Below, one piece after another: positions 1-64,000 of a stretch of 64,000 nt of DNA (its first letter is position 1; the number at the start of each line of letters is the position of its first letter). Location of the stretch: positions 914 through 64,913 of the forward strand of contig JBGAJM010000010.1 of NCBI GenBank assembly GCA_044224925.1, in the 5' to 3' direction. Origin of the DNA: Candidatus Kapaibacterium sp. Its GTDB lineage: Bacteria; Bacteroidota; Ignavibacteria; Kapaibacteriales; Kapaibacteriaceae. Position numbers and translations under genes: made by a program. The notes under the pieces were generated by a model. That model saw only the letters and a program-made list of their open reading frames with translations, made no database searches and was not told where the DNA came from.

Positions 1-1320
1 GCCATCGATCAGGTCGTACTGACTGCGATGGGCCTCGTCAGCCACAACGACGATGTTGCTCCGGTCCGACAGTAACGGCATTCGGCCGCCCTTTTCATCG
101 GCAAGGAACTTCTGGATCGTCGTGAACACCACACCGCCGCTGGCCACTTTGAGTCGCGTGCGCAGATCGAGCACTGATGCGGCCTGCACGGGCGTTTGAC
201 CGAGCAGTTCATGACAGCGCTGGAACTGACCGAACAGTTGATCATCGAGATCATTTCTATCGGTAAGTACCACCACCGTCGGATTCCGCATCTCCGGGTT
301 CTTGGCGATCTGTGCCACATAGAACAGCATCGTAAAGCTCTTCCCCGATCCTTGCGTGTGCCACACAACGCCAATGCGCTTGTCGCCCTTCTTCCCTTCG
401 GGCATCGAGCCCGTCCAATACGTGCCTTCCGATCCTTCACGTCCTTCCCACATCATCCCACTTGCGCGCACCGTCTCTTGAACGGCAGCTTGCACGGCGT
501 GATACTGATGATAGCCGGCAATGATCTTGTGCACGCTGGCCGTGTCGGTGTCCTCTTCAAAGGCAATGAAGTTGCGCACTAGATCAATGAAGCGCGACGG
601 CTCGAACACACCCTTGATCAACGTCTCCAGTTCCAGCGCCGTTGCCGGCGGTTCGGTGCGACCATCTACTGTGCGCCACACCTTGAACCACTCTTTGTTT
701 GCTGTGAGAGATCCGATGCGCGCACTCGTCCCATCGGAGATCACCAGCAGTTCGTTGTAGCGCATCAGCGACGGGATCTCCTGCTTATACGTCTGCAGTT
801 GATCGAAGGCCTTCCAGATGGTGGCGCTCTCATCCGTTGCGCTTTTCAGTTCGAGGGTGGCAAGGGGCAAGCCATTTACGAAGACCACTACGTCGGGTCG
901 ACGATTCTTCCCTGCATCGATCACCGTGAATTGATTCACAGCGAGGAAGTCGTTGGCGGCAATGTTGGTGGCATCGATCAGGTAGATCGTCTCTCCCGAG
1001 ATCGTCCCATCGGCGCGGCGGCTCTCCACCGTTACGCCATCACGCAGCATGGCATGAAAGCGTCGGTTGGACTCCGTCAGCGACGTCGTCTCTGTCCGCA
1101 ATACCTTGCGAAGCGCCTCTTCGATCACTTCTTCACGCGCCGTCGGATTACATCGGTGCATGGCCGACCGCAAGCGATCGACCAGCACTACATCTTCATG
1201 CGATGCGCGCTCGGCATGCGGCATATCCGGTGCAATGTCGGGACCGAAGAGAACTTCGTAACCCAGATCAGTGAACCATTCGAGGGCGGCGGATTCTATG
1301 TGTGATTCGTTAAGGGTCAT
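1..1320 (-). CDS. hsdR: Type I restriction enzyme R subunit HsdR, N-terminal part (start codon at 1320; gene runs off the window start)
   Basis: Reverse-complement translation from 1320 reads MTLNESHIESAALEWFTDLGYEV..., the canonical HsdR N-terminus, followed by nuclease and helicase motifs (e.g. VVVADEAHRSQY). No complete ORF appears in the track because the stop lies outside the window. Confidence 0.85.
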   Translation of the reverse strand, partial: MTLNESHIESAALEWFTDLGYEVLFGPDIAPDMPHAERASHEDVVLVDRLRSAMHRCNPTAREEVIEEALRKVLRTETTSLTESNRRFHAMLRDGVTVESRRADGTISGETIYLIDATNIAANDFLAVNQFTVIDAGKNRRPDVVVFVNGLPLATLELKSATDESATIWKAFDQLQTYKQEIPSLMRYNELLVISDGTSARIGSLTANKEWFKVWRTVDGRTEPPATALELETLIKGVFEPSRFIDLVRNFIAFEEDTDTASVHKIIAGYHQYHAVQAAVQETVRASGMMWEGREGSEGTYWTGSMPEGKKGDKRIGVVWHTQGSGKSFTMLFYVAQIAKNPEMRNPTVVVLTDRNDLDDQLFGQFQRCHELLGQTPVQAASVLDLRTRLKVASGGVVFTTIQKFLADEKGGRMPLLSDRSNIVVVADEAHRSQYDLIDG

Positions 1321-1326
1321 AATGGA

Positions 1327-1980
1327 TCAAAACTCAGATCGATGTTTCTTGATATACTCGATGAAGAGCGCATTGATGTCATCTGGGTATGCAAAGAACG
1401 CATTGTCTAATGCCTCCCACCTATGCATGTCTTCGATATTGCGAAACGCAATGTTCTCTCTCAGAGTTTGCTCTACGGGTATGCGCTTGCTAGGGAACAG
1501 TTCATTTGCCTGATGAACGATGTGTGCAGCTTTGTGCGCCCCAATCTCATGCAGTGCATCAACGGCTTGATGGGCGTAGCACCCATATCCATTGGTGTAG
1601 TACTGATTGAATCCACCATTCATGACATCTGCAACAAGCGACGTCACATACACCAACCGTTTCTGCGGCTCAGTAAGTCGGTCCATTCTTCTTCCATAGG
1701 AGCTCAACTCATCGACGAACGTCTCGATCTCCATCATGCTGGCATTCTGATCCTGCGCACGCAATAACGCATCGAGGTTGTCCATCCTTGAGGCTGTGCT
1801 TTTCGATGTTGGTGTGCGCTTTAGCGTTTCGATGATATTGCGAACGAAAGACCCCATGCCCTCACTCCTTGAATGATCCTCTCCACCGCTGGAATACCGA
1901 GACCCCAGCGCGAAATACAAAAACACTATGAGCGATCCGATCACCCCGCTCGCAACAATCCAATTTATGCCGTTTTTCAA
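1327..1980 (-). CDS. DUF4375/DMP19-like domain protein with an N-terminal TM helix (possible DNA-mimic family)
   Basis: 217 aa with a hydrophobic N-terminal helix and an NGGFNQYYTNGYG motif that I associate with the DMP19/DUF4375 family. Sits 7 nt after the hsdR start. Confidence 0.4.
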   Translation of the reverse strand: MKNGINWIVASGVIGSLIVFLYFALGSRYSSGGEDHSRSEGMGSFVRNIIETLKRTPTSKSTASRMDNLDALLRAQDQNASMMEIETFVDELSSYGRRMDRLTEPQKRLVYVTSLVADVMNGGFNQYYTNGYGCYAHQAVDALHEIGAHKAAHIVHQANELFPSKRIPVEQTLRENIAFRNIEDMHRWEALDNAFFAYPDDINALFIEYIKKHRSEF

Positions 1981-2300
1981 AACCAGTTCTCGTCATATGT
2001 GTGCATTACTTCGACACGTCTCCGTCCTGGATCGACTTCAATGTACGTCCCCTTGCTGTCTTCCATTCCTCGCGGCCGTTTGCTGACGCTGATGTAGATC
2101 TTCTGGATTCCGTTATCCTCTGGCGGTCCGATCAGCACATATGCGCCCGTCCGTTCGAGCTCCTTGCGGGCGCGAGCCTCAGCAAAAAGCGATCGAGGAA
2201 ACACAAGTCCGATCCCGCTCCAGTTCGATTTCTCGATCGTGCGGATCCCGCCCGGATCACCGGTGGGTAGGAAGATGCGATTGGAGTAAGGTTTGGTCAT
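1977..2300 (-). CDS. small hypothetical protein (about 107 aa from the internal start MTKPYS)
   Basis: ORF 1977..2420 is truncated to the internal ATG at 2300 so that it does not overlap the DUF4411 gene. Overlaps the DMP19-like start by 4 nt. No domain recognised. Confidence 0.3.
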   Translation of the reverse strand: MTKPYSNRIFLPTGDPGGIRTIEKSNWSGIGLVFPRSLFAEARARKELERTGAYVLIGPPEDNGIQKIYISVSKRPRGMEDSKGTYIEVDPGRRRVEVMHTYDENWF

Positions 2301-2344
2301 TGAAATGTATCTGGGTGCAAACGATGAAGGGTAGCAAGGCAGGG

Positions 2345-2824
2345 TTACAAAACAAAACGCGCACGCTCCCTTCGAAGCATCGTGTATGGGGTCATAAACT
2401 CGATACCTAGTCCTATGCATACGTTAGGGATCTTGATTCTCTTCCGTGAGTCAGCCGCTGCTTCGTGTGTCACCACTATGCATGATTCACAGAGTGCATG
2501 GGCAACGAGAAAGTAGTCAGCGACTTGGAAAAAGGTATGTATAGCAGCAGGCTCGAAGTTCTGTCCGGTTACCCAATTTGCTACATGGCCCAAGTGCGGC
2601 ATTGTGCGTGCGTCGGTTTTCCGGTACAGAAGTTCTCCGTGCGTCTTTGACCAATCACAGAGCTCATCAGCACCAACGTTGATCTCGTCGGCAACCTTGT
2701 CGACACTGTATACAAGTCCTTCGCCATTCTTTACGAGTATCCATTCCCAGAAGGCAGGACAGAAGTCGAAACCATAGTGAAGGTTCTTTGCTTGGATAAA
2801 GACGTTGGCATCGAGCAAGTACAT
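2345..2824 (-). CDS. DUF4411 family PIN-like nuclease
   Basis: N-terminus MYLLDANVFIQAKNLHYGFDFCPAFWEWI matches the DUF4411 signature. Its start overlaps the stop of the upstream ImmA/IrrE gene by 1 nt. Confidence 0.7.
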   Translation of the reverse strand: MYLLDANVFIQAKNLHYGFDFCPAFWEWILVKNGEGLVYSVDKVADEINVGADELCDWSKTHGELLYRKTDARTMPHLGHVANWVTGQNFEPAAIHTFFQVADYFLVAHALCESCIVVTHEAAADSRKRIKIPNVCIGLGIEFMTPYTMLRRERARFVL

Positions 2825-3975
2825 TACAACAGCACTCCCAGTTCACGCGCAGCAGTTTGAAATGTACTCGGCTTTCGAATTCCGAGCATTCGGTACGCAT
2901 CACGAAAGAGTGTCTGTCCTTCCAACGCACTTGAGCATACAGCACGTGCGAACCGCCCACCTACTCTACTTTGAAGAGTCCGATAGAAATCACCACCTGA
3001 ACCGCCGGCGTCTATGTCACGCAGGCGCGATATCTCGACACCGTAGGCATCCTGGAATTGCGATCGACTCAAGAGTTGTGCATCGAACATACTTCGCAAC
3101 ACAACCAAGGTGCTCACTTTGAACACGCGGGCCAATCGTTGCACCTCTGTTTCAATGTCGGCATCCATTCGGTACTCTTCTATCAACATTGCTCGAGGGA
3201 CAAGGAACTCCGCAGCGACAGCATTGCACCAGCGCTCGATCACTCCATCAGGGACCGAAGCAAGATCAGAATCCGATACACCGCTCTCACCGAGCCAGAC
3301 GTGCGCCAATTCGTGGACAATGGTGAACATCTGTGCCGATGTGCTATCGGCCGCATTGACAAATATGAGTGGAGCATACGGATCGGAAAGAGCGAAACCG
3401 CGGAACTCGTCAACGCGAAGCGTACGCGTGGTGTTATTTTCAACGATGGAGCTCGACATCAACATCACACCGGCCTCCTCCGTAGCTAATCTCAATGCAC
3501 GCAAGGCATCCGTCCAGTTTGGGGCGGACCGACGCTTTGCAGCAGTAACGCCAAGAGTGCTACGCATTGAACGAACAACAGCTTCAATAGGCGTTGTTAG
3601 CGTAACGCTGTTCACGAATTCAAGGGGCGAGTGCCCATGAATACGTGCATAGTCTCGGTACCACTCCTGTCGCTGTTGACAGATATAGATGGTATCGAGC
3701 AGATTCGGGCTTGGCCTACTTCTACCACCATTCGTGACAACTCTGAAGTCCGCAATCGGCAAAACCTCTACGGGCGGTCTGTCGAGGAAGAGAAAGCCAA
3801 TGGGCACATGAACAGCTTTGGCAAATTGCTCTAGCTGCCGAAGCGTTGGGAGCTCGGACCCAGATTCCCAATTCATGAGATGCGGAAATCGATGCTGCAA
3901 TGCATGCGCGTCACTCCCCGAGCGTTCTCGCGCCCATTGCAGCATTTCCGGGTGTACTGGTACTCTTGATATCAC
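2824..3975 (-). CDS. ImmA/IrrE family metallo-endopeptidase with N-terminal XRE-type HTH
   Basis: HEXXH motif in HELAHVWLGE; N-terminal HTH-like region (LPTLRQLEQFAKAVHVPIGFLF). This is the classic partner of DUF4411. Confidence 0.7.
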   Translation of the reverse strand: MISRVPVHPEMLQWARERSGSDAHALQHRFPHLMNWESGSELPTLRQLEQFAKAVHVPIGFLFLDRPPVEVLPIADFRVVTNGGRSRPSPNLLDTIYICQQRQEWYRDYARIHGHSPLEFVNSVTLTTPIEAVVRSMRSTLGVTAAKRRSAPNWTDALRALRLATEEAGVMLMSSSIVENNTTRTLRVDEFRGFALSDPYAPLIFVNAADSTSAQMFTIVHELAHVWLGESGVSDSDLASVPDGVIERWCNAVAAEFLVPRAMLIEEYRMDADIETEVQRLARVFKVSTLVVLRSMFDAQLLSRSQFQDAYGVEISRLRDIDAGGSGGDFYRTLQSRVGGRFARAVCSSALEGQTLFRDAYRMLGIRKPSTFQTAARELGVLL

Positions 3976-4782
3976 TTTTCAACTACGTGAGCAAAGCTCT
4001 CTTGAGTGTTTGTTGATTGCGAGTTACAATCTTGGACTCGTGTGCGAAAGATACGAGAGTTGTGATTCTCAATCAGCCTGAACTCACTTGGTTCACCTAC
4101 AGAAAGGAGGATGCGTGTTATATATGACCTTGGCCATGCGTCTTTGATAGCTCTAGACCCAATGGATCTGCGCTTCAGCTCTGGTTCATACACTCCTTCC
4201 CCAACTCCTTCTTTGGTTCTCAGAAGTATCGAACTGGATTTGACCCGCCGGCAAACACATGCCAGTTCGCGTGTGTTGTGCCTACAGCCTTCCAAGACCC
4301 GACATGAATGATACTTCTACCCTGTACAGTCGATGGAGTAAATCTCACGATCACTCCTTCATACAAATCGCCTCCACCATTGGCATTACGAATGTAGACT
4401 ACGCAGCAGGCTCCTTTGAGTATTGCCTGCCTTCTTAGGCCGATCTTCCAATGCCGTGTGACGTTCATTGATCCGTGCGGTTTCCCAGGCAACGGACTAC
4501 GCGTGAAGACCGCTATGCCTGAGCGTCCATTGGCAAGTGTGGCCAGATTTGCCGTTGCCTGTGGTCTCGATGAGAGGCTTCTCGCCACTACTGTTTCCTG
4601 CAGTGAGTGAAAATGACCATCAAGTGCAAAGACCACTTCTGTCCATAACATTGTCCCCGCGTAATCATCATCTAAACGCGAGTATCATAGAAGAAAAATA
4701 TCCTCAACATTGCTCATAGGAATCGAATTCACGGCGCAAGACGATTCGAAGTCGACGACTTCCGCAAAGGACTGGTTGAGGG

Positions 4783-6572
4783 TCATTGCTGCACGACGGC
4801 GATTCCCATCTCCGTCAGGAAACGAGACGGTGCTTTTAAGTATCCAAAGTATCTATCTGAATATGTTATCGTCAGCGCTTCCACCGCACGGGTAAATTCA
4901 ACAAAACAATTCCGGCGTTCCTCTCTCATTTCAAAACTGTCGTCTCCTTTTCTCGTTGCCGCCCAACTTGGAAGCTGATCTTCAACTAAGCCGATGAGGT
5001 AGACACGCTTGAACTCCAAGCCCTTCGAACTATGTATCGTGAGGCAGCGAACCGCGTCCTTCGGCACTGGCGCCTCCTTTGAGCGGAGATCGAACTCCTG
5101 TAGCAGCGAGTGAAGACTTACTTCGCTCTTCCCATACTGCTGAATGACCTCCTGTTGTAGCAGCTTCCAAACTTCTCTTTCCTCCTTATACTCGTCAAAC
5201 ACGGTGTCATCGGTAGTGTGGTGAATCTGAAGTGCGTCAAACCACGCAAATGTAGAGTCGATGAATGCCCAGTGGTCAATACGCTCAAGCAGAGTGCTTT
5301 TCGTTTGCTCAAGGAATGCCCGCGAAAGTGCCGAAACCGTTTCTTGGCTGAGCACCGCTTCAAGCCAGCCCCGCAAATAGTCACCGCTTTGGAATGATGA
5401 TGCAGCAACTACATCCTCCACCCGGATGTTGCTTCCTTCGAGTGAATATGCTGCGCGCACTCAGCGATTACGGAGTCCAACAGTTTCTTGCTCCTACCGA
5501 GAACCACTGAATGGATCCTTACCACCAAGGGATTTTGATTAAACTCTGAAACAATACAATCTACCTCATGCCCAAAATCAGCAAATGGAAACACTCTCAA
5601 TTGTGAATCGTTTGTTGATACCTTGTGTGCTTTAAGGCGCTCCTTACCCTCAGATCGATCAAGATTATGAATAATCAGATTGTTGGCTATCTCGATGACA
5701 GCAGGCGGGCAGCGATAGTTTTCAGGCAGCTGCACAGTTCTCATCGAGAAGCGCTTCAAAAGGTCCTGAAGTCGTTTGGGGTTAGCGCCGTTCCATTGGT
5801 AAATCAGCTGATCGTCGTCAGCGACGACGAACAAGTTCGGCCTGTCTGTCGAAACGAGTGAGCAGAGGAGCCGGAATTGTGTTTCGTTGGTATCTTGGAA
5901 CTCATCAACACACACGTAGCGATAGACGCGTTGAAACTGTTTCGCGATTGCGGGACGCTCTTCCAAAAGTTGAACAGCCAGGCCGATGAGCGAAGCAAAA
6001 TCCAAATGGTTCCCCTTTATGAGTTCAACGCGGTAAGCATTGAACATTTGGGTTAGAAACTCTTTGTGCTGATGTGCGCCTAGCCGCTCGGCCAGTTCCT
6101 TCGGGTTCGAGCACTCAGCAAGCATCTTATCAATGACCGGCAATACGTTGGCAGCTCCTGAGATTGTTTCTGCAACTTCGTCACTGAGCATTCTCATCGC
6201 TTCAGTGGCCACCGCTTCACGGTCCGCTTGCTCGACCAAGATTGTGAAGTCTGGCCTCAGTCCAATGTGGTGTCCATGCTGTCGCAAAACCTCAGCTGCA
6301 AATGAGTGGAAAGTTGTCAGAAGCGCCCTGTCCCTTCCGGTTTTCAACAGCCCCGCAAGACGGGTTCTCATTTCTCCAGCCGCCTTGTTCGTGAAGGTGA
6401 CTCCAAGTATTCGAAAGCGCTCCCCAGAGGTGTCGTTCAGAAGGCGCGCGATGCGATAAGTCAGCACGCGGGTCTTTCCTGAGCCAGGACCAGCAAGTAC
6501 GAGTAACGGCCCATCGTTCCACTGCACGGCTTCGAGCTGCTTTTCATTAAGCGTTGTGAGGTCGATGCTCAT
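4783..6572 (-). pseudogene. gajB: UvrD-like SF1 helicase (GajB-like), split or frameshifted into ORFs 5409..6572 (N-terminal, 387 aa) and 4783..5460 (C-terminal, 225 aa)
   Basis: N-terminal ORF has Walker A LAGPGSGKTRVL and motif II DEFQDTN. C-terminal ORF has UvrD motifs V/VI (LTIHSSKGLEFKRVYLIG, VEFTRAVEAL). The two ORFs overlap by 52 nt in different frames. Confidence 0.6.
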
Positions 6573-8275
6573 AGTCGTGCGTTGTTCACAGCGGTTGTAA
6601 TTGCGGTTTGAATTGTTGCAGGCAGACCCGGTGAGCCACCCTGCTGCGCGGCTTCCACGGCAGCGATTGCGAGGTGGGGTTTAGAGGTAGAGCTAATCGC
6701 CATGCGGATAGTCTGATCTGTGTGCATGGGAGTCCCGGCTGCCGCAGTGATATTAGCCCGTTGTGGCGCACGAACGGCGGAATCGTAAACGGCTGAATAA
6801 CCGTGAGCCCACATTGCGTGCTCAAGGTCCTTCTCGGCCAAGACGGTGAGTCTCTGGGCTTCCTTTGCTGCGCCGCTGAGCCCGCGAGCGGTCATTGCAT
6901 ATGTCTGCCCGGCTGGGTCTCCGTCCGCAAGGACGTGCCACTCAATGCCAAGGTCGGTCGCTAATTTAATCAGAGTAGCGAGACCGCACTGGACGAATTC
7001 CAGACAACACACTCCCTCTAGTTCGAAATCGAAATTGAGAAGGCGGGCTGCTTCAGGAAGAAACCAAAACTCACTCTCACCTTCCACAAGCAGCCAAGAT
7101 TTGGCGAAGAGGAGATTTCCTCGCTTGGCGCGCACGTGATATGCAATCTTGCGTTCATCATCAGGTGTGAGCGTCCCAGGCTGGACTCGGAATACCTCAA
7201 CCTTTCCTTCTTTGCGGGCGAGGCGGCGAACCGCACTGAGCGGGACAGCGGCAAGTAACTCGCCAGAATGGGTCGCGATAATCTTCTGCCCCTTGATCGA
7301 ACTCAGCACCTTCCACAAGGAGCGCACCGCCGATGGGTGGAGGTGAGATTCAGGCTCCTCAATAGCTAGGAGTGGTTCGGAATCTGGGTCGAATGCTTCG
7401 GCGAGCCGTGCATTGAGAAACGCTTCAAAAAGGAACAAGACCGAGAGACTTTGGGTTCCTGCGCCATGTTGGTTGATAGGCAACTTTGCTCCGCTCTTCG
7501 CTGCGAGCTTCACTTGCGTCTTGCTGAGCATATCGAAGATGCGCGCCGGAAATGCCTCTACACTTACGAGATCGTCCGCAGCTAACGGAACGAGTCCGCC
7601 AGTCTTCGCGACTTGTACCTTCACTTCGTTGAACGGCGTATGTGAATCGAGAACAGACTGGTTTATTGCCTCGATCTGCTCCTCCAGTAAGATCCGGGTC
7701 TCTTTATCAATTTGGGGATTCTTCGTGAAAGGTCCCCAAAACGGTGATCGGCTTTGGAAGTGCTGACCAGCGTCACGGACGGCAGCCAAAAAGAAGGCCG
7801 GGTTCAATTGCTGAAGCTCAGATACAATTCTCGGATTCTTTGCGGTCGTGAGTTCATTGTTGTTCAGGTCGAGAAATGACCATTCCAAGGTGAAGTCCTT
7901 TATTGCCGGGTCGTAAGCTGAAACGACCCGAAAACGAACCACCTGCTTATTATCAGCCCGGATTTGCACGGCCTTATCTAGTCCTTGCACAATTGCATCT
8001 GGCCACTCATTTTCCATTGATTCTACAAAGTTGAAATCCATCTCGATCGGCAGGGCGGAACTCGGTTCAGGCCTATCCGCTGTGAGATGAAAATCGTATT
8101 CACCAAACGGGACTACCTTTCTGGAAAGGCTTCGGCTCAAGCAGGTATGGACTGCTTCCAAGACACTGGTTTTGCCCGTGTTGTTTTCGCCGATTAGTAC
8201 TGTGCACTGGTCCAAAGGAATCACAAGCTCTTCGATTCCCCGGAAGTTCTTAATGGTGATTTTGGTTAGTAACAT
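6569..8275 (-). CDS. gajA: OLD-family ATP-dependent endonuclease (AAA ATPase + TOPRIM), GajA-like
   Basis: Starts [17 protein letters not shown] with P-loop GENNTGKTS; C-terminal TOPRIM motifs LLVEGESEF and ADGDPAG. The 4-nt ATGA overlap with the downstream helicase matches class 2 OLD/Gabija architecture. Confidence 0.65.
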   Translation of the reverse strand: MLLTKITIKNFRGIEELVIPLDQCTVLIGENNTGKTSVLEAVHTCLSRSLSRKVVPFGEYDFHLTADRPEPSSALPIEMDFNFVESMENEWPDAIVQGLDKAVQIRADNKQVVRFRVVSAYDPAIKDFTLEWSFLDLNNNELTTAKNPRIVSELQQLNPAFFLAAVRDAGQHFQSRSPFWGPFTKNPQIDKETRILLEEQIEAINQSVLDSHTPFNEVKVQVAKTGGLVPLAADDLVSVEAFPARIFDMLSKTQVKLAAKSGAKLPINQHGAGTQSLSVLFLFEAFLNARLAEAFDPDSEPLLAIEEPESHLHPSAVRSLWKVLSSIKGQKIIATHSGELLAAVPLSAVRRLARKEGKVEVFRVQPGTLTPDDERKIAYHVRAKRGNLLFAKSWLLVEGESEFWFLPEAARLLNFDFELEGVCCLEFVQCGLATLIKLATDLGIEWHVLADGDPAGQTYAMTARGLSGAAKEAQRLTVLAEKDLEHAMWAHGYSAVYDSAVRAPQRANITAAAGTPMHTDQTIRMAISSTSKPHLAIAAVEAAQQGGSPGLPATIQTAITTAVNNARL

Positions 8276-9579
8276 GGCAGTGAACTCTCGGGTGTAACCC
8301 TCATCTCCCCACTCAACAACTTCGGTAAAATCGTTTCACGCAGGGTTGCGAGGGTACGGGATTGTTGTTTGTTAATCTTGGTTTGGGCGTCCAGCTTGCC
8401 CACCGCCCGCTGGAAGGCCTCTTGAATTTCGATTGGCGGCAAAATGATGGGCATGCTGTTAACTGAATCGAAAGTGATTTGAGGGAAAGTACCTGATCGA
8501 GATTCCGCTTGCAATTGGAATTCATCTAAGGTTTCCTGTGCCGTTAGGATGCGGTACATTAGGCGTGGATGTATCGCTTCAGAGCCTCGGATGACCATAA
8601 ATTTGGTTGAGACCACGTAGTCACTGGAATCGAAGTCCACGTATGCATAACGCTTGTTTGCGGGGCGGATTTCGCTAAAGAGGATGTCGTCGGGACGAAT
8701 GGATTTCTTGGCTTGCCCTGGCAAACCGGTGTGTTGGCTCCGCTTTTCGTGGAGGAAGTCGCCTTCCAACACATCGCCCGTATTGATGAAAACCACCTCG
8801 AGTGTGCGCTTGAAATCAAACGTGATGGAAACGTTGTTCGCAATGTCTCCAAGCGTGCAAGCTTGCCAACCTTTGGGGATGTGGCCGAGGCTTGAGTCTT
8901 GGAAAGAGTCGGGGAAGAGGGCTGCGGTGGTTGCGTCCATGCCGGTGGGTTGGCGGCCGTCGAGTTTGGCGCGAACGGGGTCGAAGTCTACGAACCAGCT
9001 TTTGAAGAGGGCGCGCGCCATTGATTCAAGGGTCTCGTTCATTCGGCGGTTCAACTCGATCTTGTCGTCGAGGTCGCCGAGGATCTTGGCGATGGCTTTT
9101 TGCACTTGGATTGGAGGAATTGGAAAACGAAGACGTTCCAAAGTCTGAATATTGATGTTGTCCTGTACACTTCCAGTTGCTTGGTGCTGAATACGTTTCC
9201 GCATAAAACGGAACATGTACTCAATGAACTTAACATCGGCCTTAAGGGGATCTGCGATGAAACCAACGACACTATCCGGGAAGCATGCAGGAAAGGTCAG
9301 GATCGCTGTCTCGGCGATGTTCGCCGCAATCGTGATGCACATTGTTCCTGAAGGCCATAATCGACTCTGTGCCAGCCCTACTTCCGAATAGGTCTGTGAA
9401 TACGATGTAATCTTGCCATTTGATGCCTTAACATCACCTGTTTGGATGAATGGATAAGGCCCTCCATAAAGGTGCTCCGCGTAGCGGGGCCGATAACGAG
9501 AGCGGCCTCTCCCAACCTCTCCGAGTTCATGCAAACTCACCAATTGCCAGCCGTTCGGGCACTCAAACTCCAAAACCAA
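8266..9579 (-). CDS. hsdS: Type I R-M specificity subunit HsdS
   Basis: 437 aa with two target-recognition-domain halves and conserved HsdS repeat regions ([10 protein letters not shown]..., [12 protein letters not shown]). Overlaps hsdM by 17 nt. Confidence 0.8.
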
Positions 9580-11086
9580 ACCCCTTCAAGTTGTTCTTGA
9601 TCTCGGACTCGAGGCGGGCAGATTCGGCAAACTGCTCGTAGAGTGTTGTTGTGAGGCGTTTCATCTTTTCATCGAAGGGTTCACCATCATCCTCAACTGT
9701 TTCTGCACCAACATATCGGCCGGGTGTGAGGACGTGCCCGTGCGATGCGATCGTCGCGAGTGATGTCGATGCGCAGAAGCCGGCAACATCAGCGTAGTCC
9801 TTGCCGCCTTGCCAAGCTTGTAGTGTTCCGACGATCTTGGTGATGTCTTCGGACATGAGTTCACGGTTGACGCGCGACGTCATGGTGCCCATCTTGCGTG
9901 CATCGATGAAGAGCACTTCGCCTTTGCGTTGCTTGTTCTTGTTGATGAACCAGAGGCAGACGGGGATCTGCGTACTGTAGAAGAGTTGGCCGGGGAGGGC
10001 GACCATGCATTCGACGAGATCGTGTTCGATGAGTGACTTGCGGATCTCGCCTTCGCCGCTTTGATTCGAGCTCATGCTGCCGTTCGCAAGCACGAAGCCG
10101 GCCTTGCCGCGGGGACCCAGGTGATGGATGAAGTGTTGCACCCAGGCGAAGTTCGCATTGCCCTTTGGTGGCACACCATACTTCCATCGCACATCGTCAT
10201 CCTTGCGGAACCAATCGCTGTCGTTGAATGGTGGATTGGCGATGACGAAGTCGGCCTTGAGATCCGGATGCACATCGCGACGGAATGTGTCGGCATGCTC
10301 CGGTCCAATGTCGGCCTCGATCCCGCGGATCGCAAGATTCATGATGGCAAGTCGACGCGTGGTGGCGTTGCTCTCCTGTCCGTAGATGCTGATGTCGCCG
10401 ATCTTCCCGCCATGCGCCTCGACGAACTTCTCGCTCTGCACGAACATGCCACCGGATCCGCAACACGGATCGTAGATGCGACCCTTGTAGGGTGCGAGCA
10501 TCTCGACCAACAAGCGCACGATGCATGATGGTGTATAGAACTGTCCGCCGTTCTTCCCTTCCGCGCTTGCGAACTGCATGAGGAAGTACTCATAAACGCG
10601 ACCCAGCACGTCCTTCGAACGATTCTCTGCATCGCCAAGACCGATGGTGCTCACGAGATCGATCAACTCACCAAGTCGATGCTTGTCGAGAGCGGGTCGG
10701 GCATAGTCCTTTGGCAGCACACCTTTCAGTCGCGGATTGTCGCGCTCGATGGCCACCATGGCATCATCCAAGAACGTCCCGATCGTCATCTGTCGTGCAT
10801 TCGCCTGCAGATGCGACCACCGCGCCTCCTTCGGCACCCAGAACACCCCTTTGGCGCGATACTCATCGGCATCTTCCGGATTCGCATCCGGTTCATTCGT
10901 GAGTTGCGTGAACAGTTCTTCGAAGGAATCGGAGATGTACTTCAGGAAGATCAGACCAAGCACCACGTGCTTGTACTCTGACGCATCCATGTTGCTGCGC
11001 AGCTTGTCGGCCGCCTGCCACAGCGTGGCTTCAAAGCCGACGTTGGCGGTGGAGGAAGAGGAGGAGGATTTCTTGGATTTGGCCAT
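9563..11086 (-). CDS. hsdM: Type I R-M N6-adenine DNA methyltransferase HsdM
   Basis: HsdM_N region ([32 protein letters not shown]); SAM and catalytic motifs including VIANPPFN. Confidence 0.85.
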
Positions 11087-11109
11087 AGAGCAATTTACTT
11101 CTCGGGAGA

Positions 11110-11736
11110 TTACTCTTCAGCGATCATTCGTTTCAGTTCGGAAACACATTTGGGACCGATCAGGAGTCCCTCCAACTGTTCGCCGTTGGAATACGACCCA
11201 AGCCGATTCAAGGCTTTCGAGACATAACCTTCGATGACGTTTGTGGCTACTGCTGCGATTGGACCAAGACCAAGTGAAGTGGTGGCTGCCAACGACATAA
11301 CATCCTTACCCAACACTGAGACCAAGACCTGGGTTAGGGGTGCAACACTCATTTGACCTTTCGACAATAGTGCCATCTCCTTTTTACCGCCCGGCGTGTA
11401 CTGTACCGTCACCGTTGATTGCTTGAGAAGCTTTCCATGCGTGATCATCGCCGGGGTACGAAGTTCTAAACTGACGGACAACCTCACTCTGCCATCCTTT
11501 AACAAGGATCTCTCAACAGCCGTGATCCAGAAGCTGTAGTCCTCTCCTACTTCGCCACAACGAAATGTAGGACAGCTTTTAAGTGAATGTTCGATTCCTG
11601 ACTTGATGTGACGCAGTTCTAGCTTCTCTTCAAAAGCGGTCTTCAAGTCGATCTTGATCATTCCGTCTTGCGCACAAAGCGGTGCGACAATCGGACTCAT
11701 GAACAGGAACAGACTGATAAGTACGATCTTTTTCAA
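11110..11736 (-). CDS. secreted hypothetical protein with signal peptide
   Basis: N-terminal [23 protein letters not shown] signal sequence; no recognisable domain. Confidence 0.5.
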
Positions 11737-11948
11737 TTCCAGGGTCCTTTCGATACTGAGCGAATTCTCACTCAGTGTGATTGCTCGTGGTTACTACAAC
11801 TCATTGCTATTGCGCCACATCTCGCGTCATCCGAACAAACGTCTCGCAACGGACAGTTCAATGCCGGCATACACGCTACCGTACCTCCCTCAATTCGATT
11901 CAGCGTCATCAACTGCTTCTCAAGAGCCCACAACACAACAACCGAACA

Positions 11949-13862
11949 TCATCTACAGATCACGAGCGGCTTTACGAAGACGCCGGCACCGCGCTGCACG
12001 CGCACGTGGTACAGGCCGGAGGCCCAACGTGCGAGGTCCAGACGGGTGACTCCATCGGCATCGACCGTGAACGTGCGAACAACCGATCCATCCAGGGCCA
12101 TGATCCGCACGTCGTCGCCTGTGCGGAGGCCATCAAGAACAAGATCTTCGTCTGAGCCAGCCGGATTCGGATAGATGCTGATCTGCGCGTCTGCGACATC
12201 CGGCTCTTGAACAGAGACGGGTTGATTCGTACATGTGCTCGACGGTCCGGGATCTGCAAGGAACAGTTTCCATGCCCCTTCGGCGGCCGCAATGGCGAAC
12301 TCGTATTTGGTGTGCTGCTCGAGCGCGTTGGGCGAGGTTCCGAAACTGCTGGCGCCGTGCATGACGATCGCAGCACTATCGGACACATCGACACCATTGC
12401 GGAAAACCCGCACACCCTTTGCCGAGTCTTGATAGACGTAGATACCCCAATGCTCCGATCCATTTCCGGTGAAGAGCTCAAAGAGGTTGTAGCATGTAGC
12501 GTTCGACGGCTGCGTGGTCGCAAGAACCCAGTCGTTGAGTATGTGAAGCCGACCGTTACAGTATTGTGCGTAGAGGTAGGAGTAACGTCCGCGGGCAGGC
12601 ATCAGCGTACCTGGCCATTCACCGGATGTGAAGTCTCCATCGATGTCCATCACACCCGAGCAGGCGTTGCGGATGGAATCTCCGCTTCCATACCGGATCA
12701 CGCATGTGTCGTTCCGAAGGACGCCAGAGAATGCGCTAGGCTCAGTTGTAAGACCCACGATTCCTGACGTTGGAATGTAGCGCTGATCCTGACGTGTGAC
12801 GGTGCCATTCTCCGTAAGCATCGCTTGTCGGTAGTACGGCTCCTGGATCAGACCTGTGCCATCGTCCTTACAATCCAGCGCAACGGTGGTCGACGGAGTG
12901 CGCTCGACCGGATCGCTGCCGATCTCCATGAAGAACAAGCCGACCGATGCCTTGATCCCAAACTCATAGATCGTATGCGTCGTGCCATGACATGGCGAAG
13001 TCGAGAAGCCGAAGCGTACGCCAACGACGATGGCGGTATCGTCGGTAACATCTTTGCCGTTGAGTTCCACAACCACCGGACGCGCCGTATCGTGGTTCAC
13101 CTTGATCTTCCAATTCTCACGACCGTTGCCGGTTGAAAAGCCGAACACGTTATAGCACGTCTTCTCATACGGACCATTGCCGATCCCCCAGTCGTTCATG
13201 AGGTACATGATCTGCGACTTCGGACAGTAGTCCAAGTAGAGTTTTGAGAAACGGCCGAGGAGCGGCGTGATCCCTTCCCACTCTTGTGGTCTTCCAGGTC
13301 GGGACCGTGTGAACAGCCCATCGATCGTGTGCATCGAGTCACAAGCGAGATCGGTTGGCCAACCGTAGCCGCCCGGCGGATTCGTGACGCTTGGCTCTCG
13401 CTCGACGATCCGCGGCGTGCGTGAGAGATCGACGGGAGGACCGTTTTGCGTGGTGGGATCCGGATCGAAGGAATTCACGGCCGTGTCGAGAAGAGCACGC
13501 TTGGCGACAACCGTAGCGAGAGCTCTGCCCCATGGTCCGTCACTGATGCAGAACGAGATCGTCACGTCGCCGATTGGCGTCTGCGCCGGAAGCGTGAACG
13601 AGATGCTCTTCGCCGTAACGCCGATCACCGTTGCTTCAGTCGTCCCCACGTAGACACGAGCCAGATCCTTGATCGCCGGGGAAACGATCCCACTTCCCTC
13701 GACCACCAGTGTTCCGCTCCCTTCGATGCCAATGGTCGCCGGCTCGCAACGGACGGTGAGTTTCTCGAACATCGTATCGCATTGTGCTTGTAGCACATGA
13801 TCTGAAAGTCCGAACAGAACTGCAGCGATCAAGCTGCAACGCAAGAGGAGGTCACGTGTCAT
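11949..13862 (-). CDS. T9SS C-terminal-domain secreted protein containing an internal tandem domain duplication
   Basis: Signal peptide and a C-terminal Por sorting domain (ISIYPNPAGSDEDLVLDGL...VFVKPLVICR). Two homologous ~200-aa internal repeats (LMNDWGIGNGPYEKTCYNVFGFSTGNGRENW... / ILNDWVLATTQPSNATCYNLFELFTGNGSEHW...). Confidence 0.65.
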   Translation of the reverse strand: MTRDLLLRCSLIAAVLFGLSDHVLQAQCDTMFEKLTVRCEPATIGIEGSGTLVVEGSGIVSPAIKDLARVYVGTTEATVIGVTAKSISFTLPAQTPIGDVTISFCISDGPWGRALATVVAKRALLDTAVNSFDPDPTTQNGPPVDLSRTPRIVEREPSVTNPPGGYGWPTDLACDSMHTIDGLFTRSRPGRPQEWEGITPLLGRFSKLYLDYCPKSQIMYLMNDWGIGNGPYEKTCYNVFGFSTGNGRENWKIKVNHDTARPVVVELNGKDVTDDTAIVVGVRFGFSTSPCHGTTHTIYEFGIKASVGLFFMEIGSDPVERTPSTTVALDCKDDGTGLIQEPYYRQAMLTENGTVTRQDQRYIPTSGIVGLTTEPSAFSGVLRNDTCVIRYGSGDSIRNACSGVMDIDGDFTSGEWPGTLMPARGRYSYLYAQYCNGRLHILNDWVLATTQPSNATCYNLFELFTGNGSEHWGIYVYQDSAKGVRVFRNGVDVSDSAAIVMHGASSFGTSPNALEQHTKYEFAIAAAEGAWKLFLADPGPSSTCTNQPVSVQEPDVADAQISIYPNPAGSDEDLVLDGLRTGDDVRIMALDGSVVRTFTVDADGVTRLDLARWASGLYHVRVQRGAGVFVKPLVICR

Positions 13863-13872
13863 GGGTTGTAGA

Positions 13873-15699
13873 TCAGCGTTGAATGAGCAGTTTGAAGGTC
13901 GTCGTTCCTTGCGGCGTCATGATCCGGCCATAGTAGACACCACGTGATAGATCCTGTGTATCCAGACCGATGCGGTTCAAGCCCTCGTGCGCATCGACAA
14001 CTTCTATGGATCGAACCCGTGATCCCGTTGCATCGATCAGCTCAAGCGTGGCTTTTCCAGGAGCTTTCATCAACACGATCACTTCGGCGCGATCCGCGGT
14101 TGGTGTTGGTTGGACGATCGCGGATTGTTGGTTCGTATAGGAGTCGGGGTCGATCTCCACGCCCGTCACCACCGGATCGCACGAATACACGACCGAACGC
14201 GAAAGGAGTGTGTCGTTCGCTACGTAGACGATCTGAAGCTTCTGCGAGCCCATGGTTGGATCGCAGTCGGGCAGCGTAAAGTAGATCGTACAGCACTCAT
14301 CCTCCGAGATCTCCGAGATCAACCGACCATACAGACTGTCAAGCTCCGCACCGCGATCGATCTGAAACACCTTACCGCGCGGCGCGGCGGCGACGAATGA
14401 GCGCATCGTATCGAGCGCTTTCAGTTCGTTCGGATCGTTCTTGAATCCTAGGGCCACGAGATAGATCGGAATGTTCGCTTGTGTGATCGCGTCCACCAAT
14501 TGAGCGGGTCGTATCGTCGATCGATTGTCGACGCCATCCGTCATCGCGATCACAAACCGGTTTGGACTCGAGTTCACGCGTGCCTTGGCAAGACCAACAC
14601 TCAGCGCGTCATAGAACGCCGTATTCCCATCGGCGTTGAGATCGTTCACCGTTGTGATCAATTCCTGCTTGTTCGACGTCCAGTCCTTGCGTAGCTCCAC
14701 CACGTCGTTGAATCGGATCACACATGCACTATCACTGGGATGCATGCGGTTGATGAAGCGCGTGAGTGCGCGCTTGATCGCATCCATACGCGTGATCGTC
14801 TCGTTCTCGTACGAGATGTCGCTTCGCATACTGCCAGAGTTATCGACCACCAAGACCGCTGACATCTCATTGCCCGCCTCGCGTTGGTCGCATCGAATGG
14901 AGTCAGGACAAATGAAGCGTCCGTTCACAGCGATGCCGAGCTGGTTTGCTTCGCGGAGGCGATTCACTCGACCGTCGACCGCATTGGTATCGCTTGCGAG
15001 AATGGACGCGTCGATCTTCAGCCCTACCACCCTTCCGCTGCTCACCACCTTTTCGACATTACAAAGGTTGATGTCTTCCGGCAGGATCTCTTCGACGGTC
15101 ACTTTCAGTCCACCGCAATTGTCCTCATATCGCGCCACCGTCCGCTGCTGCGCGATGTTGAACGTTGAATCCAGGATCTGGAACACGAATGCCGAACCCG
15201 TACCGGCCTTCTCGATCTGATACCGGTGGATCGAACGGTTCAATGGTTGCGCGGGGAGCGGCTCTCCGTTGACGCGAAAGCCGAGGTTCTTTCGGAAACT
15301 GATCTCGAACAACGGCGTGAGTCCGAGCGACTTCGGCGGGAAGGCCCACACGGTCGAATCTCCCACCCAATGTGGGATCTCGACAAATGGCGAGGTAAGG
15401 ATACGTTTGGGTGGCCAGCGAAATGCATCGATCTCCTCTTGGGGTACATCGTACACCCAGGCTGCATCGACACCGTGGCAATCCGTGAACTGCGGCCACT
15501 GGCTATATGTGCCTTCTACCGTAATCCGGTAGGTGGCCGTTGGCCTGGTCGGCGGCGAGGAGATCGCAATGCCGGACGTAGCATCAAGTCGGGTTGTGAA
15601 GGGGAATTGCGCGAGTGCCAGCGTGGGCACCATCGCGAACACCGTCATGCAGATCAAAAGTTTGCGGACCAAGTCCATGCCACCACGTACAACCGTCAC
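13873..15699 (-). CDS. von Willebrand factor A domain protein with T9SS C-terminal sorting domain
   Basis: MIDAS motif in LVVDNSGSMRSD...TAFYDAL...MTDGVDN; signal peptide; C-terminal T9SS-like domain (ATLELIDATGSRVRSIEV...GVYYGRIMTPQGTTTFKLLIQR). Confidence 0.65.
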   Translation of the reverse strand: MTVVRGGMDLVRKLLICMTVFAMVPTLALAQFPFTTRLDATSGIAISSPPTRPTATYRITVEGTYSQWPQFTDCHGVDAAWVYDVPQEEIDAFRWPPKRILTSPFVEIPHWVGDSTVWAFPPKSLGLTPLFEISFRKNLGFRVNGEPLPAQPLNRSIHRYQIEKAGTGSAFVFQILDSTFNIAQQRTVARYEDNCGGLKVTVEEILPEDINLCNVEKVVSSGRVVGLKIDASILASDTNAVDGRVNRLREANQLGIAVNGRFICPDSIRCDQREAGNEMSAVLVVDNSGSMRSDISYENETITRMDAIKRALTRFINRMHPSDSACVIRFNDVVELRKDWTSNKQELITTVNDLNADGNTAFYDALSVGLAKARVNSSPNRFVIAMTDGVDNRSTIRPAQLVDAITQANIPIYLVALGFKNDPNELKALDTMRSFVAAAPRGKVFQIDRGAELDSLYGRLISEISEDECCTIYFTLPDCDPTMGSQKLQIVYVANDTLLSRSVVYSCDPVVTGVEIDPDSYTNQQSAIVQPTPTADRAEVIVLMKAPGKATLELIDATGSRVRSIEVVDAHEGLNRIGLDTQDLSRGVYYGRIMTPQGTTTFKLLIQR

Positions 15700-15880
15700 G
15701 TTATCACCCTCATTCTATGAATACGTACGCGAATGTAACGAAATGCGCATTGATTTTTCAGCGCACACGTTCGAGTCGCCGAAGATCGGAGAAGTGGCGA
15801 CATGTGGTGTCGTCAACGCTACTGCACATCAGTAGCACGTGAATACTGTGCAATTGATCGAGAACGATCGATCACCGTCT

Positions 15881-16786
15881 TCACCCCTCAAAATAGTCAC
15901 TGTCGATCTTCTTGATCTCGATCGTCCGGGCAATCGACACACCAACGTTATGCTCGATCATGAGTTCTGCCAACCGAGCTCCATCAATGAGGATCACTTT
16001 CTGAGAGATAGCGCTGGCGTACTCGTGGGCACCTTTTGAGAAATCAGAGGTGGTTATCATGATCCCTTTGTTTGCCTGTTTTCCGGCAAGAGCACCGACG
16101 AAGGCCTGCACGTCCCCACGACCTACGTTACTCGACCACCGCTTTGCTTGGATGTAGACGACGTCAAGACCCAATCGGTCCTGGTTAATGATGCCATCAA
16201 TACCTTCATCGCCTGATTTCCGAGTGACGGTTGAGGCTTCCTCACGCGAACCACCGTATCCCATTGCCGAGAGCAGGTCCACGACCAACTGTTCGAACTG
16301 ATACGGATCCATCCTCGCCATTTGTCCAATTAGTTCTGCGGCCAGTGAAAGGTTGAGTTTCTCGAAGGCATCGGAGATCAACTCATCCGGTGTCACCTCG
16401 GAATCGTCATCGGTGGGGGCTTCATTCTTGGAGGACCGCTCCGATCGATCTCGGAAGGCAACAAATGACGGGAACTGACTCAAGTAGCGGACCGTGATGC
16501 GATCCGGCGGCGACTGTAGCACCCTGCGACCTTCATCGCTGATCGAGTACACAGCTCGTTTCTCTGAAACAATGAGCCCAGCCTGCTTGAGATGCGTTAG
16601 GCACCAACCGATTCGGTTTGCAAAGAGCGGTGCGCGACGGCTCGGTAGCATCTCGGCGAGTTCCTCACTTGTGAGTTGATACTTCTCAGCCAAGCTCGTC
16701 CGTATCTGATTCGTAGAGGTCTCTCCCTTTATATCGATCAACTGAAGGATTGGGAGCATCATCGACTGAAAGTCGGGTATCGGCAT
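15881..16786 (-). CDS. mrr: Mrr-family type IV restriction endonuclease (Mrr_N winged helix + Mrr_cat)
   Basis: N-terminus MPIPDFQSMMLPILQLI...; catalytic PD-(D/E)xK region GDEGIDGIINQDRLGLDVVYIQAKRW. Confidence 0.75.
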   Translation of the reverse strand: MPIPDFQSMMLPILQLIDIKGETSTNQIRTSLAEKYQLTSEELAEMLPSRRAPLFANRIGWCLTHLKQAGLIVSEKRAVYSISDEGRRVLQSPPDRITVRYLSQFPSFVAFRDRSERSSKNEAPTDDDSEVTPDELISDAFEKLNLSLAAELIGQMARMDPYQFEQLVVDLLSAMGYGGSREEASTVTRKSGDEGIDGIINQDRLGLDVVYIQAKRWSSNVGRGDVQAFVGALAGKQANKGIMITTSDFSKGAHEYASAISQKVILIDGARLAELMIEHNVGVSIARTIEIKKIDSDYFEG

Positions 16787-16828
16787 TTGAGCTCAATGAT
16801 TGGTTGAGAACAATAGACAGGTCACTAT

Positions 16829-17290
16829 TTACAACAAATCCTCGCCGGTCAGCGCCATTTCCATTCTGTCCGCTTCTCTTGCACATTGCAGGATGGCGAA
16901 TCGGATCTCCGGCTTTGTCAAACCCACAGTTGGAAGTTCACAGACGACCGTGAATCCATCGTTCTCAACAATAGCACGAGCCATCGGCATTCCGGCATTC
17001 TGGTCCGCAAGAAACTCAACCTGTTCTTTTTCTGTCCTGCTCGGATCTACTGGGGCCGAATAACTGCGGAACTCTACCGACTTTTCGTTCAGTCTCCACA
17101 TAACGTCTTGTTTGCGGCCGTGGTCAAGAGAGACGCGAACCTTCGCTCGCATTACACGAAACGTCGCTGCCGGAAGCGCGCTGATCAGGCTCTCGAGCTG
17201 TTCATTCGTCATATGTCGCTCCATCATGTTCTTCATCCGTTCTGATGATCTCACGTTCCACATCGTCCGCTGCACGCGTAACCCGCTCAA
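16829..17290 (-). CDS. small hypothetical protein (130-153 aa), last gene of the PLD-SNF2 operon
   Basis: ORF overlaps the SNF2 gene stop. The likely start is an internal Met (17212-17227), giving a short overlap. No confident domain; weak resemblance to the YbjN/chaperone-like fold is speculative. Confidence 0.35.
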   Translation of the reverse strand: MSGLRVQRTMWNVRSSERMKNMMERHMTNEQLESLISALPAATFRVMRAKVRVSLDHGRKQDVMWRLNEKSVEFRSYSAPVDPSRTEKEQVEFLADQNAGMPMARAIVENDGFTVVCELPTVGLTKPEIRFAILQCAREADRMEMALTGEDLL

Positions 17291-20200
17291 TACACCACAA
17301 TACGCGCTCTACATCAAAACTGTCATTGCCGAGAAGCACCTCGCCGATCGATCGAAGCTGAATTGCCTCCTGTTTAAGACTCTTCCGAACGATCACGTGC
17401 TTTAGTTCTGGATGCGACAGTATCGTGCGCCAACCGTTCTGGAGTTTATGCACGGGACCGTCGTAGATGATGCTTCTGCACGTGACATAGACCTGGTCAT
17501 GCTCGGTCTCCATTGTTAGAATGATGTCCTCCCTTCGACCATTTTCCAAGTTGACAACCCCTCGATACCGATAGGGTTCCGGATGCAGATCCCATTCAAC
17601 CTGCTGAAGTTTCTTTAGCTCCCTGCAGATCGCAGCAAATCGCTTTGCAAGTGCCTTTGCTTTGCTACCGCTTTCTTTGAGCGTGCGCTCTGTGCCATGT
17701 AGAAGCTCTCTAGAAACCGGGAAGGCGCTCTTGAGTGGCTCGGTGATCGCAGGCGGTATCTGAAGGTCTGCGAGGGATTGCGCGGTGACAACGATCTCCG
17801 AGCCGCTGTCGTTTCTCACTGCGGTTTCATGCATCATCTGATGAAAAGCATTCATCCGCTCAAAGACGCGCTTCACTTGAAGCGTCTCGTACGTTTCCTT
17901 GAGGTACGGATAATAGACCTGGATCTTAGCTGCATCGACGATCTGGTCTGACATCCGCGTCAATCGACGCTCCGTTAGAGATCTCACCCTATCTACACGA
18001 CCTATTCGTTGTTCCATGGAAGATGGCATCCAGCCGATACCATAGTGGTAGATGCGCGCGCAGAACAAATGCAGATCTTCGCCCTCTTGGAGAAGGTCCG
18101 TCGTAACAAGTACAAAGGGATAGCCTGGCATCCGGAATTGCTTTACAACCCTGCGATTGATCCGGCCATACATCCCCGCAACAGGCATCTGTTCGCCAAG
18201 AGTTCGTGCAGTTACTCGGTCGTATGCGATGGGAGATTGCGATCCAAGATCATCCAGATTTAGATCAATGATTGAGTCGAGATTCGACGCCACCTCTCGC
18301 AGCTCGTGATATGCTCTGAACCCTCCTTTGCCATGCAATTCATCTGTCTTCTGTCTACGAAGTTCCTCCAGCCAAGAACGTACAAGCTTGTCATCTGATT
18401 TTTGATCATCAACGTCATCGCCGTGTGAAGCTCTCGTCCGAATCCGAATCGAAGAACGATATCGCGCTACGCAGAGATAGAGATCCACAAAGGCATGTCC
18501 AAGGCGCGACGTCGTTGATAGTACAGACATCTTGCGCAATAACATTTCGCATTTGGCATCAGTATCTGCACGCACCACGTCTGCTCCCCACAGTTCAGAG
18601 CATAGTTCAGTGTCGTTCATCAGCTCGGAGAAATAGGTCGGCATCTCGAGCCATCTCTTGACGTCAATATCAACTGGATTTGAACCATCCCCATGAGTAT
18701 AGCCTTCGAACCGAACGTTCAAGAGTACGCTGGCGATTTGTGACTCTTTATTGTGCGAGTCCCTAAGTTCAATCAAGGCAGCATACTGAACAGCCTCAAA
18801 CTGCGCTTGGCGTGTCCTTTCGTCACTATTCGATCCACGTTTGCGTACCGTTCGCGCTTTGTCCTTAACTCTCTGCACCAATTCGTCTTCGCCTAGGCTC
18901 AGTAGCTCTGCAAGACGGCTCAGCACGCCGCTCGCAGGCACTTCTAGGACATACGAACAGTAATTCAGTTCGAAGAATGTCGCGTAGACTCCCGTTGTTG
19001 ATCGGAACCGTTTGTTCAATGTGGCGCCACTGAACACATCGGATGGCCCCTCACCTCGAAAGTACCATTCGAAGAAGGTATTGATGCCTCCGGGATCTGC
19101 TTTCTCGACCTCGCTTAGCTTTTCGATATCAATGTCGGGTGTCCTATGTCGTTTTCGTTTTAGTAGGTTCTCATAGTACTCCTCGACACACTTGTTGAAC
19201 CTCGAAATCGACTTGCTATAAACACGGAGTTCTGCTCGCATCCGCCCAATGATGAACTCATTGTAGTGCTCATCGAGTCGTGGTTTGATCTCACGAACCC
19301 ATGCGATCCTTCGGACGAACACTAATGCCTTCTCGCCCGTATGGAATCTCGACGTGAGGTGATCTACAAGGGCGTCCATCTTTGGGTGCGGCAATTCAGT
19401 GTGGAACCTATCGCGGTGACTGCGCGTGATCGCATTCACAACGCCGACATCTGCGCCGTTCTTGACGCGGCTGTCATTCGTCTGTTCGGCACCGTCAAAG
19501 ATCTCGCTGCTGTCACTGCTCTCTACATTGCCTTTTACATCCAGAACATTCTCCAGCGTCTCCTCAAAGCTCTCAAACGAAGCCAGCAGTCCCGTCTGGA
19601 ACGCATTCCCGAAACGAGTGCGAAGCACTGTTGACACGTTCTTTTGCACAAGGGCCGTGGCGAGATACTGCTTCAGTGTCGGTCGACCCAACGGCTCGTC
19701 ATGTTCCGTAAGGCCGCCATGCCTCCATTCCAAACGATACATGTTTCGTGTTAGGGCCTGCCCGGCGACGGAAATAGAATAGGTTCTTCTGATCAGGAAT
19801 TGCCTTGCACATTCATGTTTCTCAGCTTCAGTGAGGACAGTAGAAGTCCCTGGCTTCACGGCTCCGTCTTTCAGTGACGTGAAGTTGTCACCCTTATCAA
19901 ACACCTCGAGCTGACCGAAGAGATGTCCATACGACTGCTCCACCGGCGTTGCTGATAGAAACAGAACGCTCCCAACCTTTCCTTTGAACACAGCATTCAG
20001 CGTGTGATTTCTCGCGGCCGTGCCTTTCTTGAGACCGTGTTTAAGGTTATGCCCCTCATCAACAATGAGGAGATCGAAGTATGGGAGGACCTTGTTGATC
20101 TCCGTAGCTACTCGTTTCTTTAGGACGTCTTTCGTACCCCTCGCAAAGCGCTCGACTTTGACGAACGGCAGTACGTCGCGCAGTCTGTTCAACAGCCTTT

Positions 20201-20687
20201 CCTGGGATTCCGCTGTGACCATTTCACCCTCTTCGACAGATGCCGACAAGCTGAAGCTGCCGAGACGAAGGAAGAAATCACGGTCTGGGTCGATCGAGAC
20301 CTCCCTGACAAAGTCGAACAGTGAACTGATCTTGACCTGTTTCCGCGACGAACCGCCGTTCAGGCCCTGATTTCGCAGATCCGCAAAGCGCACGTTGTTC
20401 TTCGAGAACTGCTTCATCTCCTTCATCCACTTTTCTTGGATGTTACCTCGAGGCGCGATGATCGCCACTCGAATATCTGGCTTGAGATGTCTGATAAGCG
20501 CAAGCGCTCCCATCGCAACATAGGTCTTCCCCATGCCGACTTCGTCGGCGAGATACGCCACGCCTTGGGTATCTAGGATGTTGGCTATCGCGACTGCACC
20601 CTCAAGCTGAGTCGCAGCAGTGTAGTCTGGAACTCCCTTCCCCTTGAATTCGAGCAGTTTCGATGCAAGACGAATGTCGTACTTCAT
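17202..20687 (-). CDS. SNF2-family (SF2) helicase, 1161 aa
   Basis: Motif I LADEVGMGKTYVAMG, motif II LLIVDEGHNLK (DEGH box), motif VI QRIGRVDRV. About 300 aa of extra C-terminal extension. Confidence 0.75.
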   Translation of the reverse strand: MKYDIRLASKLLEFKGKGVPDYTAATQLEGAVAIANILDTQGVAYLADEVGMGKTYVAMGALALIRHLKPDIRVAIIAPRGNIQEKWMKEMKQFSKNNVRFADLRNQGLNGGSSRKQVKISSLFDFVREVSIDPDRDFFLRLGSFSLSASVEEGEMVTAESQERLLNRLRDVLPFVKVERFARGTKDVLKKRVATEINKVLPYFDLLIVDEGHNLKHGLKKGTAARNHTLNAVFKGKVGSVLFLSATPVEQSYGHLFGQLEVFDKGDNFTSLKDGAVKPGTSTVLTEAEKHECARQFLIRRTYSISVAGQALTRNMYRLEWRHGGLTEHDEPLGRPTLKQYLATALVQKNVSTVLRTRFGNAFQTGLLASFESFEETLENVLDVKGNVESSDSSEIFDGAEQTNDSRVKNGADVGVVNAITRSHRDRFHTELPHPKMDALVDHLTSRFHTGEKALVFVRRIAWVREIKPRLDEHYNEFIIGRMRAELRVYSKSISRFNKCVEEYYENLLKRKRHRTPDIDIEKLSEVEKADPGGINTFFEWYFRGEGPSDVFSGATLNKRFRSTTGVYATFFELNYCSYVLEVPASGVLSRLAELLSLGEDELVQRVKDKARTVRKRGSNSDERTRQAQFEAVQYAALIELRDSHNKESQIASVLLNVRFEGYTHGDGSNPVDIDVKRWLEMPTYFSELMNDTELCSELWGADVVRADTDAKCEMLLRKMSVLSTTSRLGHAFVDLYLCVARYRSSIRIRTRASHGDDVDDQKSDDKLVRSWLEELRRQKTDELHGKGGFRAYHELREVASNLDSIIDLNLDDLGSQSPIAYDRVTARTLGEQMPVAGMYGRINRRVVKQFRMPGYPFVLVTTDLLQEGEDLHLFCARIYHYGIGWMPSSMEQRIGRVDRVRSLTERRLTRMSDQIVDAAKIQVYYPYLKETYETLQVKRVFERMNAFHQMMHETAVRNDSGSEIVVTAQSLADLQIPPAITEPLKSAFPVSRELLHGTERTLKESGSKAKALAKRFAAICRELKKLQQVEWDLHPEPYRYRGVVNLENGRREDIILTMETEHDQVYVTCRSIIYDGPVHKLQNGWRTILSHPELKHVIVRKSLKQEAIQLRSIGEVLLGNDSFDVERVLWCIERVTRAADDVEREIIRTDEEHDGATYDE

Positions 20688-22780
20688 TGGATATCACTCG
20701 TCTTGTTCGACAGATCTTCTTGGTTCATAAAGACTCGCTCAAACCACAGGACGAACTCTTCTATACCATCTTCGACATTCGCGATCAACAGGCGTTCGCG
20801 CGCATGGACAAGAGCGCTGGCGACGGTCGCTTGCAGTTCTGTCCAGTGCGGGCTCGTCGTCCGCAGGAACTCGTGAAGGCTTCGCTTTTCCATTGTGACG
20901 ACATCGTTCTCGATTCGCTGCAGGAGATCTTTCATTGAGACTGCAATGAGGTATTTCAAACGGTCATCACTGTCTGTTTCTTTTCCATCATCCTTGGCGT
21001 CGATCTTGCGAGCAAGAGAGATCATAGACGTCGATGATGCGCCGTACAGCATGTTCTTCAGTTTCGCCTTCTTATGTGAACCAAGGGCATCCGCAATTCT
21101 CTCTTCAATACTGGCGATACCTGCAAAGACGCCAGCAATTCTATCAAAGAGCGTCTCGTAGTGCTTCATGAGCTGATCTGTCATGGTGTCCACTGCATCG
21201 ATAAAATGACCCAGGACATTCATCCTTGACTCGATCAACTGTGCGCGACGTTCGGCAGACAGCGTTGACCAGAACTCGATGATCTGAGCGATCGTAAACG
21301 ACTCCACTAATGGCGCCTTGAGATACATATTATGTTCGCTGATGAGCACAGCGTACTCACGTCCCTGCGCTGTGAAGACCGTAACTTTCGATCGCGTAGC
21401 GAGCTGACGCTCAAGACGTTCTCTCGATTCTGTTGGGAGAACGTATTCCTCGTTGACTCTCGTAGGTCTCGTGGCTAGTTCCAGAATCACACCATCGGCA
21501 CCTCGAATGCCATATTCCTGCTCACCAAGACCGCCTTGCCAATTCAGGGTTGCTTTCCTCGATTCATGATCATACAGGATCGATGGGTATGCCCCGTTGA
21601 TCTCAAACGAGGGTAACTCCGATTCGAGAGCCTCTGCGTAACGTGTTGGCGGTTTCGTTCCGGTTTCGATCCACAAGATCGGTTTCCCTTCAAGGGAACT
21701 CTCAATGATCACCACGGCCTCGTAGTTCGGTCCCATCCACGCAGCCGATGTCAGATTCAACGAACCACATATCACGATCTCGCGCTTTGGCGCGGACACC
21801 GATAGAAACCGGTAGAGTTTTGCATGAACAAATCGCGATGGCGCTACTACGTCCTTGTGACGAGAACAGACACTTGAGCTGATGACTCCCCATTCCACAT
21901 TCTGAACATCAGCGACAGCATCCTTGATGTGCTCGCTGATCGTGATCTCACCGTCCTTGCTCGTAGGGAGTGATATTCGGACGACTTTGGGTTTGTACTT
22001 CTTGAGCAGCGGTACAAGAACACTTGTTACTGCCTTGTCGTCTACATACGGGGAGATGATCTCAAGTGAGAAGCCCATCGATTCGCCCCTGAGCACAGAG
22101 GCGAGTGAATCATGCCAGCCCCCAGAGCCGTGCAACAATCGTGTGCGCAAGCGATCATTCTCCTTCTTCCGCAGGGTCGGCTGAGGGCCATCAGTCGGAA
22201 GATGCCGAAGGATCGTCTCTACAGCTGTTGCACGCATTCCATGGTGCACCATCGACTTCAGGCTTCGTAGAAAATCAGCAACATCATATGGAAGAGCAGC
22301 GTTAGCATTCACCTCGAACTCTTCGATATGTACAAACTCAAGATTCTCCCACCAACCAGCCCGGGTTAAATTAGCCGAGGCCGTGCCGAGAAGGATTACT
22401 GTTGTTGTACTATCGTCTTTGTCACGTTCACCAAGGATCACAAAGACCTTCGGATGAAACACGCCATTTGGAATGACCACCGGAATACGACCAACGTCCA
22501 ACTTCGCGCTCATGTCGCTCCCCTCCGTGAGAGCGCGCGGGTCATAGAATACGTCGATCTCCACATCAACGACGTTTCTGAGATGATCGTCAAGTTGAGC
22601 GATCCTTATACTCGGGTTCTGATGGTATGGGAGATCGAACAATGCAGAGACGACGTGATGCTCAAAGAAGCCCGGATCCAGGGTATAAGTAGTAAAGACC
22701 GCAGCTTTTAGCGTCATTCCTTGAAGCATCTCTTGCAGTCGCTCCGTGAGTGGAGAGGTCGAGGCAGCGGCCATGGTCAC
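20684..22780 (-). CDS. Phospholipase D-family nuclease with two HKD motifs plus a ~330-aa C-terminal helical region
   Basis: HKD motif 1 HPKVFVILGE...LLGTASANLT and HKD motif 2 FVHAKLYRF...ICGSLNLTSAAW. 4-nt ATGA overlaps with genes on both sides. Confidence 0.7.
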   Translation of the reverse strand: MTMAAASTSPLTERLQEMLQGMTLKAAVFTTYTLDPGFFEHHVVSALFDLPYHQNPSIRIAQLDDHLRNVVDVEIDVFYDPRALTEGSDMSAKLDVGRIPVVIPNGVFHPKVFVILGERDKDDSTTTVILLGTASANLTRAGWWENLEFVHIEEFEVNANAALPYDVADFLRSLKSMVHHGMRATAVETILRHLPTDGPQPTLRKKENDRLRTRLLHGSGGWHDSLASVLRGESMGFSLEIISPYVDDKAVTSVLVPLLKKYKPKVVRISLPTSKDGEITISEHIKDAVADVQNVEWGVISSSVCSRHKDVVAPSRFVHAKLYRFLSVSAPKREIVICGSLNLTSAAWMGPNYEAVVIIESSLEGKPILWIETGTKPPTRYAEALESELPSFEINGAYPSILYDHESRKATLNWQGGLGEQEYGIRGADGVILELATRPTRVNEEYVLPTESRERLERQLATRSKVTVFTAQGREYAVLISEHNMYLKAPLVESFTIAQIIEFWSTLSAERRAQLIESRMNVLGHFIDAVDTMTDQLMKHYETLFDRIAGVFAGIASIEERIADALGSHKKAKLKNMLYGASSTSMISLARKIDAKDDGKETDSDDRLKYLIAVSMKDLLQRIENDVVTMEKRSLHEFLRTTSPHWTELQATVASALVHARERLLIANVEDGIEEFVLWFERVFMNQEDLSNKTSDIQ

Positions 22781-24117
22781 CCTACTCCTACATCGTTCAT
22801 AAGTCTATGCAGGGTTGGCACGAAGTACGTATACCGTGGGTTGACCTCCAGTCCCTTGATGCCTTCCAAGGAGCCCTGCTCGCTTGCGAGTTTCACGCTC
22901 ATCTTCTTGTTGACGATCTCGATCCACGCTCCCACCGAACGTCTTGTGCTCATCACGAATTGATTCAGCTCAATGACCTTCTCAACCAGCGTATCGTATT
23001 CACCTGCGTGAAGAAGGCCGGCTAAGGTTGACCAGCGTTGTTCAATCGCCTGATCATTCACTCCGACTCGGTTAAGCGCTGCTATAAATGCCGCCTGGTT
23101 GACATTGGCTCGTGGCCCCCACTCTCTTGAAAGGTTACCGGCGACGGCCGATAGAGATACACGATCTTGCGACTGCAAATAGAGAAAGAGTAGAGTGAGT
23201 GGTCCGAGAACTCTCTCGACAGTCACCAGATCATGAATGGATTGCGCGAGGTGTCGATGCTGCGGGTCCTTCTCGGCTCTCCGAGCCAATCGGTCGAGTG
23301 CGTGCGGCCCATACGTTACAAGAATCTCCTCGTTCTTCGCGATCAGATCAACAAAACTCGACTGTCGTCCATGTGTGAGATCAACATCTTCGGATCCGCC
23401 ACGAACAATGTTCGACGCGTAGAATGAACGTTCTACTGCCAACGCCTTTGGTCTGAGAATTGACGCGATCGTCTTTGATAACGTTGAGTCGATACTCAGT
23501 TGCCTGCCGTCCGAAAGAAGAAATCGTTCGAGTTCTCGTTGCGTCTGTTGATCAGGCCACAACTTTGGAAGGTACAGACGTTGCACCATCTCGGCACTCT
23601 CTCGAGTAAGACTGTCGTTGTTCACCCCATCGACGAGTCCGGAAGACCGAAGGGGCGATCGGTACAAACCCCAGATACCGTACACCTTCTGATTCCCGAG
23701 GATCTGCCAATCGCGCTGTGCAGATATCGTGACCTTCCTGGTGCCGTCAAGTCGCCTCTTCACCTGCTCAATGCCACGAAATCCCTGGTCGCCTGAATGG
23801 GAATATCTGGAGTATGCGCACAGTTGCTCCCATCGTAGGAATGCGTCCGAGATGGCGATCGGCTCATTACTCTTGTGACGAATCCAGTCGGCTAGATGGA
23901 GACCTGTAAGACAGATCGTAAAATCTCTCAGCAGCGTACTGACCGTTGTAAGATTGTGGATCAGTTGCCGCCCGGCAGCGATCCAGATCACCTGAGCACC
24001 AAGTGGGTCCACGGATCCCTTGATGGCAGCGTTAGGATCGATCGAAGTGAAGAAGGATGTTCGTTGTTGCATAGGATGAGATCGTCGGGCATGTCTTCGA
24101 TAGATGGCGTTGCGCAA
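22777..24117 (-). CDS. hypothetical protein (446 aa), first gene of the PLD-SNF2 operon
   Basis: Long ORF of coding-like composition whose stop overlaps the PLD start by 4 nt. I recognise no domain. Confidence 0.5.
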   Translation of the reverse strand: MRNAIYRRHARRSHPMQQRTSFFTSIDPNAAIKGSVDPLGAQVIWIAAGRQLIHNLTTVSTLLRDFTICLTGLHLADWIRHKSNEPIAISDAFLRWEQLCAYSRYSHSGDQGFRGIEQVKRRLDGTRKVTISAQRDWQILGNQKVYGIWGLYRSPLRSSGLVDGVNNDSLTRESAEMVQRLYLPKLWPDQQTQRELERFLLSDGRQLSIDSTLSKTIASILRPKALAVERSFYASNIVRGGSEDVDLTHGRQSSFVDLIAKNEEILVTYGPHALDRLARRAEKDPQHRHLAQSIHDLVTVERVLGPLTLLFLYLQSQDRVSLSAVAGNLSREWGPRANVNQAAFIAALNRVGVNDQAIEQRWSTLAGLLHAGEYDTLVEKVIELNQFVMSTRRSVGAWIEIVNKKMSVKLASEQGSLEGIKGLEVNPRYTYFVPTLHRLMNDVGVG

Positions 24118-24141
24118 GATAGGTGTGTCGCAGCAGCACGG

Positions 24142-24594
24142 TCAAGAGCTTGTTTCCACGTCCCTGTACACTCCTATCACCTTTTTAAGTACCGACCAAT
24201 CCTCATCCGTCGGATAGAAGATGCCCGCTGCGCCCTTTGCCTTGATCTCGTCGTCGAACATCCGCGGGTTCTCGAGTCGGATGCCGTATTGGTCGGTCTC
24301 TCCGTCTTCGCCGGGCCATTCATCGACGTCGACGACGTCCACGATACCGACGTACGCTCCCAACGGCAGAGATCGGATGAGCTCCTCCGATGAACCAACT
24401 TGAAAGTACATCTGCAGGAGGTGGTCCATTGTTGCCGTTGCTGAGGCATGAATGAGCAAAGGACCTCGGTACTTCATGTTCCAGGAACGGAACTCGACAT
24501 CCTTGATCCCACAGATGATCATCGTCGCCCATGGCTGTCGCACACTGAGTGCCGGATACTTGCCCTCGTTGTTGGATCGTTGCTTCGTTGCCAT
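24142..24594 (-). CDS. ASCH domain protein
   Basis: From the internal start MATKQRSNNEGKYPALSVRQPWATMIICGIKDVEFRSW; the SVRQPWA motif is the ASCH signature. The ORF track extends to 24654. Confidence 0.55.
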   Translation of the reverse strand: MATKQRSNNEGKYPALSVRQPWATMIICGIKDVEFRSWNMKYRGPLLIHASATATMDHLLQMYFQVGSSEELIRSLPLGAYVGIVDVVDVDEWPGEDGETDQYGIRLENPRMFDDEIKAKGAAGIFYPTDEDWSVLKKVIGVYRDVETSS

Positions 24595-24686
24595 CGCAGC
24601 ACCTGTCATCAGTGTTCCATGTTGCGTTCGAAGCGAACCTACGGGTGTGCGCACTGCGACTCCATGACTTTGATCATGCGTTGTCG

Positions 24687-25328
24687 TTACTTGAGCATGG
24701 ACCCCGCCGTCTCGATCTTGTTCGTGAGACAGCGCAACTCTTCCTTGCTGTTGGCAATGAATATGTAGATGTAGCTATTCTCGGCCAATGTGATGGTGAG
24801 GTTCGGACCGTTGACCGTGCGATTGAAGGCCATGCGCAGGGTCTCTGAGTACGAGATGATGGAGTCCGAGACCACACGCTCCTGATCCTGCGGGACCGAG
24901 ACGAACTCCCAGAACTCGGCCTTGTCGGATCCGATCTGGTTGTCCCATTCCGCGAGCATCTTCTGCAGACCGCGCACGACGACGGGAACCTGGTCCTTCC
25001 GGATCACGGCCCCTTGATTCACGTTCACATTGGGCATGTCCGACGCAGAGAGCTGCGGATGGATGAGCGGCGCCAACAAGATGTACGAGTAGGACTGACC
25101 GCCTTCGACCTGATCGTGCGCCGCGATCACTCCGAGCTCGCTACTCCCTCGCGCATCGTTCTCGTCGCAGGCAACCACGGTCATTTGCGTTGAGACCTGC
25201 GTGACCGTTCGCGGCTTGAACGCATTGGAGTGATATGGTAGGATGTCGGCATGTCGACATCCGATCGTGACCACGAGCATCGTGCACGTGATGCACATGC
25301 CCGCCAAGAACCTGGAACCCTTTCGCAT
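24687..25328 (-). CDS. hypothetical lipoprotein
   Basis: Internal start MRKGSRFLAGMCITCTMLVVTIGC, a lipobox-like signal. The ORF track extends to 25376. Confidence 0.45.
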   Translation of the reverse strand: MRKGSRFLAGMCITCTMLVVTIGCRHADILPYHSNAFKPRTVTQVSTQMTVVACDENDARGSSELGVIAAHDQVEGGQSYSYILLAPLIHPQLSASDMPNVNVNQGAVIRKDQVPVVVRGLQKMLAEWDNQIGSDKAEFWEFVSVPQDQERVVSDSIISYSETLRMAFNRTVNGPNLTITLAENSYIYIFIANSKEELRCLTNKIETAGSMLK

Positions 25329-25375
25329 AACCCCCTCATGTGTGTGTTGCTGTTGGGCGGCAAATGTAGTGGGCA

Positions 25376-26416
25376 TTGACGACGCCCGACGTCGTCGGTT
25401 CGGGGAACTTTGCCATATTCATCGCCTATACATCTATTCAACGTGAGGTAGAAGTGTCTCGACCGATCTATCGTGCTGCCAAGATCATTGCATTGTTGTC
25501 GACCGGATATCGGTGCACCACCGAAGAGATCCTCCAACACCTTGCCGATGCCGATGCGTCGTTGCGGACACTGTCGCTGCGGACGGTGCAGCGCGACCTG
25601 GCCGATATCATGGAGGCGGGGATCCCCATCGTGACCACACAGCATGGCACGGCGCGACGGTATCATCTTGCCCGTGCCGCCTCGCTGCCTTCCATGTCGG
25701 CCTCCATGCAGAGTCCGCTCCTCGCCATGCACATGCTCAAGGCCGCACTGCCGCAGTTCACGGCGCTGGATGTTGGCGATGCGATCGCAGAGCTGGTGAC
25801 GAGGCTCGATGCGGCCGCACCGGAAGAGGTGATCTCGAACGACCTGGTGGCCAGTATCAACGTGGGTGAGTATCGCGGCGTGCCGATGCTGCGACGGGAA
25901 AGTCTCGATGCCATCATCCGCGCCATCGTCGACAAGCAGTGGCTGCGCGTGACGTATCGTCAGAGCGACAACGTCTTCCAGGCATTCCCGTATCGGATCA
26001 TTCCCTACCTCGGCCGACTCTACCTTGCGGCCTGGAATGCCCGTCACGAGCAGTTCTTCTCGATGGCGCTGGATCGTGTGGTCGACGTGGAAGCGATCTC
26101 CTCCACCGATGTGGCGCCGCCCTTTTCGGTGGATGCCTTCATGGCGAATCGCTTCGGTATGTGGTCGGACCCGCGCGTGCACGATGTGGTGGTGCATGTG
26201 AGCGCCGAGGCCTATGCCGACATTGCCACGCGCATGTGGCATCCCACGCAACAACTCACGGACCTCGGCGACGGTCGCCTCGAGATCCGCATGCGCACGG
26301 GGATCAGTCATGAGCTCGTCTCTTGGGTCCTGCATTGGACGCCGTATATCGAGGTCGTGGAGCCGGAGGTGTTGAGGGACGAGGTGGAGGCGAGGAAGAA
26401 CTTCGTGCGACACTAA
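25376..26416 (+). CDS. WYL-domain transcriptional regulator (HTH + WYL + C-terminal extension)
   Basis: N-terminal HTH-like region (RPIYRAAKIIALLSTGYRCTTEEIL), central WYL-like segment (FQAFPYRIIPYLGRLYLAAWNARHEQFF), C-terminal WCX-like end. The true start may be the GTG near 25452. The last codons lie inside the 12-nt repeat. Confidence 0.65.
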   Translation: MTTPDVVGSGNFAIFIAYTSIQREVEVSRPIYRAAKIIALLSTGYRCTTEEILQHLADADASLRTLSLRTVQRDLADIMEAGIPIVTTQHGTARRYHLARAASLPSMSASMQSPLLAMHMLKAALPQFTALDVGDAIAELVTRLDAAAPEEVISNDLVASINVGEYRGVPMLRRESLDAIIRAIVDKQWLRVTYRQSDNVFQAFPYRIIPYLGRLYLAAWNARHEQFFSMALDRVVDVEAISSTDVAPPFSVDAFMANRFGMWSDPRVHDVVVHVSAEAYADIATRMWHPTQQLTDLGDGRLEIRMRTGISHELVSWVLHWTPYIEVVEPEVLRDEVEARKNFVRH

Positions 26417-26486
26417 GGCGTGCGACACGGAGTGCGACACGGAGTGGGACACTAGCGTGGGACACTTCGTGGGACACTGCGTGCGC
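26405..26486. repeat. tandem 12-nt repeat (GTGCGACACGGA-like, 6 degenerate units) in the convergent intergenic region between the WYL and AbiEii genes
   Basis: gtgcgacactaaggcgtgcgacacggagtgcgacacggagtgggacactagcgtgggacacttcgtgggacactgcgtgcgcc. Confidence 0.8.
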
Positions 26487-26490
26487 CAAG

Positions 26491-27579
26491 CTACCCCTGC
26501 ATCAACGCTTCCACGAGTGCCACTGCCTCTTGTTTAACGGACTTCGGTAGACCTCTGCAGATGGTCTTGATGCGCTCGCTACCAAGCTCTGACTCTTTGA
26601 TGTCTTTGAATACTGTGATCGGCGTATCACCATTGAGAAGACACTGGCCGACGTGGGCGGCACGCAGTGCGGCCATCTTGACCTCTGCAGCGTCAAAACG
26701 ACGCCTGTCGATGATGTAGTTGCTCAGACTTCTGTGGCCACCTGCGTGAGCTTGCTGAAGATCAGGATGATATTCTCGATCCAATTGGCCGAACAACGCC
26801 AACGCCCTATCGGTCAAATCCATGACCACCTCTTCGTTGGTAAAGGTCTGACCAAAGACGTCGCTCTGCACTTCAAGCGTGCGTTCAAACGCAGTGCGAA
26901 CGACACTCCAGTCATTCGCCAGTGAGATCAAAATATTCACATCATACAATTGCTTGATCATTTGTTGGTGCTTCTGTACGGTCCTGTCCGTCCCCGATAA
27001 TGTGCTCGAATGAATTGGTACCCCAACCGTCAATGGTGCACATGCCGTGAGCTTATCTCCAAGCAGTCCCTCAAGCGTAGGAGTGACGATCACAGTCGGT
27101 TCGTCTTCATTGCTGAGCGCCACGTGTTTCAACTCTCGCTTCTCAGTACAAGGGTTTAGAATGCCGGTTCTCACAACGTCCAAAATCACGCTCGAATTGT
27201 TGCCAATTGTATCATCTGGATTCAGGTAGTTGATTCTATAGTGATGCGATCCTTCGGTGCTTCTGCGCCGGATCTGTTGTTCCACGCCCACGAATGGAGT
27301 ACGCTCGGACACAATGCTCTGGATAACATCTTCAACATCCTTTGTCGAGGTGTTCGAGTGCACTTCAATGTCGACATCGATGGAAAGTCTGTCCAGACGA
27401 TCCACGATGAGAGACAGGCATGTCCCACCCTTGAACGTGAATTGAAGTCCATGATTGGCAAGTTGCTCAACCAGGTACAGGGCATGAACCATCGTGTACA
27501 ACAGCTGTTTGTCCCGGATCTTCAATTGTCGCGCTATAGTGTCGCAATGTTCCCTCGTGAGGCACTCCTTACGGATCAT
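26491..27579 (-). CDS. AbiEii/AbiGii-family nucleotidyltransferase toxin (DUF1814)
   Basis: Region LQFTFKGGTCLSLIVDRLDRLSIDVDIEV matches the AbiEii NTase core. Start chosen at internal MIRKECL (27579), overlapping the AbiEi stop. The ORF track extends to 27771. Confidence 0.6.
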   Translation of the reverse strand: MIRKECLTREHCDTIARQLKIRDKQLLYTMVHALYLVEQLANHGLQFTFKGGTCLSLIVDRLDRLSIDVDIEVHSNTSTKDVEDVIQSIVSERTPFVGVEQQIRRRSTEGSHHYRINYLNPDDTIGNNSSVILDVVRTGILNPCTEKRELKHVALSNEDEPTVIVTPTLEGLLGDKLTACAPLTVGVPIHSSTLSGTDRTVQKHQQMIKQLYDVNILISLANDWSVVRTAFERTLEVQSDVFGQTFTNEEVVMDLTDRALALFGQLDREYHPDLQQAHAGGHRSLSNYIIDRRRFDAAEVKMAALRAAHVGQCLLNGDTPITVFKDIKESELGSERIKTICRGLPKSVKQEAVALVEALMQG

Positions 27580-28273
27580 GCAACACCTCCCGTGGTGCAA
27601 CGGCAAGCCACTCAAGGTACGATAGCAACTTGTCGAGGACATTCCTGCGTCGTGCATATGCGCGTAGAACACGTATGTCTGTCGTGTAATCCGTGAATGC
27701 AAGTCTGCACAAATGTTCAAGGTCGGTCGGTGCAATGCCTGCCAGAACCTGTCCGTCAACAAACAGATCAACGATGATCTTCTCGAGCGATGGAGTCCCT
27801 TTTACCTTGTTGATGATCGGCGCCTTCGTGATCAACCTCCGAACCATTACGTCGAAGTTCGAAAACCCAACGTGATTCACTGCCCACTTCGTGTCTGTTT
27901 CAAGGATCACATCTCGAAACCGTTCGGATCGAAGTCGTTCGAACACCATCCCTTGACTATATCGATCGACTTCTACGATCGTAAGACGACGCATGCGCTG
28001 ATGAATGAACAATGGGTTCAAGGCTGTCAAGGACCAGATGCAGTAGTCATCAACGAGGGTTCGGATCACTTGCGCGAGCTCAATCTCCCTGGAAGTTTGA
28101 GGGAGCTCGAACAGGCGTTCAGCGCCGGTTCTGCACCACGTCCGCGAAACGGGCACGAACAGTCCCTTGGTCCGCAATTGGTTCACGCGCCACCGACCCA
28201 CACCGGAACTCGGAGTCGTTCCATAGCGGTCTAGGACCTCAACTCGTTTGATATACGTCGGGATGTTTTCCAT
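27569..28273 (-). CDS. AbiEi-family antitoxin (type IV TA, transcriptional regulator)
   Basis: 234 aa immediately upstream of and overlapping the AbiEii-like gene. Size and position fit AbiEi; the sequence match is weaker than for the toxin. Confidence 0.45.
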   Translation of the reverse strand: MENIPTYIKRVEVLDRYGTTPSSGVGRWRVNQLRTKGLFVPVSRTWCRTGAERLFELPQTSREIELAQVIRTLVDDYCIWSLTALNPLFIHQRMRRLTIVEVDRYSQGMVFERLRSERFRDVILETDTKWAVNHVGFSNFDVMVRRLITKAPIINKVKGTPSLEKIIVDLFVDGQVLAGIAPTDLEHLCRLAFTDYTTDIRVLRAYARRRNVLDKLLSYLEWLAVAPREVLHDP

Positions 28274-28489
28274 GGATGCAGTTCATTCAACTTGTCATTA
28301 CATGTTGAATATACTACAGTTACGTGGAAATTTGCAAAACAAACACGGGACAATTATAGGCATCTAGTGTCCGATGTTAGGACGTGGACGTCGCTCTTTT
28401 CGACGAGAAAGCCGCGTTCGGATTCTCCCGAACTCTCCATGTTCCTAAATTGTCGGTCGGCACTTCTCCCACCATTGGATCAACGAACC

Positions 28490-29149
28490 ATGTCCGTCCG
28501 CATCAACCAGATCGCCCCGAACTTCACGGCTGAGACCACGCAAGGCCCGATCAACTTCCACGATTGGATCGGTGATGGGTATGCTGTGCTGTTCTCACAC
28601 CCGAAGGATTTCACGCCGGTGTGCACCACAGAGTTGGGCACCGTGGCCAAGATGCTACCTGATTTTGCCAAGCGCAATACAAAGGTCATCGGGTTGAGCG
28701 TTGACCCGGTTGCAAAGCATCTTGAATGGGAGAAGGATATTGAAGAGACGCAAGGGGCACCGGTGACGTTTCCGATGATCGCCGATACGGACCTTTCGGT
28801 ATCAAAGCTGTACGACATGCTTCCCGAAGACGAAGGTGATTCGCATGAAGGCCGTACGGCGGTGAACAATCAAACCGTACGCACGGTGTTCATCGTTGGC
28901 CCCGACAAGAAAGTGAAGCTCACCCTTTCCTATCCCATGACGTCAGGCCGAAATTTTGACGAGATCCTTCGCGTCCTCGACTCGATCCAACTCACGGCCA
29001 ACCATAAAGTGGCGACGCCCGCCAATTGGAAGAACGGCGAGGATGTGATCATCGTCACCTCTGTTTCCGATGAAGAAGCCCATGCAAAGTACCCGGACGG
29101 ATTCACGACGGTGAAGCCGTATTTGCGGGTGGTGAAGCAGCCGAAGTAA
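28490..29149 (+). CDS. 1-Cys peroxiredoxin (Prx6-type)
   Basis: MSVRINQIAPNFTAETTQGPINFHDWIGDGYAVLFSHPKDFTPVCTTELG with the peroxidatic Cys in the FTPVCTTE motif. The ORF track starts at 28292 but the true ATG is at 28490, after an AT-rich promoter region. Confidence 0.85.
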   Translation: MSVRINQIAPNFTAETTQGPINFHDWIGDGYAVLFSHPKDFTPVCTTELGTVAKMLPDFAKRNTKVIGLSVDPVAKHLEWEKDIEETQGAPVTFPMIADTDLSVSKLYDMLPEDEGDSHEGRTAVNNQTVRTVFIVGPDKKVKLTLSYPMTSGRNFDEILRVLDSIQLTANHKVATPANWKNGEDVIIVTSVSDEEAHAKYPDGFTTVKPYLRVVKQPK

Positions 29150-29162
29150 GAACGCCTTCGGC

Positions 29163-29333
29163 GTGCGACACGGAGTGCGACACGGAGTGCGACACTTGCG
29201 TGCGACACGGAGTGCGACACGGAGTGCGACACGGAGTGGGACACGGAGTGCGACACGGAGTGCGACACGGAGTGCGACACGGAGTGCGACACTAGAGTGC
29301 GACACGGAGTGTGACACTAGCGTGGGACACCTC
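29163..29333. repeat. intergenic tandem array of about 14 copies of the 12-nt unit GTGCGACACGGA (same unit that encodes S-H-S-V inside the cyclase genes)
   Basis: Head-to-tail repeats gtgcgacacggagtgcgacacgga... with a few variant units (ctagag, ggagtgg). No spacers, so not CRISPR. Confidence 0.9.
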
Positions 29334-29398
29334 TTGGGAAAGACGTTTACGAGGCTTTCGCGTATGTTAACGGGAACGCTGAACGGTGCACAGAGCCT

Positions 29399-30103
29399 AT
29401 GGATATCATCAAACGATCAGTAGCCAACAATGCGGCGTGGGTGGACATGGTGATGACGTCGCTGGGAATGCCGGGGGAGTTCACGCCGGTTCTCTGGCAG
29501 AATCTCCATGACATGCCGCCGATCTTCCCGAATGCCGATACACTGGACGGCACGGAGACGGAACAGCTTCAGGCGATTGCAGCTCTTGCACAACGTCGCA
29601 AGAACAAGGCCGTAGCCATCAAGGATGCATGGGCACGATTGGACCTGCACGCATTGGGATTTACGCCACTGTTTGAGGCGCAGTGGCTCGCTCGAAATGC
29701 AGACCCTATGCCCATGCCCATGATCTCAGACATCTCTATCGAGCGCATCAATACCATTGATGCTCTGCGCGAGTTCGCCGTGGCCTGCAATGGCGAGGAT
29801 CTGGCCTATGTCTATTCCGCGGACCTCCTGCGACCTGAGATCGCCTGGATAGCAGCACGAGTAGACGGGAACATTGTCGGTGGTGTAACAGCGGTCAACG
29901 CCATTGGGGTGAACGGCATCAATAATCTCTTTGCATCAGATGGAGCAACGGAACGAGCCCTGATTCAGGCTGCCGTGAACGCCTTCCCAGCCTTGCCTGC
30001 TTGTGGCTATGAGCGCATCGAGGCGACCGCACCTTACTTGGAGGTAGGATTCTCAGTCATGGGCAACCTCAGGGTGTGGGTCAAGCCACCGTCTACTGTC
30101 TGA
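29399..30103 (+). CDS. hypothetical protein (234 aa), possibly acyltransferase-like
   Basis: ORF of coding composition; no motif confidently recognised. Confidence 0.4.
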   Translation: MDIIKRSVANNAAWVDMVMTSLGMPGEFTPVLWQNLHDMPPIFPNADTLDGTETEQLQAIAALAQRRKNKAVAIKDAWARLDLHALGFTPLFEAQWLARNADPMPMPMISDISIERINTIDALREFAVACNGEDLAYVYSADLLRPEIAWIAARVDGNIVGGVTAVNAIGVNGINNLFASDGATERALIQAAVNAFPALPACGYERIEATAPYLEVGFSVMGNLRVWVKPPSTV

Positions 30104-30214
30104 TCATCGTTCGCCCATGCGCTACCGTCAACCCGGATCCGTATCAGCACGACAAGCGCCTGCCTGTCCAACGCTCAGCCACACAGACTCTCGGCATCGA
30201 CTCTTCAAATGCGT

Positions 30215-32044
30215 TCATGGAACGCTTTGCAACCAATAGGTCTTCATCATGCCCTTGCCCTTTATGTCGAACGAACCCCTTCGTTGAGTTACAAGTGACA
30301 AGTGATGAGTGACAAGTGGCACTTCGTTGGATTCTGGATTCTCAGATTCCGTGATTGGATTCTGTATTGTGTATTCTGTATTCGCCTTCAATTGAATGGC
30401 AAAGGCTTCGGAAACATGCACCTTGCCCGGCTCCCCGCTCGACTCCATACGTGAAGCAACGTTCACCGTGTCTCCCCAGACGTCGTATTGAAGCCGCTGC
30501 GTGCCGATGACGCCGGCTGTGGCAGGACCGATGTGGATGCCGACGCGAGACTGTAGTGGCGTGCCATCATGCCATGTGAAGGCATGCTGCATGACATCGA
30601 GTGCAACGTGGGCAATGGACTGTGCATTCGTTGTTGCATCGGCATCGCCGCGGAAGCACATGTAGGAGTCACCGATGGTCTTGACCTTGACCACGTTGTG
30701 CGTGTCGCAGAATGCATCGATTGTACGGAAGATATTCTCGAGCATCTTCACCACATCGGAAGGCGGCATGGAGGATGTATGCGAAGTGAAACTCACGATG
30801 TCGAGGAACATCACGGCGGCATATTCGAAGTGGTCGCCGCTGACGTCTTCGCCGCGGATCATGCGGTCGGCAACGGACTTCGGTAGAGCGCCATACAAAA
30901 GAGCACGCTCCTTGTCTCGCTCGCGCCGTTCCCCTTCCATCCTTCGCTCTGCCTCCATGATTGCCATGCGTTGCGTTGTCTCTTTGCCGCGGATCTCTTC
31001 CGTCAGTCGAAGATACTCTGCATTGTGTTCGATGAATCCGGCAAAGTCGTTGCGCTTCTGAGCAAGATCACGAAGAAGATGCCGAACCTCCGCAGAATAC
31101 GCACGCAGGCCGGCATGCATTGTGATCGCCAGTGCTTCCTGAAGATGTTGGTGCGCCGCATCGAGATCACCACGATGTTCGGCAAGGGAGGCACTATTGG
31201 TCTCACGCTGCGTTCGTACTGCAGGATCGTCCATCGGCATGGTGCCTTGAAGCGCCAACAGTTCTTCGGCTACATCGTACCGATCGAGCTTCGCGAGCGT
31301 GGCGATCACATTGCCGATAGCACGAACGATAGCGGCACGGTCACCCTGTTGCTCAAGCATTGCAAGCGAGTGACGGTAGTGGTCCAACGCCGACAGATCG
31401 TCGCCAGTGAACTTGTATAAACTGCCGATGCTGCTTGTGACGTTTGCTACACCGGCATGGTCGCCCAATTCTTCAAACAGTACCTGCGCGAGACGGTAAT
31501 ACTCCAACGCGGTATCATAGTCGCCGGTACTTGTATACACACTGCCGATGCGTTGCGTATTGCGGGCCACACTGTCGCGTTTCCCCAGCTCTTCAAACAC
31601 CGTCTGCGCGCGGAGATAGTGTTCCATCGCCGATGCGTAGTCACCTGTGTTATTGAAGACGATACCAATGTTTCCCGTGACGAGGGCCACACCGACGCGG
31701 TTGCCCAGCTCTTCATGCAGTGACCGCGCACGACCGTAGGACTCCAGCGCAGATGCGAAGTCGCCGATCTTCAAGTAGGCATTGCCGATGCTGGTGGAAA
31801 CACTTGCAACACCGGTACGGTCACCACGCTCATCATGAAACGCCAACACCAGACGGTAATGCTGCAATGCCGACGGGAAGTCTCCGGCGAGTCCCTCGGC
31901 GATACCCAAGGCATAGTGCGCATGAACCTCAGCCTCTGGCGTGCCAAGCGATCGCATCTCCAGCGCCAGCGCCCGAAGCGCCGGAGCATCACTTCGGTTC
32001 TTTGCATGATCGAAGTCTTCTCTCATCTCTTCGAGCGTTCTCAT
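30215..32044 (-). CDS. TPR-repeat + class III adenylyl cyclase domain protein (paralog P1, subfamily B)
   Basis: About 10 TPR-like 40-aa units (IGNAYLKIGDFASALESYGRARSLHEELGNR...). Coiled-coil linker, then cyclase motifs FLDIVSFT, VKTIGDSYMC, YDVWGDTVNVASRMES and a C-terminal FDIKGKGMMKTYWL. Its stop overlaps the P2 start (ATGA). Confidence 0.8.
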   Translation of the reverse strand: MRTLEEMREDFDHAKNRSDAPALRALALEMRSLGTPEAEVHAHYALGIAEGLAGDFPSALQHYRLVLAFHDERGDRTGVASVSTSIGNAYLKIGDFASALESYGRARSLHEELGNRVGVALVTGNIGIVFNNTGDYASAMEHYLRAQTVFEELGKRDSVARNTQRIGSVYTSTGDYDTALEYYRLAQVLFEELGDHAGVANVTSSIGSLYKFTGDDLSALDHYRHSLAMLEQQGDRAAIVRAIGNVIATLAKLDRYDVAEELLALQGTMPMDDPAVRTQRETNSASLAEHRGDLDAAHQHLQEALAITMHAGLRAYSAEVRHLLRDLAQKRNDFAGFIEHNAEYLRLTEEIRGKETTQRMAIMEAERRMEGERRERDKERALLYGALPKSVADRMIRGEDVSGDHFEYAAVMFLDIVSFTSHTSSMPPSDVVKMLENIFRTIDAFCDTHNVVKVKTIGDSYMCFRGDADATTNAQSIAHVALDVMQHAFTWHDGTPLQSRVGIHIGPATAGVIGTQRLQYDVWGDTVNVASRMESSGEPGKVHVSEAFAIQLKANTEYTIQNPITESENPESNEVPLVTHHLSLVTQRRGSFDIKGKGMMKTYWLQSVP

Positions 32045-34218
32045 GAGGCGTGCTCCAGCCAGTAGGTGTTCATTGCACCCTTTCCTTTGATGTCAATCGA
32101 GCCCCTGAGTTGAGTTACAAGTGACGAAGACACTTCGTGCGACACGGAGTGCGACACGTTGTGCGACACGTTGTGCGACACTTCGTGGAGAATTGGATTC
32201 TTGATTGTTGATTGTTGATTCTTCTCCAATTCAATAGCAAATGCTTCGGTCACCTGCACCCGTCCGGCCTCACCGCTGCTCTCCATTCGTGAGGCCACGT
32301 TGACCGTGTCTCCCCACACATCATACTGCATGCGTTCTTTGCCGATCACTCCTGCCGTCACTGGTCCACAGTGCAATCCAATTCGGAATGCCATTTCGTG
32401 GGATACGTTGATGCGCGACATCTCCAACGCACAGAGCGCGGCGTTCACAACACTATCAAACGCTACGGCCATGTAGCTATCCCCGATCGTCTTGATCTTG
32501 GTGACGCCATGCTTGGTGCAGATCGCATCGCATTGTGTGAACACGTTGTCGAGTAGCTCGATCACATCGTGTGATGACATCGACGATGAGATCTCTGTGA
32601 ATCCGACGATGTCGAGGAAGATGACGGCTGCATTGTCGTAGTGGTCGTTCACCACCTCGCCCCTCGCCACCCTATCCGCCACTTCCTTGGGCAGGGTGGA
32701 ATGGAGCACGGCGAGATGCTTCTGGTGCTCGCGATCCTTTGCATCGATCTCGCGTTGCTTGGCTTGCATGGCGAGCTTGGTTGCAGCCTCATTACCGTTG
32801 ATCTCTTCATGTACACGCATGTATGCGTTGTTGTGTTCGACATAGCCCACAAGGTCGTTTCGTTTGAAGGCAAGGTCGCGCAGTTGCTGATGTACGGCTG
32901 CAACGCTTGGACGGAGTCCGTGCTCTTCGGCTATGCGCAATGCATGCATGAGTGTTGCCTGAGCCTGCTCCACATTGCCGGTGCGATCCTGCACCTTCGC
33001 ACGGCAGATCTCTCGCAAGAGTATCTTTGGCGGTCCATCGAGTTCGAGCGTGTCCAACACGCTCAGTGTTTCGGTTGCCGCATCGAGATCACCCATTGCG
33101 AGATGGAGACCCACCAATGCGCACCGTACGCGCGCAATATTGTAACGTTCGCCAAGCTCTTCCCATTCCGTGAGCGCTTGCTCGTAGTGTTCCTTCGCCA
33201 ATGCATGGTTGCCCTGCTGATCGTACACTTCGCCCAGACCGTGCAAGGCACCCGCCAAATGTGAACGCTCACCCAATTGCGCATACATCGTGCGGGCGCG
33301 TTGGTACTGCGCAATGGCAGCAGATCCTTGTCCCGTACGATGGTGGAGGAGGCCGATTCGAAGCAACGTATACGCAATGCCCTTCTGATTGTCGATCTCT
33401 TCGAAGATATCGAGGGCACGCTCGAAATGTTCGAGTGCGGTCGGGTTATCGCCTGTATCGAAATGCAGAACTCCAATGTTCGTCGTCACGAGTGCTACGT
33501 CATACAACTCATTCAGGTCTGCATGTACAGACATTGATCGATGATAGTGTTCAAGAGCTGCAGCCGTGTCGCCGATCGCTGCGTAGACATTGCCGATGTT
33601 CGCAAGACCACGTGCAATGCTCCCTTGGCCACCTTCATCGCCATACATGTCCAACGAGCGTTGAAAGTACTCAAGTGCCGTTCTGTAGTCTCCACGATTG
33701 TAGTAGACGATGCCCATGTTTCCGGTGATCCGCGCAGCAGAAATGCTCCGTCCCTGTTTGACGCTGAGATCGAGTGCCCGCCGGTAGTACGTCATTGCCG
33801 CATCGTAGTCGTTGAGTTCCAGCAGCACATTCCCGAGGTTCCCGCTGGTGCGCGCCACACTATTGAGATCATTCGCCTCTTCGCCTATAGCGAGCGCTCT
33901 CGAATGGTGGTCAAGTGCCGCCGCGTGGTTCCCTGTTCGATGAAGAGCACTCCCGATATTGTCCAACGCGATCGCCATCCCTGTACGATCACCAAGTGTA
34001 TCATAGAGTGCCAGTGCGGCCCGCAGATGTTCGATCGCTTCATGGTACTTATCATGCGAGAGAACGGCCCACCCACGAGCGCGATGCGCCAACGCTTCTG
34101 CGTTCGGTGATTCCAACGCATCGAGCTCCGTTGCAAGGTCGAGCAGCGCTGCTGCATCGTTGTTCCGTGTAGCCGCAAGGACGTCTGCGTCGATATCGTC
34201 AAACGAGCGTTGTGTCAT
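32041..34218 (-). CDS. TPR-repeat + class III adenylyl cyclase protein (paralog P2, subfamily A) with (SHxV)n insert
   Basis: Start moved to MTQRSFDDIDADV (34218). Cyclase motifs FLDIVGFT, IKTIGDSYMAV, YDVWGDTVNVASRMES. Insert HEVSHNVSHNVSHSVSHEVSSS before the final beta-strand. Confidence 0.8.
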   Translation of the reverse strand: MTQRSFDDIDADVLAATRNNDAAALLDLATELDALESPNAEALAHRARGWAVLSHDKYHEAIEHLRAALALYDTLGDRTGMAIALDNIGSALHRTGNHAAALDHHSRALAIGEEANDLNSVARTSGNLGNVLLELNDYDAAMTYYRRALDLSVKQGRSISAARITGNMGIVYYNRGDYRTALEYFQRSLDMYGDEGGQGSIARGLANIGNVYAAIGDTAAALEHYHRSMSVHADLNELYDVALVTTNIGVLHFDTGDNPTALEHFERALDIFEEIDNQKGIAYTLLRIGLLHHRTGQGSAAIAQYQRARTMYAQLGERSHLAGALHGLGEVYDQQGNHALAKEHYEQALTEWEELGERYNIARVRCALVGLHLAMGDLDAATETLSVLDTLELDGPPKILLREICRAKVQDRTGNVEQAQATLMHALRIAEEHGLRPSVAAVHQQLRDLAFKRNDLVGYVEHNNAYMRVHEEINGNEAATKLAMQAKQREIDAKDREHQKHLAVLHSTLPKEVADRVARGEVVNDHYDNAAVIFLDIVGFTEISSSMSSHDVIELLDNVFTQCDAICTKHGVTKIKTIGDSYMAVAFDSVVNAALCALEMSRINVSHEMAFRIGLHCGPVTAGVIGKERMQYDVWGDTVNVASRMESSGEAGRVQVTEAFAIELEKNQQSTIKNPILHEVSHNVSHNVSHSVSHEVSSSLVTQLRGSIDIKGKGAMNTYWLEHAS

Positions 34219-34326
34219 GGAGGAAAGGAGAATGAGAAGTAAGAAAGAAGGAAAAGAGAAGGAAAAAAGAAGGAAAAAAGAAGTACAAAAGAAGTACAAA
34301 AGAAGTGGCACTTCGTGGGACACATG
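34219..34326. repeat. CT-rich (coding-strand) tandem repeats (TTCCTTCTCTTT / TTGTACTTCTTT units) filling the 108-bp gap between the P3 stop and the P2 start
   Basis: Plus strand reads ggaggaaaggagaatgagaagtaagaaagaaggaaaagagaaggaaaaaagaaggaaaaaagaagtacaaaagaagtacaaaagaagtggcac. Homologous to the tract after P6 (44396..44470). Confidence 0.85.
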
Positions 34327-36285
34327 TCACTCTCTTGATTCCAACCAGTAGGTGTTCATCAGACCCTTGCCCTTGATATCGAACGATCCACGCTCGATAG
34401 TGACAAGTGACGAAGACACAGAGTGCGACACCGAGTGCGACACCGAGTGCGATTGTGGATTCTCCGATTCAGTGATTGGATTCTGTATTATGAATTCTGT
34501 ATTCCTCTTCAATTCCGAGGCAAACGCTTCGGATATATGAACCCGCCCGGCCTCGCCCGCCGACTCCATCCGTGAGGCAACGTTGACGGTGTCGCCCCAC
34601 ACATCGTATTGCAACCGCTGCGTGCCGATGACACCGGCTGTTGCGGGACCGAAGTGGATGCCGACTCGGAACAGCAGTGGATCTCCGTTGGGCCATGTGA
34701 ATGCGTGTTGCATGACATCGAGGGCAACGTGGGCAATGGACAACGCATTTGTCGTCGCATCTGCATCGCCGCGGAAGCACATGTAGGAGTCACCGATGGT
34801 CTTGACCTTGACAACGTCCTGCTTGTCACAGAATGCATCGATCGTACGGAAGATGTTCTCCAACATCTTCACCACGTCGGAAGGCGGCATGGAGGAAGTG
34901 TGCGATGTGAAGCCCACAACATCAAGGAACATCACGGCAGCATGATCGAAATGATCGCCGGTCACATCTTCGCCGCGGATCATACGGTCGGCGACAGACT
35001 TCGGAAGCGCTCCATACAGCAACGCGCGCTCCTTGTCTCGCTCCCGCCTTTCACCTTCCATCCTTCGCTCCGCCTCCATCATCGCTAGTCTTTGCGTGGC
35101 CTCTTTGCCGCGGATCTCTTCGGTGATGCGCTGATACTCGTTGTTGTGCTCAATGTAACCGGCGAAGTCATTACGTTTCTGGGCGAGGTCGCGAAGCATT
35201 TTGTGGCACTCTGCGGAATACCCACGTAGGCCGGCCTCGACCGTGATCGCTAGTGCATCAGTTAGGTGTTGATGCGCCGCATCAAGATCCTCCCAGTGTT
35301 CGGCAAAGTTGGCGCTGTTGGCGTGATATTGACACCGAACAACCGGATCATCCATCTGCATGGTGGCCTGACGCTCCAACAGTTCTGCGGCTTCGTCATA
35401 CCGAATGAGGCCCATGAGTGCCGTGACCACATTGCCGGTGGCGCCGGCCATACCGGCGCGGTCGCCTAGTTCTTCGTGCATCGCTAGCGCGCGGCCGTAA
35501 TGCTCCAGCGCTGCCGTATGGTCGCCTCTTGCACGGAATAGATTTCCAATGTTCGAGGTAATGCTGGCCACGCCAGCTCTGTCGCCAACCCCGTCAAGGA
35601 TCGCCATCGCTCGACGGAAGTACTCAAGTGCGGCCGTGCTGTCGTCGGTGCCGTTGTACACGTTCCCAATACCGTTGGTACTGTGGGCCACGCCCACAGG
35701 GTCACCAAGCAATTCATACAATGCCAATGCGCGGCGGTGGTATTCCAGTGCCGCGGGGTAGTCGTCGGTACTGAAGTACACATTGCCAATGCCATTGGTG
35801 ACGCGGGCCACGCCCGCATCGTCGCCAAGCGATAGATGCAATTCCAATGCGCGGCGATACTGTTCCAATGCCGCCGGATAGTCGCCCGTGTTTGTAAGTA
35901 GATTACCGATATTCCCAGTGATAACGGCCACCCCAGCGAGGTCGCCCAACTCTGTGGGCACCTCCAACGCGCGGCGGTAGTGCTCGAGTGCTCTGGCAAA
36001 ATCGCCGATCTTGCGGTACACATTGCCTATGTTGACAGCGATGCGTGCTATCCCTTGACTGTCACCCAGCGCTTCACGCAATGCCATCGCACTGCGGTAA
36101 TGCTCCAATGCTGCAGGGTACTCGCCCCTGATCACTTCGGCAACACCAAGGGTAGTGTGTGCATGCGCCTCTGCGCTCTGTGTACCAAGCGCTTGCATTT
36201 CATGAGCCAGAGCACGTAGCGACTCAGCGTCATGTTTCGTCATTGCATGATCGACATCTTCCTTGATCTCTTCGAGCGTTCTCAC
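34327..36285 (-). CDS. TPR-repeat + class III adenylyl cyclase protein (paralog P3, subfamily B)
   Basis: Starts MRTLEEIKEDVDHAM (compare P1 MRTLEEMRED). Cyclase motifs FLDVVGFT, VKTIGDSYMC, YDVWGDTVNVASRMES. Insert ...ENPQSHSVSHSVSHSVSSSLVT. Confidence 0.8.
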   Translation of the reverse strand: MRTLEEIKEDVDHAMTKHDAESLRALAHEMQALGTQSAEAHAHTTLGVAEVIRGEYPAALEHYRSAMALREALGDSQGIARIAVNIGNVYRKIGDFARALEHYRRALEVPTELGDLAGVAVITGNIGNLLTNTGDYPAALEQYRRALELHLSLGDDAGVARVTNGIGNVYFSTDDYPAALEYHRRALALYELLGDPVGVAHSTNGIGNVYNGTDDSTAALEYFRRAMAILDGVGDRAGVASITSNIGNLFRARGDHTAALEHYGRALAMHEELGDRAGMAGATGNVVTALMGLIRYDEAAELLERQATMQMDDPVVRCQYHANSANFAEHWEDLDAAHQHLTDALAITVEAGLRGYSAECHKMLRDLAQKRNDFAGYIEHNNEYQRITEEIRGKEATQRLAMMEAERRMEGERRERDKERALLYGALPKSVADRMIRGEDVTGDHFDHAAVMFLDVVGFTSHTSSMPPSDVVKMLENIFRTIDAFCDKQDVVKVKTIGDSYMCFRGDADATTNALSIAHVALDVMQHAFTWPNGDPLLFRVGIHFGPATAGVIGTQRLQYDVWGDTVNVASRMESAGEAGRVHISEAFASELKRNTEFIIQNPITESENPQSHSVSHSVSHSVSSSLVTIERGSFDIKGKGLMNTYWLESRE

Positions 36286-38567
36286 GATGCACCCTCCAAC
36301 CAGTACGTGTTCAATGCACCCTTGCCTTTGATGTCAATCGAGCCACGCTCGATAGTGACGAGTGACGAAGACACTGCGTGCGACACTTCATGCGACACGG
36401 AGTGCGACACGGAGTGCGACACCGAGTGCGACACGGAGTGCGACACGGAGTGCGATTCTGGATTGGGAGATTCCGAGATTGAATTCTGTATTGTGTATTC
36501 TGTATTCGCCTTCAATTGAATGGCAAACGCTTCGGACACCTGCACCCGTCCGGCCTCACCGCTGCTCTCCATTCGTGAGGCAACATTGACGGTGTCTCCC
36601 CACACATCATACTGCATGCGTTCTTTGCCGATAACGCCAGCAGTTACAGGGCCACAGTGCATTCCGATGCGGAAGAGCACTTCGTGCGACACGGGGATAA
36701 CGCCTTCGGCGTGCGACACCGAGTGCGACACGGAGTGCGACACTTCGTGGGAAAGACGAATACGCGACATATCCATGGCGCAGAGTGCAGCGTTGATCAC
36801 GTTGTCAAACGCCACGGCCATGTAGCTATCCCCGATCGTTTTGATCTTGGTGACGCCATACTTGGCACAGATCGCATCGCATTGTGTGAACACATCGTCG
36901 AGCAACTCGATCACATCTTGCGATGACATTGTTGAGGAGATCTCTGTGAAGCCGACGATGTCGAGGAAGATGACGGTTGCATTGTCATAGTGATCATTCA
37001 CCACCTCGCCCCTTGCCACCCTATCGGCCACTTCCTTGGGTAGGGTGGAATGAAGCACGGCCAGGTGTTTTGCGAGCTCGCGTTCACGGGCATCGATCTC
37101 GCGCTGCTTGGCCTGCATGGCGAGCTTGGTGGCCGTTTCCTTGCCGTTGACCTCTTCGGTGATGCGCGTGTATTCGTTGTTGTGCTCGACGTAGCGGGCA
37201 AGATCATTTTGCTCCAGCGCAAGATCGCGGAGGTGCTTGTGTGTCGACGCAATGTAGGGACGCAGTCCATGCTCTTGAGCGATGGCCAACGCGCGCAGGA
37301 GCGAATCGCGGGACTGCTCTGCGTCACCGGCGCGCACCTGCAATTGCGCACGATACACCTCACGCAAGATGTGCTGGTGCGGACTGTCGCTCTGAATTTC
37401 GTCGACGATCCCTAGCAGATCCATGGCATCGCCGTCTTTCTCCGCGGATAGATACATTCCGATCAGAGCATACCGAATGCGTTGAACATTTCCACGTTCG
37501 CCAAGCTCTTCTACGATCGTCAGTGCTCGCTGATACTGCTCAATGGCCGCGAGTTGGTCGCCGTTCCTCGCATACACCTCACCAATTCCGTAGATGGCTT
37601 CGGCCACATGAGAGGGTTCACCCAACTGTTCATACAAGGTACCAGCCCGCTGGTAGTGTTCAAGAGCCGCGGTGGTATCGCCGATGCGGTTGTGCAAGCC
37701 GCCGATACGTTCCAGCACATACGCGATCCCTCTGCGGCTGTCGATCTCTTCATAGATGGTGAGCGCCTGTTGCAAGTAGTCGAGTGCCGATGGATAGTCG
37801 CCGGTTTCGCGGTACACACCACCGATGTTCGCCATCACATGGGCAATACTGTGCGGTTCACCGACCTCCTGATGGATCGACAGTGATCGACGGTACTGCT
37901 CCAACCCCGCTGGATAGTCACCCATCATAAGGTAGGCGTTGCCGATGTTGCCCAAGGTACGAGCGACCGCGCCTCGATCGCCGTGTTCGGCATGCATACT
38001 CAGAGAGCGTTGAAAGTGCTCCAGGGCTGTACGATAGTCACCGAGATTGTAGTAGATGATGCCGATGCTTCCGGTGACAAGTGCGACGGAATTGAGTTCC
38101 CCGAGCTCGCTATTGAGAGCGAGGGCTCGTTGGTAGTTCGTCATGGCCGCGTCGTAGTCGTTGCATTCCAGCATCACGGCAGCAAGATTCCCTGACGCAC
38201 GAGCCACACCACGACGGTCGGCCGTTTCTTCACTTATGGTGAGGGCCCTTCGATGGAAGTTCAACGCTTCAGAATAATCGCCGGTTCGGCAGAGAGCACT
38301 GCCGATATTGTCCAAGGTGACCGCCTGGCCTGCACGGTCGCCAAGCGCTTCATACAGTGCCAACGCAGCACGACCATGCTCCAGCGCTTTGGCATAGTTG
38401 TCGCGCAACAGCATGGCCCATCCGCGTATGCGGTGGGCGAGGGCCTGCGCTTCCGGTGTTGCGACCGTATCGAGCTCGGTGGCAAGGGTCAGCAAGGCGG
38501 CGGCGTCGTTGATCCGCATCGCCGCCTGAACGGCCTCGCGGATCTCGTCAAAGGGGCGGGGTGACAT
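36282..38567 (-). CDS. TPR-repeat + class III adenylyl cyclase protein (paralog P4, subfamily A) with two (SHSV)n inserts
   Basis: Insert 1 is LSHEVSHSVSHSVSHAEGVIPVSHEV, before FRIGMHCGP. Insert 2 is NPESHSVSHSVSHSVSHSVSHSVSHEVSHAVSSS, before LVTIERGSIDIKGKG. Its stop overlaps the P3 start. Confidence 0.8.
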   Translation of the reverse strand: MSPRPFDEIREAVQAAMRINDAAALLTLATELDTVATPEAQALAHRIRGWAMLLRDNYAKALEHGRAALALYEALGDRAGQAVTLDNIGSALCRTGDYSEALNFHRRALTISEETADRRGVARASGNLAAVMLECNDYDAAMTNYQRALALNSELGELNSVALVTGSIGIIYYNLGDYRTALEHFQRSLSMHAEHGDRGAVARTLGNIGNAYLMMGDYPAGLEQYRRSLSIHQEVGEPHSIAHVMANIGGVYRETGDYPSALDYLQQALTIYEEIDSRRGIAYVLERIGGLHNRIGDTTAALEHYQRAGTLYEQLGEPSHVAEAIYGIGEVYARNGDQLAAIEQYQRALTIVEELGERGNVQRIRYALIGMYLSAEKDGDAMDLLGIVDEIQSDSPHQHILREVYRAQLQVRAGDAEQSRDSLLRALAIAQEHGLRPYIASTHKHLRDLALEQNDLARYVEHNNEYTRITEEVNGKETATKLAMQAKQREIDARERELAKHLAVLHSTLPKEVADRVARGEVVNDHYDNATVIFLDIVGFTEISSTMSSQDVIELLDDVFTQCDAICAKYGVTKIKTIGDSYMAVAFDNVINAALCAMDMSRIRLSHEVSHSVSHSVSHAEGVIPVSHEVLFRIGMHCGPVTAGVIGKERMQYDVWGDTVNVASRMESSGEAGRVQVSEAFAIQLKANTEYTIQNSISESPNPESHSVSHSVSHSVSHSVSHSVSHEVSHAVSSSLVTIERGSIDIKGKGALNTYWLEGAS

Positions 38568-38655
38568 GGAGGGAAGTTACGAATCAGAGTGACGAGTGAC
38601 GAGTGACAAGTGACACTTCGTGGGTCCTATATTGTTGATCCTTGATCCTTGATCT

Positions 38656-39936
38656 TTGATTCATCTTCCATCCTCCCCCATGATCCTCCGCTCCTTCCTC
38701 CTCCTGCTTGTCGGCGTGGTCGTGCTTGTCGGACGAGCACAGGGTCAGCATTGCACGAACGACCAGCGCTATACCGACGTGGTGACCTTCGATACCGCCC
38801 AGATCACGATCGGCGCGAATGTTCAATACGGCACGGCCAACGATGTGCAAGGGAGTCCGGTGCCGTTGCTCATGGACCTGTACTATCCGAACCTTGCCGT
38901 CGACCCAGTGGCGGCACGACCGATGATCGTGCTCTTTCATGGAGGCGGGTTCTCGTCGGGTGACAAACAGTCGGGCGACATCCGCGACCTCTGCGTGCAT
39001 CTGGCCATGCGCGGCTTTGTGTGTGCATCCGTGAACTATCGGCTCGGACATGACTTCTCGGAGTACGGACAGTACAAGGCGCGGTATCGCGCGATCCAGG
39101 ATGGCCATGCCGCCCTTCGATTCATTGTGCGCAATGCCGCCACCGTCCGCATCGACACGAACTGGCTGTTCGTTGGCGGACAAAGTGCCGGCTCGTTGCT
39201 GGCGCTGGGCATGGTGTATGCGGATCAGAGCGAGCTCGACAGTATATCGCTGCTCTATGGCACGACGGCTGTGAGCGCGGAGTTGGGAGGCTTGCATACG
39301 TCCGGCAATGCACTGACGAATTCGTATTCCATCAAGGGCATCTTCAACAACTGGGGCGGTGTTGTTGCGAGCGAAGTGGATGCGGACGAAATGATCCCCA
39401 CCATTGCCTTTCACGGTGGCCTCGATCCGTTGGTCCCGATCGATGTCGATACGTCGTTCGCACACTGCGCACTGCTTGGCTCGCGAGCGATCCATGCCGA
39501 TCTGATCGCCAACGGCGTGTGCAGCGAGTTGAACGTAGAGGTATCGGGTGGACACGGCATCTATCGCGATGCTGCAAGCGTGTTCAGAGCACAACATGCG
39601 AGCTGCTTCTTCCGCTCGATCTTCTGTGATCGTTGCTCGAGTTTCTCCACCACCGATTCGATCCCTTCATCGTGCTCGTCCCCTGTCCACGTCGACGAGC
39701 AACCGCGCACCACCTCATTCCACATCGACCCCAATCCTTTCGAAAGCATCATGACCATTGGAGGGTTGGAGGGTGGCGCGGAACTCACGGTCTACAACTG
39801 CTTCGGACAAGTGGTCCGCACAGCTCACGTCGGCAATGGCCCCCTTCACCTTGATGTATCGCCGGGTTTGTACATTCTGCACGTACAACCCACGGGAAAC
39901 AGCAGTAGATTCACGAAGGTGGTGGTGAGGCGATGA
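38656..39936 (+). CDS. alpha/beta-hydrolase esterase/lipase with T9SS C-terminal sorting domain
   Basis: Signal peptide; VLFHGGGFSSGD oxyanion motif; nucleophile elbow GGQSAGS; C-terminal Por domain IDPNPFESIMTIGG...LYILHVQPTGNSSRFTKVVVRR. Confidence 0.75.
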   Translation: MIHLPSSPMILRSFLLLLVGVVVLVGRAQGQHCTNDQRYTDVVTFDTAQITIGANVQYGTANDVQGSPVPLLMDLYYPNLAVDPVAARPMIVLFHGGGFSSGDKQSGDIRDLCVHLAMRGFVCASVNYRLGHDFSEYGQYKARYRAIQDGHAALRFIVRNAATVRIDTNWLFVGGQSAGSLLALGMVYADQSELDSISLLYGTTAVSAELGGLHTSGNALTNSYSIKGIFNNWGGVVASEVDADEMIPTIAFHGGLDPLVPIDVDTSFAHCALLGSRAIHADLIANGVCSELNVEVSGGHGIYRDAASVFRAQHASCFFRSIFCDRCSSFSTTDSIPSSCSSPVHVDEQPRTTSFHIDPNPFESIMTIGGLEGGAELTVYNCFGQVVRTAHVGNGPLHLDVSPGLYILHVQPTGNSSRFTKVVVRR

Positions 39937-40190
39937 AGAAGAGGAATACAGAATACACAATACAGAATTCAATCAAAGAATCAAGGAATCAAGAATCACA
40001 CGAAGTGTCGCACAGCGTGTCGCACAGCGTGTCGCACGCCGAAGGCGTTTTCTTCGTGTCGCACTCCGTGTCGCACGAAGTGCCACTTGTCACTCGTCAC
40101 TCGTCACTTGTCACTGTCGAACGAGGATCGTTCGACATCAAAGGCAAAGGCCCCATGCGCACGTATTGGTTGGAAAGGAGCGATCGATGA
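39933..40190 (+). pseudogene. stand-alone 85-aa ORF that is a chimeric C-terminal remnant of a TPR-cyclase gene
   Basis: MKKRNTEYTIQNSIKESRNQESHEVSHSVSHSVSHAEGVFFVSHSVSHEVPLVTRHSSLVTVERGSFDIKGKGPMRTYWLERSDR joins insert-2-type, insert-1-type and terminal beta-strand sequences. Its TGA stop overlaps the P5 ATG exactly as between intact pairs. Confidence 0.6.
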
Positions 40191-42259
40191 GGACCTTCAA
40201 GGAGATCGCTGCGGACATCGATCGTGCGATGATCAACAACGAAGCGGACGTCTTGCGTTCGCTGGCCCGTGAGGCGCAAGCATTGCATACATGGCAATCA
40301 GAGGCGCTTGCAGAGCTGGCGATGGGAACAGCCGAGCGCCAAATCGGTGCATACACATCGGCGCTTGAGAGTTTCCGTCGTGCGCTTGATCTGTTTGACA
40401 AGAAAGGCGACAAAACAGGATCAGCGCGAGCAATGGGAAGTATCGGCAATGTCCACCACAACATGGGCAACAATGCCTTGGCCATCGAGCAGTACCGTCG
40501 TGCACTCGCACTGCATACTGAGCTCGGTGATCGCATTGGCGTGGCAAGAAGTACGAACAACATGGGCAATGTGTACTACAACACCGGCGACTATCCGTCA
40601 GCACTGGAGCACTACAGAGCTGCATTGGCCACCTATGCAGAGATGGGTGACGTGGTTGCTACGGCTCGCATCACAACGAACATCGGGAACATCTATGGGA
40701 TCACGGGCGACTATCCGTCGGCGCTGGAACACTATCAGCGAGCGCTGCCGTCGCTGGAAGAAATGTCCGACCGTTTTACGATAGCACTCGTCACTGCCAA
40801 CATTGGCGGAGTGTACAAAGCCACCGGTAACAATACCTTGGCACTGGAGCACTTCGATCGTGCACTATCGCTCACGGAAGAGTTGGGCGATCGTGCCAAT
40901 ACAGCTCTTTGCTACGCCAACATGGGGAATGTGTATTCAGAGATCGGTGAGTTCGCAACGGCGCTCGACTACTACTCGCGTGCTCTGGCAAGTGGCAAGG
41001 AACTGGGTGATAGCGCTCTCATCGCCAACATGACAGGCACCTGCTGCGGCGTGTACATCGAGATGGGACGATATGAAGAGGCCTCTGCATGCCTTGATAC
41101 CCTTTCCTCCATGCCATTGGCGAGCCCATTGATCCAATTCGGATACAAGGCCAACTGCAGTGCGCTGGCCCGGCATCGCGGAGATCTTGATGCTGCAACG
41201 GAGCATGCTCTCGAGGCTTTGGAGATCGCCACTTCGGCTGGTTTGCGAGCAGAGGCGGCGCGATGCCACGAACTCCTTCGCGACCTGGCACAGTTGCGGA
41301 ATGACTTCGCCGCCTACATCGAGCACAACAACGAGTTCTCGCGCATCACGCAAGAGATCAACGGCAGGGAGACGGCAACGAAACTGGCCATGCAAGCAAA
41401 GCAGCGCGAGATCGACGAACGCGAGCGTGAGCATCAGAAACACCTTGCCGTCCTCCATTCCACCCTGCCCAAGGAGGTTGCTGAAAGGGTGGCAAGGGGC
41501 GAGGTGGTGAATGATCACTACGACAATGCAACCGTGATCTTCCTTGATATCGTCGGCTTCACGGATCTATCGTCAACAATGTCGTCGCAAGAGGTCATTG
41601 CTCTACTCGACGACGTCTTCACCCAATGCGATGCGATCTGCGAGAAGCATGGCGTCACGAAGATCAAGACGATCGGTGACTCCTACATGGCCGTATCGTT
41701 TGACAGCGTCGTCAACGCTGCACTCTGCGCCTTGGAAATGTCGCGGATTCGTCTTTCCCACGCAGTGTCGCACTCCGTGTCGCACGCAGTGTCGCACGCC
41801 GAAGGCGTCCTCCCCGTGTCGCATGAAGTTACATTCCGTATTGGCGTGCATTGTGGACCTGTGACGGCCGGTGTGATCGGCACGCAGCGTCTTCAATATG
41901 ACGTCTGGGGAGACACGGTGAACGTTGCGTCGCGAATGGAGTCCTCTGGTGAACCAGGGAAGGTGCATGTTTCCGAAGCGTTTGCCATTCAATTGAAGGC
42001 GAATACAGAATACATGATACAGAATCCAATCTCTGAATCTGTGAATCCACAATCCCACGAAGTGTCGCACTCCGTGTCGCACAACGTGTCGCACAACGTG
42101 TCCCACTCCGTGTCCCACTCCGTGTCGCACTCCGTGTCGCACAACGTGTCGCACTCCGTGTCGCACGAAGTGTCTTCGTCACTTGTCACCATCGAACGAG
42201 GATCGATCGACATCAAAGGCAAGGGCCCCATGCGCACCTACTGGCTCGAACAAGCGTGA
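40187..42259 (+). CDS. TPR-repeat + class III adenylyl cyclase protein (paralog P5, subfamily A) with two (SH[SNA]V)n inserts
   Basis: Start MRTFKEIAADIDRAM. Insert 1 is SHAVSHSVSHAVSHAEGVLPVSHEV. Insert 2 is a 10-unit run QSHEVSHSVSHNVSHNVSHSVSHSVSHSVSHNVSHSVSHEVSSS. Confidence 0.8.
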   Translation: MRTFKEIAADIDRAMINNEADVLRSLAREAQALHTWQSEALAELAMGTAERQIGAYTSALESFRRALDLFDKKGDKTGSARAMGSIGNVHHNMGNNALAIEQYRRALALHTELGDRIGVARSTNNMGNVYYNTGDYPSALEHYRAALATYAEMGDVVATARITTNIGNIYGITGDYPSALEHYQRALPSLEEMSDRFTIALVTANIGGVYKATGNNTLALEHFDRALSLTEELGDRANTALCYANMGNVYSEIGEFATALDYYSRALASGKELGDSALIANMTGTCCGVYIEMGRYEEASACLDTLSSMPLASPLIQFGYKANCSALARHRGDLDAATEHALEALEIATSAGLRAEAARCHELLRDLAQLRNDFAAYIEHNNEFSRITQEINGRETATKLAMQAKQREIDEREREHQKHLAVLHSTLPKEVAERVARGEVVNDHYDNATVIFLDIVGFTDLSSTMSSQEVIALLDDVFTQCDAICEKHGVTKIKTIGDSYMAVSFDSVVNAALCALEMSRIRLSHAVSHSVSHAVSHAEGVLPVSHEVTFRIGVHCGPVTAGVIGTQRLQYDVWGDTVNVASRMESSGEPGKVHVSEAFAIQLKANTEYMIQNPISESVNPQSHEVSHSVSHNVSHNVSHSVSHSVSHSVSHNVSHSVSHEVSSSLVTIERGSIDIKGKGPMRTYWLEQA

Positions 42260-44376
42260 GAGGCTTCGACGACATCGAAGCAGACCTCCGTCATGCCTAT
42301 GCCGTGAACGATGCCGAGGCATTGCTTCGATTTGCCGACGAACTCGACAACATCACAACACCACAGGCCGCAGCGCACGCACAGCGTGCGAGAGGGTGGG
42401 CGCTGCTGTTGCGCGGCGAGTTCACTCCCGCCATGCATCACTTCGAACAGGCGCTGACGCTTTGCGAAGAGCTCGACGATCAGGAGGGTGTGGCGCGGGT
42501 GGTGAGCAACATCGGTAGTGTGTATGTCTGCACAGGCGATGTGTCCATGGCGCTCGAGCACTACCGTCGCGCACTGGCATTGCACGAACAACTTGGCAAT
42601 CGCAGTGGTGCTGCCGTGGTGATGGGCAACCTTGGTAAACTCTCGACCGACACCGGTGACTACCCCGCTGCCGTCGAGTACTTCCGTCGCGCATTGTCGA
42701 TCCACGAAGAACTTGGCAACCGCAGCGGCATCGCCGTGGTCACCACCAACCTTGGCAATCTCTATCTCAGCATGGGCGACTTCCCTGCCGCCCTCGAGCA
42801 CTACCACAAGGCCCTTGCCCTGCATGAGGAATTCGGCGATCGTCACGCCATTGCCGTCGTCACGGGAAACATCGGCATCGTTCACAACTATACCGGCAAC
42901 TACCCTGCCGCCTTGGAATTCTTCCACCGTGCCCTTGCCTTGCATGAAGAGCTTGGCGATCGCAGCACGGCGGCCACCGTCATCGGCAACATGGGCGTTG
43001 CGCTTGCGAACACGGATGATCAAGAAGCGGCGTTGGAGCATTACCTGCGCGCGTTGGCGCTGTATGAAGAGCTTGGCGATCGGCGATGCATGGCGAACTT
43101 CATGAGCAACATCGGCAGTGCGTACAACGACATGGGACAGCACCCGGAAGGGCTCGCCTATCACCGTCGCGCACTGACCTTGTTCGAAGAGCTCGGCAAT
43201 CCGAAAGGTGGTGCCAATGCCATGGTCAACATGATCGGCGCACACATTGCCATGGGTGAGGATGCCGAGGCACAAACGCTTCTTCAGAGGATGGACACAA
43301 TGCAGGTGGACGAGCCCGAGATCCGCATCGCACGTGAGCAACATCGGGCTGAGCTACAGGAGCGAAACGGTGATCGCGATAGCGCGATCGCTACACTGCG
43401 CCATGTGCTCGCAGTGGCGCATGAACACGACCTCCCGTCTAATGTTGCCGAAACACATCGGCGGCTGCGCGACGTGGCGTATCGACAGCAAGATCTGTCC
43501 GCCTACGTCGAACACAACGATGCCTTCTCGCGCATCACGCAGGAGATCAACGGAAAGGAAACAGCGATACGACTTGCCATGCAGACCAAGCAGCGCGAGA
43601 TCGATGCCCGCGAACGCGAGTACGCCAAACAGATGGCCGTGCTCCATTCCGCCTTGCCAAAACATGTGGCGGATAGGGTGGCACGGGGCGAGGTGGTGAA
43701 CGATGCATTCGACAATGCGACCGTGATCTTCCTCGACATTGTGGGGTTCACGACGATGTCGTCGTCCATGTCGTCCCAAGACCTCATCCAGCTCCTCGAC
43801 CGCATCTTCACGGCATTCGATGACATCTGTGAGCGGCACGGCGTGACGAAGATCAAGACCATCGGCGATTCATACATGGCTGTGGCGTTCGATAGTGTTG
43901 TGAACGCCGCACTCTGCGCTTTAGAGATGTCGCGGTTTCGCATCTCCCACGAAGTGTCGCACTCAGTGTCGCACTCCGTGTCGCACAACGTTGCATTCCG
44001 CATCGGAATGCACTGCGGGTCGGTAACGGCGGGCGTGATCGGCAAGGAGCGCATGCAGTATGATGTGTGGGGAGACACGGTGAATGTTGCGTCACGCATG
44101 GAGAGTTCAGGAGAGGCCGGGCGGGTGCATGTGTCCGAAGCGTTTGCAATTCAATTGAAGGCGAATACAGAATACACAATACAGAATTCAATCACGGAAT
44201 CCCCAAATCCAGAATCCCACGAAGTGTCACACTCCGTGTCGCACAACGTGTCGCACAACGTGTCGCACTCCGTGTCGCACTCCGTGTCTTCGTCACTTGT
44301 AACTATCGAGCGTGGCTCGATCGATATCAAAGGCAAGGGTGCAATGCAGACCTACTGGCTTGAGTCGAGAGATTAG
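42256..44376 (+). CDS. TPR-repeat + class III adenylyl cyclase protein (paralog P6, subfamily A)
   Basis: Start overlaps the P5 stop (ATGA). Inserts SHEVSHSVSHSVSHNVAFRIG and ESHEVSHSVSHNVSHNVSHSVSHSVSSS. Canonical cyclase motifs present. Confidence 0.8.
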   Translation: MRGFDDIEADLRHAYAVNDAEALLRFADELDNITTPQAAAHAQRARGWALLLRGEFTPAMHHFEQALTLCEELDDQEGVARVVSNIGSVYVCTGDVSMALEHYRRALALHEQLGNRSGAAVVMGNLGKLSTDTGDYPAAVEYFRRALSIHEELGNRSGIAVVTTNLGNLYLSMGDFPAALEHYHKALALHEEFGDRHAIAVVTGNIGIVHNYTGNYPAALEFFHRALALHEELGDRSTAATVIGNMGVALANTDDQEAALEHYLRALALYEELGDRRCMANFMSNIGSAYNDMGQHPEGLAYHRRALTLFEELGNPKGGANAMVNMIGAHIAMGEDAEAQTLLQRMDTMQVDEPEIRIAREQHRAELQERNGDRDSAIATLRHVLAVAHEHDLPSNVAETHRRLRDVAYRQQDLSAYVEHNDAFSRITQEINGKETAIRLAMQTKQREIDAREREYAKQMAVLHSALPKHVADRVARGEVVNDAFDNATVIFLDIVGFTTMSSSMSSQDLIQLLDRIFTAFDDICERHGVTKIKTIGDSYMAVAFDSVVNAALCALEMSRFRISHEVSHSVSHSVSHNVAFRIGMHCGSVTAGVIGKERMQYDVWGDTVNVASRMESSGEAGRVHVSEAFAIQLKANTEYTIQNSITESPNPESHEVSHSVSHNVSHNVSHSVSHSVSSSLVTIERGSIDIKGKGAMQTYWLESRD

Positions 44377-44395
44377 TACGGCCTGCCACGCAGTG

Positions 44396-44500
44396 CCACT
44401 TCTCTTGTACTTCTTTCTTCCTTCTCTTTTCCTTCTCTTTTCCTTCTCTTTTCCTTCTCTTTTCCTTCTCGTGACTCGTCACTCGTCACTTGTCACTTCC
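44396..44500. repeat. CT-rich 12-nt tandem repeat (TTCCTTCTCTTT x5) followed by 9-mer units (GTGACTCGTCACTCGTCACTTGTCAC), downstream of P6
   Basis: cttctcttgtacttctttcttccttctcttttccttctcttttccttctcttttccttctcttttccttctcgtgactcgtcactcgtcacttgtcac. Homologous to the P3/P2 intergenic tract. Confidence 0.85.
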
Positions 44501-45734
44501 ACAACATCCCCACCGGCACGGCATACATGTTGTTCCCAAAGCCAACACATGCAGTACCGTCATAGAGCACCACGCCGGCCACGAATCGATCACCTGCTAA
44601 CGACTTGAGTTTGCGAAGTCCGCGGAAGTCTGCGGCCGTTACCGTTGCCGAAGCCTTGACCTCAATGCCGGCCACCTGATGTTGCCCGCGCTCGAGTACA
44701 AGATCTACTTCTACACCATCCTTGTCGCGAGCATGAGAAAAGCGGATGTGATCCGTACGCCAACTAGCCTGCTTGAAGAGTTCTTGCACGACAAAGGTCT
44801 CGAGCAGCGGCCCAACCTTCGTACGATCATTCCACAGTGTCTCTTCGTTGAGCCCAAGCAGTGCACATGCAACACCTGTGTCAACGATATGCAGCTTCGA
44901 TGCCTTGACGAGACGATTCATCTGATTCACATGCCACGGTGGAAGTCTGTCGACAAGGAAGATCTGCTCCAGCAAGGTCATGTAGGACGCGATCGTTGTG
45001 CGGCTCATCTGAAACGGCGACGCAAGATCACTGATGTTCACTAAGCTCGACGTTTGTCCGGCCGTCATCACGAGCAGTCGGTGCAACACATCAACCGATG
45101 CGATCCGCGCAATGTCTCGCGCATCACGCTGAATGATCGATGTGCTATAGTCACGATACCATGCCGCTCGACGATACTCTTGCGTGCGTCGAAGTGCACG
45201 CGGATACCCGCCGGAAACGATACGCGTGATCAGGTCACGACCAAGTCGCTCAACCGTTCGCGTCGGGAACGACCCCTCGAACAGCGTGTCCAGAAACCGA
45301 GGTGTTGTCCCCGCCAGCTCGGACTGTGAAAATGGATACATGCGCAGGATGCTCATCCTACCGGCCAAGGAGTCTGCCAAGGTGGGAAGGAACAGGATAT
45401 TCGCAGAGCCGGTGAGTAGCACTTGCCCCGGTACGTTTCGCGCGTCAACTCGCGCCTTGAGAGGTGCGAAGATCGTAGGCACGCGTTGTACTTCGTCCAA
45501 AACGGCTCGGTTCGGCAGATCAGCCACGAAACCTGCGGGATCTGCCTTCGCCGACTTCAGGAGGGCAGGGTCGTCAAAGCTGAAGTACGTGTAGCCTTGG
45601 AATGCTGTAAGTTCCTTTGATGTTGTAGACTTACCACATTGCCTCGGACCATGCAGTAGCACCACCAGAGAATCTTCCAGGGCCTCGAGCAAGGACGGCA
45701 TACACGAGCGAACGATGGTCTGATCGGTGTCCAT
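44493..45734 (-). CDS. AAA+ family ATPase (COG1373-like, DUF4143 C-terminal region)
   Basis: Internal start MDTDQTIVRSCMPSLLEALEDSLVVLLHGPRQCGKST (Walker A). The ORF track extends to 45773. Confidence 0.6.
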   Translation of the reverse strand: MDTDQTIVRSCMPSLLEALEDSLVVLLHGPRQCGKSTTSKELTAFQGYTYFSFDDPALLKSAKADPAGFVADLPNRAVLDEVQRVPTIFAPLKARVDARNVPGQVLLTGSANILFLPTLADSLAGRMSILRMYPFSQSELAGTTPRFLDTLFEGSFPTRTVERLGRDLITRIVSGGYPRALRRTQEYRRAAWYRDYSTSIIQRDARDIARIASVDVLHRLLVMTAGQTSSLVNISDLASPFQMSRTTIASYMTLLEQIFLVDRLPPWHVNQMNRLVKASKLHIVDTGVACALLGLNEETLWNDRTKVGPLLETFVVQELFKQASWRTDHIRFSHARDKDGVEVDLVLERGQHQVAGIEVKASATVTAADFRGLRKLKSLAGDRFVAGVVLYDGTACVGFGNNMYAVPVGMLWK

Positions 45735-45754
45735 GATTCTGCAATCTACGAAAT

Positions 45755-45873
45755 AGTAGCGGCTACTTGCCAACTTATAGTGCGGCTACTTGCCAACTTT
45801 TAGTGCGGCTACTTGTCAACTTTTAGTGCGGCTACTTGCCATCTTTTAGTGCGGCTACTTGCCACTCGTCACT
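45755..45873. repeat. 5 tandem copies of a ~24-bp unit (TAGTGCGGCTACTTGCCAACTTTT), ending in 9-mer units
   Basis: tagtagcggctacttgccaacttatagtgcggctacttgccaacttttagtgcggctacttgccaacttttagtgcggctacttgccatcttttagtgcggctacttgccactcgtcactcgtaactc. The first unit contains the perfect hairpin AGTAGC-G-GCTACT. Lies between the Fic stop and the AAA ATPase start. Confidence 0.85.
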
Positions 45874-45879
45874 CGTAAC

Positions 45880-47076
45880 TCAATTCGCGCCTTCATTCAG
45901 GATGGAGAGATACCGGTGGTATGCAAAGACACGATTGCGCTGCTTCCCGGTGATCTCACGCACGATGCCAAGGCTCGTCAGAACATCGATGGCTTTGCTT
46001 GCTGTCGGGAACGTCATAGCGGCCATCGCACAGATCCGATCGATGGTGACGATAGGACGTGCTTGCAATGCCGAATGCACACGGAGGACGCTGCCGAGAT
46101 TACGGCCATGTAAGCGAATGACTTCACTGTCGGTGTTGAAGCATGTGATGAGTCGCTGTGCGGTGTCGACCGCACCTGCAGAGGTTTGCTCCACGCCCTC
46201 CAGAAAGAACCCTAGCCACTGCTCCCAATCGCCCGTTGTCCGCACATGACCAAGGAGACGGTAGTATTCGGCCCTGTGTTTCTTGAGATACAGACTCAGG
46301 TACAGAAGTGGCTGTCGGAGTACGCGCTCGTGTTGCAAGATCATGGCAATGAGTAGCCGACCAGTTCGCCCGTTCCCGTCGAGGAATGGGTGAATGGTCT
46401 CGAATTGCACGTGTGCCAATGCGGCTTTGACCAGTGTTGGCACATCGTTCCGGTGGATGTACTTCTCAAGGTCCGACATGCACTGTTCTACCACATGGGC
46501 TGGTGGTGGCACGAACTCCGCATTGCCGGGTCGCGTGCCACCGATCCAGTTCTGACTGCGGCGGAATTCACCCGGCATGCGCTCAGAGCCACGTCCACCT
46601 GCCATGAGTCGCTCGTGGATCTCCTTGATCAGTCGATTTGAAAGTGGGAACCCTGCCGCCATTCGGTCAAGGCCATGCTGCATCGCGGCCACGTAGTTCG
46701 AGACCTCGGCCACGTCGTCGAATGGCACGCCCGGCGCTTCGTCGAGTTCAAAGAGCAAAAGATCGGACAGCGAAGACTGCGTCCCCTCGATCTGTGACGA
46801 AAGCACTGCCTCCCGTCGCACGTACGAATACAGGAAGATGCTTGCGTCCGGCAGCAAGGCCGACACGCTATCCAGTCTCCCACATGCCAGGAGCGCACGC
46901 TCCATGGTCCTACTCAAGGCAGCATCCATAAGGATGGGTGGAAAAGGCGGCAAGGCACTGGGCACATAGGCCCGTACTGTTTCACCTCCCACCGTCGTGG
47001 TTTCATATGTTCCGTTTTCTTGGCGGCGCATCGATCCAATGTACGAAAGATCTTTCGTTATTAAAGTAAATGCCAC
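45880..47076 (-). CDS. Fic/DOC family protein (adenylyltransferase-type)
   Basis: Fic motif HPFLDGNGRTGR. About 398 aa, possibly starting at internal Met 16. Confidence 0.8.
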   Translation of the reverse strand: MAFTLITKDLSYIGSMRRQENGTYETTTVGGETVRAYVPSALPPFPPILMDAALSRTMERALLACGRLDSVSALLPDASIFLYSYVRREAVLSSQIEGTQSSLSDLLLFELDEAPGVPFDDVAEVSNYVAAMQHGLDRMAAGFPLSNRLIKEIHERLMAGGRGSERMPGEFRRSQNWIGGTRPGNAEFVPPPAHVVEQCMSDLEKYIHRNDVPTLVKAALAHVQFETIHPFLDGNGRTGRLLIAMILQHERVLRQPLLYLSLYLKKHRAEYYRLLGHVRTTGDWEQWLGFFLEGVEQTSAGAVDTAQRLITCFNTDSEVIRLHGRNLGSVLRVHSALQARPIVTIDRICAMAAMTFPTASKAIDVLTSLGIVREITGKQRNRVFAYHRYLSILNEGAN

Positions 47077-47110
47077 TTTTCTTTAATAGAGAATTCCGCT
47101 ATTAAAGTGG
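47043..47110. promoter_or_regulatory. AT-rich operator-like cluster: a perfect 16-bp palindrome plus three TATTAAAG half-sites in alternating orientation, in the divergent Fic / hypothetical-gene control region
   Basis: ACGAAAGATCTTTCGT at 47043..47058 is perfectly palindromic. It is followed by TTATTAAAGT, CTTTAATAG and CTATTAAAGT; the last two form a 9-bp inverted repeat with a 9-bp spacer. This is the AT-richest spot in a GC-rich region. Confidence 0.5.
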
Positions 47111-48579
47111 TCGTATTTTGCCTCCCTATGCCCCGCCACCCTTCAAACCCCTCGAAACCTGCCAAAACCACTTCAAAAACCCCGTCAAAGGCCTCGCTGA
47201 CAGACCAATTGCGCGAGGTGCCGGTGGATGTGCTGGTCGACCTGATCGAGCGGCATGCCAAGACGGTTCCGGCGCTGAAGCAGGAGATGATGCGGCTGGT
47301 TGGGAACGACAAGACGGTGATCACGGAGATCAAGCGGGCGATCAAGAAGCTCGCGGCGGTGCGACCAAACACGAGGAGTCGACCCAAGGAGATCCAGACG
47401 CAGCTTGTGAGCGTGCTCGAACTGATCAAACATCTGTCCCTCCGACGTCCGCACGAAGCACTGCCCCTCCTCTGCTTGCTCCTCGAAGATGCATCGAATG
47501 TTGCCGGCTCGTTCTCGCAAACAAGTGTTGTGGCAGCGTTCTTCCGTGACACGCTTCCTTCTGCCGGTGCCGATGTGCTCGCGCGTTGCAGTGACCTTGA
47601 TCTCGTCCGCCACGAAGTAGGTCAGGTAATGTTGAAGGATCGATACCGCACAAAGGCTTGGTTCCTGCAAGGCGTTGGTGATGCGCTTCCGGAGGATCTT
47701 GTGGACGAACTGCGTCGCGCCTTCGCTGCACGCATCAAGCATCATACAAGCCCATGGGACGACCTGGAAGATGAAGCCATCCTCTTGCTCAAGGCGCTTG
47801 AATTCTCGGTCGGCGATGTGGTCGGCTATGAGAAGGCAGCAAGGCGGCAAGGCATGCTGCATCGCAGTGATGGGATCGCGCTTGCACAGATGTGCATCGG
47901 TCACGAGGACTATGCCGCGGCCAATGTGTGGTTGGACAAGATCCCGAACGATGTCGACAACCCTGCAGCGCGCGCGATGAACAAGCAACGTGACGCATTG
48001 TATCTCCAGATCGCAACGGCCACGGGAAGCACGGCCCATGCGGCATTGGCGTTCCGTTCGCACATGCTCACGCAACCATCCACGGAGACGATCGCCATGC
48101 TTCGCACGCTTCTCGGTGACGATGGCGCGATGAATGCCGTGCGCGAAGCCGCGCTGCAGCTCGTTGCGAAGGATGACCCTTCACCACGCGTCATGACGTT
48201 TTTCGTGCAGAACGGCTATGATGATGTGATGGAAGAACGCATGTTCGCACCATTGGTTCGTGATGCGATGGCATTTCATCACGAGTGGCAACTCGTCGAG
48301 GCGTTCATCGACAAGATGCGTTTCCACGGTGCCTTGCAGGCATGCCGACATTTCATTACAGATATACTGACCGACTCATACTTCACGATGTATGGCGAGG
48401 CCATCTACGCCATGCAGCTCCAACGAGCACTCGCTCGTGATCGTAAAGACCTGCGAGGTCTCCAAACGGCCGATGCATTCGAGAGCGAACTTCGTCTCGC
48501 GTTCAACAACGAAACCTCTTTCTGGAGAGATCTCGACGTTGCGAGCACACGTCGCTTCCCGGGTTCTCCACTTCTCTGA
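47107..48579 (+). CDS. hypothetical protein (about 483-490 aa)
   Basis: Long ORF of coding composition divergent from the Fic gene. No domain recognised. Start may be Met 8 (47128). Confidence 0.5.
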   Translation: MVVFCLPMPRHPSNPSKPAKTTSKTPSKASLTDQLREVPVDVLVDLIERHAKTVPALKQEMMRLVGNDKTVITEIKRAIKKLAAVRPNTRSRPKEIQTQLVSVLELIKHLSLRRPHEALPLLCLLLEDASNVAGSFSQTSVVAAFFRDTLPSAGADVLARCSDLDLVRHEVGQVMLKDRYRTKAWFLQGVGDALPEDLVDELRRAFAARIKHHTSPWDDLEDEAILLLKALEFSVGDVVGYEKAARRQGMLHRSDGIALAQMCIGHEDYAAANVWLDKIPNDVDNPAARAMNKQRDALYLQIATATGSTAHAALAFRSHMLTQPSTETIAMLRTLLGDDGAMNAVREAALQLVAKDDPSPRVMTFFVQNGYDDVMEERMFAPLVRDAMAFHHEWQLVEAFIDKMRFHGALQACRHFITDILTDSYFTMYGEAIYAMQLQRALARDRKDLRGLQTADAFESELRLAFNNETSFWRDLDVASTRRFPGSPLL

Positions 48580-48648
48580 TCTTCGATTCTGTATTATGTA
48601 TTCTTGATCCTGTATTCTTGATTCTGTATTGATCTTCCCATTCCCCTG

Positions 48649-49197
48649 CTACCCTCCCCACCTCAACCCCAATCGAACCGGTATCGACATTACTTGTACG
48701 ACATCGAACCGCGTCACCATGGAGACCTCGAGCGTGAGAGAGCCACCACCCATGAGATAGAGATCGGTAAGAAGACCTGTCTCCATCGTGAACACACCAT
48801 TGGTTGAGATCGGATAGCCAAACGTAAGGCGAGCACACGGAAGCAAGGTGCGCCGTGGATCTGCGAGTTCAAATTCGAGTCCGAGGTCCACCGCCGTATA
48901 CGGTTCATACTGATACGCCGTCTTCGGTCCGGCGGGTGACGCTGTGATGTCCTTCACAACGTTGATGGAGCGATATCCTCCCAGCACCAGCATTTGACTA
49001 CGTGGTATCCGCCAGCTCATGTCGATGGCCCACGTGATCGTTCGCTCCAATCCTCCGGACGCCGTCACCGGGAATGCCAAGCCGGGCGCAATGCCAACTC
49101 GCCAGTCCTGACGTTGCCGGTGATCATCGAAGAGCCCTGCAGCATGAGCGTAGGAAGCAGGGAGCAAAAAGGTAATGAGAAGGAGGAAAGGAAGCAT
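48649..49197 (-). CDS. putative outer-membrane beta-barrel protein with signal peptide
   Basis: MLPFLLLITFLLPASYAHAAG signal; alternating hydrophobic pattern; C-terminal ...RLGLRWGG typical of small OM beta-barrels. Confidence 0.45.
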   Translation of the reverse strand: MLPFLLLITFLLPASYAHAAGLFDDHRQRQDWRVGIAPGLAFPVTASGGLERTITWAIDMSWRIPRSQMLVLGGYRSINVVKDITASPAGPKTAYQYEPYTAVDLGLEFELADPRRTLLPCARLTFGYPISTNGVFTMETGLLTDLYLMGGGSLTLEVSMVTRFDVVQVMSIPVRLGLRWGG

Positions 49198-49252
49198 TCG
49201 ATGTGTACTTTCGCGGTATCACGTTACTGCACTGTTCCATGAGGAGGGAATA

Positions 49253-51628
49253 ATGAACAACAGACTCGCCTGCTTGATACTGCTGATCTCGTTCACCACC
49301 ATGCAGGCCCATGCTCAGCGCGCAAAAGATACGCAGGGTCCGTTGTACATTGAGAATCGTGGACAGTGGGAAGCTGATGCACGCTTTCTGCTACGCTCAT
49401 CAGGATTGGATGTGTGGATCTGTCAGGATCGGGTCGTGTACGACGTCGGTCGCTCCAACCTCGAGGATTCGACGACAAGTCACAGCATCGTAACCAGCCG
49501 ATTTGTAGGTGCCAACATCAGTGCTTCCGTCCGCGGTACCGTACGTATGAAGAGCACGCACGCCTACTACATTGGAGACGATCCGACCAAGTGGGCAACC
49601 GGAGTACCGCTGTATTCCGGTGTGGAGATCAAGGACCTGTATGACGGTATCGACCTCGCCTTCTATGTTGATGCGGGCAGACCTCGTTATGATATTGTTG
49701 TTGCTCCGCATGCAGATCCGACGCAGTACACCATGCGCCTCGAGGGAGTGAACGATGTGCGACTTGATGAGAAGGGATCGCTCATTGTCATTACTCCTTC
49801 CGGTGAGCTTCGCGTTCAAGAGCTGTTCGCCTATCAGATGCGCAATGAGACGCATGAGTACGTGCCCTGTTCGTTTGTTCGAAATGACGATGGCACCATC
49901 CGATTTGCAGTGGGCGACTACGATCCATCGCTTCCCTTGGTGATCGATCCGATCACTGTCTCGTACTGCACATTCCTAGGTGGTAACGACAACGATGGAA
50001 GCAGTGGGATCGCCGTCAGTAGTGATGGCGACGTGTACATTACAGGTCGAACGCCATCGGCTGATTTCCCCACCGGGAAGGAAGGGTTGCCGGCGCAGGG
50101 CGGCAAGACGATCTATGTATCGAAGTTGAAGCAGGTGAACGGGTCCCCGGTGGATCTTGAATACACCGTCTTCATTGGAGGATCCGGCATTGAGAACGCG
50201 AGTGGGATCGCCATCGATGGTAGCAGGAACATTTACATAACAGGGGAAACGTTTTCAAAGAACTTCCCACTGCTCCATGCATATCAAACGGATCAACCCG
50301 GTACGGATGCTTTCGTTGTCAAGTTCTCAGAGGATAACAGCGGCGCCGTATCCCTTGCTTTTTCCACGTACGTGGGTGGAAGTGCGGCCGATCAACCGTT
50401 GTGCATCACCGTTGATGCCAATCGCAACGTTTTCATTGCCGGATCTACGGTCTCAACGGACTTCCCGACAAAGAATGAGTATCAGAAGGATCAGACCGGT
50501 GACGATGCATTTGTGGCCAAACTCTCGCAGACCGGAAACGATCCGGTCGTGTTGGAGTTTGCAACCTATATTGGAGGCAGTGGAAGAGAAACCATATCGG
50601 ATATTGCCGTTGATAGTTTCGGCAACATGTACATTGCTGGATCGGTAGAGTCGACGGACTTCCCGACCGTGAATCAGTATCAGACCGATCAACCACAGGC
50701 TGACGGATTTGTCGCCAAGATCACACAGCAAGGTAGCACTCCCGCAACGCTTGCGTTCTCTACCTATCTGGGTGGCGATGATATCGAGGCCATCTCTGAT
50801 GTTCTTGTTGACGCCAATGCCAACATCTTCATTGCGGGTCGTACACGTTCATCGAATTTCCCTTCCAAGCTCCCATTGCAGCCAAGCGGTGGAGATTTCG
50901 ACGTCTTCGTCACAAAGCTACGGCAGTCTGGTGGCCCTGTTGAGATCGTGTTCTCGACATTCTTGGGCGGGAATGGAGCGGAGGGTATTGGTGGAATGAC
51001 AATGGATGCTGATGGGAACATGTACATCGCCGGGTCAACACCGTCTCCCGACTTTCCAATACTGCACCAGTTTCAAAACGACCAACCGCAGTCGGACGTC
51101 TACATCGCGAAGCTCTCTCAATCCGGTCAAAGCCCTGTCACCCTCGTATACTCCACCTATCTTGGTGGTGACACGCTAGAATCGGCGGGTGGTATTGCGA
51201 TCGACCAGGCTGGCAATGCCTATGTCTCCGGCTTTACGGCGTCTAGCAATTTCCCGTCGGTTAATGCTTTCCAGACCAAGTCTCCGAAAGGAGATGTTTT
51301 TGTTGCAAAGATCGATGCCTTCGGTCAAGGAACGACCTCTGTACAGGAAGAAACAACAACATCACTGCCCTTGATCAACGCAGCCACGCCGAATCCGACG
51401 AGCGACAACCTCTCGATACACTTCGCCCTGCCGACGGCCGGGATCATGAGCATGCGAGTGTTCAACGCTAAAGGACAGCTTGTTCTCTCGCCAATCGCTG
51501 AGGAGTTTCGCCCAATGGGCATGCACCATCAGACCATTGACGTCAGCATGCTTCCGAGTGGTGTGTACTCTCTCCGGTTGATCACAGCGAGTGATGTGGC
51601 TACACAACAGATCGTCATCCTTCGGTAG
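49253..51628 (+). CDS. SBBP beta-propeller repeat protein with T9SS C-terminal sorting domain
   Basis: Start MNNRLACLILLISFTTMQAHAQ. Repeat unit [YF][IV][AST]G.T.S.[DN]FP[TSL] occurs 7 or more times (YITGRTPSADFPT, YIAGSTPSPDFPI...). C-terminal Por domain LSIHFALPTAGIMSMRVFNAKGQLV...LITASDVATQQIVILR. Confidence 0.75.
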   Translation: MNNRLACLILLISFTTMQAHAQRAKDTQGPLYIENRGQWEADARFLLRSSGLDVWICQDRVVYDVGRSNLEDSTTSHSIVTSRFVGANISASVRGTVRMKSTHAYYIGDDPTKWATGVPLYSGVEIKDLYDGIDLAFYVDAGRPRYDIVVAPHADPTQYTMRLEGVNDVRLDEKGSLIVITPSGELRVQELFAYQMRNETHEYVPCSFVRNDDGTIRFAVGDYDPSLPLVIDPITVSYCTFLGGNDNDGSSGIAVSSDGDVYITGRTPSADFPTGKEGLPAQGGKTIYVSKLKQVNGSPVDLEYTVFIGGSGIENASGIAIDGSRNIYITGETFSKNFPLLHAYQTDQPGTDAFVVKFSEDNSGAVSLAFSTYVGGSAADQPLCITVDANRNVFIAGSTVSTDFPTKNEYQKDQTGDDAFVAKLSQTGNDPVVLEFATYIGGSGRETISDIAVDSFGNMYIAGSVESTDFPTVNQYQTDQPQADGFVAKITQQGSTPATLAFSTYLGGDDIEAISDVLVDANANIFIAGRTRSSNFPSKLPLQPSGGDFDVFVTKLRQSGGPVEIVFSTFLGGNGAEGIGGMTMDADGNMYIAGSTPSPDFPILHQFQNDQPQSDVYIAKLSQSGQSPVTLVYSTYLGGDTLESAGGIAIDQAGNAYVSGFTASSNFPSVNAFQTKSPKGDVFVAKIDAFGQGTTSVQEETTTSLPLINAATPNPTSDNLSIHFALPTAGIMSMRVFNAKGQLVLSPIAEEFRPMGMHHQTIDVSMLPSGVYSLRLITASDVATQQIVILR

Positions 51629-51842
51629 TCACATTCACCCATTGAAACACCTCATTGAGCGTTACCCCGAAAACATCGGCAATGCGAAATGCCGTTTCGA
51701 GTGACGGAGAGTACTTGCCTCCTTCAATGGCTGCTATTGTCTGGCGGGTGAGACCTACACGCTCACCGAGATCGGACTGAGACATTTCGTCGTGCTCGAA
51801 ACGCAGTCGGCGGATACAGTTGGTGACCTTGACATCGCTCAT
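51615..51842 (-). CDS. XRE-family (Cro/CI-type) HTH transcriptional regulator
   Basis: 75 aa; LSQSDLGERVGLTRQTIAAIEGGKYSPSLETAFRIADVFGV is a canonical HTH_XRE. Confidence 0.8.
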   Translation of the reverse strand: MSDVKVTNCIRRLRFEHDEMSQSDLGERVGLTRQTIAAIEGGKYSPSLETAFRIADVFGVTLNEVFQWVNVTTEG

Positions 51843-52303
51843 GACCGCTGCTTGTAGTAGTTCCGAACGATGATGGTGTCTCGTACGAGTTCAGAGATGA
51901 ACACGACACAGATGGCATCGTTGACAATGGACCAGCCGTGTTCAATGAATGGCTTGTAGATGCCAACGATGATCATGCCGGTGAGGAGAACAATGTAGCC
52001 GAACCGATAGGACTGTCGCTCGATCATGCTGTCGCGCTCATCCGGGGGTGCCTTGGCTTCGATCGGATACCGCAACCGCAATACGAGATAGCCAAGTCCC
52101 ACGAGCACCGCAAAGGACGACGAAGCGATGCCGTAGATCCACAGCTGCGAGAATCCTGGCATTTGGATCTCAACACCTTGTTGAAATCCGTACACGTAGA
52201 TCAGGTACGGTCCGAGTGATACAACCATGGAAAGCAGCATCATCCATGCAATTCGTTCTCGATAGGCCATTGTTGCCTCCAATACAGATGTTAAGTTTAC
52301 CAT
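51839..52303 (-). CDS. small multi-TM membrane protein (DUF2178-like partner of the XRE regulator)
   Basis: 154 aa with 3-4 hydrophobic helices. Its stop overlaps the HTH gene start by 4 nt, the usual DUF2178/XRE arrangement. Confidence 0.5.
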   Translation of the reverse strand: MVNLTSVLEATMAYRERIAWMMLLSMVVSLGPYLIYVYGFQQGVEIQMPGFSQLWIYGIASSSFAVLVGLGYLVLRLRYPIEAKAPPDERDSMIERQSYRFGYIVLLTGMIIVGIYKPFIEHGWSIVNDAICVVFISELVRDTIIVRNYYKQRS

Positions 52304-52345
52304 ACAATATGCATAAAATACTTAACATACGATCAAGACGACCGC

Positions 52346-54439
52346 TCATGTCGTATCTGCTGAGGTCAACCAGTACGTCCGCATTGGGCCTTTGCCTTTG
52401 ATGTCGACAGACCCCCTTGGGGTAGTGACAAGTGACGAAGACACTTCGTGCGACACTTTGTTCGACACGGAGTGCGACACCGAGTGCGACAATTCGTGAG
52501 ACACGTTGTGCGACACCGAGTGCGACACGTTGTGCGACACGGAGTGCGACACGTTGTGCGACACAGAGTGGGATTGTGGATTCTCTGATTCAGAGATTGA
52601 ATTCTGTATTGTGTATTCTGTATTGCTCTTCAGATTCAAAGCAAACGCCTCGGACACATGCACCCTTCCGGCCTCTCCCGTACTCTCCATCCGTGACGCC
52701 ACGTTGACGGTATCTCCCCACACATCGTATTGCAACCGCTGCGTTCCGATCACGCCGGCCGTCACTGGTCCACAATGCACGCCAATTCGGAAGAGCACTT
52801 CGTGCGACACGGAGTGCGACACGTTGTGCGACACTTCGTGGGACACGGAGTGCGACACTTCGTGGGTAATGCGAACGCGCGACATGTCCAAGGCACAGAG
52901 CGCCGCATTCATGGCGCCGTCGAACGAGACGCACATATAGCTGTCGCCAATGGTCTTGATCTTCGTGACGTTGTGTTGCTCACAGATCGCATCGAACGAC
53001 GTGAAGATCTGCTCGAGGAGCTGCACCACATCGCTGGGCGCCATGCGATCGCTCATTCGGGTAAACCCAACGATGTCGACGAAGATCACCGACGCATTCT
53101 CGTAGTGATCGCCACTGACCTTCTCTCCGCGGATCATGCGGTCGGCCACATGCTTCGGCAGTGCGCCATAGAGCAAGGCGCGTTCCTTCTCACGCTCACG
53201 TCGCTCCCCTTCCACCTTTCGCTCCGCCTCCATCATGGTCATACGTTGCGTGGTCTCTTTGCCACGAACTTCTTCGGTGATGCGCGTGAACTCGTTGTTG
53301 TGTTCGATGTAGGCGGTGAAGTCGTTGCGCTTCTGTGCAAGGTTCCGAAGTCGTTCATGACACAACGCTTCATCCGCCTTGATGCCCGTCTCGGAAGCAA
53401 GGCTGAGTGCCTGTTGCAAGGCGGCAAGGGCAGCATCAAGGTCACCACGTCGTTCGGCTAGAGTGGCACGATTGGCAAGATGGATCACACGCGTTTCAGG
53501 GTCATCCATGAGCATCGTTGCTTGCTCATCAAGAAGCGTTCCAGCCTCCTCATCACGACCAAGCTCGAGCAATGCAAGAACAATGTTCCCGGTCACGGTG
53601 CTCACGCCGGCGCGATCGCCGATCTGCTGATGCAGGTCGCGTGCCCGCCGATGTAGCGCGAGCGCCTCTTCGTACTCGTGCATCATGGCATGAACGAGGC
53701 CCATGTTGGACGTGATGCGCGCTGCATGGGCAATGTCGGCATGCGCTTCGTGCATTGCGAGCGCTCGACGATAGTGGTCAAGCGCCTGATCGTGATCGCC
53801 CGTGCTGTGATAGATGTTGCCAATGTTGCCGGTGACGATAGCGATGCCGCGACGGTTGTCATCCTCTTCATGGATGGCGAGGGCACGACGCAGTAAGGCA
53901 AGTGCTTCCGGATAGTTTCCCGTGCTCCAGTACACGTTTCCTAGATTACTTGCAACGCGCGCCGTGTTAGCGCGATCGCCGAGATCGTCGTGCATCTCAA
54001 GGGATCGATGCAGTTGTTGCATGGCCCGTGGGAAATCGCCCATGCTATCGTGGACCAAGCCGATGTTGCCGGTGACAACAGCAATACCATCGCGATCGCC
54101 GAGTTCCTCGTAGGTGGCAAGGGCACGATGCAGATGTTCCAAGGCCTCGGCATACTGTCCCATACTTGCATGCATGCTCCCAAGCGCTGAGCACGTGCGT
54201 GCGATGGAGCGCCGATCTCCGAGCTCTGAGAACAAGGCCAGAGCCCGACCATGGTGTTGGAGGGAGGCAGGGTAGTCGTGCGTGAAGGAGCAGGCCATGC
54301 CAAGAGCGCGCGCCGCCTGCGCTTCGGCCTCGCGTGTATCGTGCGTCTGCAGTTCCGCGGCCAACGTCGACAAGACAACGGCATCTCTCTTCGCGACAGC
54401 TGCTTCGACGTCGGTGAGGATGTCGGCCAGCGCTCTCAT
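52346..54439 (-). CDS. TPR-repeat + class III adenylyl cyclase protein (paralog P7) with the longest (SH[SNE][VL])n inserts
   Basis: Start moved to MRALADILTDVEAAV (54439) to remove a spurious N-terminal extension. Insert 1 is THEVSHSVSHEVSHNVSHSVSHEV. Insert 2 is about 13 units, QSHSVSHNVSHSVSHNVSHSVSHNVSHELSHSVSHSVSNKVSHEVSSS. Confidence 0.8.
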   Translation of the reverse strand: MRALADILTDVEAAVAKRDAVVLSTLAAELQTHDTREAEAQAARALGMACSFTHDYPASLQHHGRALALFSELGDRRSIARTCSALGSMHASMGQYAEALEHLHRALATYEELGDRDGIAVVTGNIGLVHDSMGDFPRAMQQLHRSLEMHDDLGDRANTARVASNLGNVYWSTGNYPEALALLRRALAIHEEDDNRRGIAIVTGNIGNIYHSTGDHDQALDHYRRALAMHEAHADIAHAARITSNMGLVHAMMHEYEEALALHRRARDLHQQIGDRAGVSTVTGNIVLALLELGRDEEAGTLLDEQATMLMDDPETRVIHLANRATLAERRGDLDAALAALQQALSLASETGIKADEALCHERLRNLAQKRNDFTAYIEHNNEFTRITEEVRGKETTQRMTMMEAERKVEGERREREKERALLYGALPKHVADRMIRGEKVSGDHYENASVIFVDIVGFTRMSDRMAPSDVVQLLEQIFTSFDAICEQHNVTKIKTIGDSYMCVSFDGAMNAALCALDMSRVRITHEVSHSVSHEVSHNVSHSVSHEVLFRIGVHCGPVTAGVIGTQRLQYDVWGDTVNVASRMESTGEAGRVHVSEAFALNLKSNTEYTIQNSISESENPQSHSVSHNVSHSVSHNVSHSVSHNVSHELSHSVSHSVSNKVSHEVSSSLVTTPRGSVDIKGKGPMRTYWLTSADTT

Positions 54440-56556
54440 CTTTCTTCCAGCCAATAGGTATTCATGGGGCCTTTGCCCTTTATGTCGATCAAACCGCGGA
54501 GTTGAGTTACTAGTGACAAGTGACGAGTGACGAGTGGCACTGCGTGCGACACCGAGTGCGACACGGAGTGCGACACGGAGTGCGACACGGTGTGGGATTC
54601 TGGATTGCCGGATTCGGTGATTGGATTCTGTATTGTGTATTCTGTATTGCTCTTCAGATTCAACGCAAACGCTTCGGAGACATGCACCCGCCCTGGCTCC
54701 CCAGTGGACTCCATTCGTGAGGCGACGTTCACCGTATCTCCCCACACATCGTATTGCAATCGTTGCGTTCCGATCACGCCGGCAGTAACAGGCCCACAAT
54801 GCACGCCAATTCTGTATTGCAGCATTCTAGGATTGGATTCTGTATTCTGTATTGTGTATTGTATTCGATTCATCTCCAAGGCGCAGAGTGCTGCGTTTGT
54901 GATGCTGTCGAACGACACGGCCATATAGCTGTCGCCAATTGTCTTGATCTTCGTGACGTGATGCTGTTTGCAGATCGCATCGCATTGCGTGAAGACGTCG
55001 TCGAGGAGTTCGATCACTTCCTGCGACGTCATCGACGACGAGAGATCCGTGAAGCCAACGATATCCAAGAAGATCACGGCTGCATTCTCATAGTGATCGT
55101 TCACCACCTCGCCCCGTGCCACCCTTTCGGCCACCTCTTTGGGAAGGGTGGAATGGAGCACGGCGAGCTGTTTCTCGTGTTGCCGTTCGCGTGCATCGAT
55201 CTCGCGTTGCTTCGCCTGCATTGCGAGCTTCGTGGCGGTCTCCTTCCCGGTGGTCTCTTCCATGATACGCGCATACTCCGTGTTATGCGTTACATAGGCG
55301 GCAAGGTCCTGCCGCGCGAGAGCGAGTTCGCGGAGACGTCGATGAATTTCGATCTGCAGCTCGGGCAAGTGTATGCGCTGGGTGATCTCGAGAGCAGAGT
55401 GGAGCGTCTGTTGCGCCTCATCAATTCGACCGTAGTGTTCATGGAGCGAGGCACGACACAGCTCGATGCTCACCACAACCATGGGACTGTCGGTCTGTGC
55501 TGCATCCAGCGTTGCCAGCAGCATCTCCGCTTCAGAGATCTCGCCGACATGTATCAATACCTCGAGGATGTGACCCTGTAGTCGGAGCACGGCCTCATGT
55601 TCGCCGTGGCGTTGCTTCAGATCCAAGGCTCGACGGAAATGATCGAGTGCTTTTTCTGTTTCGTCTTTCTTTTTGAGTACGATGCCGATATTGGCAAGGA
55701 GCGACGATAGAACGTAGTCGTTCCGTGCGACATGCTCCATTGCCATCACGCGTTCGTAGTGACTGAGAGCCTGGTCATAGTTTCCGGCGGCATTATACAC
55801 GTTCCCGATGTTTGCCAATATTCGGGCAATGCCATCAAGATCGTTCAAAGCCTCATAGATGGCCAACGCGCGATGATAGTGTTCAAGCCCCGTCGGATAG
55901 TCCGCCGTGTGGTAGCAGATGATGCCGATGTTGTTATGGATACCGGCGACACTTCTCGTCATACCGAGGCGATCCGACAGTGCGAGCAGTCGATGGCATG
56001 TCTCCAGTGCATCGGCATACTGACTCGTCGCAATGTAGATGCCTGCGATATTCCCAAGGACAAGGGCAATGCCGTTGTGGTCTTCAGCGCGAGTGAACAG
56101 CTCAAGCGCCTTGTGATGATACTCAAGTGCTTCGCTCGTGGCTCCACAGTTGCTCTTGACGTAGCCGATGCTATTCAAGGTGTGCGCCGTCCCGTTCACA
56201 TCGTCGACGAGTTTAAATTGCTGTAGAGCATCGCTGTAGAGGGCGAGTGCACGCTCATGATCTCCTTGCTCGGAGTGGACCAGGGCGATGTTGCTTATGA
56301 CACTTGCCGTGCCGACAGCATCTCCGAGCTCTTGGTAACGGTCCAAGGAGGCATGAAACAGGTCGAGGGCACGCTCCGCGTAGCCTTGACGATACATATC
56401 CAGGCCGCGCAAGCGCCCGGCAAGCGCCTGTGCCTCGAGCGTTCCGATCTCGTCCAGTTCAACCGCATATTGCTCGAACTTCTCAGCATTCCGAATGCTG
56501 ATGTCGCGCTCGACGTCGGTCTGAATGTCGGCAAATGTTCGTTGTTGCTGTGTCAC
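54436..56556 (-). CDS. TPR-repeat + class III adenylyl cyclase protein (paralog P8, subfamily A)
   Basis: Its stop overlaps the P7 start (ATGA). Insert site 1 carries the other module type (IQYTIQNTESNPRMLQYRIGVHCGP). Site 2 is ESHTVSHSVSHSVSHSVSHAVPLVTRHLSLVTQLRG. Confidence 0.8.
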   Translation of the reverse strand: MTQQQRTFADIQTDVERDISIRNAEKFEQYAVELDEIGTLEAQALAGRLRGLDMYRQGYAERALDLFHASLDRYQELGDAVGTASVISNIALVHSEQGDHERALALYSDALQQFKLVDDVNGTAHTLNSIGYVKSNCGATSEALEYHHKALELFTRAEDHNGIALVLGNIAGIYIATSQYADALETCHRLLALSDRLGMTRSVAGIHNNIGIICYHTADYPTGLEHYHRALAIYEALNDLDGIARILANIGNVYNAAGNYDQALSHYERVMAMEHVARNDYVLSSLLANIGIVLKKKDETEKALDHFRRALDLKQRHGEHEAVLRLQGHILEVLIHVGEISEAEMLLATLDAAQTDSPMVVVSIELCRASLHEHYGRIDEAQQTLHSALEITQRIHLPELQIEIHRRLRELALARQDLAAYVTHNTEYARIMEETTGKETATKLAMQAKQREIDARERQHEKQLAVLHSTLPKEVAERVARGEVVNDHYENAAVIFLDIVGFTDLSSSMTSQEVIELLDDVFTQCDAICKQHHVTKIKTIGDSYMAVSFDSITNAALCALEMNRIQYTIQNTESNPRMLQYRIGVHCGPVTAGVIGTQRLQYDVWGDTVNVASRMESTGEPGRVHVSEAFALNLKSNTEYTIQNPITESGNPESHTVSHSVSHSVSHSVSHAVPLVTRHLSLVTQLRGLIDIKGKGPMNTYWLEER

Positions 56557-56639
56557 GGCTCAATTTGGTCACTTTTCCGCAAATGAATCTCATTCCTCCT
56601 CTCTGCGTACATCGCGCCCGCTCAGAATTTTCTGCCACC

Positions 56640-56770
56640 CACTCGTCACTCGTCACTTGTCACTCCTCACGCTCCTCATCACTTGTCACTTGTCACTCGT
56701 CACTTGTCACTCTACTCGTCACATGTCACTCGTCACTTGTCACTTGTCACTCGTCACTTGTAACTCTCTC
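56640..56770. repeat. tandem array of about 14 copies of the 9-mer TCACTCGTC / TCACTTGTC in the divergent promoter region between P8 and the serine hydrolase gene
   Basis: cactcgtcactcgtcacttgtcactcctcacgctcctcatcacttgtcacttgtcactcgtcacttgtcactctactcgtcacatgtcactcgtcacttgtcacttgtcactcgtcacttgtaactc. Confidence 0.9.
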
Positions 56771-56827
56771 GCCCAGCATGTGCGCACCGCCCACGCTGAT
56801 GCTGATCTTGGATTCCAGTTCACCGTC

Positions 56828-57823
56828 ATGGACACAACGGGGGCGTTCGAGAACGTGAACCTCGGCCTGGCCGACGTGGCCGGCAACGTGCCGGTGACGG
56901 ATTCGACGGTCTTCATGTCGTATTCGATGACGAAGGTGATCACCGCCATCGCCGCTCTGCAACTTGCGCAAGAGGGTCTGCTCGACCTCGATGCCGATGC
57001 GCATCGGTACCTTCCATGGCTCCCCTATGCACAGCCCATCTCCACCCGACAGCTTCTCGCGCACACGGCCGGCATCCCCAATGCCATTCCATTACGATGG
57101 GTGCATCTGCCCGAGGCGCATGGGACGTTCAAAGAAGACTCGGCTCTGCGGGCCGTGCTGGCGGATAATGCCGACCTGACGTCGACGCCCGGTACGCGCT
57201 ATCGCTATAGCAACATCGACTACTGGATCGTGGGTGCCATCATCGAACACATCACCGGCCGATCGTATGAAGCGGTCGTTCGCGACAAGATCTTCCGGCC
57301 CCTTGGCCTCACCCACTCCGGCTTCTACATCCCTTCCGCCCTCCCCCTTGCAAAGGGCTATCTGCGTCGGTGGACGTGGATGAACCTCTTCAAATGGTTG
57401 GTCACCGATAGCGAGTACTGGGGCGAGTATGAAGACGGCAAGCTCAACATCGTTCCGCACTACGTGAACGGTCCGGCCTATGGCGGCCTCTACTCGACCA
57501 GTCACGACCTCGCCCTGATCTGCGCCGATCTCCTGCGCACAAACAGCATCCTCCTCAACGCCGCATCACGCGCCACGCTCTTCACCGCAGCCACCCTGAC
57601 CAACGGAAGCACGACCGACATGACGCCCGGCCTGCACATCGTCCCCCATCCCTCCCTTCGCATTTTCATGAAGGAAGGCGGCGGGGCGGGATTCCACAAT
57701 GAACTCCGCCTCTATCCCGACCTCGGCATGGTAGCCGTGCTGCAGACGAACGATGCGACGTTCGATGTGAAGAAGGTCTATGAAGAAATGGAAGAGAGAT
57801 CAATGATCAAGGATCAAGAATGA
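56828..57823 (+). CDS. serine hydrolase (beta-lactamase/transpeptidase-like fold)
   Basis: SxxK motif in FMSYSMTKVITAIAAL; start set at MDTTGAFENV (56828). The ORF-track N-terminal extension is translation of the 9-mer array (LVTRHLSLLTLLITCHLSLVTCHS). Confidence 0.6.
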   Translation: MDTTGAFENVNLGLADVAGNVPVTDSTVFMSYSMTKVITAIAALQLAQEGLLDLDADAHRYLPWLPYAQPISTRQLLAHTAGIPNAIPLRWVHLPEAHGTFKEDSALRAVLADNADLTSTPGTRYRYSNIDYWIVGAIIEHITGRSYEAVVRDKIFRPLGLTHSGFYIPSALPLAKGYLRRWTWMNLFKWLVTDSEYWGEYEDGKLNIVPHYVNGPAYGGLYSTSHDLALICADLLRTNSILLNAASRATLFTAATLTNGSTTDMTPGLHIVPHPSLRIFMKEGGGAGFHNELRLYPDLGMVAVLQTNDATFDVKKVYEEMEERSMIKDQE

Positions 57824-57911
57824 CGGAGGGTGGTGCAGAATTCGTTCCGAATTCTGTATTCTTGATGCTTGATGCTTGCGACATCCTCCCATTTTCTTCC
57901 CTTGCTATTCT

Positions 57912-59405
57912 ATGTCTGTGACTGCCGTTGGGATCGACCTCGGTACGACGTATACAGTGCTCTCTGCGATCAATCCGGCCGGAAAACCGGAGATCATTGC
58001 AAACCGAGATGGTGATCGGATCACCGCATCTGCCGTGCTTTTCCAAGCCGATGGGACGACCGTTGTGGGTCAGCATGCAGCAGAGAGCGCAGAGCTGGAG
58101 CCCGAGCGCGTCGTACGCTGGGTAAAGCGGCACATTGGTGATCCCTCGTGGAAGTTCACCCTTGATGGTGTCGACCACACGGCCGTTGACCTTTCCGCCA
58201 TGATCCTTGCCAGTGTTCGCGATCAAGCTGCCGACGTGATCGGAGCGTTTGTGCAGGCCGTGATCACTGTGCCGGCCTACTTTGATGAGTTCCGCCGAAA
58301 GGCCACGATGGATGCGGCTGCAAAGGCCGGCATCGATGTGCTTCGCATCATCAACGAACCAACGGCGGCAGCACTTGCCTACACGACAACAGGAACGGTG
58401 GAAGGGAATGTTCTTGTGTATGACCTTGGGGGCGGAACGTTCGACGTATCGATCGTCCGCGTCGACTCGCCCACACAGATGACCGTGATCGCATCCGAAG
58501 GTGATCATCAACTTGGCGGTGTGGACTTCGATCGCAGGCTGGCGATCTACTTCGATGAACTCTTCAAGGCCGAGCATAGCGTGTCTCTCTTGGATGGCAG
58601 CGACGAATCTGCAATGCAGCACACGCTGGTAGAAGCCGAGAAGGCGAAGAAGAAGCTCACAACCGTAGCAACGGCCAATGGTGTGTTGTTGCGACGTGGC
58701 GACGCCGTGCTCATGACGTCGGTAGATCGCGCGACCTTCACAACTCGAACGGCCGATCTGCTCGTTCGAACAGAGATGCTCCTGGATGAAGCATTGGATG
58801 CTGCGGCACTTCGGTCCGAGGATATCTCGAATGTCATCCTTGTTGGCGGGTCATCGCGCATGCCACAGGTACACGACATGTTGCGGAAGAAGTTCAACCG
58901 TGAACCACTGCGCCATATCAATCCTGACGAGGCCGTGGCACTTGGTGCAGCCGTCCAAGCGGGTCTGATCTTGCATGAGAAGGGCTCGTATCGGAACGAG
59001 GCTACGTCTGCAACCTATCTTGCCCATACCAAGGTAACAGACGTCACGAATCACAGCTATGGGGCCATTGTGATCGAAACGGAATTCACTGGCGCACGCA
59101 AGCGAAACTCCATCATGATCCGGAAGAACACGCCGATCCCTTGCTCGAGAACACAAACGTTCTATACGTTAGCTCCCAATCAAACGATCGTGTCTTGTCA
59201 GATCACGCAAGGCGAAGATGAAGATCCGAGTTTTGTGAATGTGATCGCCGAAGGTGAGCTGGAGCTTCCGTCGGGACGACCATCCGGATGTGAGATCCGC
59301 GTCACGTATCGCTATGATGCGAATGGACGCATGTCGTGCACGTATCTCGACGTGTTGACGGGGATCTCAAAGGACTTCGATCTCGACCACTCGTCTAGGG
59401 GCTAG
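57912..59405 (+). CDS. Hsp70-family protein, short form (about 497 aa, truncated substrate-binding lid)
   Basis: MSVTAVGIDLGTTYTVLSAI (phosphate-1 motif), VLVYDLGGGTFDVSIV, ILVGGSSRMPQV. Shorter than DnaK, comparable to the HscC/YegD class. Confidence 0.8.
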   Translation: MSVTAVGIDLGTTYTVLSAINPAGKPEIIANRDGDRITASAVLFQADGTTVVGQHAAESAELEPERVVRWVKRHIGDPSWKFTLDGVDHTAVDLSAMILASVRDQAADVIGAFVQAVITVPAYFDEFRRKATMDAAAKAGIDVLRIINEPTAAALAYTTTGTVEGNVLVYDLGGGTFDVSIVRVDSPTQMTVIASEGDHQLGGVDFDRRLAIYFDELFKAEHSVSLLDGSDESAMQHTLVEAEKAKKKLTTVATANGVLLRRGDAVLMTSVDRATFTTRTADLLVRTEMLLDEALDAAALRSEDISNVILVGGSSRMPQVHDMLRKKFNREPLRHINPDEAVALGAAVQAGLILHEKGSYRNEATSATYLAHTKVTDVTNHSYGAIVIETEFTGARKRNSIMIRKNTPIPCSRTQTFYTLAPNQTIVSCQITQGEDEDPSFVNVIAEGELELPSGRPSGCEIRVTYRYDANGRMSCTYLDVLTGISKDFDLDHSSRG

Positions 59406-59406
59406 T

Positions 59407-60591
59407 GTGCTATCGGCATTCCTCTTCTTTCTCCTTGTGCGCTTCATCTTCTACCTGATGAAGGACAAGGACACATCTGCCGAAAAGGTACCCACAGGTG
59501 GTTGGCGCCTGCGTCGTAAGGCGAAGAAGGGGATCACGCTCGACATTCGCACGGTCACGAGATCTAACGACGAAGAAGATCTACGAATGTCCATTCTTCG
59601 ATTCTCTGTGAACGGGATCATCGACGTTGTGCACGCGGATCGAGCGGTCACATGTGTCGTGCGTTTCTACGACATCACCAAGGGAACATCGCACGAGCTA
59701 CCGATCTACAGCACGCACCATGCCATCGCCAATGAGCGCGCTGAAGCAGTGATCGTGTTCAAAGCGTTTTCACGATCGGTCTTCTGCGTCTTCACCGACT
59801 TTGAGATCGGTCTGGTCTCACCGCACTTCCTGCACTGTCCATACCACGGCGAGAGCACGATCCTCGCAACGCTGACCGTGATCGACACAACGTATCCGGA
59901 GATCGAGTTCGGAACCTGTTCGGCAACCTTTACGATGACGGAGACTTCGATCGGATATGTCGCCATCCAAGAGATCGTGAAGGATCGGGTCAAACCTATC
60001 TGCGACCTTGTTGCGACCATCCTCACGCGCGATGAACCCGTTGAGCACGACGTTGTTACCGGTGCATGTGCATACGTAGCCGATCTTGGACGTGATGCGC
60101 TTCCGTGGCACCTTGTTGAGAGCATCGTGCAGACCGCCATGGAAGCGTCCATGCGCGACGCGCAACGGACAGCGCTGCCGCGCATGGACCTGCTCAAGCA
60201 ACAGATCGCCGCCATCGATGTTGACGAGTATCCCGGGATCGGCGAGCTTCTCTGTTCCATCTGCTTCTTCTGTTACGGGCAGCTCGGTGGGATCTCTGAT
60301 GAAGCGCAACAGGTTGTATCGTTGATCTGTGCGCGGTTCGATGTGCCCAGAGAGCTGATGCTCGAATTGCGCGACAGCTTTATCCGAACGCATATGTATG
60401 ATGCCGACGTGAATCCGATCCTGGCAGAGATGCCGGAGGGTCTGGATCGCGACCAGCAGATCCAGTATCTCCATGACGAGTACCGGCGTTGGCGACAACG
60501 CGTGACGAATGTCGATCAGGATGTCGTTCGCGAAGCCACCCATCGCTTGGAGCTGATCGCATCATTGAGAGCCAGCCTCTCTTCTTCGTGA
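59407..60591 (+). CDS. membrane-anchored protein with TerB-like region and degenerate J-like C-terminus (paralog A)
   Basis: N-terminal TM helix MLSAFLFFLLVRFIFYL. C-terminus ...RTHMYDADVNPILAEMPEGLDRDQQIQYLHDEYRRWRQRVTNVDQDVVREATHRLELIASLR. Two-nt gap after the Hsp70 gene. Confidence 0.5.
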   Translation: MLSAFLFFLLVRFIFYLMKDKDTSAEKVPTGGWRLRRKAKKGITLDIRTVTRSNDEEDLRMSILRFSVNGIIDVVHADRAVTCVVRFYDITKGTSHELPIYSTHHAIANERAEAVIVFKAFSRSVFCVFTDFEIGLVSPHFLHCPYHGESTILATLTVIDTTYPEIEFGTCSATFTMTETSIGYVAIQEIVKDRVKPICDLVATILTRDEPVEHDVVTGACAYVADLGRDALPWHLVESIVQTAMEASMRDAQRTALPRMDLLKQQIAAIDVDEYPGIGELLCSICFFCYGQLGGISDEAQQVVSLICARFDVPRELMLELRDSFIRTHMYDADVNPILAEMPEGLDRDQQIQYLHDEYRRWRQRVTNVDQDVVREATHRLELIASLRASLSSS

Positions 60592-60594
60592 GTA

Positions 60595-61776
60595 TTGTCC
60601 ATGCAGATCTGGCTCATCATCGTTGTCTTCATTGCCGTTGCGGCGATCGTGTACCTGCTGATCGTCGCACGAAGACCCGACGTTACGGCGTCGACCGTTC
60701 GTATGGCAACGGCAGATGGGGATGAAGCGCCTCCACTCATACTCCGCGATGGCTTGGTCATGGATGATGCAGGGAATGCCCGCCCCATCAAAGAAGTGGT
60801 GCTGACACACGCACTCTACCTGCGCGCATCCCGAGGTACGTGTCTCGTGCATGTTCAGCTCCTCGACATCACCGAAGGCGAAGTCATGGCGTGGCCGGTC
60901 TACTCCACGATGTCCGAATGGACGAATGACCACGCTGAAGTGAACTACGTCTTGAGCTACCCCATCGAAGATCATGTCGTTCCTTTGCATGGTCACGTTA
61001 TTGGATCGATCCAGCTCGACACGCTTCAATGCGCCAAGAGCGGACCGCGGACCTTGCGCGTCATGGTATCATTGTTCAGAGAGGATGTGGTTGACGAATT
61101 CATCGTTCGCAACACCGTCGACTTCCCATACGTCGAGACGGGACCCGGTTACGAGCAGATCCACAAAGAATGCGCCTTCGACGTAGATCAACTGTCAGGC
61201 ATCGGGATCGCAGCCGCAACGCTTCTCGGAGAGCTTCACAACGAGCGCATTGCGCTCGTCGAATCGATCCTTCTTGAAGCGTACGTTCCCACGATGCCGT
61301 ATCGCGTCTATGCATCGTTTGTTGCTCAGGGCCTACGGAAGGCCATCGATGTATGGAATGAGGCCAATCCGTCATTCGAAGAGGTGCTTCGGCATCATGC
61401 GAATGTGTTGACGTCAAGTACGGATGTTCGCATGCGAGCATTTGCCTATGAGCTCTGCCTGCGCGTGTTCGCCGACCTGCACACGATGAATGAAGCAGCG
61501 ATGAATGCGTTGCATGATCTGGAGTCCACGCTTGAGCTCGATGAAGCGACCCGGAACGAATTACAACACCGGTATCTGCGCACGAAGATGTATGATGCCG
61601 ATGTTGATCCGATCCTTCTCGAAATGCCGCCCGATCTTGACAGAGATGCGAAGATCGAATACCTGGACGGACAGTATCGAGCCTGGCGGCGGCGCGTGAC
61701 CAATGCCGACCCGGAGATCGCCGCCGAAGCCGCTCGGCGCCTCGATCGTATTGCACACCATCGAGCCAAGCTCTAG
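60595..61776 (+). CDS. membrane-anchored paralog B of the preceding gene
   Basis: N-terminal TM helix IWLIIVVFIAVAAIVYLLIV. The C-terminal block RTKMYDADVDPILLEMPPDLDRDAKIEYLDGQYRAWRRRVTNADPEIAAEAARRLDRIAHHR is homologous to paralog A. Confidence 0.5.
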   Translation: MSMQIWLIIVVFIAVAAIVYLLIVARRPDVTASTVRMATADGDEAPPLILRDGLVMDDAGNARPIKEVVLTHALYLRASRGTCLVHVQLLDITEGEVMAWPVYSTMSEWTNDHAEVNYVLSYPIEDHVVPLHGHVIGSIQLDTLQCAKSGPRTLRVMVSLFREDVVDEFIVRNTVDFPYVETGPGYEQIHKECAFDVDQLSGIGIAAATLLGELHNERIALVESILLEAYVPTMPYRVYASFVAQGLRKAIDVWNEANPSFEEVLRHHANVLTSSTDVRMRAFAYELCLRVFADLHTMNEAAMNALHDLESTLELDEATRNELQHRYLRTKMYDADVDPILLEMPPDLDRDAKIEYLDGQYRAWRRRVTNADPEIAAEAARRLDRIAHHRAKL

Positions 61777-61777
61777 C

Positions 61778-62773
61778 ATGATCGACCTTACTTCCTTCGA
61801 ACGCACATGCGAGCAGGTTCGCTTCTCGGTCCACGAGCCCTATGCCGACGTCGCCTCGGCCTCTTCATCGTATTCGCTTGCGCATGTGCGGCTGACGGGG
61901 TTGCAAGTGACCTCCACCTCGGTCCCCATCCTCCATCGCGCACTCGAACGCGCAGCCGCATCACTCATGCTTGATGTTCTCCCGGAGATCTACGTGGTCG
62001 CGCAGTCGGAGCCGAATGCCCACGTGTTCTCGCATGGATCCGCACAATCGCCCGTGGTGGTCGTGAACAGCGGACTTGTGCAATTGCTACGTCCGCCGGA
62101 GCTCGAATTCGTTCTCGCGCATGAACTTGCCCACTTCGGTTTGCGACACGATGCGCAAGCTCGCTCGCAATCGATGCAGCGCAATGCCGAGATCAGCGCA
62201 GATCGCGTCGCTCTCGTGGCCTGTAAGAGCCTAACGCTTTGTACGAGAGTGATGATCACGTTGGCAAGTGGACTTCCGATGGAATATCTCGGACTGGACA
62301 TCGACACCTTTGTCCGTCAGCTCGATGTAGATGCCGATGAGGCTGCACGTCGCTGGGAGTTTCAAAGCACCCACCCGGCGTTGCCCTTCCGCCTTTGGGC
62401 CTTGCTCCGTTTCAGTCATAGCGATGTATTTGCCCGCCTTTCCGGTCAGGGAATGGATGGCCTCCCCTTGGAGCAGATCGATGACGAGATCGATGCACGC
62501 GCATCGACCATGCATCGAGAGGACGACGCCGAAGACACCACATATGCAACAGCCTTGGCCTGGCACAGTGTACGCAAGGTTCTGCAGGGCGGAAAGGTGG
62601 ATGCGGATGGGTACTCAGATCTCGTCAAGAAGTGCGGAAGCGACTATGCCTATCATGTCACGGCCATTGCCTTGGCGCGTGGTCCCGAAGCCGTAGCGGC
62701 GCAGGCGAAACGCTCATTGCAACGACTGCAGGACACACATCCCGAACTTGCACGGAAGCTCATGTCGGCATAA
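61778..62773 (+). CDS. M48-family-like zinc metallopeptidase (soluble, HExxH)
   Basis: HELAHFGLRHD zinc-binding motif with a downstream Glu (NAEISADR). Start at MIDLTSFERT (61778), 2 nt after the paralog B stop. No TM helices seen. Confidence 0.55.
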   Translation: MIDLTSFERTCEQVRFSVHEPYADVASASSSYSLAHVRLTGLQVTSTSVPILHRALERAAASLMLDVLPEIYVVAQSEPNAHVFSHGSAQSPVVVVNSGLVQLLRPPELEFVLAHELAHFGLRHDAQARSQSMQRNAEISADRVALVACKSLTLCTRVMITLASGLPMEYLGLDIDTFVRQLDVDADEAARRWEFQSTHPALPFRLWALLRFSHSDVFARLSGQGMDGLPLEQIDDEIDARASTMHREDDAEDTTYATALAWHSVRKVLQGGKVDADGYSDLVKKCGSDYAYHVTAIALARGPEAVAAQAKRSLQRLQDTHPELARKLMSA

Positions 62774-62788
62774 CGATCGCGCACGACC

Positions 62789-62846
62789 AACTCGTCACTC
62801 GTCACTCGTCACTTGTAACTTGTCACTCGTCACTCGTAACTCTCTT
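62789..62846. repeat. short array of the 9-mer CTCGTCACT / CTTGTAACT in the convergent intergenic region
   Basis: aactcgtcactcgtcactcgtcacttgtaacttgtcactcgtcactcgtaactc. Confidence 0.85.
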
Positions 62847-63719
62847 CCTCATTTTCTTCCACCCGAACGCTGCCATTGGCGCCACCACTACTGCCCAGAG
62901 CCATTGCCAGTTCTTGCTGACGAACCCTGCCACCATTTGCCCTACCGTGACGTTGACGCGGATCTGATGCTCGTACGTCTTGATCGAACGCGTGATCTCT
63001 TTGCCGTCAACATTGAGTTTGGTGGAGAGTGAGACGTTCAGGAAATGCTCGCCGGGTTCTGTTGGCGTTACCTGCCAGCGCCATTCGGTGTCGTCTGCTT
63101 CGAGAATTCCTTGCTCTGCCGGTGTGAGCTCCGTGATCTCGAACCCATCGCCTGAGAGTTTGGCCGTCACAACGTTGCCGATGTTCACCGCGGCGCCTTC
63201 AACGCTACCGCTCTCAACGATCTCTTGCTTGAGCTCTTCGACCGTCTTCTGCACGGAGAGTCGCAACTGCACACGCTGCACATCGTCGAGCTGGATCTCG
63301 TCGGGAGCATTGAAGGCAATGCTTGCGCGCTGTGTGGTGATCCGCAACGTGGCAGGTGTTGGCGTTGGCGTTGTGACGGGTGCGGGATCAGGCGATGCTG
63401 TCGTGGTTGCAGGCGTACGCGAAGGACGGATGGACGTCGATGTCGGTATGTGCGAGAACGTTCGCGGTATTGTGCTCCCCGAACCGGATGAACTCGTTCT
63501 CGGCACGGGAACAGGACGTGGTCGAGGCGGATGTGCGATCACGTGCGACGAGGTCGATCGTACTGATATTGCGGTTGCGGTCATGCGAACAGTGTCGCTT
63601 GCGAGAACCACTTCGTCCGGCGCCGTTTCCTTCATCGTAGCAGGTCGCTCGGGTTCACCACAGGAACACAACAATGCACACAACGAAATGGTCGAGATCA
63701 CGATGGTCATCGTCTTCAT
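62823..63719 (-). CDS. hypothetical lipoprotein-like protein with a Pro/Thr-rich linker and a C-terminal TM helix
   Basis: Start MKTMTIVISTISLCALLCSCGEP (lipobox). PT-rich segment (PATTTASPDPAPVTTPTPTPA). C-terminal WQWLWAVVVAPMAAFGWKKMRKR. The ORF-track N-terminal extension overlaps the upstream gene and was trimmed. Confidence 0.45.
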   Translation of the reverse strand: MKTMTIVISTISLCALLCSCGEPERPATMKETAPDEVVLASDTVRMTATAISVRSTSSHVIAHPPRPRPVPVPRTSSSGSGSTIPRTFSHIPTSTSIRPSRTPATTTASPDPAPVTTPTPTPATLRITTQRASIAFNAPDEIQLDDVQRVQLRLSVQKTVEELKQEIVESGSVEGAAVNIGNVVTAKLSGDGFEITELTPAEQGILEADDTEWRWQVTPTEPGEHFLNVSLSTKLNVDGKEITRSIKTYEHQIRVNVTVGQMVAGFVSKNWQWLWAVVVAPMAAFGWKKMRKRVTSDE

Positions 63720-64000
63720 GCTGCTCCCTCCATCACCACTTCTTGCTGTTGCGTCATCATACGCTTCTCGGCCTGCATGGACGTGATGGCTCGCACCATC
63801 AGGACAGAGAGAACAACGGCCAACAGTTCGAAGATGTCGCTGATCAGCATACCCCATGAGAGACCGAGATAGCCTTCGGCCGTTTCGACCATTCTTCCTG
63901 CACGCAACATGGCGCCAGCAGCCAACTGTGCCAACACGAAGGCCGACCACCACCAGACGATCAGCATTGATGTTGACGAGCGCATCCATGCAAGACCGCC
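63716..64000 (-). CDS. membrane protein, C-terminal part (gene continues beyond the window end)
   Basis: Hydrophobic ORF ending at 63716, overlapping the downstream lipoprotein start by 4 nt (ATGA). The upstream portion lies outside the window. Confidence 0.35.
   Translation of the reverse strand, partial: GGLAWMRSSTSMLIVWWWSAFVLAQLAAGAMLRAGRMVETAEGYLGLSWGMLISDIFELLAVVLSVLMVRAITSMQAEKRMMTQQQEVVMEGAA

Follow-up and report, generated by a model that had tools for sequence, protein, structure and literature searches.

Stacked and partly decayed anti-phage genes nested in a type I restriction-modification locus, between hsdS and hsdR

A single type I restriction-modification locus was found at positions 1..11086 of the window (the whole analysed stretch of 64,000 nucleotides from Candidatus Kapaibacterium sp.), with partly broken anti-phage genes nested between hsdS and hsdR. 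The cluster lies on the minus strand throughout, in the order hsdM-hsdS, 6.9 kb of cargo and hsdR, and the cargo after hsdS comprises gajA-gajB (inactivated), orf123, the ImmA/IrrE-DUF4411 pair, a deleted DUF4357 gene and a DMP19 gene abutting hsdR. At least three of these cargo genes are broken, so that the cargo is not a set of working systems. It is highly probable that the hsdS-hsdR junction is a habitual cargo slot, filled here by 6.9 kb of stacked defence-type modules that were acquired independently and form a mosaic. For the hsd lineage of the window, being "split by insertion" is the normal state, and the layout is usual and previously described; the locus is a new, partly decayed and stacked example of a known phenomenon. 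Its features, from hsdM to hsdR, are:

9563..11086, minus strand: hsdM, type I m6A methyltransferase subunit, 507 aa
8266..9579, minus strand: hsdS, specificity subunit, 437 aa, TTG start, two Methylase_S stretches (Pfam)
6569..8275, minus strand: gajA, class-2 OLD-family ABC ATPase with TOPRIM nuclease, 568 aa, apparently intact
4783..6572, minus strand: pseudogene of gajB (UvrD-like helicase), frameshifted by an internal deletion of 133 nt
4730..4786, minus strand: fossil hsdR start (ATGACCCTCAAC...), in ATGA overlap with the gajB stop and reading MTLNQSFAEVVDF
4220..4588, minus strand: orf123, 122-123 aa, GTG start, rare uncharacterised family
4131..4193, minus strand: 5' gene stub retaining about 21 codons; the full gene in the related locus L107 encodes 188 aa
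2824..3975, minus strand: HTH-ImmA/IrrE protein (Peptidase_M78/DUF955), 383 aa, Pfam Peptidase_M78 E=1e-16
2345..2824, minus strand: DUF4411 PIN-like nuclease, 159 aa, Pfam DUF4411 over 1-159 of 159, E=4e-52
1977..2303, minus strand: GIY-YIG/DUF4357 remnant with a 563-nt internal deletion, junction at about 2091..2087
1327..1857, minus strand: DMP19-family gene, 176 aa, start most likely at 1857, stop 6 nt before the hsdR start
1..1320, minus strand: 5' part of hsdR, first 440 codons, the gene continuing beyond the window edge

Elsewhere, the wider window holds a defence island, with Mrr at 15881-16786, helicase and PLD genes at 17202-22780 and AbiEii at 26491-27771. The preliminary description had coupled hsdM to hsdS and placed the hsdR start at 1320, about 7 kb from hsdS on the same strand, and both placements were confirmed, with the hsdM stop overlapped by 17 nt by hsdS. 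HsdM contains N6_Mtase (E=4e-107) and HsdM_N (Pfam) and matches MTase_I (E=2e-215, PADLOC), and the 5' part of hsdR encodes HSDR_N (E=2e-50) and SWI2_SNF2 (Pfam). The related locus L086, from a Bacteroidota MAG, has the same hsd core, with amino acid identities of 96% for HsdM, 99% for HsdR residues 1-440 (92% nt) and 85% for DMP19; the full-length L086 HsdR has 1039 aa, and by this homologue the hsdR of the window would be intact beyond its first 440 codons. Since hsdM and hsdR are co-linear in L086 and HsdM and HsdR identities co-vary across 56 loci (Spearman rho=0.73), hsdR belongs with hsdMS, and the hsdR-proximal genes are not those of another restriction-modification system. The defence island in the wider window (Mrr, helicase and PLD genes, AbiEii) would suit the idea that an orphan hsdMS and an unrelated hsdR are chance neighbours 7 kb apart, with nothing split, but this idea is already contradicted by the shared co-linear pair, the co-varying identities, the single strand of all genes and their tight junctions, and is considered extremely improbable.

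The gene order of the window was not found unchanged in L086, where an unrelated OLD-type ATPase and an AbiC-like gene replace gajA, gajB, orf123, ImmA and DUF4411. Homology between the two loci breaks inside hsdS, in which 91% nt identity is confined to the central conserved region (9102..8866) and both target-recognition domains differ, and is regained precisely at window 2303, where the DUF4357 gene starts, leaving 5.96 kb in the window versus 2.6 kb of unrelated genes in L086. Among 53 related loci in which hsdS and hsdR share a strand, hsdS abuts hsdR in six and cargo is present in 47, with a median hsdS-hsdR gap of 1.6 kb and a maximum of 7.05 kb. The slot is hypervariable and its content abounds in defence domains, its 120 cargo ORFs (90 of them on the hsd strand) falling into 99 sequence clusters with 55 Pfam families, including AAA_21/15, Schlafen AlbA_2, RhuM, SIR2_2, GmrSD_N, ThsB_TIR, Abi_C and HerA, and with PADLOC matches including HEC-01A, mad3, AriA, PtuA and Old. 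Nearly all of the related sequences come from MAGs. The variability of the cargo after hsdS in syntenic loci supports the preliminary reading of the operon as split by insertion.

The Gabija-like pair named in the preliminary description is present, with both overlaps that it had reported (10 nt between the hsdS stop and gajA, and ATGA between gajA and the gajB start at 6572), but only gajA is apparently intact. GajA matched PADLOC GajA PDLC00094 over positions 1-567 of 569 (E=7e-246), contains the Pfam domains DUF2813, AAA_15 and OLD-like_TOPRIM, and has homologues at 80-91% identity. The gajB pseudogene consists of two ORFs (6572..5409 and 5460..4783) covering positions 2-374 and 416-632 of GajB PDLC00114 (PADLOC). 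When compared with three intact homologues of 637-640 aa, tblastn skipped residues 376-415 and switched frame, and the DNA alignment showed a single clean gap, with the junction between 5449 and 5448. As gajB presented no excess of unique substitutions (3.3% vs 2.8% for gajA), either a recent event or an assembly error would account for its deletion. Loss of function is probable for the Gabija pair and the DUF4357 gene of the window; hsdMS, hsdR, ImmA-DUF4411, orf123 and DMP19 look intact. As in Gabija of Bacillus cereus VD045 (GajA/GajB), an OLD-family ABC ATPase-TOPRIM gene is followed by an overlapping UvrD-like helicase gene, the match of the pair to the PADLOC GajA/GajB subfamily is full-length, and PDB matches of the window protein to GajA and to class-2 OLD nucleases cover partial regions. 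Nevertheless, the window GajA is distant from solved GajA (E about 1e-9, P-loop region only) and belongs to a DUF2813/YbjD-like subfamily, its gajB is disrupted, and its clade is almost always embedded in hsd.

The GajAB clade (DUF2813-type), perhaps with other cargo, might be a dedicated guardian of the type I enzyme, a functionally integrated composite that senses inhibition of restriction (e.g., by DNA mimics such as Ocr) and responds like PrrC for EcoprrI. GajA homologues of at least 64% identity were found directly after hsdS, with gajB abutting hsdR and overlapping codons, in 10 of 11 contexts (L001, L005, L095-L100, L104 and L106); the eleventh, the only stand-alone copy (L003), has the hsdS C-terminal stub KLLSRELNVTPEN*LPCY before gajA. 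The HsdM proteins that accompany the cassette are 44-74% identical, and their identities are not followed by those of GajA, so that the cassette must repeatedly have reached the same slot. Additionally, Payne et al. (10.1101/2024.01.29.577857) state that Ocr activates Gabija and discuss the same logic. Against this, the slot takes almost anything, as the 99 clusters among 120 ORFs indicate, so that position alone is weak evidence for functional dependence, and GajAB relatives at 56-63% identity are not near hsd. In the window itself, later modules lie between the broken gajB and hsdR, and thus the composite, if it exists, is not maintained there. A guardian role is therefore thought rather unlikely.

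The stretch 4782..3976, previously described as an 800-bp spacer lower in GC, was found to hold a 123-aa gene and stubs, and in GC (0.486) it does not lie below DUF4411 (0.487) or DMP19 (0.48). The fossil hsdR start compares with the true HsdR, which reads MTLNESHIESAAL, and its position and ATGA overlap match those of the true post-gajB hsdR start in L001, L005 and L095; homology to L107, where the upstream gene differs, starts exactly at this fossil. For orf123, 15 representative homologues were obtained (E<1e-3, among 1.84 billion proteins), the family alignment has conserved motifs, and no match was found in Pfam or PADLOC. One homologue, 90% identical, sits in the hsdS-hsdR slot of L107. 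The AF2 model of orf123 (pLDDT 82.9) has a compact beta-rich fold with weak fold matches only, and the predicted fold is weakly PUA/ASCH-like. Nucleotide homology to L107 stops about 40 nt into the 188-aa gene, and the protein match of the 4131..4193 stub is limited to residues 1-21 of its product.

The ImmA/IrrE-DUF4411 pair of the preliminary description was confirmed in place, with a 1-nt overlap (TAATG) at its junction. The pair is toxin-antitoxin-like, with DUF4411 as the putative toxin partner of ImmA/IrrE. Matelska et al. 2017 (PMC5499597) described the DUF4411 family as a PIN-like toxin accompanied by HTH-DUF955, and the window HTH-M78 peptidase fusion, directly upstream of DUF4411 with overlapping codons, has the architecture described for DUF4411.1 in that work. 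More than 8000 homologues of the ImmA/IrrE protein were found, nearly all of 383 aa, some of them named XRE/HTH by NCBI. It also gave weak PADLOC matches (E=9e-15) to RmrA, the RosmerTA antitoxin, but these are partial and no PADLOC RmrT model matches the window DUF4411. The module is homologous to L087 over 3966..2345, and the pair is kept in L087-L094, lying in the slot in L089/L090 and, with 4-nt overlaps, between hsdS and hsdR in L091-L094.

The DUF4357 remnant, missing from the earlier gene list, was recognized from L086, in which the gene is intact (285 aa, Pfam DUF4357); window 2303..2092 aligns to L086 8992..9203 and window 2086..1 to L086 9772..11857. The adjacent DMP19-like gene was also present as proposed (Pfam DMP19 E=2e-26, 93 bits against a cut-off of 25), but its start is most likely 1857 rather than 1980, because AGGAG lies upstream and annotated homologues are also 176 aa long. 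It occupies the same position in L086, and this placement 6 nt upstream of hsdR was found only in the window and L086. Although a clear Pfam family member, the window protein is only mildly acidic (pI 5.96, net charge -4), and its best PDB sequence match, the Neisseria DNA mimic DMP19 (PDB 3VJZ, PMC3384305), is insignificant (E=0.32). The target of Neisseria DMP19 is an XRE-type regulator, not a restriction enzyme (PMC3384305).

The recurrence of gajAB, ImmA-DUF4411 and orf123 between hsdS and hsdR of other loci is part of the evidence for a habitual cargo slot. In such a slot, hsd loci would swap cassettes by recombination for which the conserved 3' end of hsdS and 5' end of hsdR serve as anchors, without an integrase or transposase, leaving hsdR 5' stubs and hsdS 3' stubs as scars. 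Such a mechanism is suggested by the scars, because cassette borders are marked by hsdR genes cut short to their 5' ends and by the 3' end of an hsdS; hsdR 5' fragments within cargo occur in L015, L022, L029, L072, L100, L107 and the window, although some scars are short, those of the window measuring 18 nt to about 13 aa. A Tn7-like element (TnsA/TniB/TniQ genes) carries the entire hsd locus, ImmA-DUF4411 included, in L091-L094, and hsd loci thus do travel on mobile elements. Insertion into the operon of a mobile element of a conventional kind (transposon, integron cassette or integrative island) is nonetheless very improbable, as ends of hsd genes, not att-like sites, form the borders, and neither a transposase, integrase or recombinase domain (Pfam) nor terminal direct/inverted or flanking repeats were found in 1..11086. 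Mis-assembly of a metagenomic bin, as the source of the lesions in gajB and DUF4357 or of the mosaic as a whole, would fit the MAG origin of most relatives, a window contig that may itself be metagenome-assembled, and a gajB free of signs of long-term decay. This, too, is judged improbable, given that both deletions are clean single gaps within co-linear alignments of 80-92% identity, that repeats were not found at the deletion borders, and that the modules are bordered by start or stop codons, at borders which recur in the independent contigs L107, L087 and L086 and which chimeric joins would not reproduce.

Co-transcription of the cargo with hsd is suggested by same-strand, overlapping reading frames. 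Since their stop and start codons overlap, gajA and gajB would ride on the hsdMS transcript, and DMP19 and hsdR would form a distal unit. Scans for sigma-70 promoters and terminators gave no more hits than in shuffled sequence, and the Bacteroidetes -7 motif was absent from intergenic stretches. The arrangement may provide layered defence, in which embedded modules would act once restriction fails or is inhibited, as PrrC does.

PrrC, an ABC-ATPase-containing effector, is encoded between hsdS and hsdR of the EcoprrI (prr) type I locus and has been proposed to act upon inhibition of restriction (PMC12707154). The window gajA is likewise a putative ABC-ATPase-containing effector gene between hsdS and hsdR; in contrast to PrrC/RloC, its product carries a TOPRIM DNA nuclease domain, not an anticodon nuclease, and is partnered by a UvrD protein, and no PrrC model matched in the window (PADLOC). 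Similarly, TgvAB is a two-gene defence module embedded in an active type I operon on VPI-2 of Vibrio cholerae, and the two systems have been proposed to complement each other (PMC11411939); TgvAB is an experimentally tested, GmrSD-like type IV restriction pair (PMC11411939), whereas the predicted defence modules of the window are different ones. Embedding of defence genes in type I, BREX, DISARM or Hma loci is known as "guilt-by-embedding" (Payne et al. 2024, bioRxiv 10.1101/2024.01.29.577857). The window agrees with these loci in that genes of one multi-gene defence system, on the same strand, lie to either side of the cargo, the cargo is varied with many ABC-ATPase/TOPRIM, PIN and GmrSD-type proteins, and PADLOC HEC/PDC models match the cargo of loci related to the window. 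It differs in the hsdR/hsdS-end scars at its module borders, discussion of which was not found in the portions of that preprint considered here, and in stacking at least five modules in one slot, three of them with lesions.

The hsdM, hsdS and hsdR genes of the window belong to one type I R-M locus, whose hsdS|hsdR junction (hereafter, the slot) is occupied by a 6.9-kb mosaic made up of at least five modules.

Features of the hsd locus and its cargo in the window
11086..9563, minus strand: hsdM; Pfam N6_Mtase (E=4e-107) and HsdM_N (E=5e-28), PADLOC MTase_I
9579..8266, minus strand: hsdS; 437 aa, Methylase_S in two stretches, PADLOC Specificity_I at positions 10-428
8275..6569, minus strand: gajA; PADLOC GajA PDLC00094 over 1-567 of 569 (E=7e-246), Pfam DUF2813, AAA_15 and OLD-like_TOPRIM
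start at 6572, minus strand: gajB, a UvrD-like helicase gene; overlaps gajA, broken
4588..4220, minus strand: orf123, GTG start; most likely extent, family members 110-130 aa
3975..2824, minus strand: ImmA/IrrE (Peptidase_M78); 383 aa
2824..2345, minus strand: DUF4411; full-length Pfam match
2303..1977, minus strand: remnant of a GIY-YIG/DUF4357 gene; 563 nt lost internally relative to L086, missed in the preliminary description
1857..1327, minus strand: DMP19-family gene; 176 aa, most likely start 1857, with AGGAG upstream, as in annotated homologues
start at 1320, running off the window, minus strand: 5' part of hsdR; HSDR_N (E=2e-50) and SWI2_SNF2

By Pfam and PADLOC, HsdM combines an N6-adenine methyltransferase with an HsdM_N domain and HsdS carries two target-recognition domains, as in type I R-M. 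The HsdR encoded in the window comprises only 440 residues, with HSDR_N and SWI2_SNF2, and its 99% identical counterpart in L086, a locus of a Bacteroidota MAG with a near-identical hsd core, is complete at 1039 aa. When assignment to one of the families IA-IE was tried, the closest solved HsdR was EcoR124I, at E=1e-19 only. The hsdM/hsdS junction, called translationally coupled in the preliminary description, shows a 17-nt overlap, hsdR was found on the same strand from 1320 with its HSDR_N and SWI2_SNF2 matches, and the overlaps of hsdS with gajA (10 nt) and of gajA with gajB (a common ATGA) also held. One base is common to the ImmA/IrrE and DUF4411 genes (TAATG), and the DMP19 stop lies 6 nt from the hsdR ATG. 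The cargo is bounded on either side by genes of a single multi-gene defence system, with hsdS ahead of it and hsdR behind it in the same orientation, and it fits the embedded genes of Payne et al. 2024. The identities of HsdM and HsdR to the window proteins co-vary across 56 loci (Spearman 0.73), which argues for hsdMS and hsdR being partners and against a chance neighbourhood, and the partnership of hsdM and hsdR is further shown by L086, which shares both.

L086 was found through a protein search with DMP19, of which it holds an 85% identical copy, and its gene order is hsdM - hsdS - OLD-type ATPase (568 aa) - AbiC-like - DUF4357 (285 aa) - DMP19 - hsdR (1039 aa). Comparison with related hsd loci had been named beforehand as the test of a variable insert, and its outcome supports the insertion reading, with a core that is 96-99% identical (HsdM, 96% aa identity; HsdR residues 1-440, 99%) and cargo that differs. 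HsdS is only 40% identical, and GajA shares 20% aa identity with the OLD protein of L086, which belongs to an unrelated cassette. Nucleotide identity of about 92% is confined to four stretches, namely hsdM, hsdS 9102..8866, 2303..2092 (the initial 212 nt of DUF4357) and 2086 to 1. These stretches delimit a variable segment at window 8265..2304 (5.96 kb), opposite 2.6 kb of unrelated genes in L086, and they reveal the 563-nt loss in DUF4357. Within hsdS (window 8266-9579, L086 5088-6377), only the central conserved region is common (91% nt identity over 237 nt), so both target-recognition domains have been swapped, and the two systems should consequently recognise different motifs. Outside the hsd locus, no similarity was found between the window contig and the L086 contig.

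The slot was also surveyed by an HsdM scan with one genome per species, which returned 80 loci from many bacterial phyla and some archaea, with best HsdM identities of 76-77%. hsdS and hsdR were contiguous in only 6 of 53 same-strand loci, the gap between them having a median of 1.6 kb and a maximum of 7.05 kb, so that the 6.9 kb of the window stand at the top of the range. Most gap ORFs (90/120) share the orientation of the hsd genes, and overlaps of 4 nt at either end are frequent; the 120 ORFs fall into 99 sequence clusters and match 55 Pfam families (E<=1e-5), including AAA_21/AAA_15, Schlafen AlbA_2, RhuM, SIR2_2, DUF3800, DUF1848, HerA, GmrSD_N, DUF4365, ThsB_TIR, Abi_C and HIRAN, and their PADLOC matches include HEC-01A, mad3, AriA, PtuA and Old. 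The cargo of the 53 HsdM-related loci held no homologue of DMP19, ImmA or DUF4411. By the contexts described below, the GajA, ImmA/IrrE and orf123 modules are habitual tenants of the slot. Gaps of 1-5 kb were also seen between hsdM and hsdS in L001 (where a DUF1016/YhcG gene is present), L011, L028, L033, L049, L084 and other loci of the scan, and because such loci are many, the hsdM|hsdS junction is a second cargo site of the lineage, empty in the window.

The Gabija-like pair reported between hsdS and hsdR was borne out for gajA, which is full-length and adjoined by gajB, but gajB itself is broken. The GajA translation shows Walker A (GENNTGKT), EEPE and DGD motifs and joins an OLD-family ABC ATPase to a TOPRIM nuclease, as in Gabija and class-2 OLD proteins. 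gajB overlaps gajA as in Gabija and is split into two ORFs of 387 and 225 aa that match PADLOC GajB PDLC00114 at 2-374 and 416-632; tblastn with three intact homologues (637-640 aa) skipped residues 376-415 with a change of frame, and DNA alignment placed one clean, frameshifting 133-nt deletion between window 5449 and 5448. No signal of relaxed selection was obtained for gajB, with unique substitutions at 3.3% of otherwise invariant sites against 2.8% in gajA; since these are no more frequent than in gajA, the lesion is either recent or an assembly error. The Gabija module of this genome is probably dead.

GajA homologues with 80-91% identity occur in very different phyla. gajA directly follows hsdS in L001, L005, L095, L096-L100, L104 and L106, and wherever the contig reaches that far gajB abuts or overlaps hsdR. 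The partner HsdM ranges from 44% to 74% identity in these loci and does not track GajA identity, which indicates that the gajAB cassette moves between hsd lineages and lands in the same place. The sole stand-alone copy of the clade (L003/L004) retains KLLSRELNVTPEN*LPCY immediately upstream of gajA, a stretch of 18 codons (L003, about 2754-2807) that is 72% identical to the C-terminus of the window HsdS and hence a fossil hsdS end; this gajAB was probably excised from an hsd locus. The DUF2813-type GajAB clade was thus in the slot, or derived from it, in 11/11 contexts, and GajA relatives at 56-63% identity were not near hsd genes. Against plasmids, all GajA matches were at <=40% identity, E. 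coli YbjD among them.

The 800-bp spacer of the preliminary description corresponds to 4782..3976, between gajB and the ImmA/IrrE gene. It contains a 143-codon ORF with 15 homologues in an exhaustive protein search (1.84 billion representatives), the best being 90% identical and 123 aa long; before that search, blastn and tblastx of the spacer against the comparison loci and against plasmids had returned nothing. The idea that the spacer is degraded hsdR was rejected, as hsdR likeness covers only its first ~18 nt to 13 codons. The orf123 family conserves the motifs GIAVFTR, TGxWK, VVIYxR, GRxxIH and NWxxFAGxxNPVRYF, and orf123 gave no Pfam or PADLOC match. Its AlphaFold (AF2) model is confident (pLDDT 82.9, pTM 0.76) and yielded no significant fold match, the best weak ones being PUA-like (ASCH, YTH, Lon-N/CRBN and the RsmE N-terminus, TM 0.3-0.5). 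The 90% identical homologue lies at 8001-8372 of L107, a comparison locus ordered hsdM - hsdS - AAA_13 ATPase - orf123 - 188-aa gene - AbiC-like - DUF4357 - T9SS hydrolase - hsdR, so that the family occupies the slot in both loci with visible context (the window and L107). The L107 gene between DUF4357 and hsdR (10793-12928) encodes an alpha/beta-hydrolase-like protein of 711 aa that bears a T9SS sorting domain, apparently a non-defence gene in the cargo slot.

The window and L107 are homologous over 645 nt (85%), starting exactly at ATGAsCCTCAAy. This sequence shares ATGA with the stop of the cargo gene in front of it (gajB in the window, the AAA_13 gene in L107). The homology stops ~40 nt into the 188-aa gene of L107, of which the window keeps only ~21 codons. 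The border sequence translates as MTLNQSFAEVVDF in the window and MSLNEAFAEVIDF in L107, and true HsdR proteins start with MTLNESHIESAAL or MSLNESIVEDAAL; true hsdR overlaps gajB in the same manner in L001, L005 and L095. We read this border as a fossil hsdR start. Longer hsdR 5' fragments, of 31-170 codons, occur in the cargo upstream of intact hsdR in four further loci. In L100, two such fragments lie downstream of gajB, as does a third piece of hsdR that is truncated where the locus ends.

Fragments of the hsdR 5' end (that of the window as read here)
L015 13962-14141: one fragment
L022 4276-4677: one fragment
L029 14651-14848: one fragment
L072 10689-10790 and 12181-12270: two fragments
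L100 6646-6891 and 8380-8868: two fragments
window 4786-4730, minus strand: one fragment

These truncated ends have the look of scars from successive cassette acquisitions in which hsdR anchored the recombination. Neither transposase or integrase domains nor terminal repeats were found in 1..11086, and direct and inverted repeats flanking the cargo were limited to short matches at chance level. Taken with the hsdR stubs and the hsdS fossil of L003, this lack of recombinases and repeats leads us to infer that cassettes would be exchanged and stacked by recombination that uses the conserved hsdS 3' and hsdR 5' ends as anchors, a process that would resemble homology-facilitated illegitimate recombination.

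The ImmA/IrrE-DUF4411 pair was recovered as first described, with a Peptidase_M78 domain, a full-length DUF4411 and a one-base overlap. The 383-aa protein has >8000 strong homologues, nearly all of equal length and some of them named XRE/HTH, and the pair, kept in L087-L094, shares the described architecture of HTH-DUF955 with PIN-like DUF4411 (PMC5499597), the M78 peptidase lying directly upstream of DUF4411. Matches of ImmA/IrrE to RmrA (RosmerTA) were partial (best E=9e-15, model positions 164-276 of 363), and the DUF4411 protein had no PADLOC match whatever. By analogy with that architecture, the intact-looking pair is a candidate toxin-antitoxin-like module (PMC5499597). In L091-L094 it separates hsdS from hsdR, with overlaps of 4 nt; in L089/L090 it shares the slot with an Abi_C gene, and L087/L088 carry it within a GmrSD/RhuM island. 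In L091-L094, the complete hsdM-hsdS-ImmA-DUF4411-hsdR locus adjoins Tn7-like transposition genes (TnsA-like, Mu-type transposase, TniB and TniQ), and after it come an AAA_15/21 ATPase, a patatin gene and a Multi_ubiq and ThiF (E1-like) pair; as an identical protein is present on at least 24 contigs, this locus looks like mobile defence cargo. A 77-nt stretch of L087 (5835-5911), just upstream of ImmA, is 75% identical to window 2300-2224 at the DUF4357 5' end, the window remnant lying just downstream of DUF4411; it may be a recombination scar or a chance conservation of the 5' end.

The DMP19-like gene of the preliminary description is present and ends at 1327, but it is most likely shorter than was called. 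Its family membership (Pfam PF14300) is firm (E=2e-26; 93.3 bits, the cut-off being 25), and it resembles Neisseria DMP19, which blocks an XRE-type regulator (PMC3384305), at family level only. The window protein is only mildly acidic (pI 5.96, 24 D+E against 20 K+R), its L086 orthologue having a pI of 4.89, and a role as DNA mimic against HsdR or the ImmA HTH domain is speculation. The gene is 85% identical to L086 10001-10531 at the protein level, with flanking HsdR at 99% and HsdM at 96%, and evolves much faster than its hsd neighbours. DMP19 and orf123 look intact. Three modules have lesions, namely gajB, DUF4357 and the stub of the 188-aa gene.

Classical type I systems express hsdMS and hsdR from separate promoters, and if this holds here the junction would be permissive for cargo. 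Given the overlapping codons, gajA and gajB would be translated from the hsdMS transcript, and DMP19 and hsdR would form a distal unit. Scans of 1-12000 were uninformative for sigma-70 promoter-like sites (2 against 8.3 expected) and intrinsic terminator-like sites (14 against 11.4 expected), the Bacteroidetes-type TAnnTTTG had one match, inside gajB, and none in intergenic sequence, and Rfam gave nothing at E<=0.1. From the literature, the embedded modules could act as a second defence layer when phages evade or inhibit restriction: inhibition of EcoprrI activates PrrC (PMC12707154), TgvAB in V. cholerae complements the type I system (PMC11411939) and, according to Payne et al. (10.1101/2024.01.29.577857), Ocr activates Gabija and embedded ABC-ATPase systems are proposed to respond to anti-defence proteins. 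The joint reading in which the slot is an integrase-free cassette site, GajAB a guardian firing on type I inhibition and orf123, possibly PUA/ASCH-like, an undescribed accessory or defence factor is considered unlikely to hold in all its parts.

Upstream of hsdM, past two T9SS-sorted proteins (11949-15699), further defence-type genes follow on the minus strand (15881-27771), and the hsd locus belongs to a larger defence island. The T9SS sorting domains, and the fact that the nearest loci come from Bacteroidota MAGs, suggest a host of the FCB group.

Defence-type genes upstream of hsdM
15881-16786, minus strand: Mrr
17202-20687, minus strand: SF2 helicase; overlaps the PLD-domain protein gene
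20684-22780, minus strand: PLD-domain protein
22777-24117, minus strand: 446-aa protein; overlapped with the PLD-domain gene
26491-27771, minus strand: AbiEii nucleotidyltransferase

Type I R-M operons with nested defence genes are an established pattern, recognised since PrrC and the subject of a large-scale catalogue in 2024, and the window locus is a new example, unusually stacked and partly decayed. What it adds is a comparison with the near-isogenic L086, stubs of hsdR and hsdS read as scars of cassette exchange, a GajAB clade with near-obligate hsd association, and the orf123 family. Entirely different cargo beside hsd cores that are 96-99% identical shows cassette turnover on a short evolutionary scale, and scars at module borders in several unrelated loci offer a testable mechanism of recombinase-free exchange and stacking; a Gabija subfamily nearly always found inside hsd loci and a rare 123-aa family present in this slot in two loci are leads for experiment. 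The catalogue of Payne et al. (10.1101/2024.01.29.577857) counts 17,432 non-redundant genes embedded in BREX, DISARM or RM loci and describes PrrC as almost exclusively embedded. PrrC and RloC join an ABC ATPase to a C-terminal anticodon nuclease, and no match to their models was found in the window; gajA shares their location between hsdS and hsdR but differs from them by its TOPRIM domain.

Follow-up and report, generated by a model that had tools for sequence, protein, structure and literature searches.

Introduction

Gabija defence requires two proteins, GajA and GajB, and mutants in the Walker A or Walker B motif of GajB lose defence (bioRxiv 10.1101/2023.05.02.539174). The 4:4 GajAB complex of Bacillus cereus (strain VD045; PDB 8SM3, 8U7I, 8J4T) is essential in vivo (PMC10781630). 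What defines class 2 OLD nucleases is that their genes stand in tandem with one for a UvrD/PcrA/Rep-like helicase (PMC10781630). The placement of Gabija inside a type I restriction-modification (R-M) operon is already published for Synechococcus sp. WH 5701, in which knock-outs of gajB and hsdR were made (PMC11726456), and it recurs across phyla. A comparable nesting of a defence gene within a type I hsd operon is known for prrC in the EcoprrI type IC R-M locus (PMC12707154). Here, we describe a Gabija cassette in a 64,000-nucleotide stretch of Candidatus Kapaibacterium DNA (the window), which we interpret with good confidence as recently pseudogenised by a 133-bp deletion in gajB and most likely non-functional against phage.

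Comparison with described systems

The layout hsdM-hsdS-gajA-gajB-hsdR is found in the window and on Chlorobiota, Synechococcus and Verrucomicrobia-type contigs. The cassette of Synechococcus sp. WH 5701 (locus L008) belongs to the same PDLC00094/PDLC00114 subfamily (GajA 81%, GajB 75-81% identical) and has the same gene order and the same 4-nt overlap between gajA and gajB. It differs from the window, where gajB lacks 133 nt and is broken in its frame, and where about 3.4 kb of extra cargo lies between gajB and hsdR.

The B. cereus VD045 system likewise consists of a class-2 OLD nuclease and a UvrD-like SF1A gene directly downstream, and in both GajA proteins an ABC ATPase is combined with a TOPRIM domain bearing the catalytic Glu and DxD. 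The two systems are nevertheless distant, as phmmer matches cover only the N-terminal 65 residues of GajA (E = 1e-9) and about 115 residues of GajB (E = 1e-15). Compared to the 494-aa GajB of B. cereus, the ancestral GajB of the present subfamily is longer (637 aa) and stands nearer to PcrA and UvrD; the window copy is truncated. Among solved structures, the best match of the window GajA is the class 2 OLD nuclease of Thermus scotoductus (PDB 6P74, E = 2e-14); in contrast to class 2 OLD nucleases, the partner helicase in the window is disrupted. As with prrC in EcoprrI, a defence gene resides within a type I hsd operon, but PrrC, an anticodon nuclease, physically monitors the R-M enzyme, whereas the link between Gabija and R-M observed here is one of gene position. 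When metagenomes were scanned with intact GajB, most of the matches were distant UvrD-like genes (27-45% identity) and only loci L013 and L014 were useful; adjacency to R-M genes was absent at the distant UvrD-like loci.

The Gabija genes within the R-M operon

All three type I R-M genes are present, hsdR with its first 440 codons inside the window (Table 1). The hsdR product shares 66% amino acid identity with that of the gene following gajB in the relative L001, and the gene shares 85% nucleotide identity with hsdR of the syntenic locus L094. The nesting of gajA-gajB between hsdS and hsdR had been missed by the first-pass annotation.

Table 1 Features of the R-M operon and the Gabija cassette in the window.
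Feature	Coordinates	Strand	Description
hsdM	9563..11086	minus	first operon gene, type I methyltransferase; N6_Mtase and HsdM_N; PADLOC MTase_I, E = 2.3e-215
hsdS	8266..9579	minus	specificity subunit, directly upstream of gajA; two Methylase_S stretches; PADLOC Specificity_I, E = 3.8e-91
gajA	6569..8275	minus	568 aa, uninterrupted ORF; class-2 OLD nuclease (ABC-type ATPase and TOPRIM)
gajB N-terminal ORF	5409..6572	minus	387 aa
gajB 5' part	5451..6572	minus	codons 1-374, homologous to intact GajB
Out-of-frame tail of N-terminal ORF	5409..5450	minus	13 non-homologous residues from His375, HIHSKEATSGWRM; stop at 5409-5411
Deletion junction	5448..5449	minus	5449/5448; ...GCGCAGCA/TATTCAC...
gajB C-terminal ORF	4783..5460	minus	225 aa
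gajB 3' part	4783..5448	minus	221 codons and a stop codon; homology to intact GajB, residues 420-637
Extra cargo between gajB and hsdR	1327..4782	minus	about 3.4 kb; absent from L001, L005 and L013
Two unannotated ORFs	4651..4220 and 4295..3972		cargo
RmrA-like M78 peptidase	3975..2824		cargo
DUF4411 gene	2824..2345		cargo
PDC-S14 remnant	2420..1977		cargo
DMP19-like gene	1980..1327		cargo
hsdR 5' part	1..1320	minus	first 440 codons, gene runs off the window start; HSDR_N, E = 1.9e-50; SWI2_SNF2, E = 3.8e-44

The hsdS stop and the gajA start share an overlap of 10 nt. GajA matches the PADLOC profile PDLC00094 over its full length (positions 1-567 of 569, E = 6.9e-246) and carries the Pfam domains DUF2813, AAA_15 and OLD-like_TOPRIM. 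The motifs GENNTGKT (at 29), EEPESHLH (306), VEGESE (397) and ADGD (450) are present, as is ATHS, so that the OLD-family architecture comprises an ABC-type ATPase at the N terminus and, at the C terminus, a TOPRIM domain with the catalytic Glu and DxD. A GajA-like protein with a P-loop ATPase and a TOPRIM domain (VEGESE, DGD) had been proposed before, and Pfam, PADLOC and the motif positions all agree with it. Across 241 invariant columns, GajA shows three departures, all conservative. Judged from its sequence, gajA is still an open and apparently intact gene.

Directly downstream and on the same strand, gajB adjoins gajA, an order common to all relatives, and thereby forms the tandem of an OLD gene and a UvrD/PcrA/Rep-like helicase gene that characterizes class 2 OLD systems. 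The 4-nt overlap reported earlier for the gajA stop and the helicase start is located at 6569-6572 (ATGA, minus strand). Searches with GajA and GajB profiles, which had been suggested as a check, showed that the PADLOC Gabija profiles match both genes far beyond chance.

A 133-nt deletion divides gajB into two pieces

The UvrD-like helicase noted downstream of gajA was recognized on both pieces by Pfam and by the PADLOC GajB profile PDLC00114, and the break of its frame into ORFs of 387 and 225 aa was recovered exactly as described (Table 1). The 387-aa piece contains GPGSGKT and DEFQD in a UvrD-helicase N-terminal domain (E = 1.4e-67) and covers profile positions 2-374 of 635 (E = 4.2e-159). 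Its homologous part spans domains 1A and 1B and the beginning of 2A, as far as the helix that follows motif IV, with 90% amino acid identity to residues 1-375 of the intact relative P0001. The 225-aa piece contains UvrD_C (E = 5e-18) and covers profile positions 416-632 of 635 (E = 1.4e-88). Its homologous part comprises what is left of 2B and the chain's return into 2A, where motifs V and VI lie, is 88% identical to P0001 residues 416-637, and carries a C-terminal extension of three codons. This part lacks a native start; the GTG at 5460, listed as the start of the C-terminal ORF, lies upstream of the junction and is merely the first start codon in frame.

When gajB was aligned with the intact 637-aa relatives L001 and L002 (MAFFT, 89% nucleotide identity), a single gap of 133 columns and no other internal indel were observed. 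The missing stretch begins with base 3 of codon 375 and ends with the final base of codon 419 (44 codons and one base), and about 41 positions of the PADLOC profile are absent between the two pieces (374 to 416). The helicase had been called frameshifted, and its frame is indeed shifted; the lesion, however, is not a point frameshift, since alignment of both ORFs to GajB places the break at 5449/5448 with 133 nt gone. A sequencing error in the form of a homopolymer indel, one of the explanations initially offered, is ruled out by this type of lesion.

The segment of residues 375-419 is kept in 10 of 10 close relatives with available DNA and in the full-length close protein homologues (about 637 aa). 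Of the columns to which the 45 deleted residues belong, 5 are invariant and 17 near-invariant among 63 homologues. An AlphaFold model of P0001 (pLDDT 88.7, pTM 0.82) superposes over its full length on UvrD, PcrA and Rep (TM about 0.77). The deleted segment corresponds in this model to the end of helix 362-374, to strand 379-381 and helix 391-404, and to the larger part of helix 409-423. By this prediction, what was lost is the final strand of 2A beyond motif IV, the linker from 2A to 2B, and one and a half helices at the start of 2B. A complete SF1A helicase of the UvrD/PcrA/Rep type in one polypeptide, as Gabija calls for, is therefore no longer encoded: the protein is split, residues 375-419 are gone and motif VI is altered. 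In its ancestral state, as in all relatives, GajB was such a helicase.

We also considered a natural isoform without residues 375-419, but the short homologues P0022, P0024, P0032, P0033 and P0117 all keep the segment; they are short because they are truncated at the N-terminus or cut off where their contig ends or, in the case of P0117, because the C-terminus runs out of frame. Nowhere else in the window is the deleted peptide encoded, nor does the window contain a second gajB copy.

The two ORFs overlap by 52 nt (5409-5460), and a programmed -1 ribosomal shift within this overlap would give one continuous helicase of 595-600 aa. Direct reading of the overlap reveals no slippery heptamer, the fused product would still lack residues 375-419, and every relative has a single 637-aa ORF rather than this arrangement, which makes programmed frameshifting extremely unlikely.

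Signs of decay besides the deletion

gajB carries substitutions as well. K585R, A603E and I604F, all in the C-terminal piece, change columns that are invariant in 63 homologues, and A603E and I604F turn VAITRA of motif VI, the counterpart of YVGITRA in the PcrA alignment, into VEFTRA; W339C is a further substitution counted among the non-indel signs of decay.

On the window branch, gajB has a nonsynonymous/synonymous count of 26/67 and gajA one of 21/34, compared to 7/42 for hsdM and 3/32 for hsdR (Fisher p = 8e-4 for gajA/gajB versus hsdM/hsdR) and to 4/25 and 6/91 in the sister L001. Relative to synonymous change, nonsynonymous change in gajA and gajB is about 2-6 times higher than in the flanking hsdM/hsdR and in the sister lineages, an estimate from small counts and simple parsimony rather than a codon-model test. 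Fitch counts on the tree agree with it. A rise in nonsynonymous change throughout the lineage was rejected on the basis of the controls hsdM and hsdR; strong purifying selection still acts on hsdM, hsdS and hsdR. The branch ratio of gajA and gajB, about 0.4-0.6, is far below the neutral expectation near 3, and both gajB pieces are long and open without extra stops. It follows that the inactivation is recent, or that selection has not fully lapsed.

These signs bear on the concern that the true genome holds an intact 640-aa gajB from which 133 nt dropped out when the metagenome-assembled genome was put together or its consensus was built. The window sequence is known from one assembly and a single 78,017-bp NCBI contig, exact look-ups of the window proteins gave no other record, and both gajB halves are still open. 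In addition, the 26-nt junction, searched in metagenome contigs, was found on no other contig. We regard such an artefact as unlikely, as a clean loss of 133 nt is unlike the usual homopolymer or indel error, and as the junction offers no repeat that could collapse in assembly, nor was flanking microhomology seen in the sister sequence. Furthermore, there are signs of decay other than indels, both in the separate substitutions in gajB and in the excess of nonsynonymous change that gajA and gajB show and hsdM and hsdR do not.

A model for the probable inactivation of the cassette

Decay of a defence gene, which had been among the first suggestions for this locus, gains support from how much was deleted, from the conserved core that went with it, from the motif VI changes and from the ratio raised in both Gabija genes relative to hsdM/hsdR. 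In our reading, the locus is a two-gene Gabija cassette carried as cargo between hsdS and hsdR inside a defence island. In this lineage, a single 133-bp deletion in gajB took codons 375-419 and shifted the frame, and translation from the gajB start therefore ends after 374 native and 13 junk residues. Published work suggests that an SF1A helicase cannot form its ATPase site unless both of its RecA-like domains are in place; the cassette is therefore most likely dead for anti-phage defence, with drift begun. As B. cereus needs both the GajB ATPase and the GajAB complex, the same outcome would be expected by analogy, an extrapolation from a 494-aa GajB distant from the 637-aa subfamily found here.

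Alternatively, the lesion may be tolerated, either because the two ORFs reassemble as a split helicase or because the 387-aa N-terminal fragment, still docked on GajA, modulates the nuclease although its own ATPase activity is gone. Such docking would be compatible with the B. cereus complex, in which the main GajA-GajB contacts lie in domain 1B of GajB (PMC10781630), a domain kept in the N-terminal piece; gajA is intact and both gajB pieces are open. Against this, the 45 conserved residues, including the 2A strand, are missing from both polypeptides, which also tells against the earlier suggestion of a helicase split into two translated products. The C-terminal piece has no native start and is changed at invariant positions of motif VI, none of the homologues listed is split or shortened at this site, and the raised nonsynonymous change in gajA speaks against ongoing selection for a GajA-centred function. 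Taken together, a tolerated lesion is very unlikely.

A broader proposal concerns the recurrent, translationally coupled layout hsdM-hsdS-gajA-gajB-hsdR, which may mean that Gabija and type I restriction are functionally coupled, for instance with Gabija as a back-up when phage proteins block the processing of restricted DNA ends; the 1A/1B fragment of GajB might then dock on intact GajA as a helicase-less variant complex here. We give this proposal little credence.

Under the pseudogene interpretation, a call of "Gabija" from HMM matches alone would mislead on function in this genome. The locus offers a datable case of defence-gene decay in an R-M operon otherwise under selection, although its significance beyond annotation is small.

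The hsdS-hsdR gap as a cargo slot

The extra cargo between gajB and hsdR (Table 1) was annotated with Pfam, PADLOC and a comparison with relatives. In a syntenic relative, the same hsdS-hsdR slot is occupied by Old, an AbiP-like gene and PDC-S14. This other cargo points to a hot spot for cargo rather than to an obligate coupling of Gabija and R-M, and leftover 5' fragments of hsdR mark past exchanges. The gap thus behaves as an exchangeable slot, which we consider a more useful lead than the lesion in gajB itself.

A scan for promoters and terminators found fewer promoter-like sites than in shuffled sequence and no site of either kind inside gajB, and is thus uninformative; the host is probably without sigma-70-type promoters. 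T9SS sorting domains, pointing to the FCB group, were also observed.

Gabija cassette within a type I restriction-modification operon

The locus consists of three consecutive ORFs on the minus strand, of 568, 387 and 225 amino acids, with a 4-nt overlap between the first two. GajA (568 aa) comprises DUF2813/AAA_15 and OLD-like TOPRIM domains and contains all of its motifs, namely Walker A (GENNTGKT), the Walker B region (EEPESHLH), ATHS, the TOPRIM glutamate (VEGESE) and DxD (ADGD). It matches the PADLOC GajA profile PDLC00094 over its whole length (positions 1-567 of 569, E = 6.9e-246), and its best solved relative is the Thermus scotoductus class-2 OLD nuclease (6p74). The 387-aa ORF (N piece) is a UvrD-helicase N-terminal domain (E = 1.4e-67) and the 225-aa ORF (C piece) a UvrD_C domain; both match the 635-position PADLOC GajB profile PDLC00114, at positions 2-374 (E = 4.2e-159) and 416-632 (E = 1.4e-88), respectively. 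These domains and profile matches bear out, far beyond chance, the first-pass annotation of an OLD nuclease next to a UvrD-like helicase in two pieces. The locus is a Gabija cassette, and PADLOC already includes its subfamily.

Features of the R-M operon and the defence island in the window
Feature	Coordinates	Strand	Remarks
hsdR, first 440 codons	1320..1	minus	HSDR_N + SWI2_SNF2
DMP19-like gene	1327-1980	minus	PF14300, 217 aa
PDC-S14-like ORF	1977-2420	minus	147 aa
M78/IrrE-type peptidase and DUF4411 genes	2345-3975	minus	383 aa and 159 aa
gajB C piece	5460..4783	minus	225 aa
gajB N piece	6572..5409	minus	387 aa
gajA	8275..6569	minus	568 aa
hsdS	9579..8266	minus	type I R-M operon
hsdM	11086..9563	minus	type I R-M operon
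Defence island, remainder upstream of R-M operon	15881-27771	minus	
Mrr-type type IV restriction enzyme	15881-16786	minus	
PDC-M27A/B/C trio	17202-24117	minus	with ZacB/ZacC-like PLD and SNF2-type helicase proteins
AbiEii-like nucleotidyltransferase	26491-27771	minus	

The Gabija pair forms the third and fourth genes of a type I R-M operon, in the order hsdM, hsdS, gajA, disrupted gajB, about 3.4 kb of further cargo, and hsdR. We took the DNA of the nearest homologues (loci L001, L002/L009, L004-L008, L010, L013 and L014). The order hsdM-hsdS-gajA-gajB-hsdR is common to L001, L005 (a Chlorobiota MAG), L008 (Synechococcus sp. WH 5701), L013 and L014. No flanking hsdM/hsdR was found at L004, L006, L007, L009 and L010, some of which lie on short contigs. 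At L006, the upstream side carries just a fragment of hsdR, and the downstream side an hsdM that is unrelated. Distant Gabija-like loci lack the layout. Among close relatives across phyla, GajA is 78-93% identical and HsdS only ~33%; the cassette is therefore transferred horizontally. This arrangement has been published for the WH 5701 locus, where knocking out gajB and hsdR made little difference against one cyanophage (PMC11726456). Earlier work thus already covers the system, the subfamily to which it belongs and its location within a type I R-M operon.

A 133-nt deletion in gajB

A point frameshift, one reading of the first-pass annotation, is not borne out: despite the overlapping ORFs, some 41 positions of PDLC00114 are unaccounted for between the pieces, and the DNA alignment contains one 133-nt gap. 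The protein search returned several thousand GajB homologues, the closest of which (60-84% identity) are single proteins of ~637 aa. Aligned with L001 (89% nucleotide identity) and L002, the window gajB has a single internal gap, 133 nt long, and a C-terminal extension of 9 nt. The junction, ...GCGCAGCA|TATTCAC..., lies between positions 5449 and 5448, and the deletion begins with the third base of codon 375 and ends with the last of codon 419 (numbering of P0001, an intact relative), removing 45 residues, QGVPAYIAVRKSQFISAPVSWLHAALRLANARQDREQLRKVCKAF. In the sister sequence, the junction is not bordered by microhomology. Nowhere else in the window is the deleted segment encoded, and a second gajB copy is likewise absent. 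The window gajB is disrupted by a 133-bp deletion.

The lost residues include 5 invariant and 17 near-invariant columns of a 63-sequence alignment, and every shorter GajB homologue inspected retains the segment. An AlphaFold model of P0001 (pLDDT 88.7, pTM 0.82) can be superposed along its entire length on UvrD, PcrA and Rep (TM ~0.77). Within it, residues 375-419 form strand 379-381, a linker, helix 391-404 and most of helix 409-423; the strand is the last ahead of an all-helical block (391-540), which we take to be domain 2B. We presume that VVLGRSKKLL...GVPAYIAV is the equivalent of motif IV plus the ensuing 'IPYxIxGG' strand of PcrA/UvrD, a mapping that lies outside the phmmer alignment. 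Given the segment lost in the model, the N-terminal product would consist of domains 1A and 1B, an incomplete 2A and 13 junk residues. The 3' part, which retains motifs V and VI, lacks a native start; the GTG at 5460 is merely the first start codon of the C-piece frame, upstream of the junction. That programmed frameshifting joins the pieces is scarcely conceivable, as a slippery site is absent and the missing residues would stay missing.

Substitutions and probable relaxation of selection

Compared with 63 homologues, the window GajB departs at 3 of 136 invariant columns (K585R, A603E and I604F, all in the C piece), against a mean of 0.6 for the other sequences and 0-1 for close relatives. 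A603E and I604F turn motif VI, which aligns with YVGITRA of PcrA, from VAITRA into VEFTRA. W339C affects a column that is 90% conserved. That the deletion is an assembly artefact is improbable: the sequence is known from one contig only, but the gap size (133 nt), the absence of repeats and these independent substitutions argue against it.

By parsimony, as simple counts with no codon model, the terminal gajB branch of the window carries 48 nonsynonymous and 75 synonymous changes; in five close relatives the ratio is 0.11-0.56 (67/211 when pooled; Fisher p = 0.003). For gajA, the window stands at 34/73 and three relatives at 7/65, 8/65 and 15/74; L014 also reaches 35/74. Three-taxon counts on the window branch, controlled by hsdM and hsdR of the same operon, are 26/67 for gajB and 21/34 for gajA versus 7/42 for hsdM and 3/32 for hsdR (Fisher p = 8e-4). 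Because hsdM and hsdR are low on the same branch, the excess is specific to the Gabija genes and not lineage-wide in the host. The gajA and gajB ratios are far under the neutral expectation of ~3; by a rough reckoning, neutrality applied only to the final 10-20% of the branch, so that the inactivation would be recent.

In Bacillus cereus Gabija, GajB ATPase mutants lose defence (bioRxiv 10.1101/2023.05.02.539174), as do mutants of the GajA-GajB interface, and the 4:4 complex is essential (PMC10781630). By extension from these requirements, the cassette in the window has most likely lost its function. A residual role is conceivable but unsupported for the N fragment, in which 1B, the GajA-docking domain of B. 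cereus GajB (PMC10781630), is preserved. The nonsynonymous rise in both genes agrees with selection having been lost on the whole cassette while the R-M genes are still constrained. The specific gajB lesion is ordinary pseudogenisation. A further GajB homologue, P0117 (4853-bp Logan contig, 66% identity), ends in ~140 residues unrelated to the family and apparently out of frame, and may reflect either a sequencing error or another gajB lesion that arose independently.

The hsdS-hsdR gap and neighbouring genes

The most interesting by-product of this analysis is the cargo-slot behaviour of the hsdS-hsdR gap, together with its leftover hsdR 5' fragments. In L094 (11532-19887), a syntenic relative of the host (hsdM 87%, hsdR 85% nucleotide identity), Gabija is absent; in its place the gap holds a class-1 Old of 568 aa (21% identity to the window GajA), an AbiP-like gene, a complete PDC-S14 and a hydrolase with a T9SS tail. 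This different content identifies the gap as an exchangeable cargo slot. L094 additionally has a DUF1016/PDC-S02 nuclease between hsdM and hsdS. At the gajB stop (4775-4786, minus) the window reads ATGACCCTCAAC, a near copy of the hsdR start; the true start, ATGACCCTTAAC (1309-1320, minus), lies 3.4 kb downstream. In L014, two longer hsdR 5' fragments (6643-6933 and 8380-8808; ~80 and ~170 codons) separate gajB from the full hsdR, with other ORFs after each. These remnants suggest that cargo was swapped in via recombination at the hsdR 5' end.

The 147-aa ORF matches PDC-S14 only at positions 14-91 of 320, and its DNA is 77% identical to the start of the full-length 284-aa PDC-S14/DUF4357 gene of L094 (16769-17623); it is thus a second decayed defence gene in the cargo region. 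The stop of the M78 peptidase gene (PADLOC RmrA-like, E = 9e-15) shares one base with the DUF4411 start, and the two genes together resemble a toxin-antitoxin pair of the RosmerTA type that has been inserted between gajB and hsdR. Directly upstream of hsdR sits a DMP19-like gene, of a DNA-mimic family, a curious neighbour for a type I restriction subunit. The surroundings form a defence island that includes Mrr and a PDC-M27/Azaca-like trio.

Three large proteins (11949-15699, minus; 49175-51628, plus) end in a T9SS C-terminal sorting domain (Por_Secre_tail), pointing to a host in the Bacteroidota/FCB group. The closest Gabija relatives, however, come from Verrucomicrobia-type MAGs, which is consistent with horizontal transfer. 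At least seven paralogous genes (30215-44376 and 52346-54799) encode proteins of 609-817 aa in which TPR repeats are joined to an adenylate/guanylate cyclase catalytic domain; a single 14-kb cluster contains six of these genes.

Follow-up and report, generated by a model that had tools for sequence, protein, structure and literature searches.

The window, which is the whole stretch of 64,000 nucleotides that was analyzed, contains eight genes (g1 to g8) that each encode a TPR_12 and a Guanylate_cyc domain, as well as head-to-tail arrays of a 12-nucleotide unit that are found both outside genes and, as in-frame runs encoding (S-H-x-V)n, inside seven of the eight cyclase genes. The unit consists of GTG[C/G]GACAC followed by NNN. 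With up to one mismatch, GTGCGACACGGA is found 46 times in the window, where 0.63 matches are expected and no more than 3 were obtained in any of 100 dinucleotide shuffles, and period-12 head-to-tail arrays are also detected by TRF. None of the six reading frames of the canonical unit contains a stop codon, and the only internal symmetry of the unit is a 3-bp inverted repeat (GTG/CAC). The earlier note on this DNA had described a 12-nt repeat dispersed in intergenic arrays and in-frame inside the cyclase genes, and the mapping bears this out, with 46 matches in the window and further arrays on contigs 1, 3, 4 and 7 of SZAS-90 (JAFDZT01), a MAG that is the closest public genome. Two sites of the catalytic domain carry the genic runs. 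Site 1 separates the 'ALCALEMSR' helix from the 'FRIGxHxGP' strand, and site 2 is flanked by the 'SEAFA..L' helix on one side and by the last beta-hairpin ('RGxIDIKGKG..TYWL') on the other. The features of the window are as follows:

26405-26483, + strand: 12-mer array of 6 units after the WYL-WCX regulator gene (25376-26416)
29152-29164, + strand: 13-mer ACGCCTTCGGCGT with a 5-bp hairpin, left flank of the 29163-29333 array
29163-29333, + strand: non-genic 12-mer array of 14 units, GTG[C/G/T]GACAC plus a 3-4 nt spacer, head-to-tail
30215-32044, - strand: g1 (609 aa), no array, a single degenerate unit TCCAACGAAGTG at 30320-30331, heptamer modules present
32131-32178, + strand: site-2 run of g2 (gene 32041-34218, - strand), 4 units, SHNVSHNVSHSVSHEV
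34417-34452, + strand: site-2 run of g3 (gene 34327-36285, - strand), 3 units
36372-36455, + strand: site-2 run of g4 (gene 36282-38567, - strand), 7 units
36684-36752, + strand: site-1 run of g4, 3.5 units, then AEGVIP (13-mer hairpin), then 1 unit
39933-40190, + strand: orphan 3' cyclase fragment, an 85-codon mini-ORF with MKKR, then the full site-2 repeat mosaic, then the last beta-hairpin
40084-40115, + strand: example of the CACTCGT heptamer module, 3' of the 12-mer run, encoding (S)SLVT; equivalent modules at 30287-30318, 36354-36368 and 54504-54536
41756-41830, - strand: site-1 run of g5 (gene 40187-42259, + strand) with an AEGVLP hairpin segment
42001-42047, + strand: example of the heptamer/octamer modules, GAATACA x3.6 and AATCTCTG x2.5, encoding NTEYxIQN-PISES.NP; equivalent modules at 30328-30383, 32196-32220, 36483-36507, 39944-39998, 44163-44187, 52601-52624 and 54625-54648
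42053-42172, - strand: site-2 run of g5, 10 units
43945-43992, - strand: site-1 run of g6 (gene 42256-44376, + strand), 4 units
44215-44286, - strand: site-2 run of g6, 6 units
52466-52573, + strand: site-2 run of g7 (gene 52346-54439, - strand), 9 units plus 2 degenerate units
52796-52855, + strand: site-1 run of g7, 5 units
54538-54597, + strand: site-2 run of g8 (gene 54436-56556, - strand), 5 units
56640-56766 and 62790-62842: non-genic arrays of the CACTCGT heptamer

The longest non-genic array starts 13 nt past the stop codon of the peroxiredoxin gene (28490-29149) and ends 66 nt short of the next gene (29399). Its units are spaced by 12 nt in eleven cases and by 13 nt in three, the 13-nt units having TAG or TTGC spacers, and TRF calls it at 29159-29317 with a period of 12, 13.1 copies, 90% matches and a score of 258. 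The array of 6 units fills the spacer between the WYL gene and a convergent AbiEii gene, and the final codons and the stop codon of the WYL gene (..NFVRH*) are part of its first unit. Both arrays have the 14 and 6 copies reported for them in the earlier note, except that the first unit of the shorter array overlaps a stop codon.

All eight cyclase genes possess a PF00211 domain (E = 1e-45 to 1e-52), and in the PDB they match AC8, AC9, AC5 and mycobacterial Cya best. The invariant columns of the cyclase alignment include D84, D128, K122/K124, D202, R213 and K307, while N209 is conserved at >90%. Based on the domain and on the conserved metal-binding Asp and catalytic residues, these genes are predicted to encode class III adenylyl/guanylyl cyclases with ATP or GTP as the predicted substrate. 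Runs had been claimed at two positions in at least seven of the eight genes. Seven genes do contain at least one run, but runs at both sites are found only in g4, g5, g6 and g7; site 1 of g2 retains a one-unit remnant, and site 1 of g8 is occupied by a different, heptamer-coded insert. The claimed run length of 3 to 13 units has to be corrected to 3 to 10, or to 11 in g7 when its degenerate SNKV unit is included.

Several families of short tandem repeats, with units of 7, 11, 12 and 23 nt, are found in this genome of an uncultured Kapabacteria/Ignavibacteria-like bacterium (Bacteroidota-Chlorobi group), and the 12-mer is one of them. Heptamer/octamer modules precede every site-2 12-mer run; the copy number of the heptamer modules is fixed in all paralogues and NTEYTIQN is invariant. 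The 12-mer and the other short-repeat families together build the whole site-2 insert, which the earlier note had missed. The same mosaic is found in the orphan fragment, which is linked by ATGA overlaps to the stop codon of an esterase gene and to the start of g5 and contains five 12-mer units at 40005-40076 (the unit reads on the - strand). These units are a third non-genic copy of the repeat, absent from the list in the earlier note. The reading frame of the SZAS-90 copy of the orphan fragment is broken by a 13-nt unit, and in three genomes the first cyclase gene is preceded by orphan 3' modules.

At nine of the 11 independent non-genic loci, a stop codon or tRNA 3' end is found 0-14 nt before the array and the sense strand reads GTGCGACAC, a positional tendency that the earlier note had also overlooked. 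Most arrays of the window, however, are genic. The strand bias of the non-genic loci (9/11) is a trend at a two-sided p = 0.065, and pure slippage would predict neither this trend nor the positional preference. The neighbors that bear arrays include the peroxiredoxin, PAP2, FGE-type enzyme and NmrA-like genes and a tRNA-Arg trailer, and in two cases the repeat forms C-terminal tails, i.e., ..FVRH on the WYL protein and (VRHx)5 on the PAP2 protein. At L037 the array is located between a stop codon and a good intrinsic terminator. The order and orientation of array modules vary among loci, and the hairpin 13-mer is found at only about 3 of the 11 non-genic loci. Exact copies of ACGCCTTCGGCGT in the window are limited to 29152, 36700, 40036(-) and 41796(-), all of which adjoin 12-mer units, and further copies are found in SZAS-90 (L019 6919 and L023 531). 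Inside genic arrays this 13-mer encodes A-E-G-V.

The genic and non-genic arrays differ sharply in the spacing of their units. All 105 genic spacings are multiples of 3, compared with 65 of 85 non-genic spacings (20/85 are not; Fisher p = 2.6e-8), which agrees with the proposal in the earlier note that a unit length divisible by 3 would permit changes in protein length without frameshifts. Spacers TAGC and TAGA are confined to non-genic arrays, while GGA, TTC and TGC are common to both kinds. The spacer GTT (Asn) is found at 19 of 105 genic positions and at none of 85 non-genic positions, and the two pools are therefore not freely exchanging. Given that ACGCCTTCGGCGT is found at both kinds of array and that three spacers are common to them, the sequences support a shared descent of genic and non-genic arrays. 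Within the runs, 57 of 58 His codons are CAC and 57 of 58 Val codons are GTG, whereas these codons account for 51% and 49%, respectively, in the rest of the same genes, and in the conserved flanks amino acids that are identical between paralogues share the codon in only ~50% of cases. Such uniform codons are expected of young DNA repeats rather than of old conserved peptides. The variable spacer codons in the runs encode only S, N, E, A, P or T and never bulky or basic residues. Genic arrays are always in a single orientation and a single frame (S-H-x-V) at both sites, which fits descent or copying between the sites and also fits selection for the peptide.

Copy number varies among paralogues, from 0 to 10 units in the window and from 0 to 12 in SZAS-90, where at least 10 further cyclase paralogues with the 12-mer are found. 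It also varies between the two genomes at orthologous loci. The peroxiredoxin array has 14 units here and 5 in SZAS-90, although the exact copy number of the longest arrays is assembly-dependent, and the short-read Logan contigs of SRR28480386, the one assembly in which exact matches to proteins of the window were found, break exactly at the 29163 array. In g5, site 1 has 4 units and site 2 has 10; in its 82%-identical SZAS-90 orthologue these numbers are 12 and 9. For g7, the SZAS-90 orthologue is a mosaic: its identity to g7 is 85-86% in the TPR and coiled-coil regions and then falls to 47-50%, where it is 68% identical to g3, and the site-1 run of g7 is absent and replaced by a g3-type segment. 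The g5 cassette is located between two 3' modules in the window and elsewhere in SZAS-90. The nucleotide identity of a divergent SZAS-90 paralogue (L006 2221-4380) increases from 0.63-0.68 to 0.79-0.88 after 'WGDTVN', which is suggestive of gene conversion of the 3' module and only suggestive, because functional conservation is also highest in the segment after 'WGDTVN'. In protein searches for near-identical variants of the cyclases, meant to allow copy numbers to be compared between strains, the closest proteins were 71-78% identical. The spread or recombination suspected in the earlier note is supported by the arrays on four SZAS-90 contigs, by ACGCCTTCGGCGT flanking both genic and intergenic arrays and by the mosaic orthologues. 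Beyond SZAS-90, the 12-mer family is found in the independent assemblies JGI Ga0590115 and Ga0154020. Most matches in other genomes appear unrelated to it, and a metagenome scan with a three-unit pattern yielded 35 loci, among which L037 and probably also L043 belong to the family; the other 33-34 are pure 12-mers that have one invariant spacer, differ in GC and are unrelated to the family. A viral scan gave three matches, none of which belongs to the family.

In the AlphaFold model the core has a pLDDT >90, while the inserts at site 1 (49-70) and site 2 (41-51) have low values and no secondary structure, and PDB class III cyclases align to both sides of the inserts. Both sites are thus predicted by the model to be disordered surface loops. 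The same loops are filled with (ALNE)n, (SPEG)n, (LPES)n or heptamer-coded SSEQRAAS in sister lineages and have no insert in other relatives, and the runs are missing from g1, the g1 orthologue and many relatives. We infer that the loops may tolerate insertions rather than require a specific peptide.

Based on these results, we propose that the 12-mer is a lineage-restricted, genome-dispersed minisatellite on which slippage and recombination between paralogues act at the DNA level, filtered in genes only for the reading frame, and we consider this explanation as a whole to be probable, if by no means certain. Slipped-strand mispairing and unequal recombination would lengthen and shorten the arrays, and homologous recombination or gene conversion would copy them between loci. 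The non-coding arrays, which would mostly occupy the short stretch right after a stop codon or tRNA 3' end, would be free to gain 13-nt, TAG-containing units. In the cyclases the opposite strand is read as (S-H-x-V)n within two surface loops of the catalytic domain that are predicted to be disordered, and there selection may purge only frame-breaking or stop-containing variants, so that the outcome would be length-polymorphic loops and not a conserved peptide. Together with the flanking heptamer repeats, the 12-mer forms a mosaic 3' module common to all paralogues, which may act as a substrate for recombination events that swap segments or lead to the gain, loss and relocation of cassettes. 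The layout of the arrays, the constraint on frame, the homogeneity at the DNA level, the differences in copy number among paralogues and between the two genomes, the position in loops and the mosaic orthologues are shown by the data; that slippage drives the changes, that the peptide is neutral or tolerated and that the arrays are still unstable today are the parts of the proposal that we put forward conditionally.

Alternatively, the (S-H-x-V)n runs may be selected His-rich loops with i/i+4-spaced residues and a putative metal-binding (Ni/Zn/Cu) or regulatory role, the copy number tuning the affinity. The same frame and orientation are indeed used at both sites in every paralogue although six frames are open, there are up to 10-12 His per loop, the spacer residues are restricted, and site 2 lies directly before the KGKG strand, an invariant position in the family. 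However, the His pattern is not conserved among orthologues, the loops are predicted to be disordered, the same DNA unit is also found outside genes, its uniform codons fit young repeats, and g8 has another repeat at site 1. Putative metal binding, which the earlier note had raised, is further weakened because sister lineages use non-His repeats such as (ALNE)n and (SPEG)n at these positions and some paralogues have none, and it is not favored here; we regard selected His-rich loops as unlikely. It is also hardly likely that the non-genic arrays are functional transcribed 3'-UTR elements that bind protein, stabilize mRNA or act as trans-antisense or sponge RNA, the last role being proposed because the arrays are complementary to the runs in cyclase mRNAs. 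Their position after stop codons or tRNA 3' ends with GTGCGACAC on the sense strand and the terminator-bounded array of L037 would fit such a function, and the same positional bias, together with transcription, was published for the GGGNATC heptamers of Xanthomonas and Nostoc (PMC4692102). On the other hand, the strand bias is a trend only, and copy number and spacers are not conserved at orthologous loci (14 vs. 5). Structured RNA is not supported because the fold signal of 29140-29345 is weak (z = -2.4, with a nearly unpaired centroid). No Rfam family was matched across the whole window, and in a promoter and terminator scan of 26000-30200 no terminator was found after either array, with the 13-mer hairpin registering weakly and on the opposite strand. 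A CsrA-type GGA-loop sponge was rejected because the GGA spacer is not conserved, e.g., L020 uses TTC and TAGC throughout. We consider most improbable a trans-acting network in which unrelated 3' UTRs with up to ~170 nt of (GUGCGACACNNN)n, complementary to (NNNGUGUCGCAC)n in the mRNAs of >20 cyclase paralogues, would upon transcription titrate these mRNAs or trigger their cleavage, or the reverse; if true, it would couple cyclic-nucleotide signaling to stress and housekeeping expression, with the repeat number setting the strength.

It is very unlikely that the repeat is the footprint of an active REP/BIME- or MITE-type mobile element with a dedicated enzyme targeting gene 3' ends. The hairpin 13-mer common to some array ends of dispersed copies and the preference for positions right after stop codons point in this direction, but terminal inverted repeats and target-site duplications are not seen, the unit has only its 3-bp inverted repeat, the 13-mer is absent from most non-genic loci, and the modules vary in order and orientation. 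Neither a RAYT (IS200/IS605-like) transposase nor any other transposase-like gene beside the arrays is seen in the window or the loci examined. The break of the short-read contigs at the 29163 array, which makes the copy number there dependent on the assembly method, might raise the suspicion of an assembly or sequencing artifact. This suspicion is effectively refuted by the presence of the family in three independent assemblies; partial units are also found at both Logan contig ends, and long ORFs stay open through the genic arrays.

Several known classes of repeats were compared with the 12-mer. REP/BIME palindromes are ~20-40 nt long with a stable hairpin, while the 12-mer has a 3-bp inverted repeat, a z of -2.4 and a 5-bp hairpin 13-mer at some ends. 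CRISPR arrays have ~24-48 nt repeats and unique spacers of similar length, while the 12-mer has a 9-nt core and 3-4 nt spacers of a handful of variants. As in dispersed bacterial simple-sequence repeat families, the 12-mer is tandem far above chance, lineage-restricted, found at many loci and variable in copy number. Two systems in which the number of in-frame coding repeats varies are the heptanucleotide repeats of neuO of E. coli K1 and the size-variable Vlp lipoproteins of Mycoplasma, which are single loci of surface or virulence genes with documented within-strain switching. As in these systems, the repeat number alters protein length while the fold is kept and the homogeneity of units at the DNA level points to slippage; unlike them, the 12-mer targets cytoplasmic signaling enzymes in >20 paralogues across two genomes, and its unit is also non-coding. 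The phase variability of neuO is mentioned elsewhere (PMC13001214). The phase-variable simple-sequence repeats of the contingency loci of Haemophilus, Neisseria and Campylobacter (PMC2651432) are likewise slippage-prone and located in or beside genes, but with a 12-nt unit whose 105 genic spacings are all multiples of 3, on-off switching through frameshifts is not possible, and the heptamer modules, which would be capable of it, do not vary in copy number.

The GGGNATC repeats of Xanthomonas and Nostoc are dispersed heptamer simple-sequence repeats (Rehm et al., 2015, PMC4692102). Like the 12-mer, repeats of the GGGNATC type and the STRR type of cyanobacteria are short head-to-tail units at many loci with locus-variable copy number and are lineage-restricted, and the heptamer families that co-occur with the 12-mer add to this likeness. 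They are over-represented in non-coding DNA, a tendency that the 12-mer may share. The 12-mer differs in its unit of 12 nt, which is not G-rich and has no G-quadruplex potential, and in being fixed in frame inside the catalytic domain of a whole paralogue family. Also similar are the TAACTGA direct repeats of Beggiatoaceae, cyanobacteria and some Bacteroidetes, whose dispersed arrays overlap stop codons in one orientation and, in the other, encode low-complexity peptides within a few ORFs (MacGregor, 2015, PMC4679880); the survival of only peripheral or tolerated insertions is likewise inferred by the author (PMC4679880). Unlike the 12-mer, however, they are mostly located just upstream of start codons, their forward orientation has a stop in every frame, in contrast to the stop-free canonical 12-mer, and their copies in ORFs are at protein termini and not in internal loops of an enzyme domain (PMC4679880).

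The 12-mer is thus a clear, though not unprecedented, case of simple-repeat DNA reshaping proteins. The locus shows a route from non-coding simple-repeat DNA to protein sequence, with one repeat family in three states at once: intergenic filler, C-terminal tails and internal loops of an enzyme domain. On the practical side, the arrays break short-read assemblies, and in metagenome-assembled genomes of this group they lead to fused or truncated gene calls. Because sister lineages filled the same loops with other repeats, the TPR-cyclase family is a natural experiment on the insertion-tolerant positions of the class III cyclase fold, and its segment swaps, relocated cassettes and orphan fragments bear on repeat-driven turnover of paralogues.

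All eight TPR/cyclase paralogues of the window (g1-g8) share one architecture, in which TPR_12 repeats and a coiled coil accompany a class III nucleotide cyclase domain (PF00211, E = 1e-45 to 1e-52), and several of the genes are connected by 4-nt ATGA or GTGA overlaps. Their positions and those of the non-genic copies of the 12-mer repeat, GTG[C/G]GACAC plus a spacer of 3-4 nt, are as follows.

Cyclase genes and non-genic 12-mer copies in the window
26405-26483, six-unit non-genic array, whose first unit forms the final codons (..NFVRH-stop) of the WYL-WCX regulator gene
29163-29333 (+), 14-unit non-genic array 3' of the peroxiredoxin gene
30215-32044 (-), g1, TPR_12 + PF00211
32041-34218 (-), g2, TPR_12 + PF00211
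34327-36285 (-), g3, TPR_12 + PF00211
36282-38567 (-), g4, TPR_12 + PF00211
39933-40190 (+), orphan mini-ORF, 85 codons long, with MKKR followed by the whole site-2 mosaic and the final beta-hairpin of a cyclase (..ERGSFDIKGKGPMRTYWLERSDR-stop)
40005-40076, third non-genic 12-mer copy, absent from the earlier note
40187-42259 (+), g5, TPR_12 + PF00211
42256-44376 (+), g6, TPR_12 + PF00211
52346-54439 (-), g7, TPR_12 + PF00211
54436-56556 (-), g8, TPR_12 + PF00211

The array at 29163-29333 consists of head-to-tail GTG[C/G/T]GACAC units, each with a 3-4 nt spacer, with spacings of 12 nt in 11 and 13 nt in three (TRF: 29159-29317, period 12, 13.1 copies, 90% matches, score 258). At one mismatch or fewer, the 12-mer occurs 46 times in the window versus 0.63 expected, and the highest count in 100 dinucleotide-preserving shuffles of the window was 3. 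The 14-copy and six-copy arrays of the earlier note are thus confirmed, the latter overlapping the end of the WYL gene, and its interpretation of the family is borne out in part.

Read on the coding strand, each unit is NNN-GTG-TC[G/C]-CAC and encodes x-V-S-H. Site 1, from helix 'ALCALEMSR' to strand 'FRIGxHxGP', holds 4-5 units in each of g4, g5, g6 and g7, and site 2, from 'SEAFA..LK' to the final hairpin 'RGSIDIKGKG.M.TYWL', holds three in g3, four in g2, five in g8, six in g6, seven in g4 and ten in g5 and g7 (11 in g7 when a degenerate SNKV unit is included). A single degenerate unit, TCCAACGAAGTG, is found in g1, and a remnant of one unit at site 1 of g2. The proposal of in-frame runs of 3-13 units at two positions therefore holds for site 2 of g2-g8 and for the minimum of three, but site-1 arrays are confined to g4-g7 and the maximum is ten, or 11 with the SNKV unit. 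Site 1 of g8 (54837-54860) carries, in place of the 12-mer, the heptamer-coded insert QYTIQNTESNP, which is kept in the closest public genome, the MAG SZAS-90 (L006 4173-6368); a second repeat family has therefore colonised that loop.

The catalytic residues do not vary across an alignment with 37 relatives, and the closest solved structures to the cyclase domain are mammalian AC8, AC9 and AC5 and mycobacterial Cya. In an AlphaFold2 model covering the coiled-coil and catalytic region of g5, the mean pLDDT is 84.5 (at least 90 in 228 of 320 residues). The site-1 insert scores 49-70 and the site-2 insert 41-51, and neither contains secondary structure, which predicts disordered surface loops at both sites of a cyclase fold that is otherwise well modelled. 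Sister lineages have (ALNE)n, (SPEG/SPDG)n, (LPES/LRET)n, PRYPISD repeats or heptamer-coded SSEQRAAS in these loops; TRF places tandem arrays of 12-nt and of 7-nt units at the corresponding positions in L064, and P0002, P0020 and P0027 are among the other relatives whose loops are short and repeat-free. The loops would thus tolerate varied inserts rather than require one specific peptide. Tandem TPR-cyclase gene batteries are also present in the related lineages L064 (ENA ERZ25039527 contig_31904) and L062, with loop repeats from other units (CGAGCAG, GTTCCCT and SPEG-encoding 12-mers) and a third insertion site after 'DSYMAVAF'.

The entire site-2 insert is made of short tandem repeats, and the 12-mer is one piece of this mosaic: GAATACA (3.5 copies) encodes NTEYTIQN, an AATC-type 7-8-mer encodes PITESENPES, and the 12-mer run lies between the AATC-type module and CACTCGT heptamers encoding (S)SLVT. 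Outside genes, TRF also places arrays of those heptamers, of 11-mers and of a 23-mer in the window, among them the heptamer arrays at 56640-56766 (18.7 copies) and 62790-62842. Long non-genic CACTCGT/GAGTGAC (up to 18.7 copies) and TTGATCC arrays (56640-56766, 62790-62842 and 38587-38660) lie in divergent promoter regions, for instance in the spacer from g8 to a beta-lactamase-family gene, where copy-number change could alter promoter spacing; the CACTCGT/GAGTGAC heptamer of these promoter regions encodes SLVT within the cyclases. An 11-mer family (AGAAGTAAAAA / CTTCTCTTTTC, ~6.5 copies) occupies the g3-g2 spacer (34235-34306) and lies 3' of g6 (44399-44470, within the non-genic repeats at 44399-44497) and 3' of a 12-mer array on another SZAS-90 contig (L023 ~575-650). 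The 23-mer array (4.8 copies, 45754-45864, within the non-genic repeats at 45754-45881) lies between a Fic/DOC gene and an AAA_14/DUF4143 ATPase gene, and a 14/28-mer array (48572-48630) crosses the stop of gene 47107-48579.

Unit-to-unit spacings in genic arrays are all multiples of 3 (105/105; 12, 24 or 27 nt), whereas 20 of 85 in non-genic arrays are not, mostly through 13-nt units whose spacer is TAGC, TAGA or TTGC (Fisher p = 2.6e-8). Within the runs, His is encoded by CAC and Val by GTG in 57 of 58 cases each, compared with 51% and 49%, respectively, elsewhere in the same genes. Identical residues in the conserved flanking segments use the same codon between paralogues in only about half of cases; the paralogues are therefore old, though their runs are homogeneous, as expected of recent expansion or concerted evolution. 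Genic and non-genic arrays share the spacers GGA, TTC and TGC, both core variants and the exact 13-mer ACGCCTTCGGCGT, whose four copies in the window each lie beside 12-mer units (the flank of the 29163 array, site 1 of g4 and of g5, where it encodes AEGV, and the orphan fragment) and which is found again at SZAS-90 arrays. GTT spacers (19/105 genic versus 0/85 non-genic) and TAG-type spacers, confined to non-genic arrays, distinguish the two unit pools, which are related, not identical.

In a scan of one genome per species, the family was present in 'Bacteroidetes bacterium SZAS-90' (JAFDZT01; contigs 1, 3, 4 and 7), contig 3 of which shares synteny and 80-92% nucleotide identity with the window. 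A third genome (JGI Ga0590115_0002611, L062) carries a GTGGGACAC-TTC variant at cyclase site 1 with matching heptamers, and the metagenome scan added L037 and probably L043; the remaining 33-34 metagenome matches and all three viral matches do not belong to it, being pure 12-mers that differ in GC and have one fixed spacer. The homologues are annotated as MAG proteins of Kapabacteria, Ignavibacteriae or Chlorobi. From this distribution, the repeat is private to a narrow lineage. No cyclase above 71-78% identity was found in the protein collection.

The earlier note held that identical copy numbers and no further genomic copies would argue against active instability, and this is not what was observed. 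The array 3' of the peroxiredoxin gene has 14 units in the window and five in SZAS-90, and site 1 of g5 has four and 12, respectively (orthologue 82% identical in amino acids upstream of the catalytic motif); site 2 has ten and nine in both g5 and g7. In at least ten further paralogues on SZAS-90 contig 3 the unit count ranges from 0 to 12 at site 1 and from 0 to 11 at site 2. Where the window has a 234-aa gene after its peroxiredoxin array, SZAS-90 has a KilA-N gene, so gene content changes at this array. Next to the WYL-WCX regulator, AbiEii toxin and DUF6577 genes make up a type IV toxin-antitoxin-like pair (26491-28273, -). The peroxiredoxin and the next gene downstream were matched only in the Logan assembly of SRR28480386, whose short-read contigs (L025, L026) end exactly inside the 29163 array from both sides; such repeats fragment short-read assemblies in this lineage and have probably truncated many database cyclase gene calls.

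Compared with its SZAS-90 orthologue (L012 3034-6162), g7 is 85% identical over the TPR and 86% over the coiled coil but 50% and 47% over the site-1-containing segment, which in SZAS-90 best matches g3 (68%) and has no run. By sequence comparison, this segment was exchanged between g7-type and g3-type subfamilies after the genomes split, and the exchange adds or removes the site-1 run. The window's order of esterase, orphan 3' module, g5 and g6 is also rearranged: in SZAS-90 the orphan lies immediately 5' of g6 and the g5 orthologue elsewhere on the same contig, and the breakpoints of the g5 cassette fall within shared 3' modules. One ATGA overlap links the orphan's start codon to the stop codon of the T9SS-tailed esterase gene, and a second links the orphan's stop codon to the ATG of g5; the orphan's frame is broken by a 13-nt unit in SZAS-90, and it is degenerate in L062. 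It seems to be what is left of a cyclase gene after deletion of its body as far as the heptamer array.

Nine of 11 independent non-genic loci start 0-14 nt after, or overlap, an upstream stop codon or tRNA 3' end, with GTGCGACAC in sense orientation at every one of the nine: those of the WYL, peroxiredoxin, PAP2 (protein end HFVRHRVRHGVRHEVRHGVGH, then stop), FGE-sulfatase, tRNA-Arg, NmrA-like (with a good intrinsic terminator 3' of the array) and TPM-domain genes and of two ORFs without Pfam hits. The antisense loci are L019 6080 and L011, and the strand trend is not significant (9/11, two-sided p = 0.065). Read in the other orientation, arrays form C-terminal tails of unrelated proteins (L002 3080-3652; L023 2-526; 25376-26416), such as a PAP2 protein ending in (VRHx)5 and two further proteins ending in ..FVRH, with translation ending at the first TAG or TAA spacer.

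The 12-mer is best supported as a lineage-specific dispersed minisatellite. Its arrays would grow and shrink through slippage and unequal recombination and be copied from locus to locus by homologous recombination; they would be tolerated in post-stop spacers and in the two disordered cyclase loops, where only frame-preserving, stop-free variants would survive. It is possible that the His runs were selected for metal binding, as the earlier note proposed, or for regulation, given their constant frame and orientation and the narrow residue set (S, N, E, A, P, T) of the variable spacer codon, but runs are missing from some paralogues, non-His repeats fill those loops elsewhere and the codons are homogeneous. 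Position and published parallels suggest that the non-genic arrays may act as 3'-UTR elements, an idea that has no other support; scans and folding gave neither an Rfam family nor a convincing RNA structure or terminator for the window's arrays. Against an origin from a mobile element, neither element ends nor an associated enzyme was seen in the window or at the other loci examined.

The closest known kinds are the dispersed heptamer families, with which the 12-mer family shares head-to-tail arrays far above chance, many loci within a restricted lineage and a copy number that varies between loci and genomes. GGGNATC heptamers of Xanthomonas and Nostoc vary in number and are transcribed; most lie on the sense strand, either spanning a stop codon or no more than 50 bp away from one (PMC4692102). 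In Beggiatoaceae, cyanobacteria and some Bacteroidetes, TAACTGA heptamers that face one way run across stop codons, and those that face the other way are now and then translated (PMC4679880). Unlike these, the present unit is 12 nt long, belongs to co-occurring families that assemble into mosaics and is fixed in frame in a catalytic domain throughout a large paralogue family. Contingency loci, REP/BIME elements and CRISPR arrays were each rejected on a defining feature that the family fails. With function and present-day instability both putative, the family would, on sequence grounds, be a clean example of simple-repeat DNA turned into enzyme loop sequence and driving paralogue turnover.
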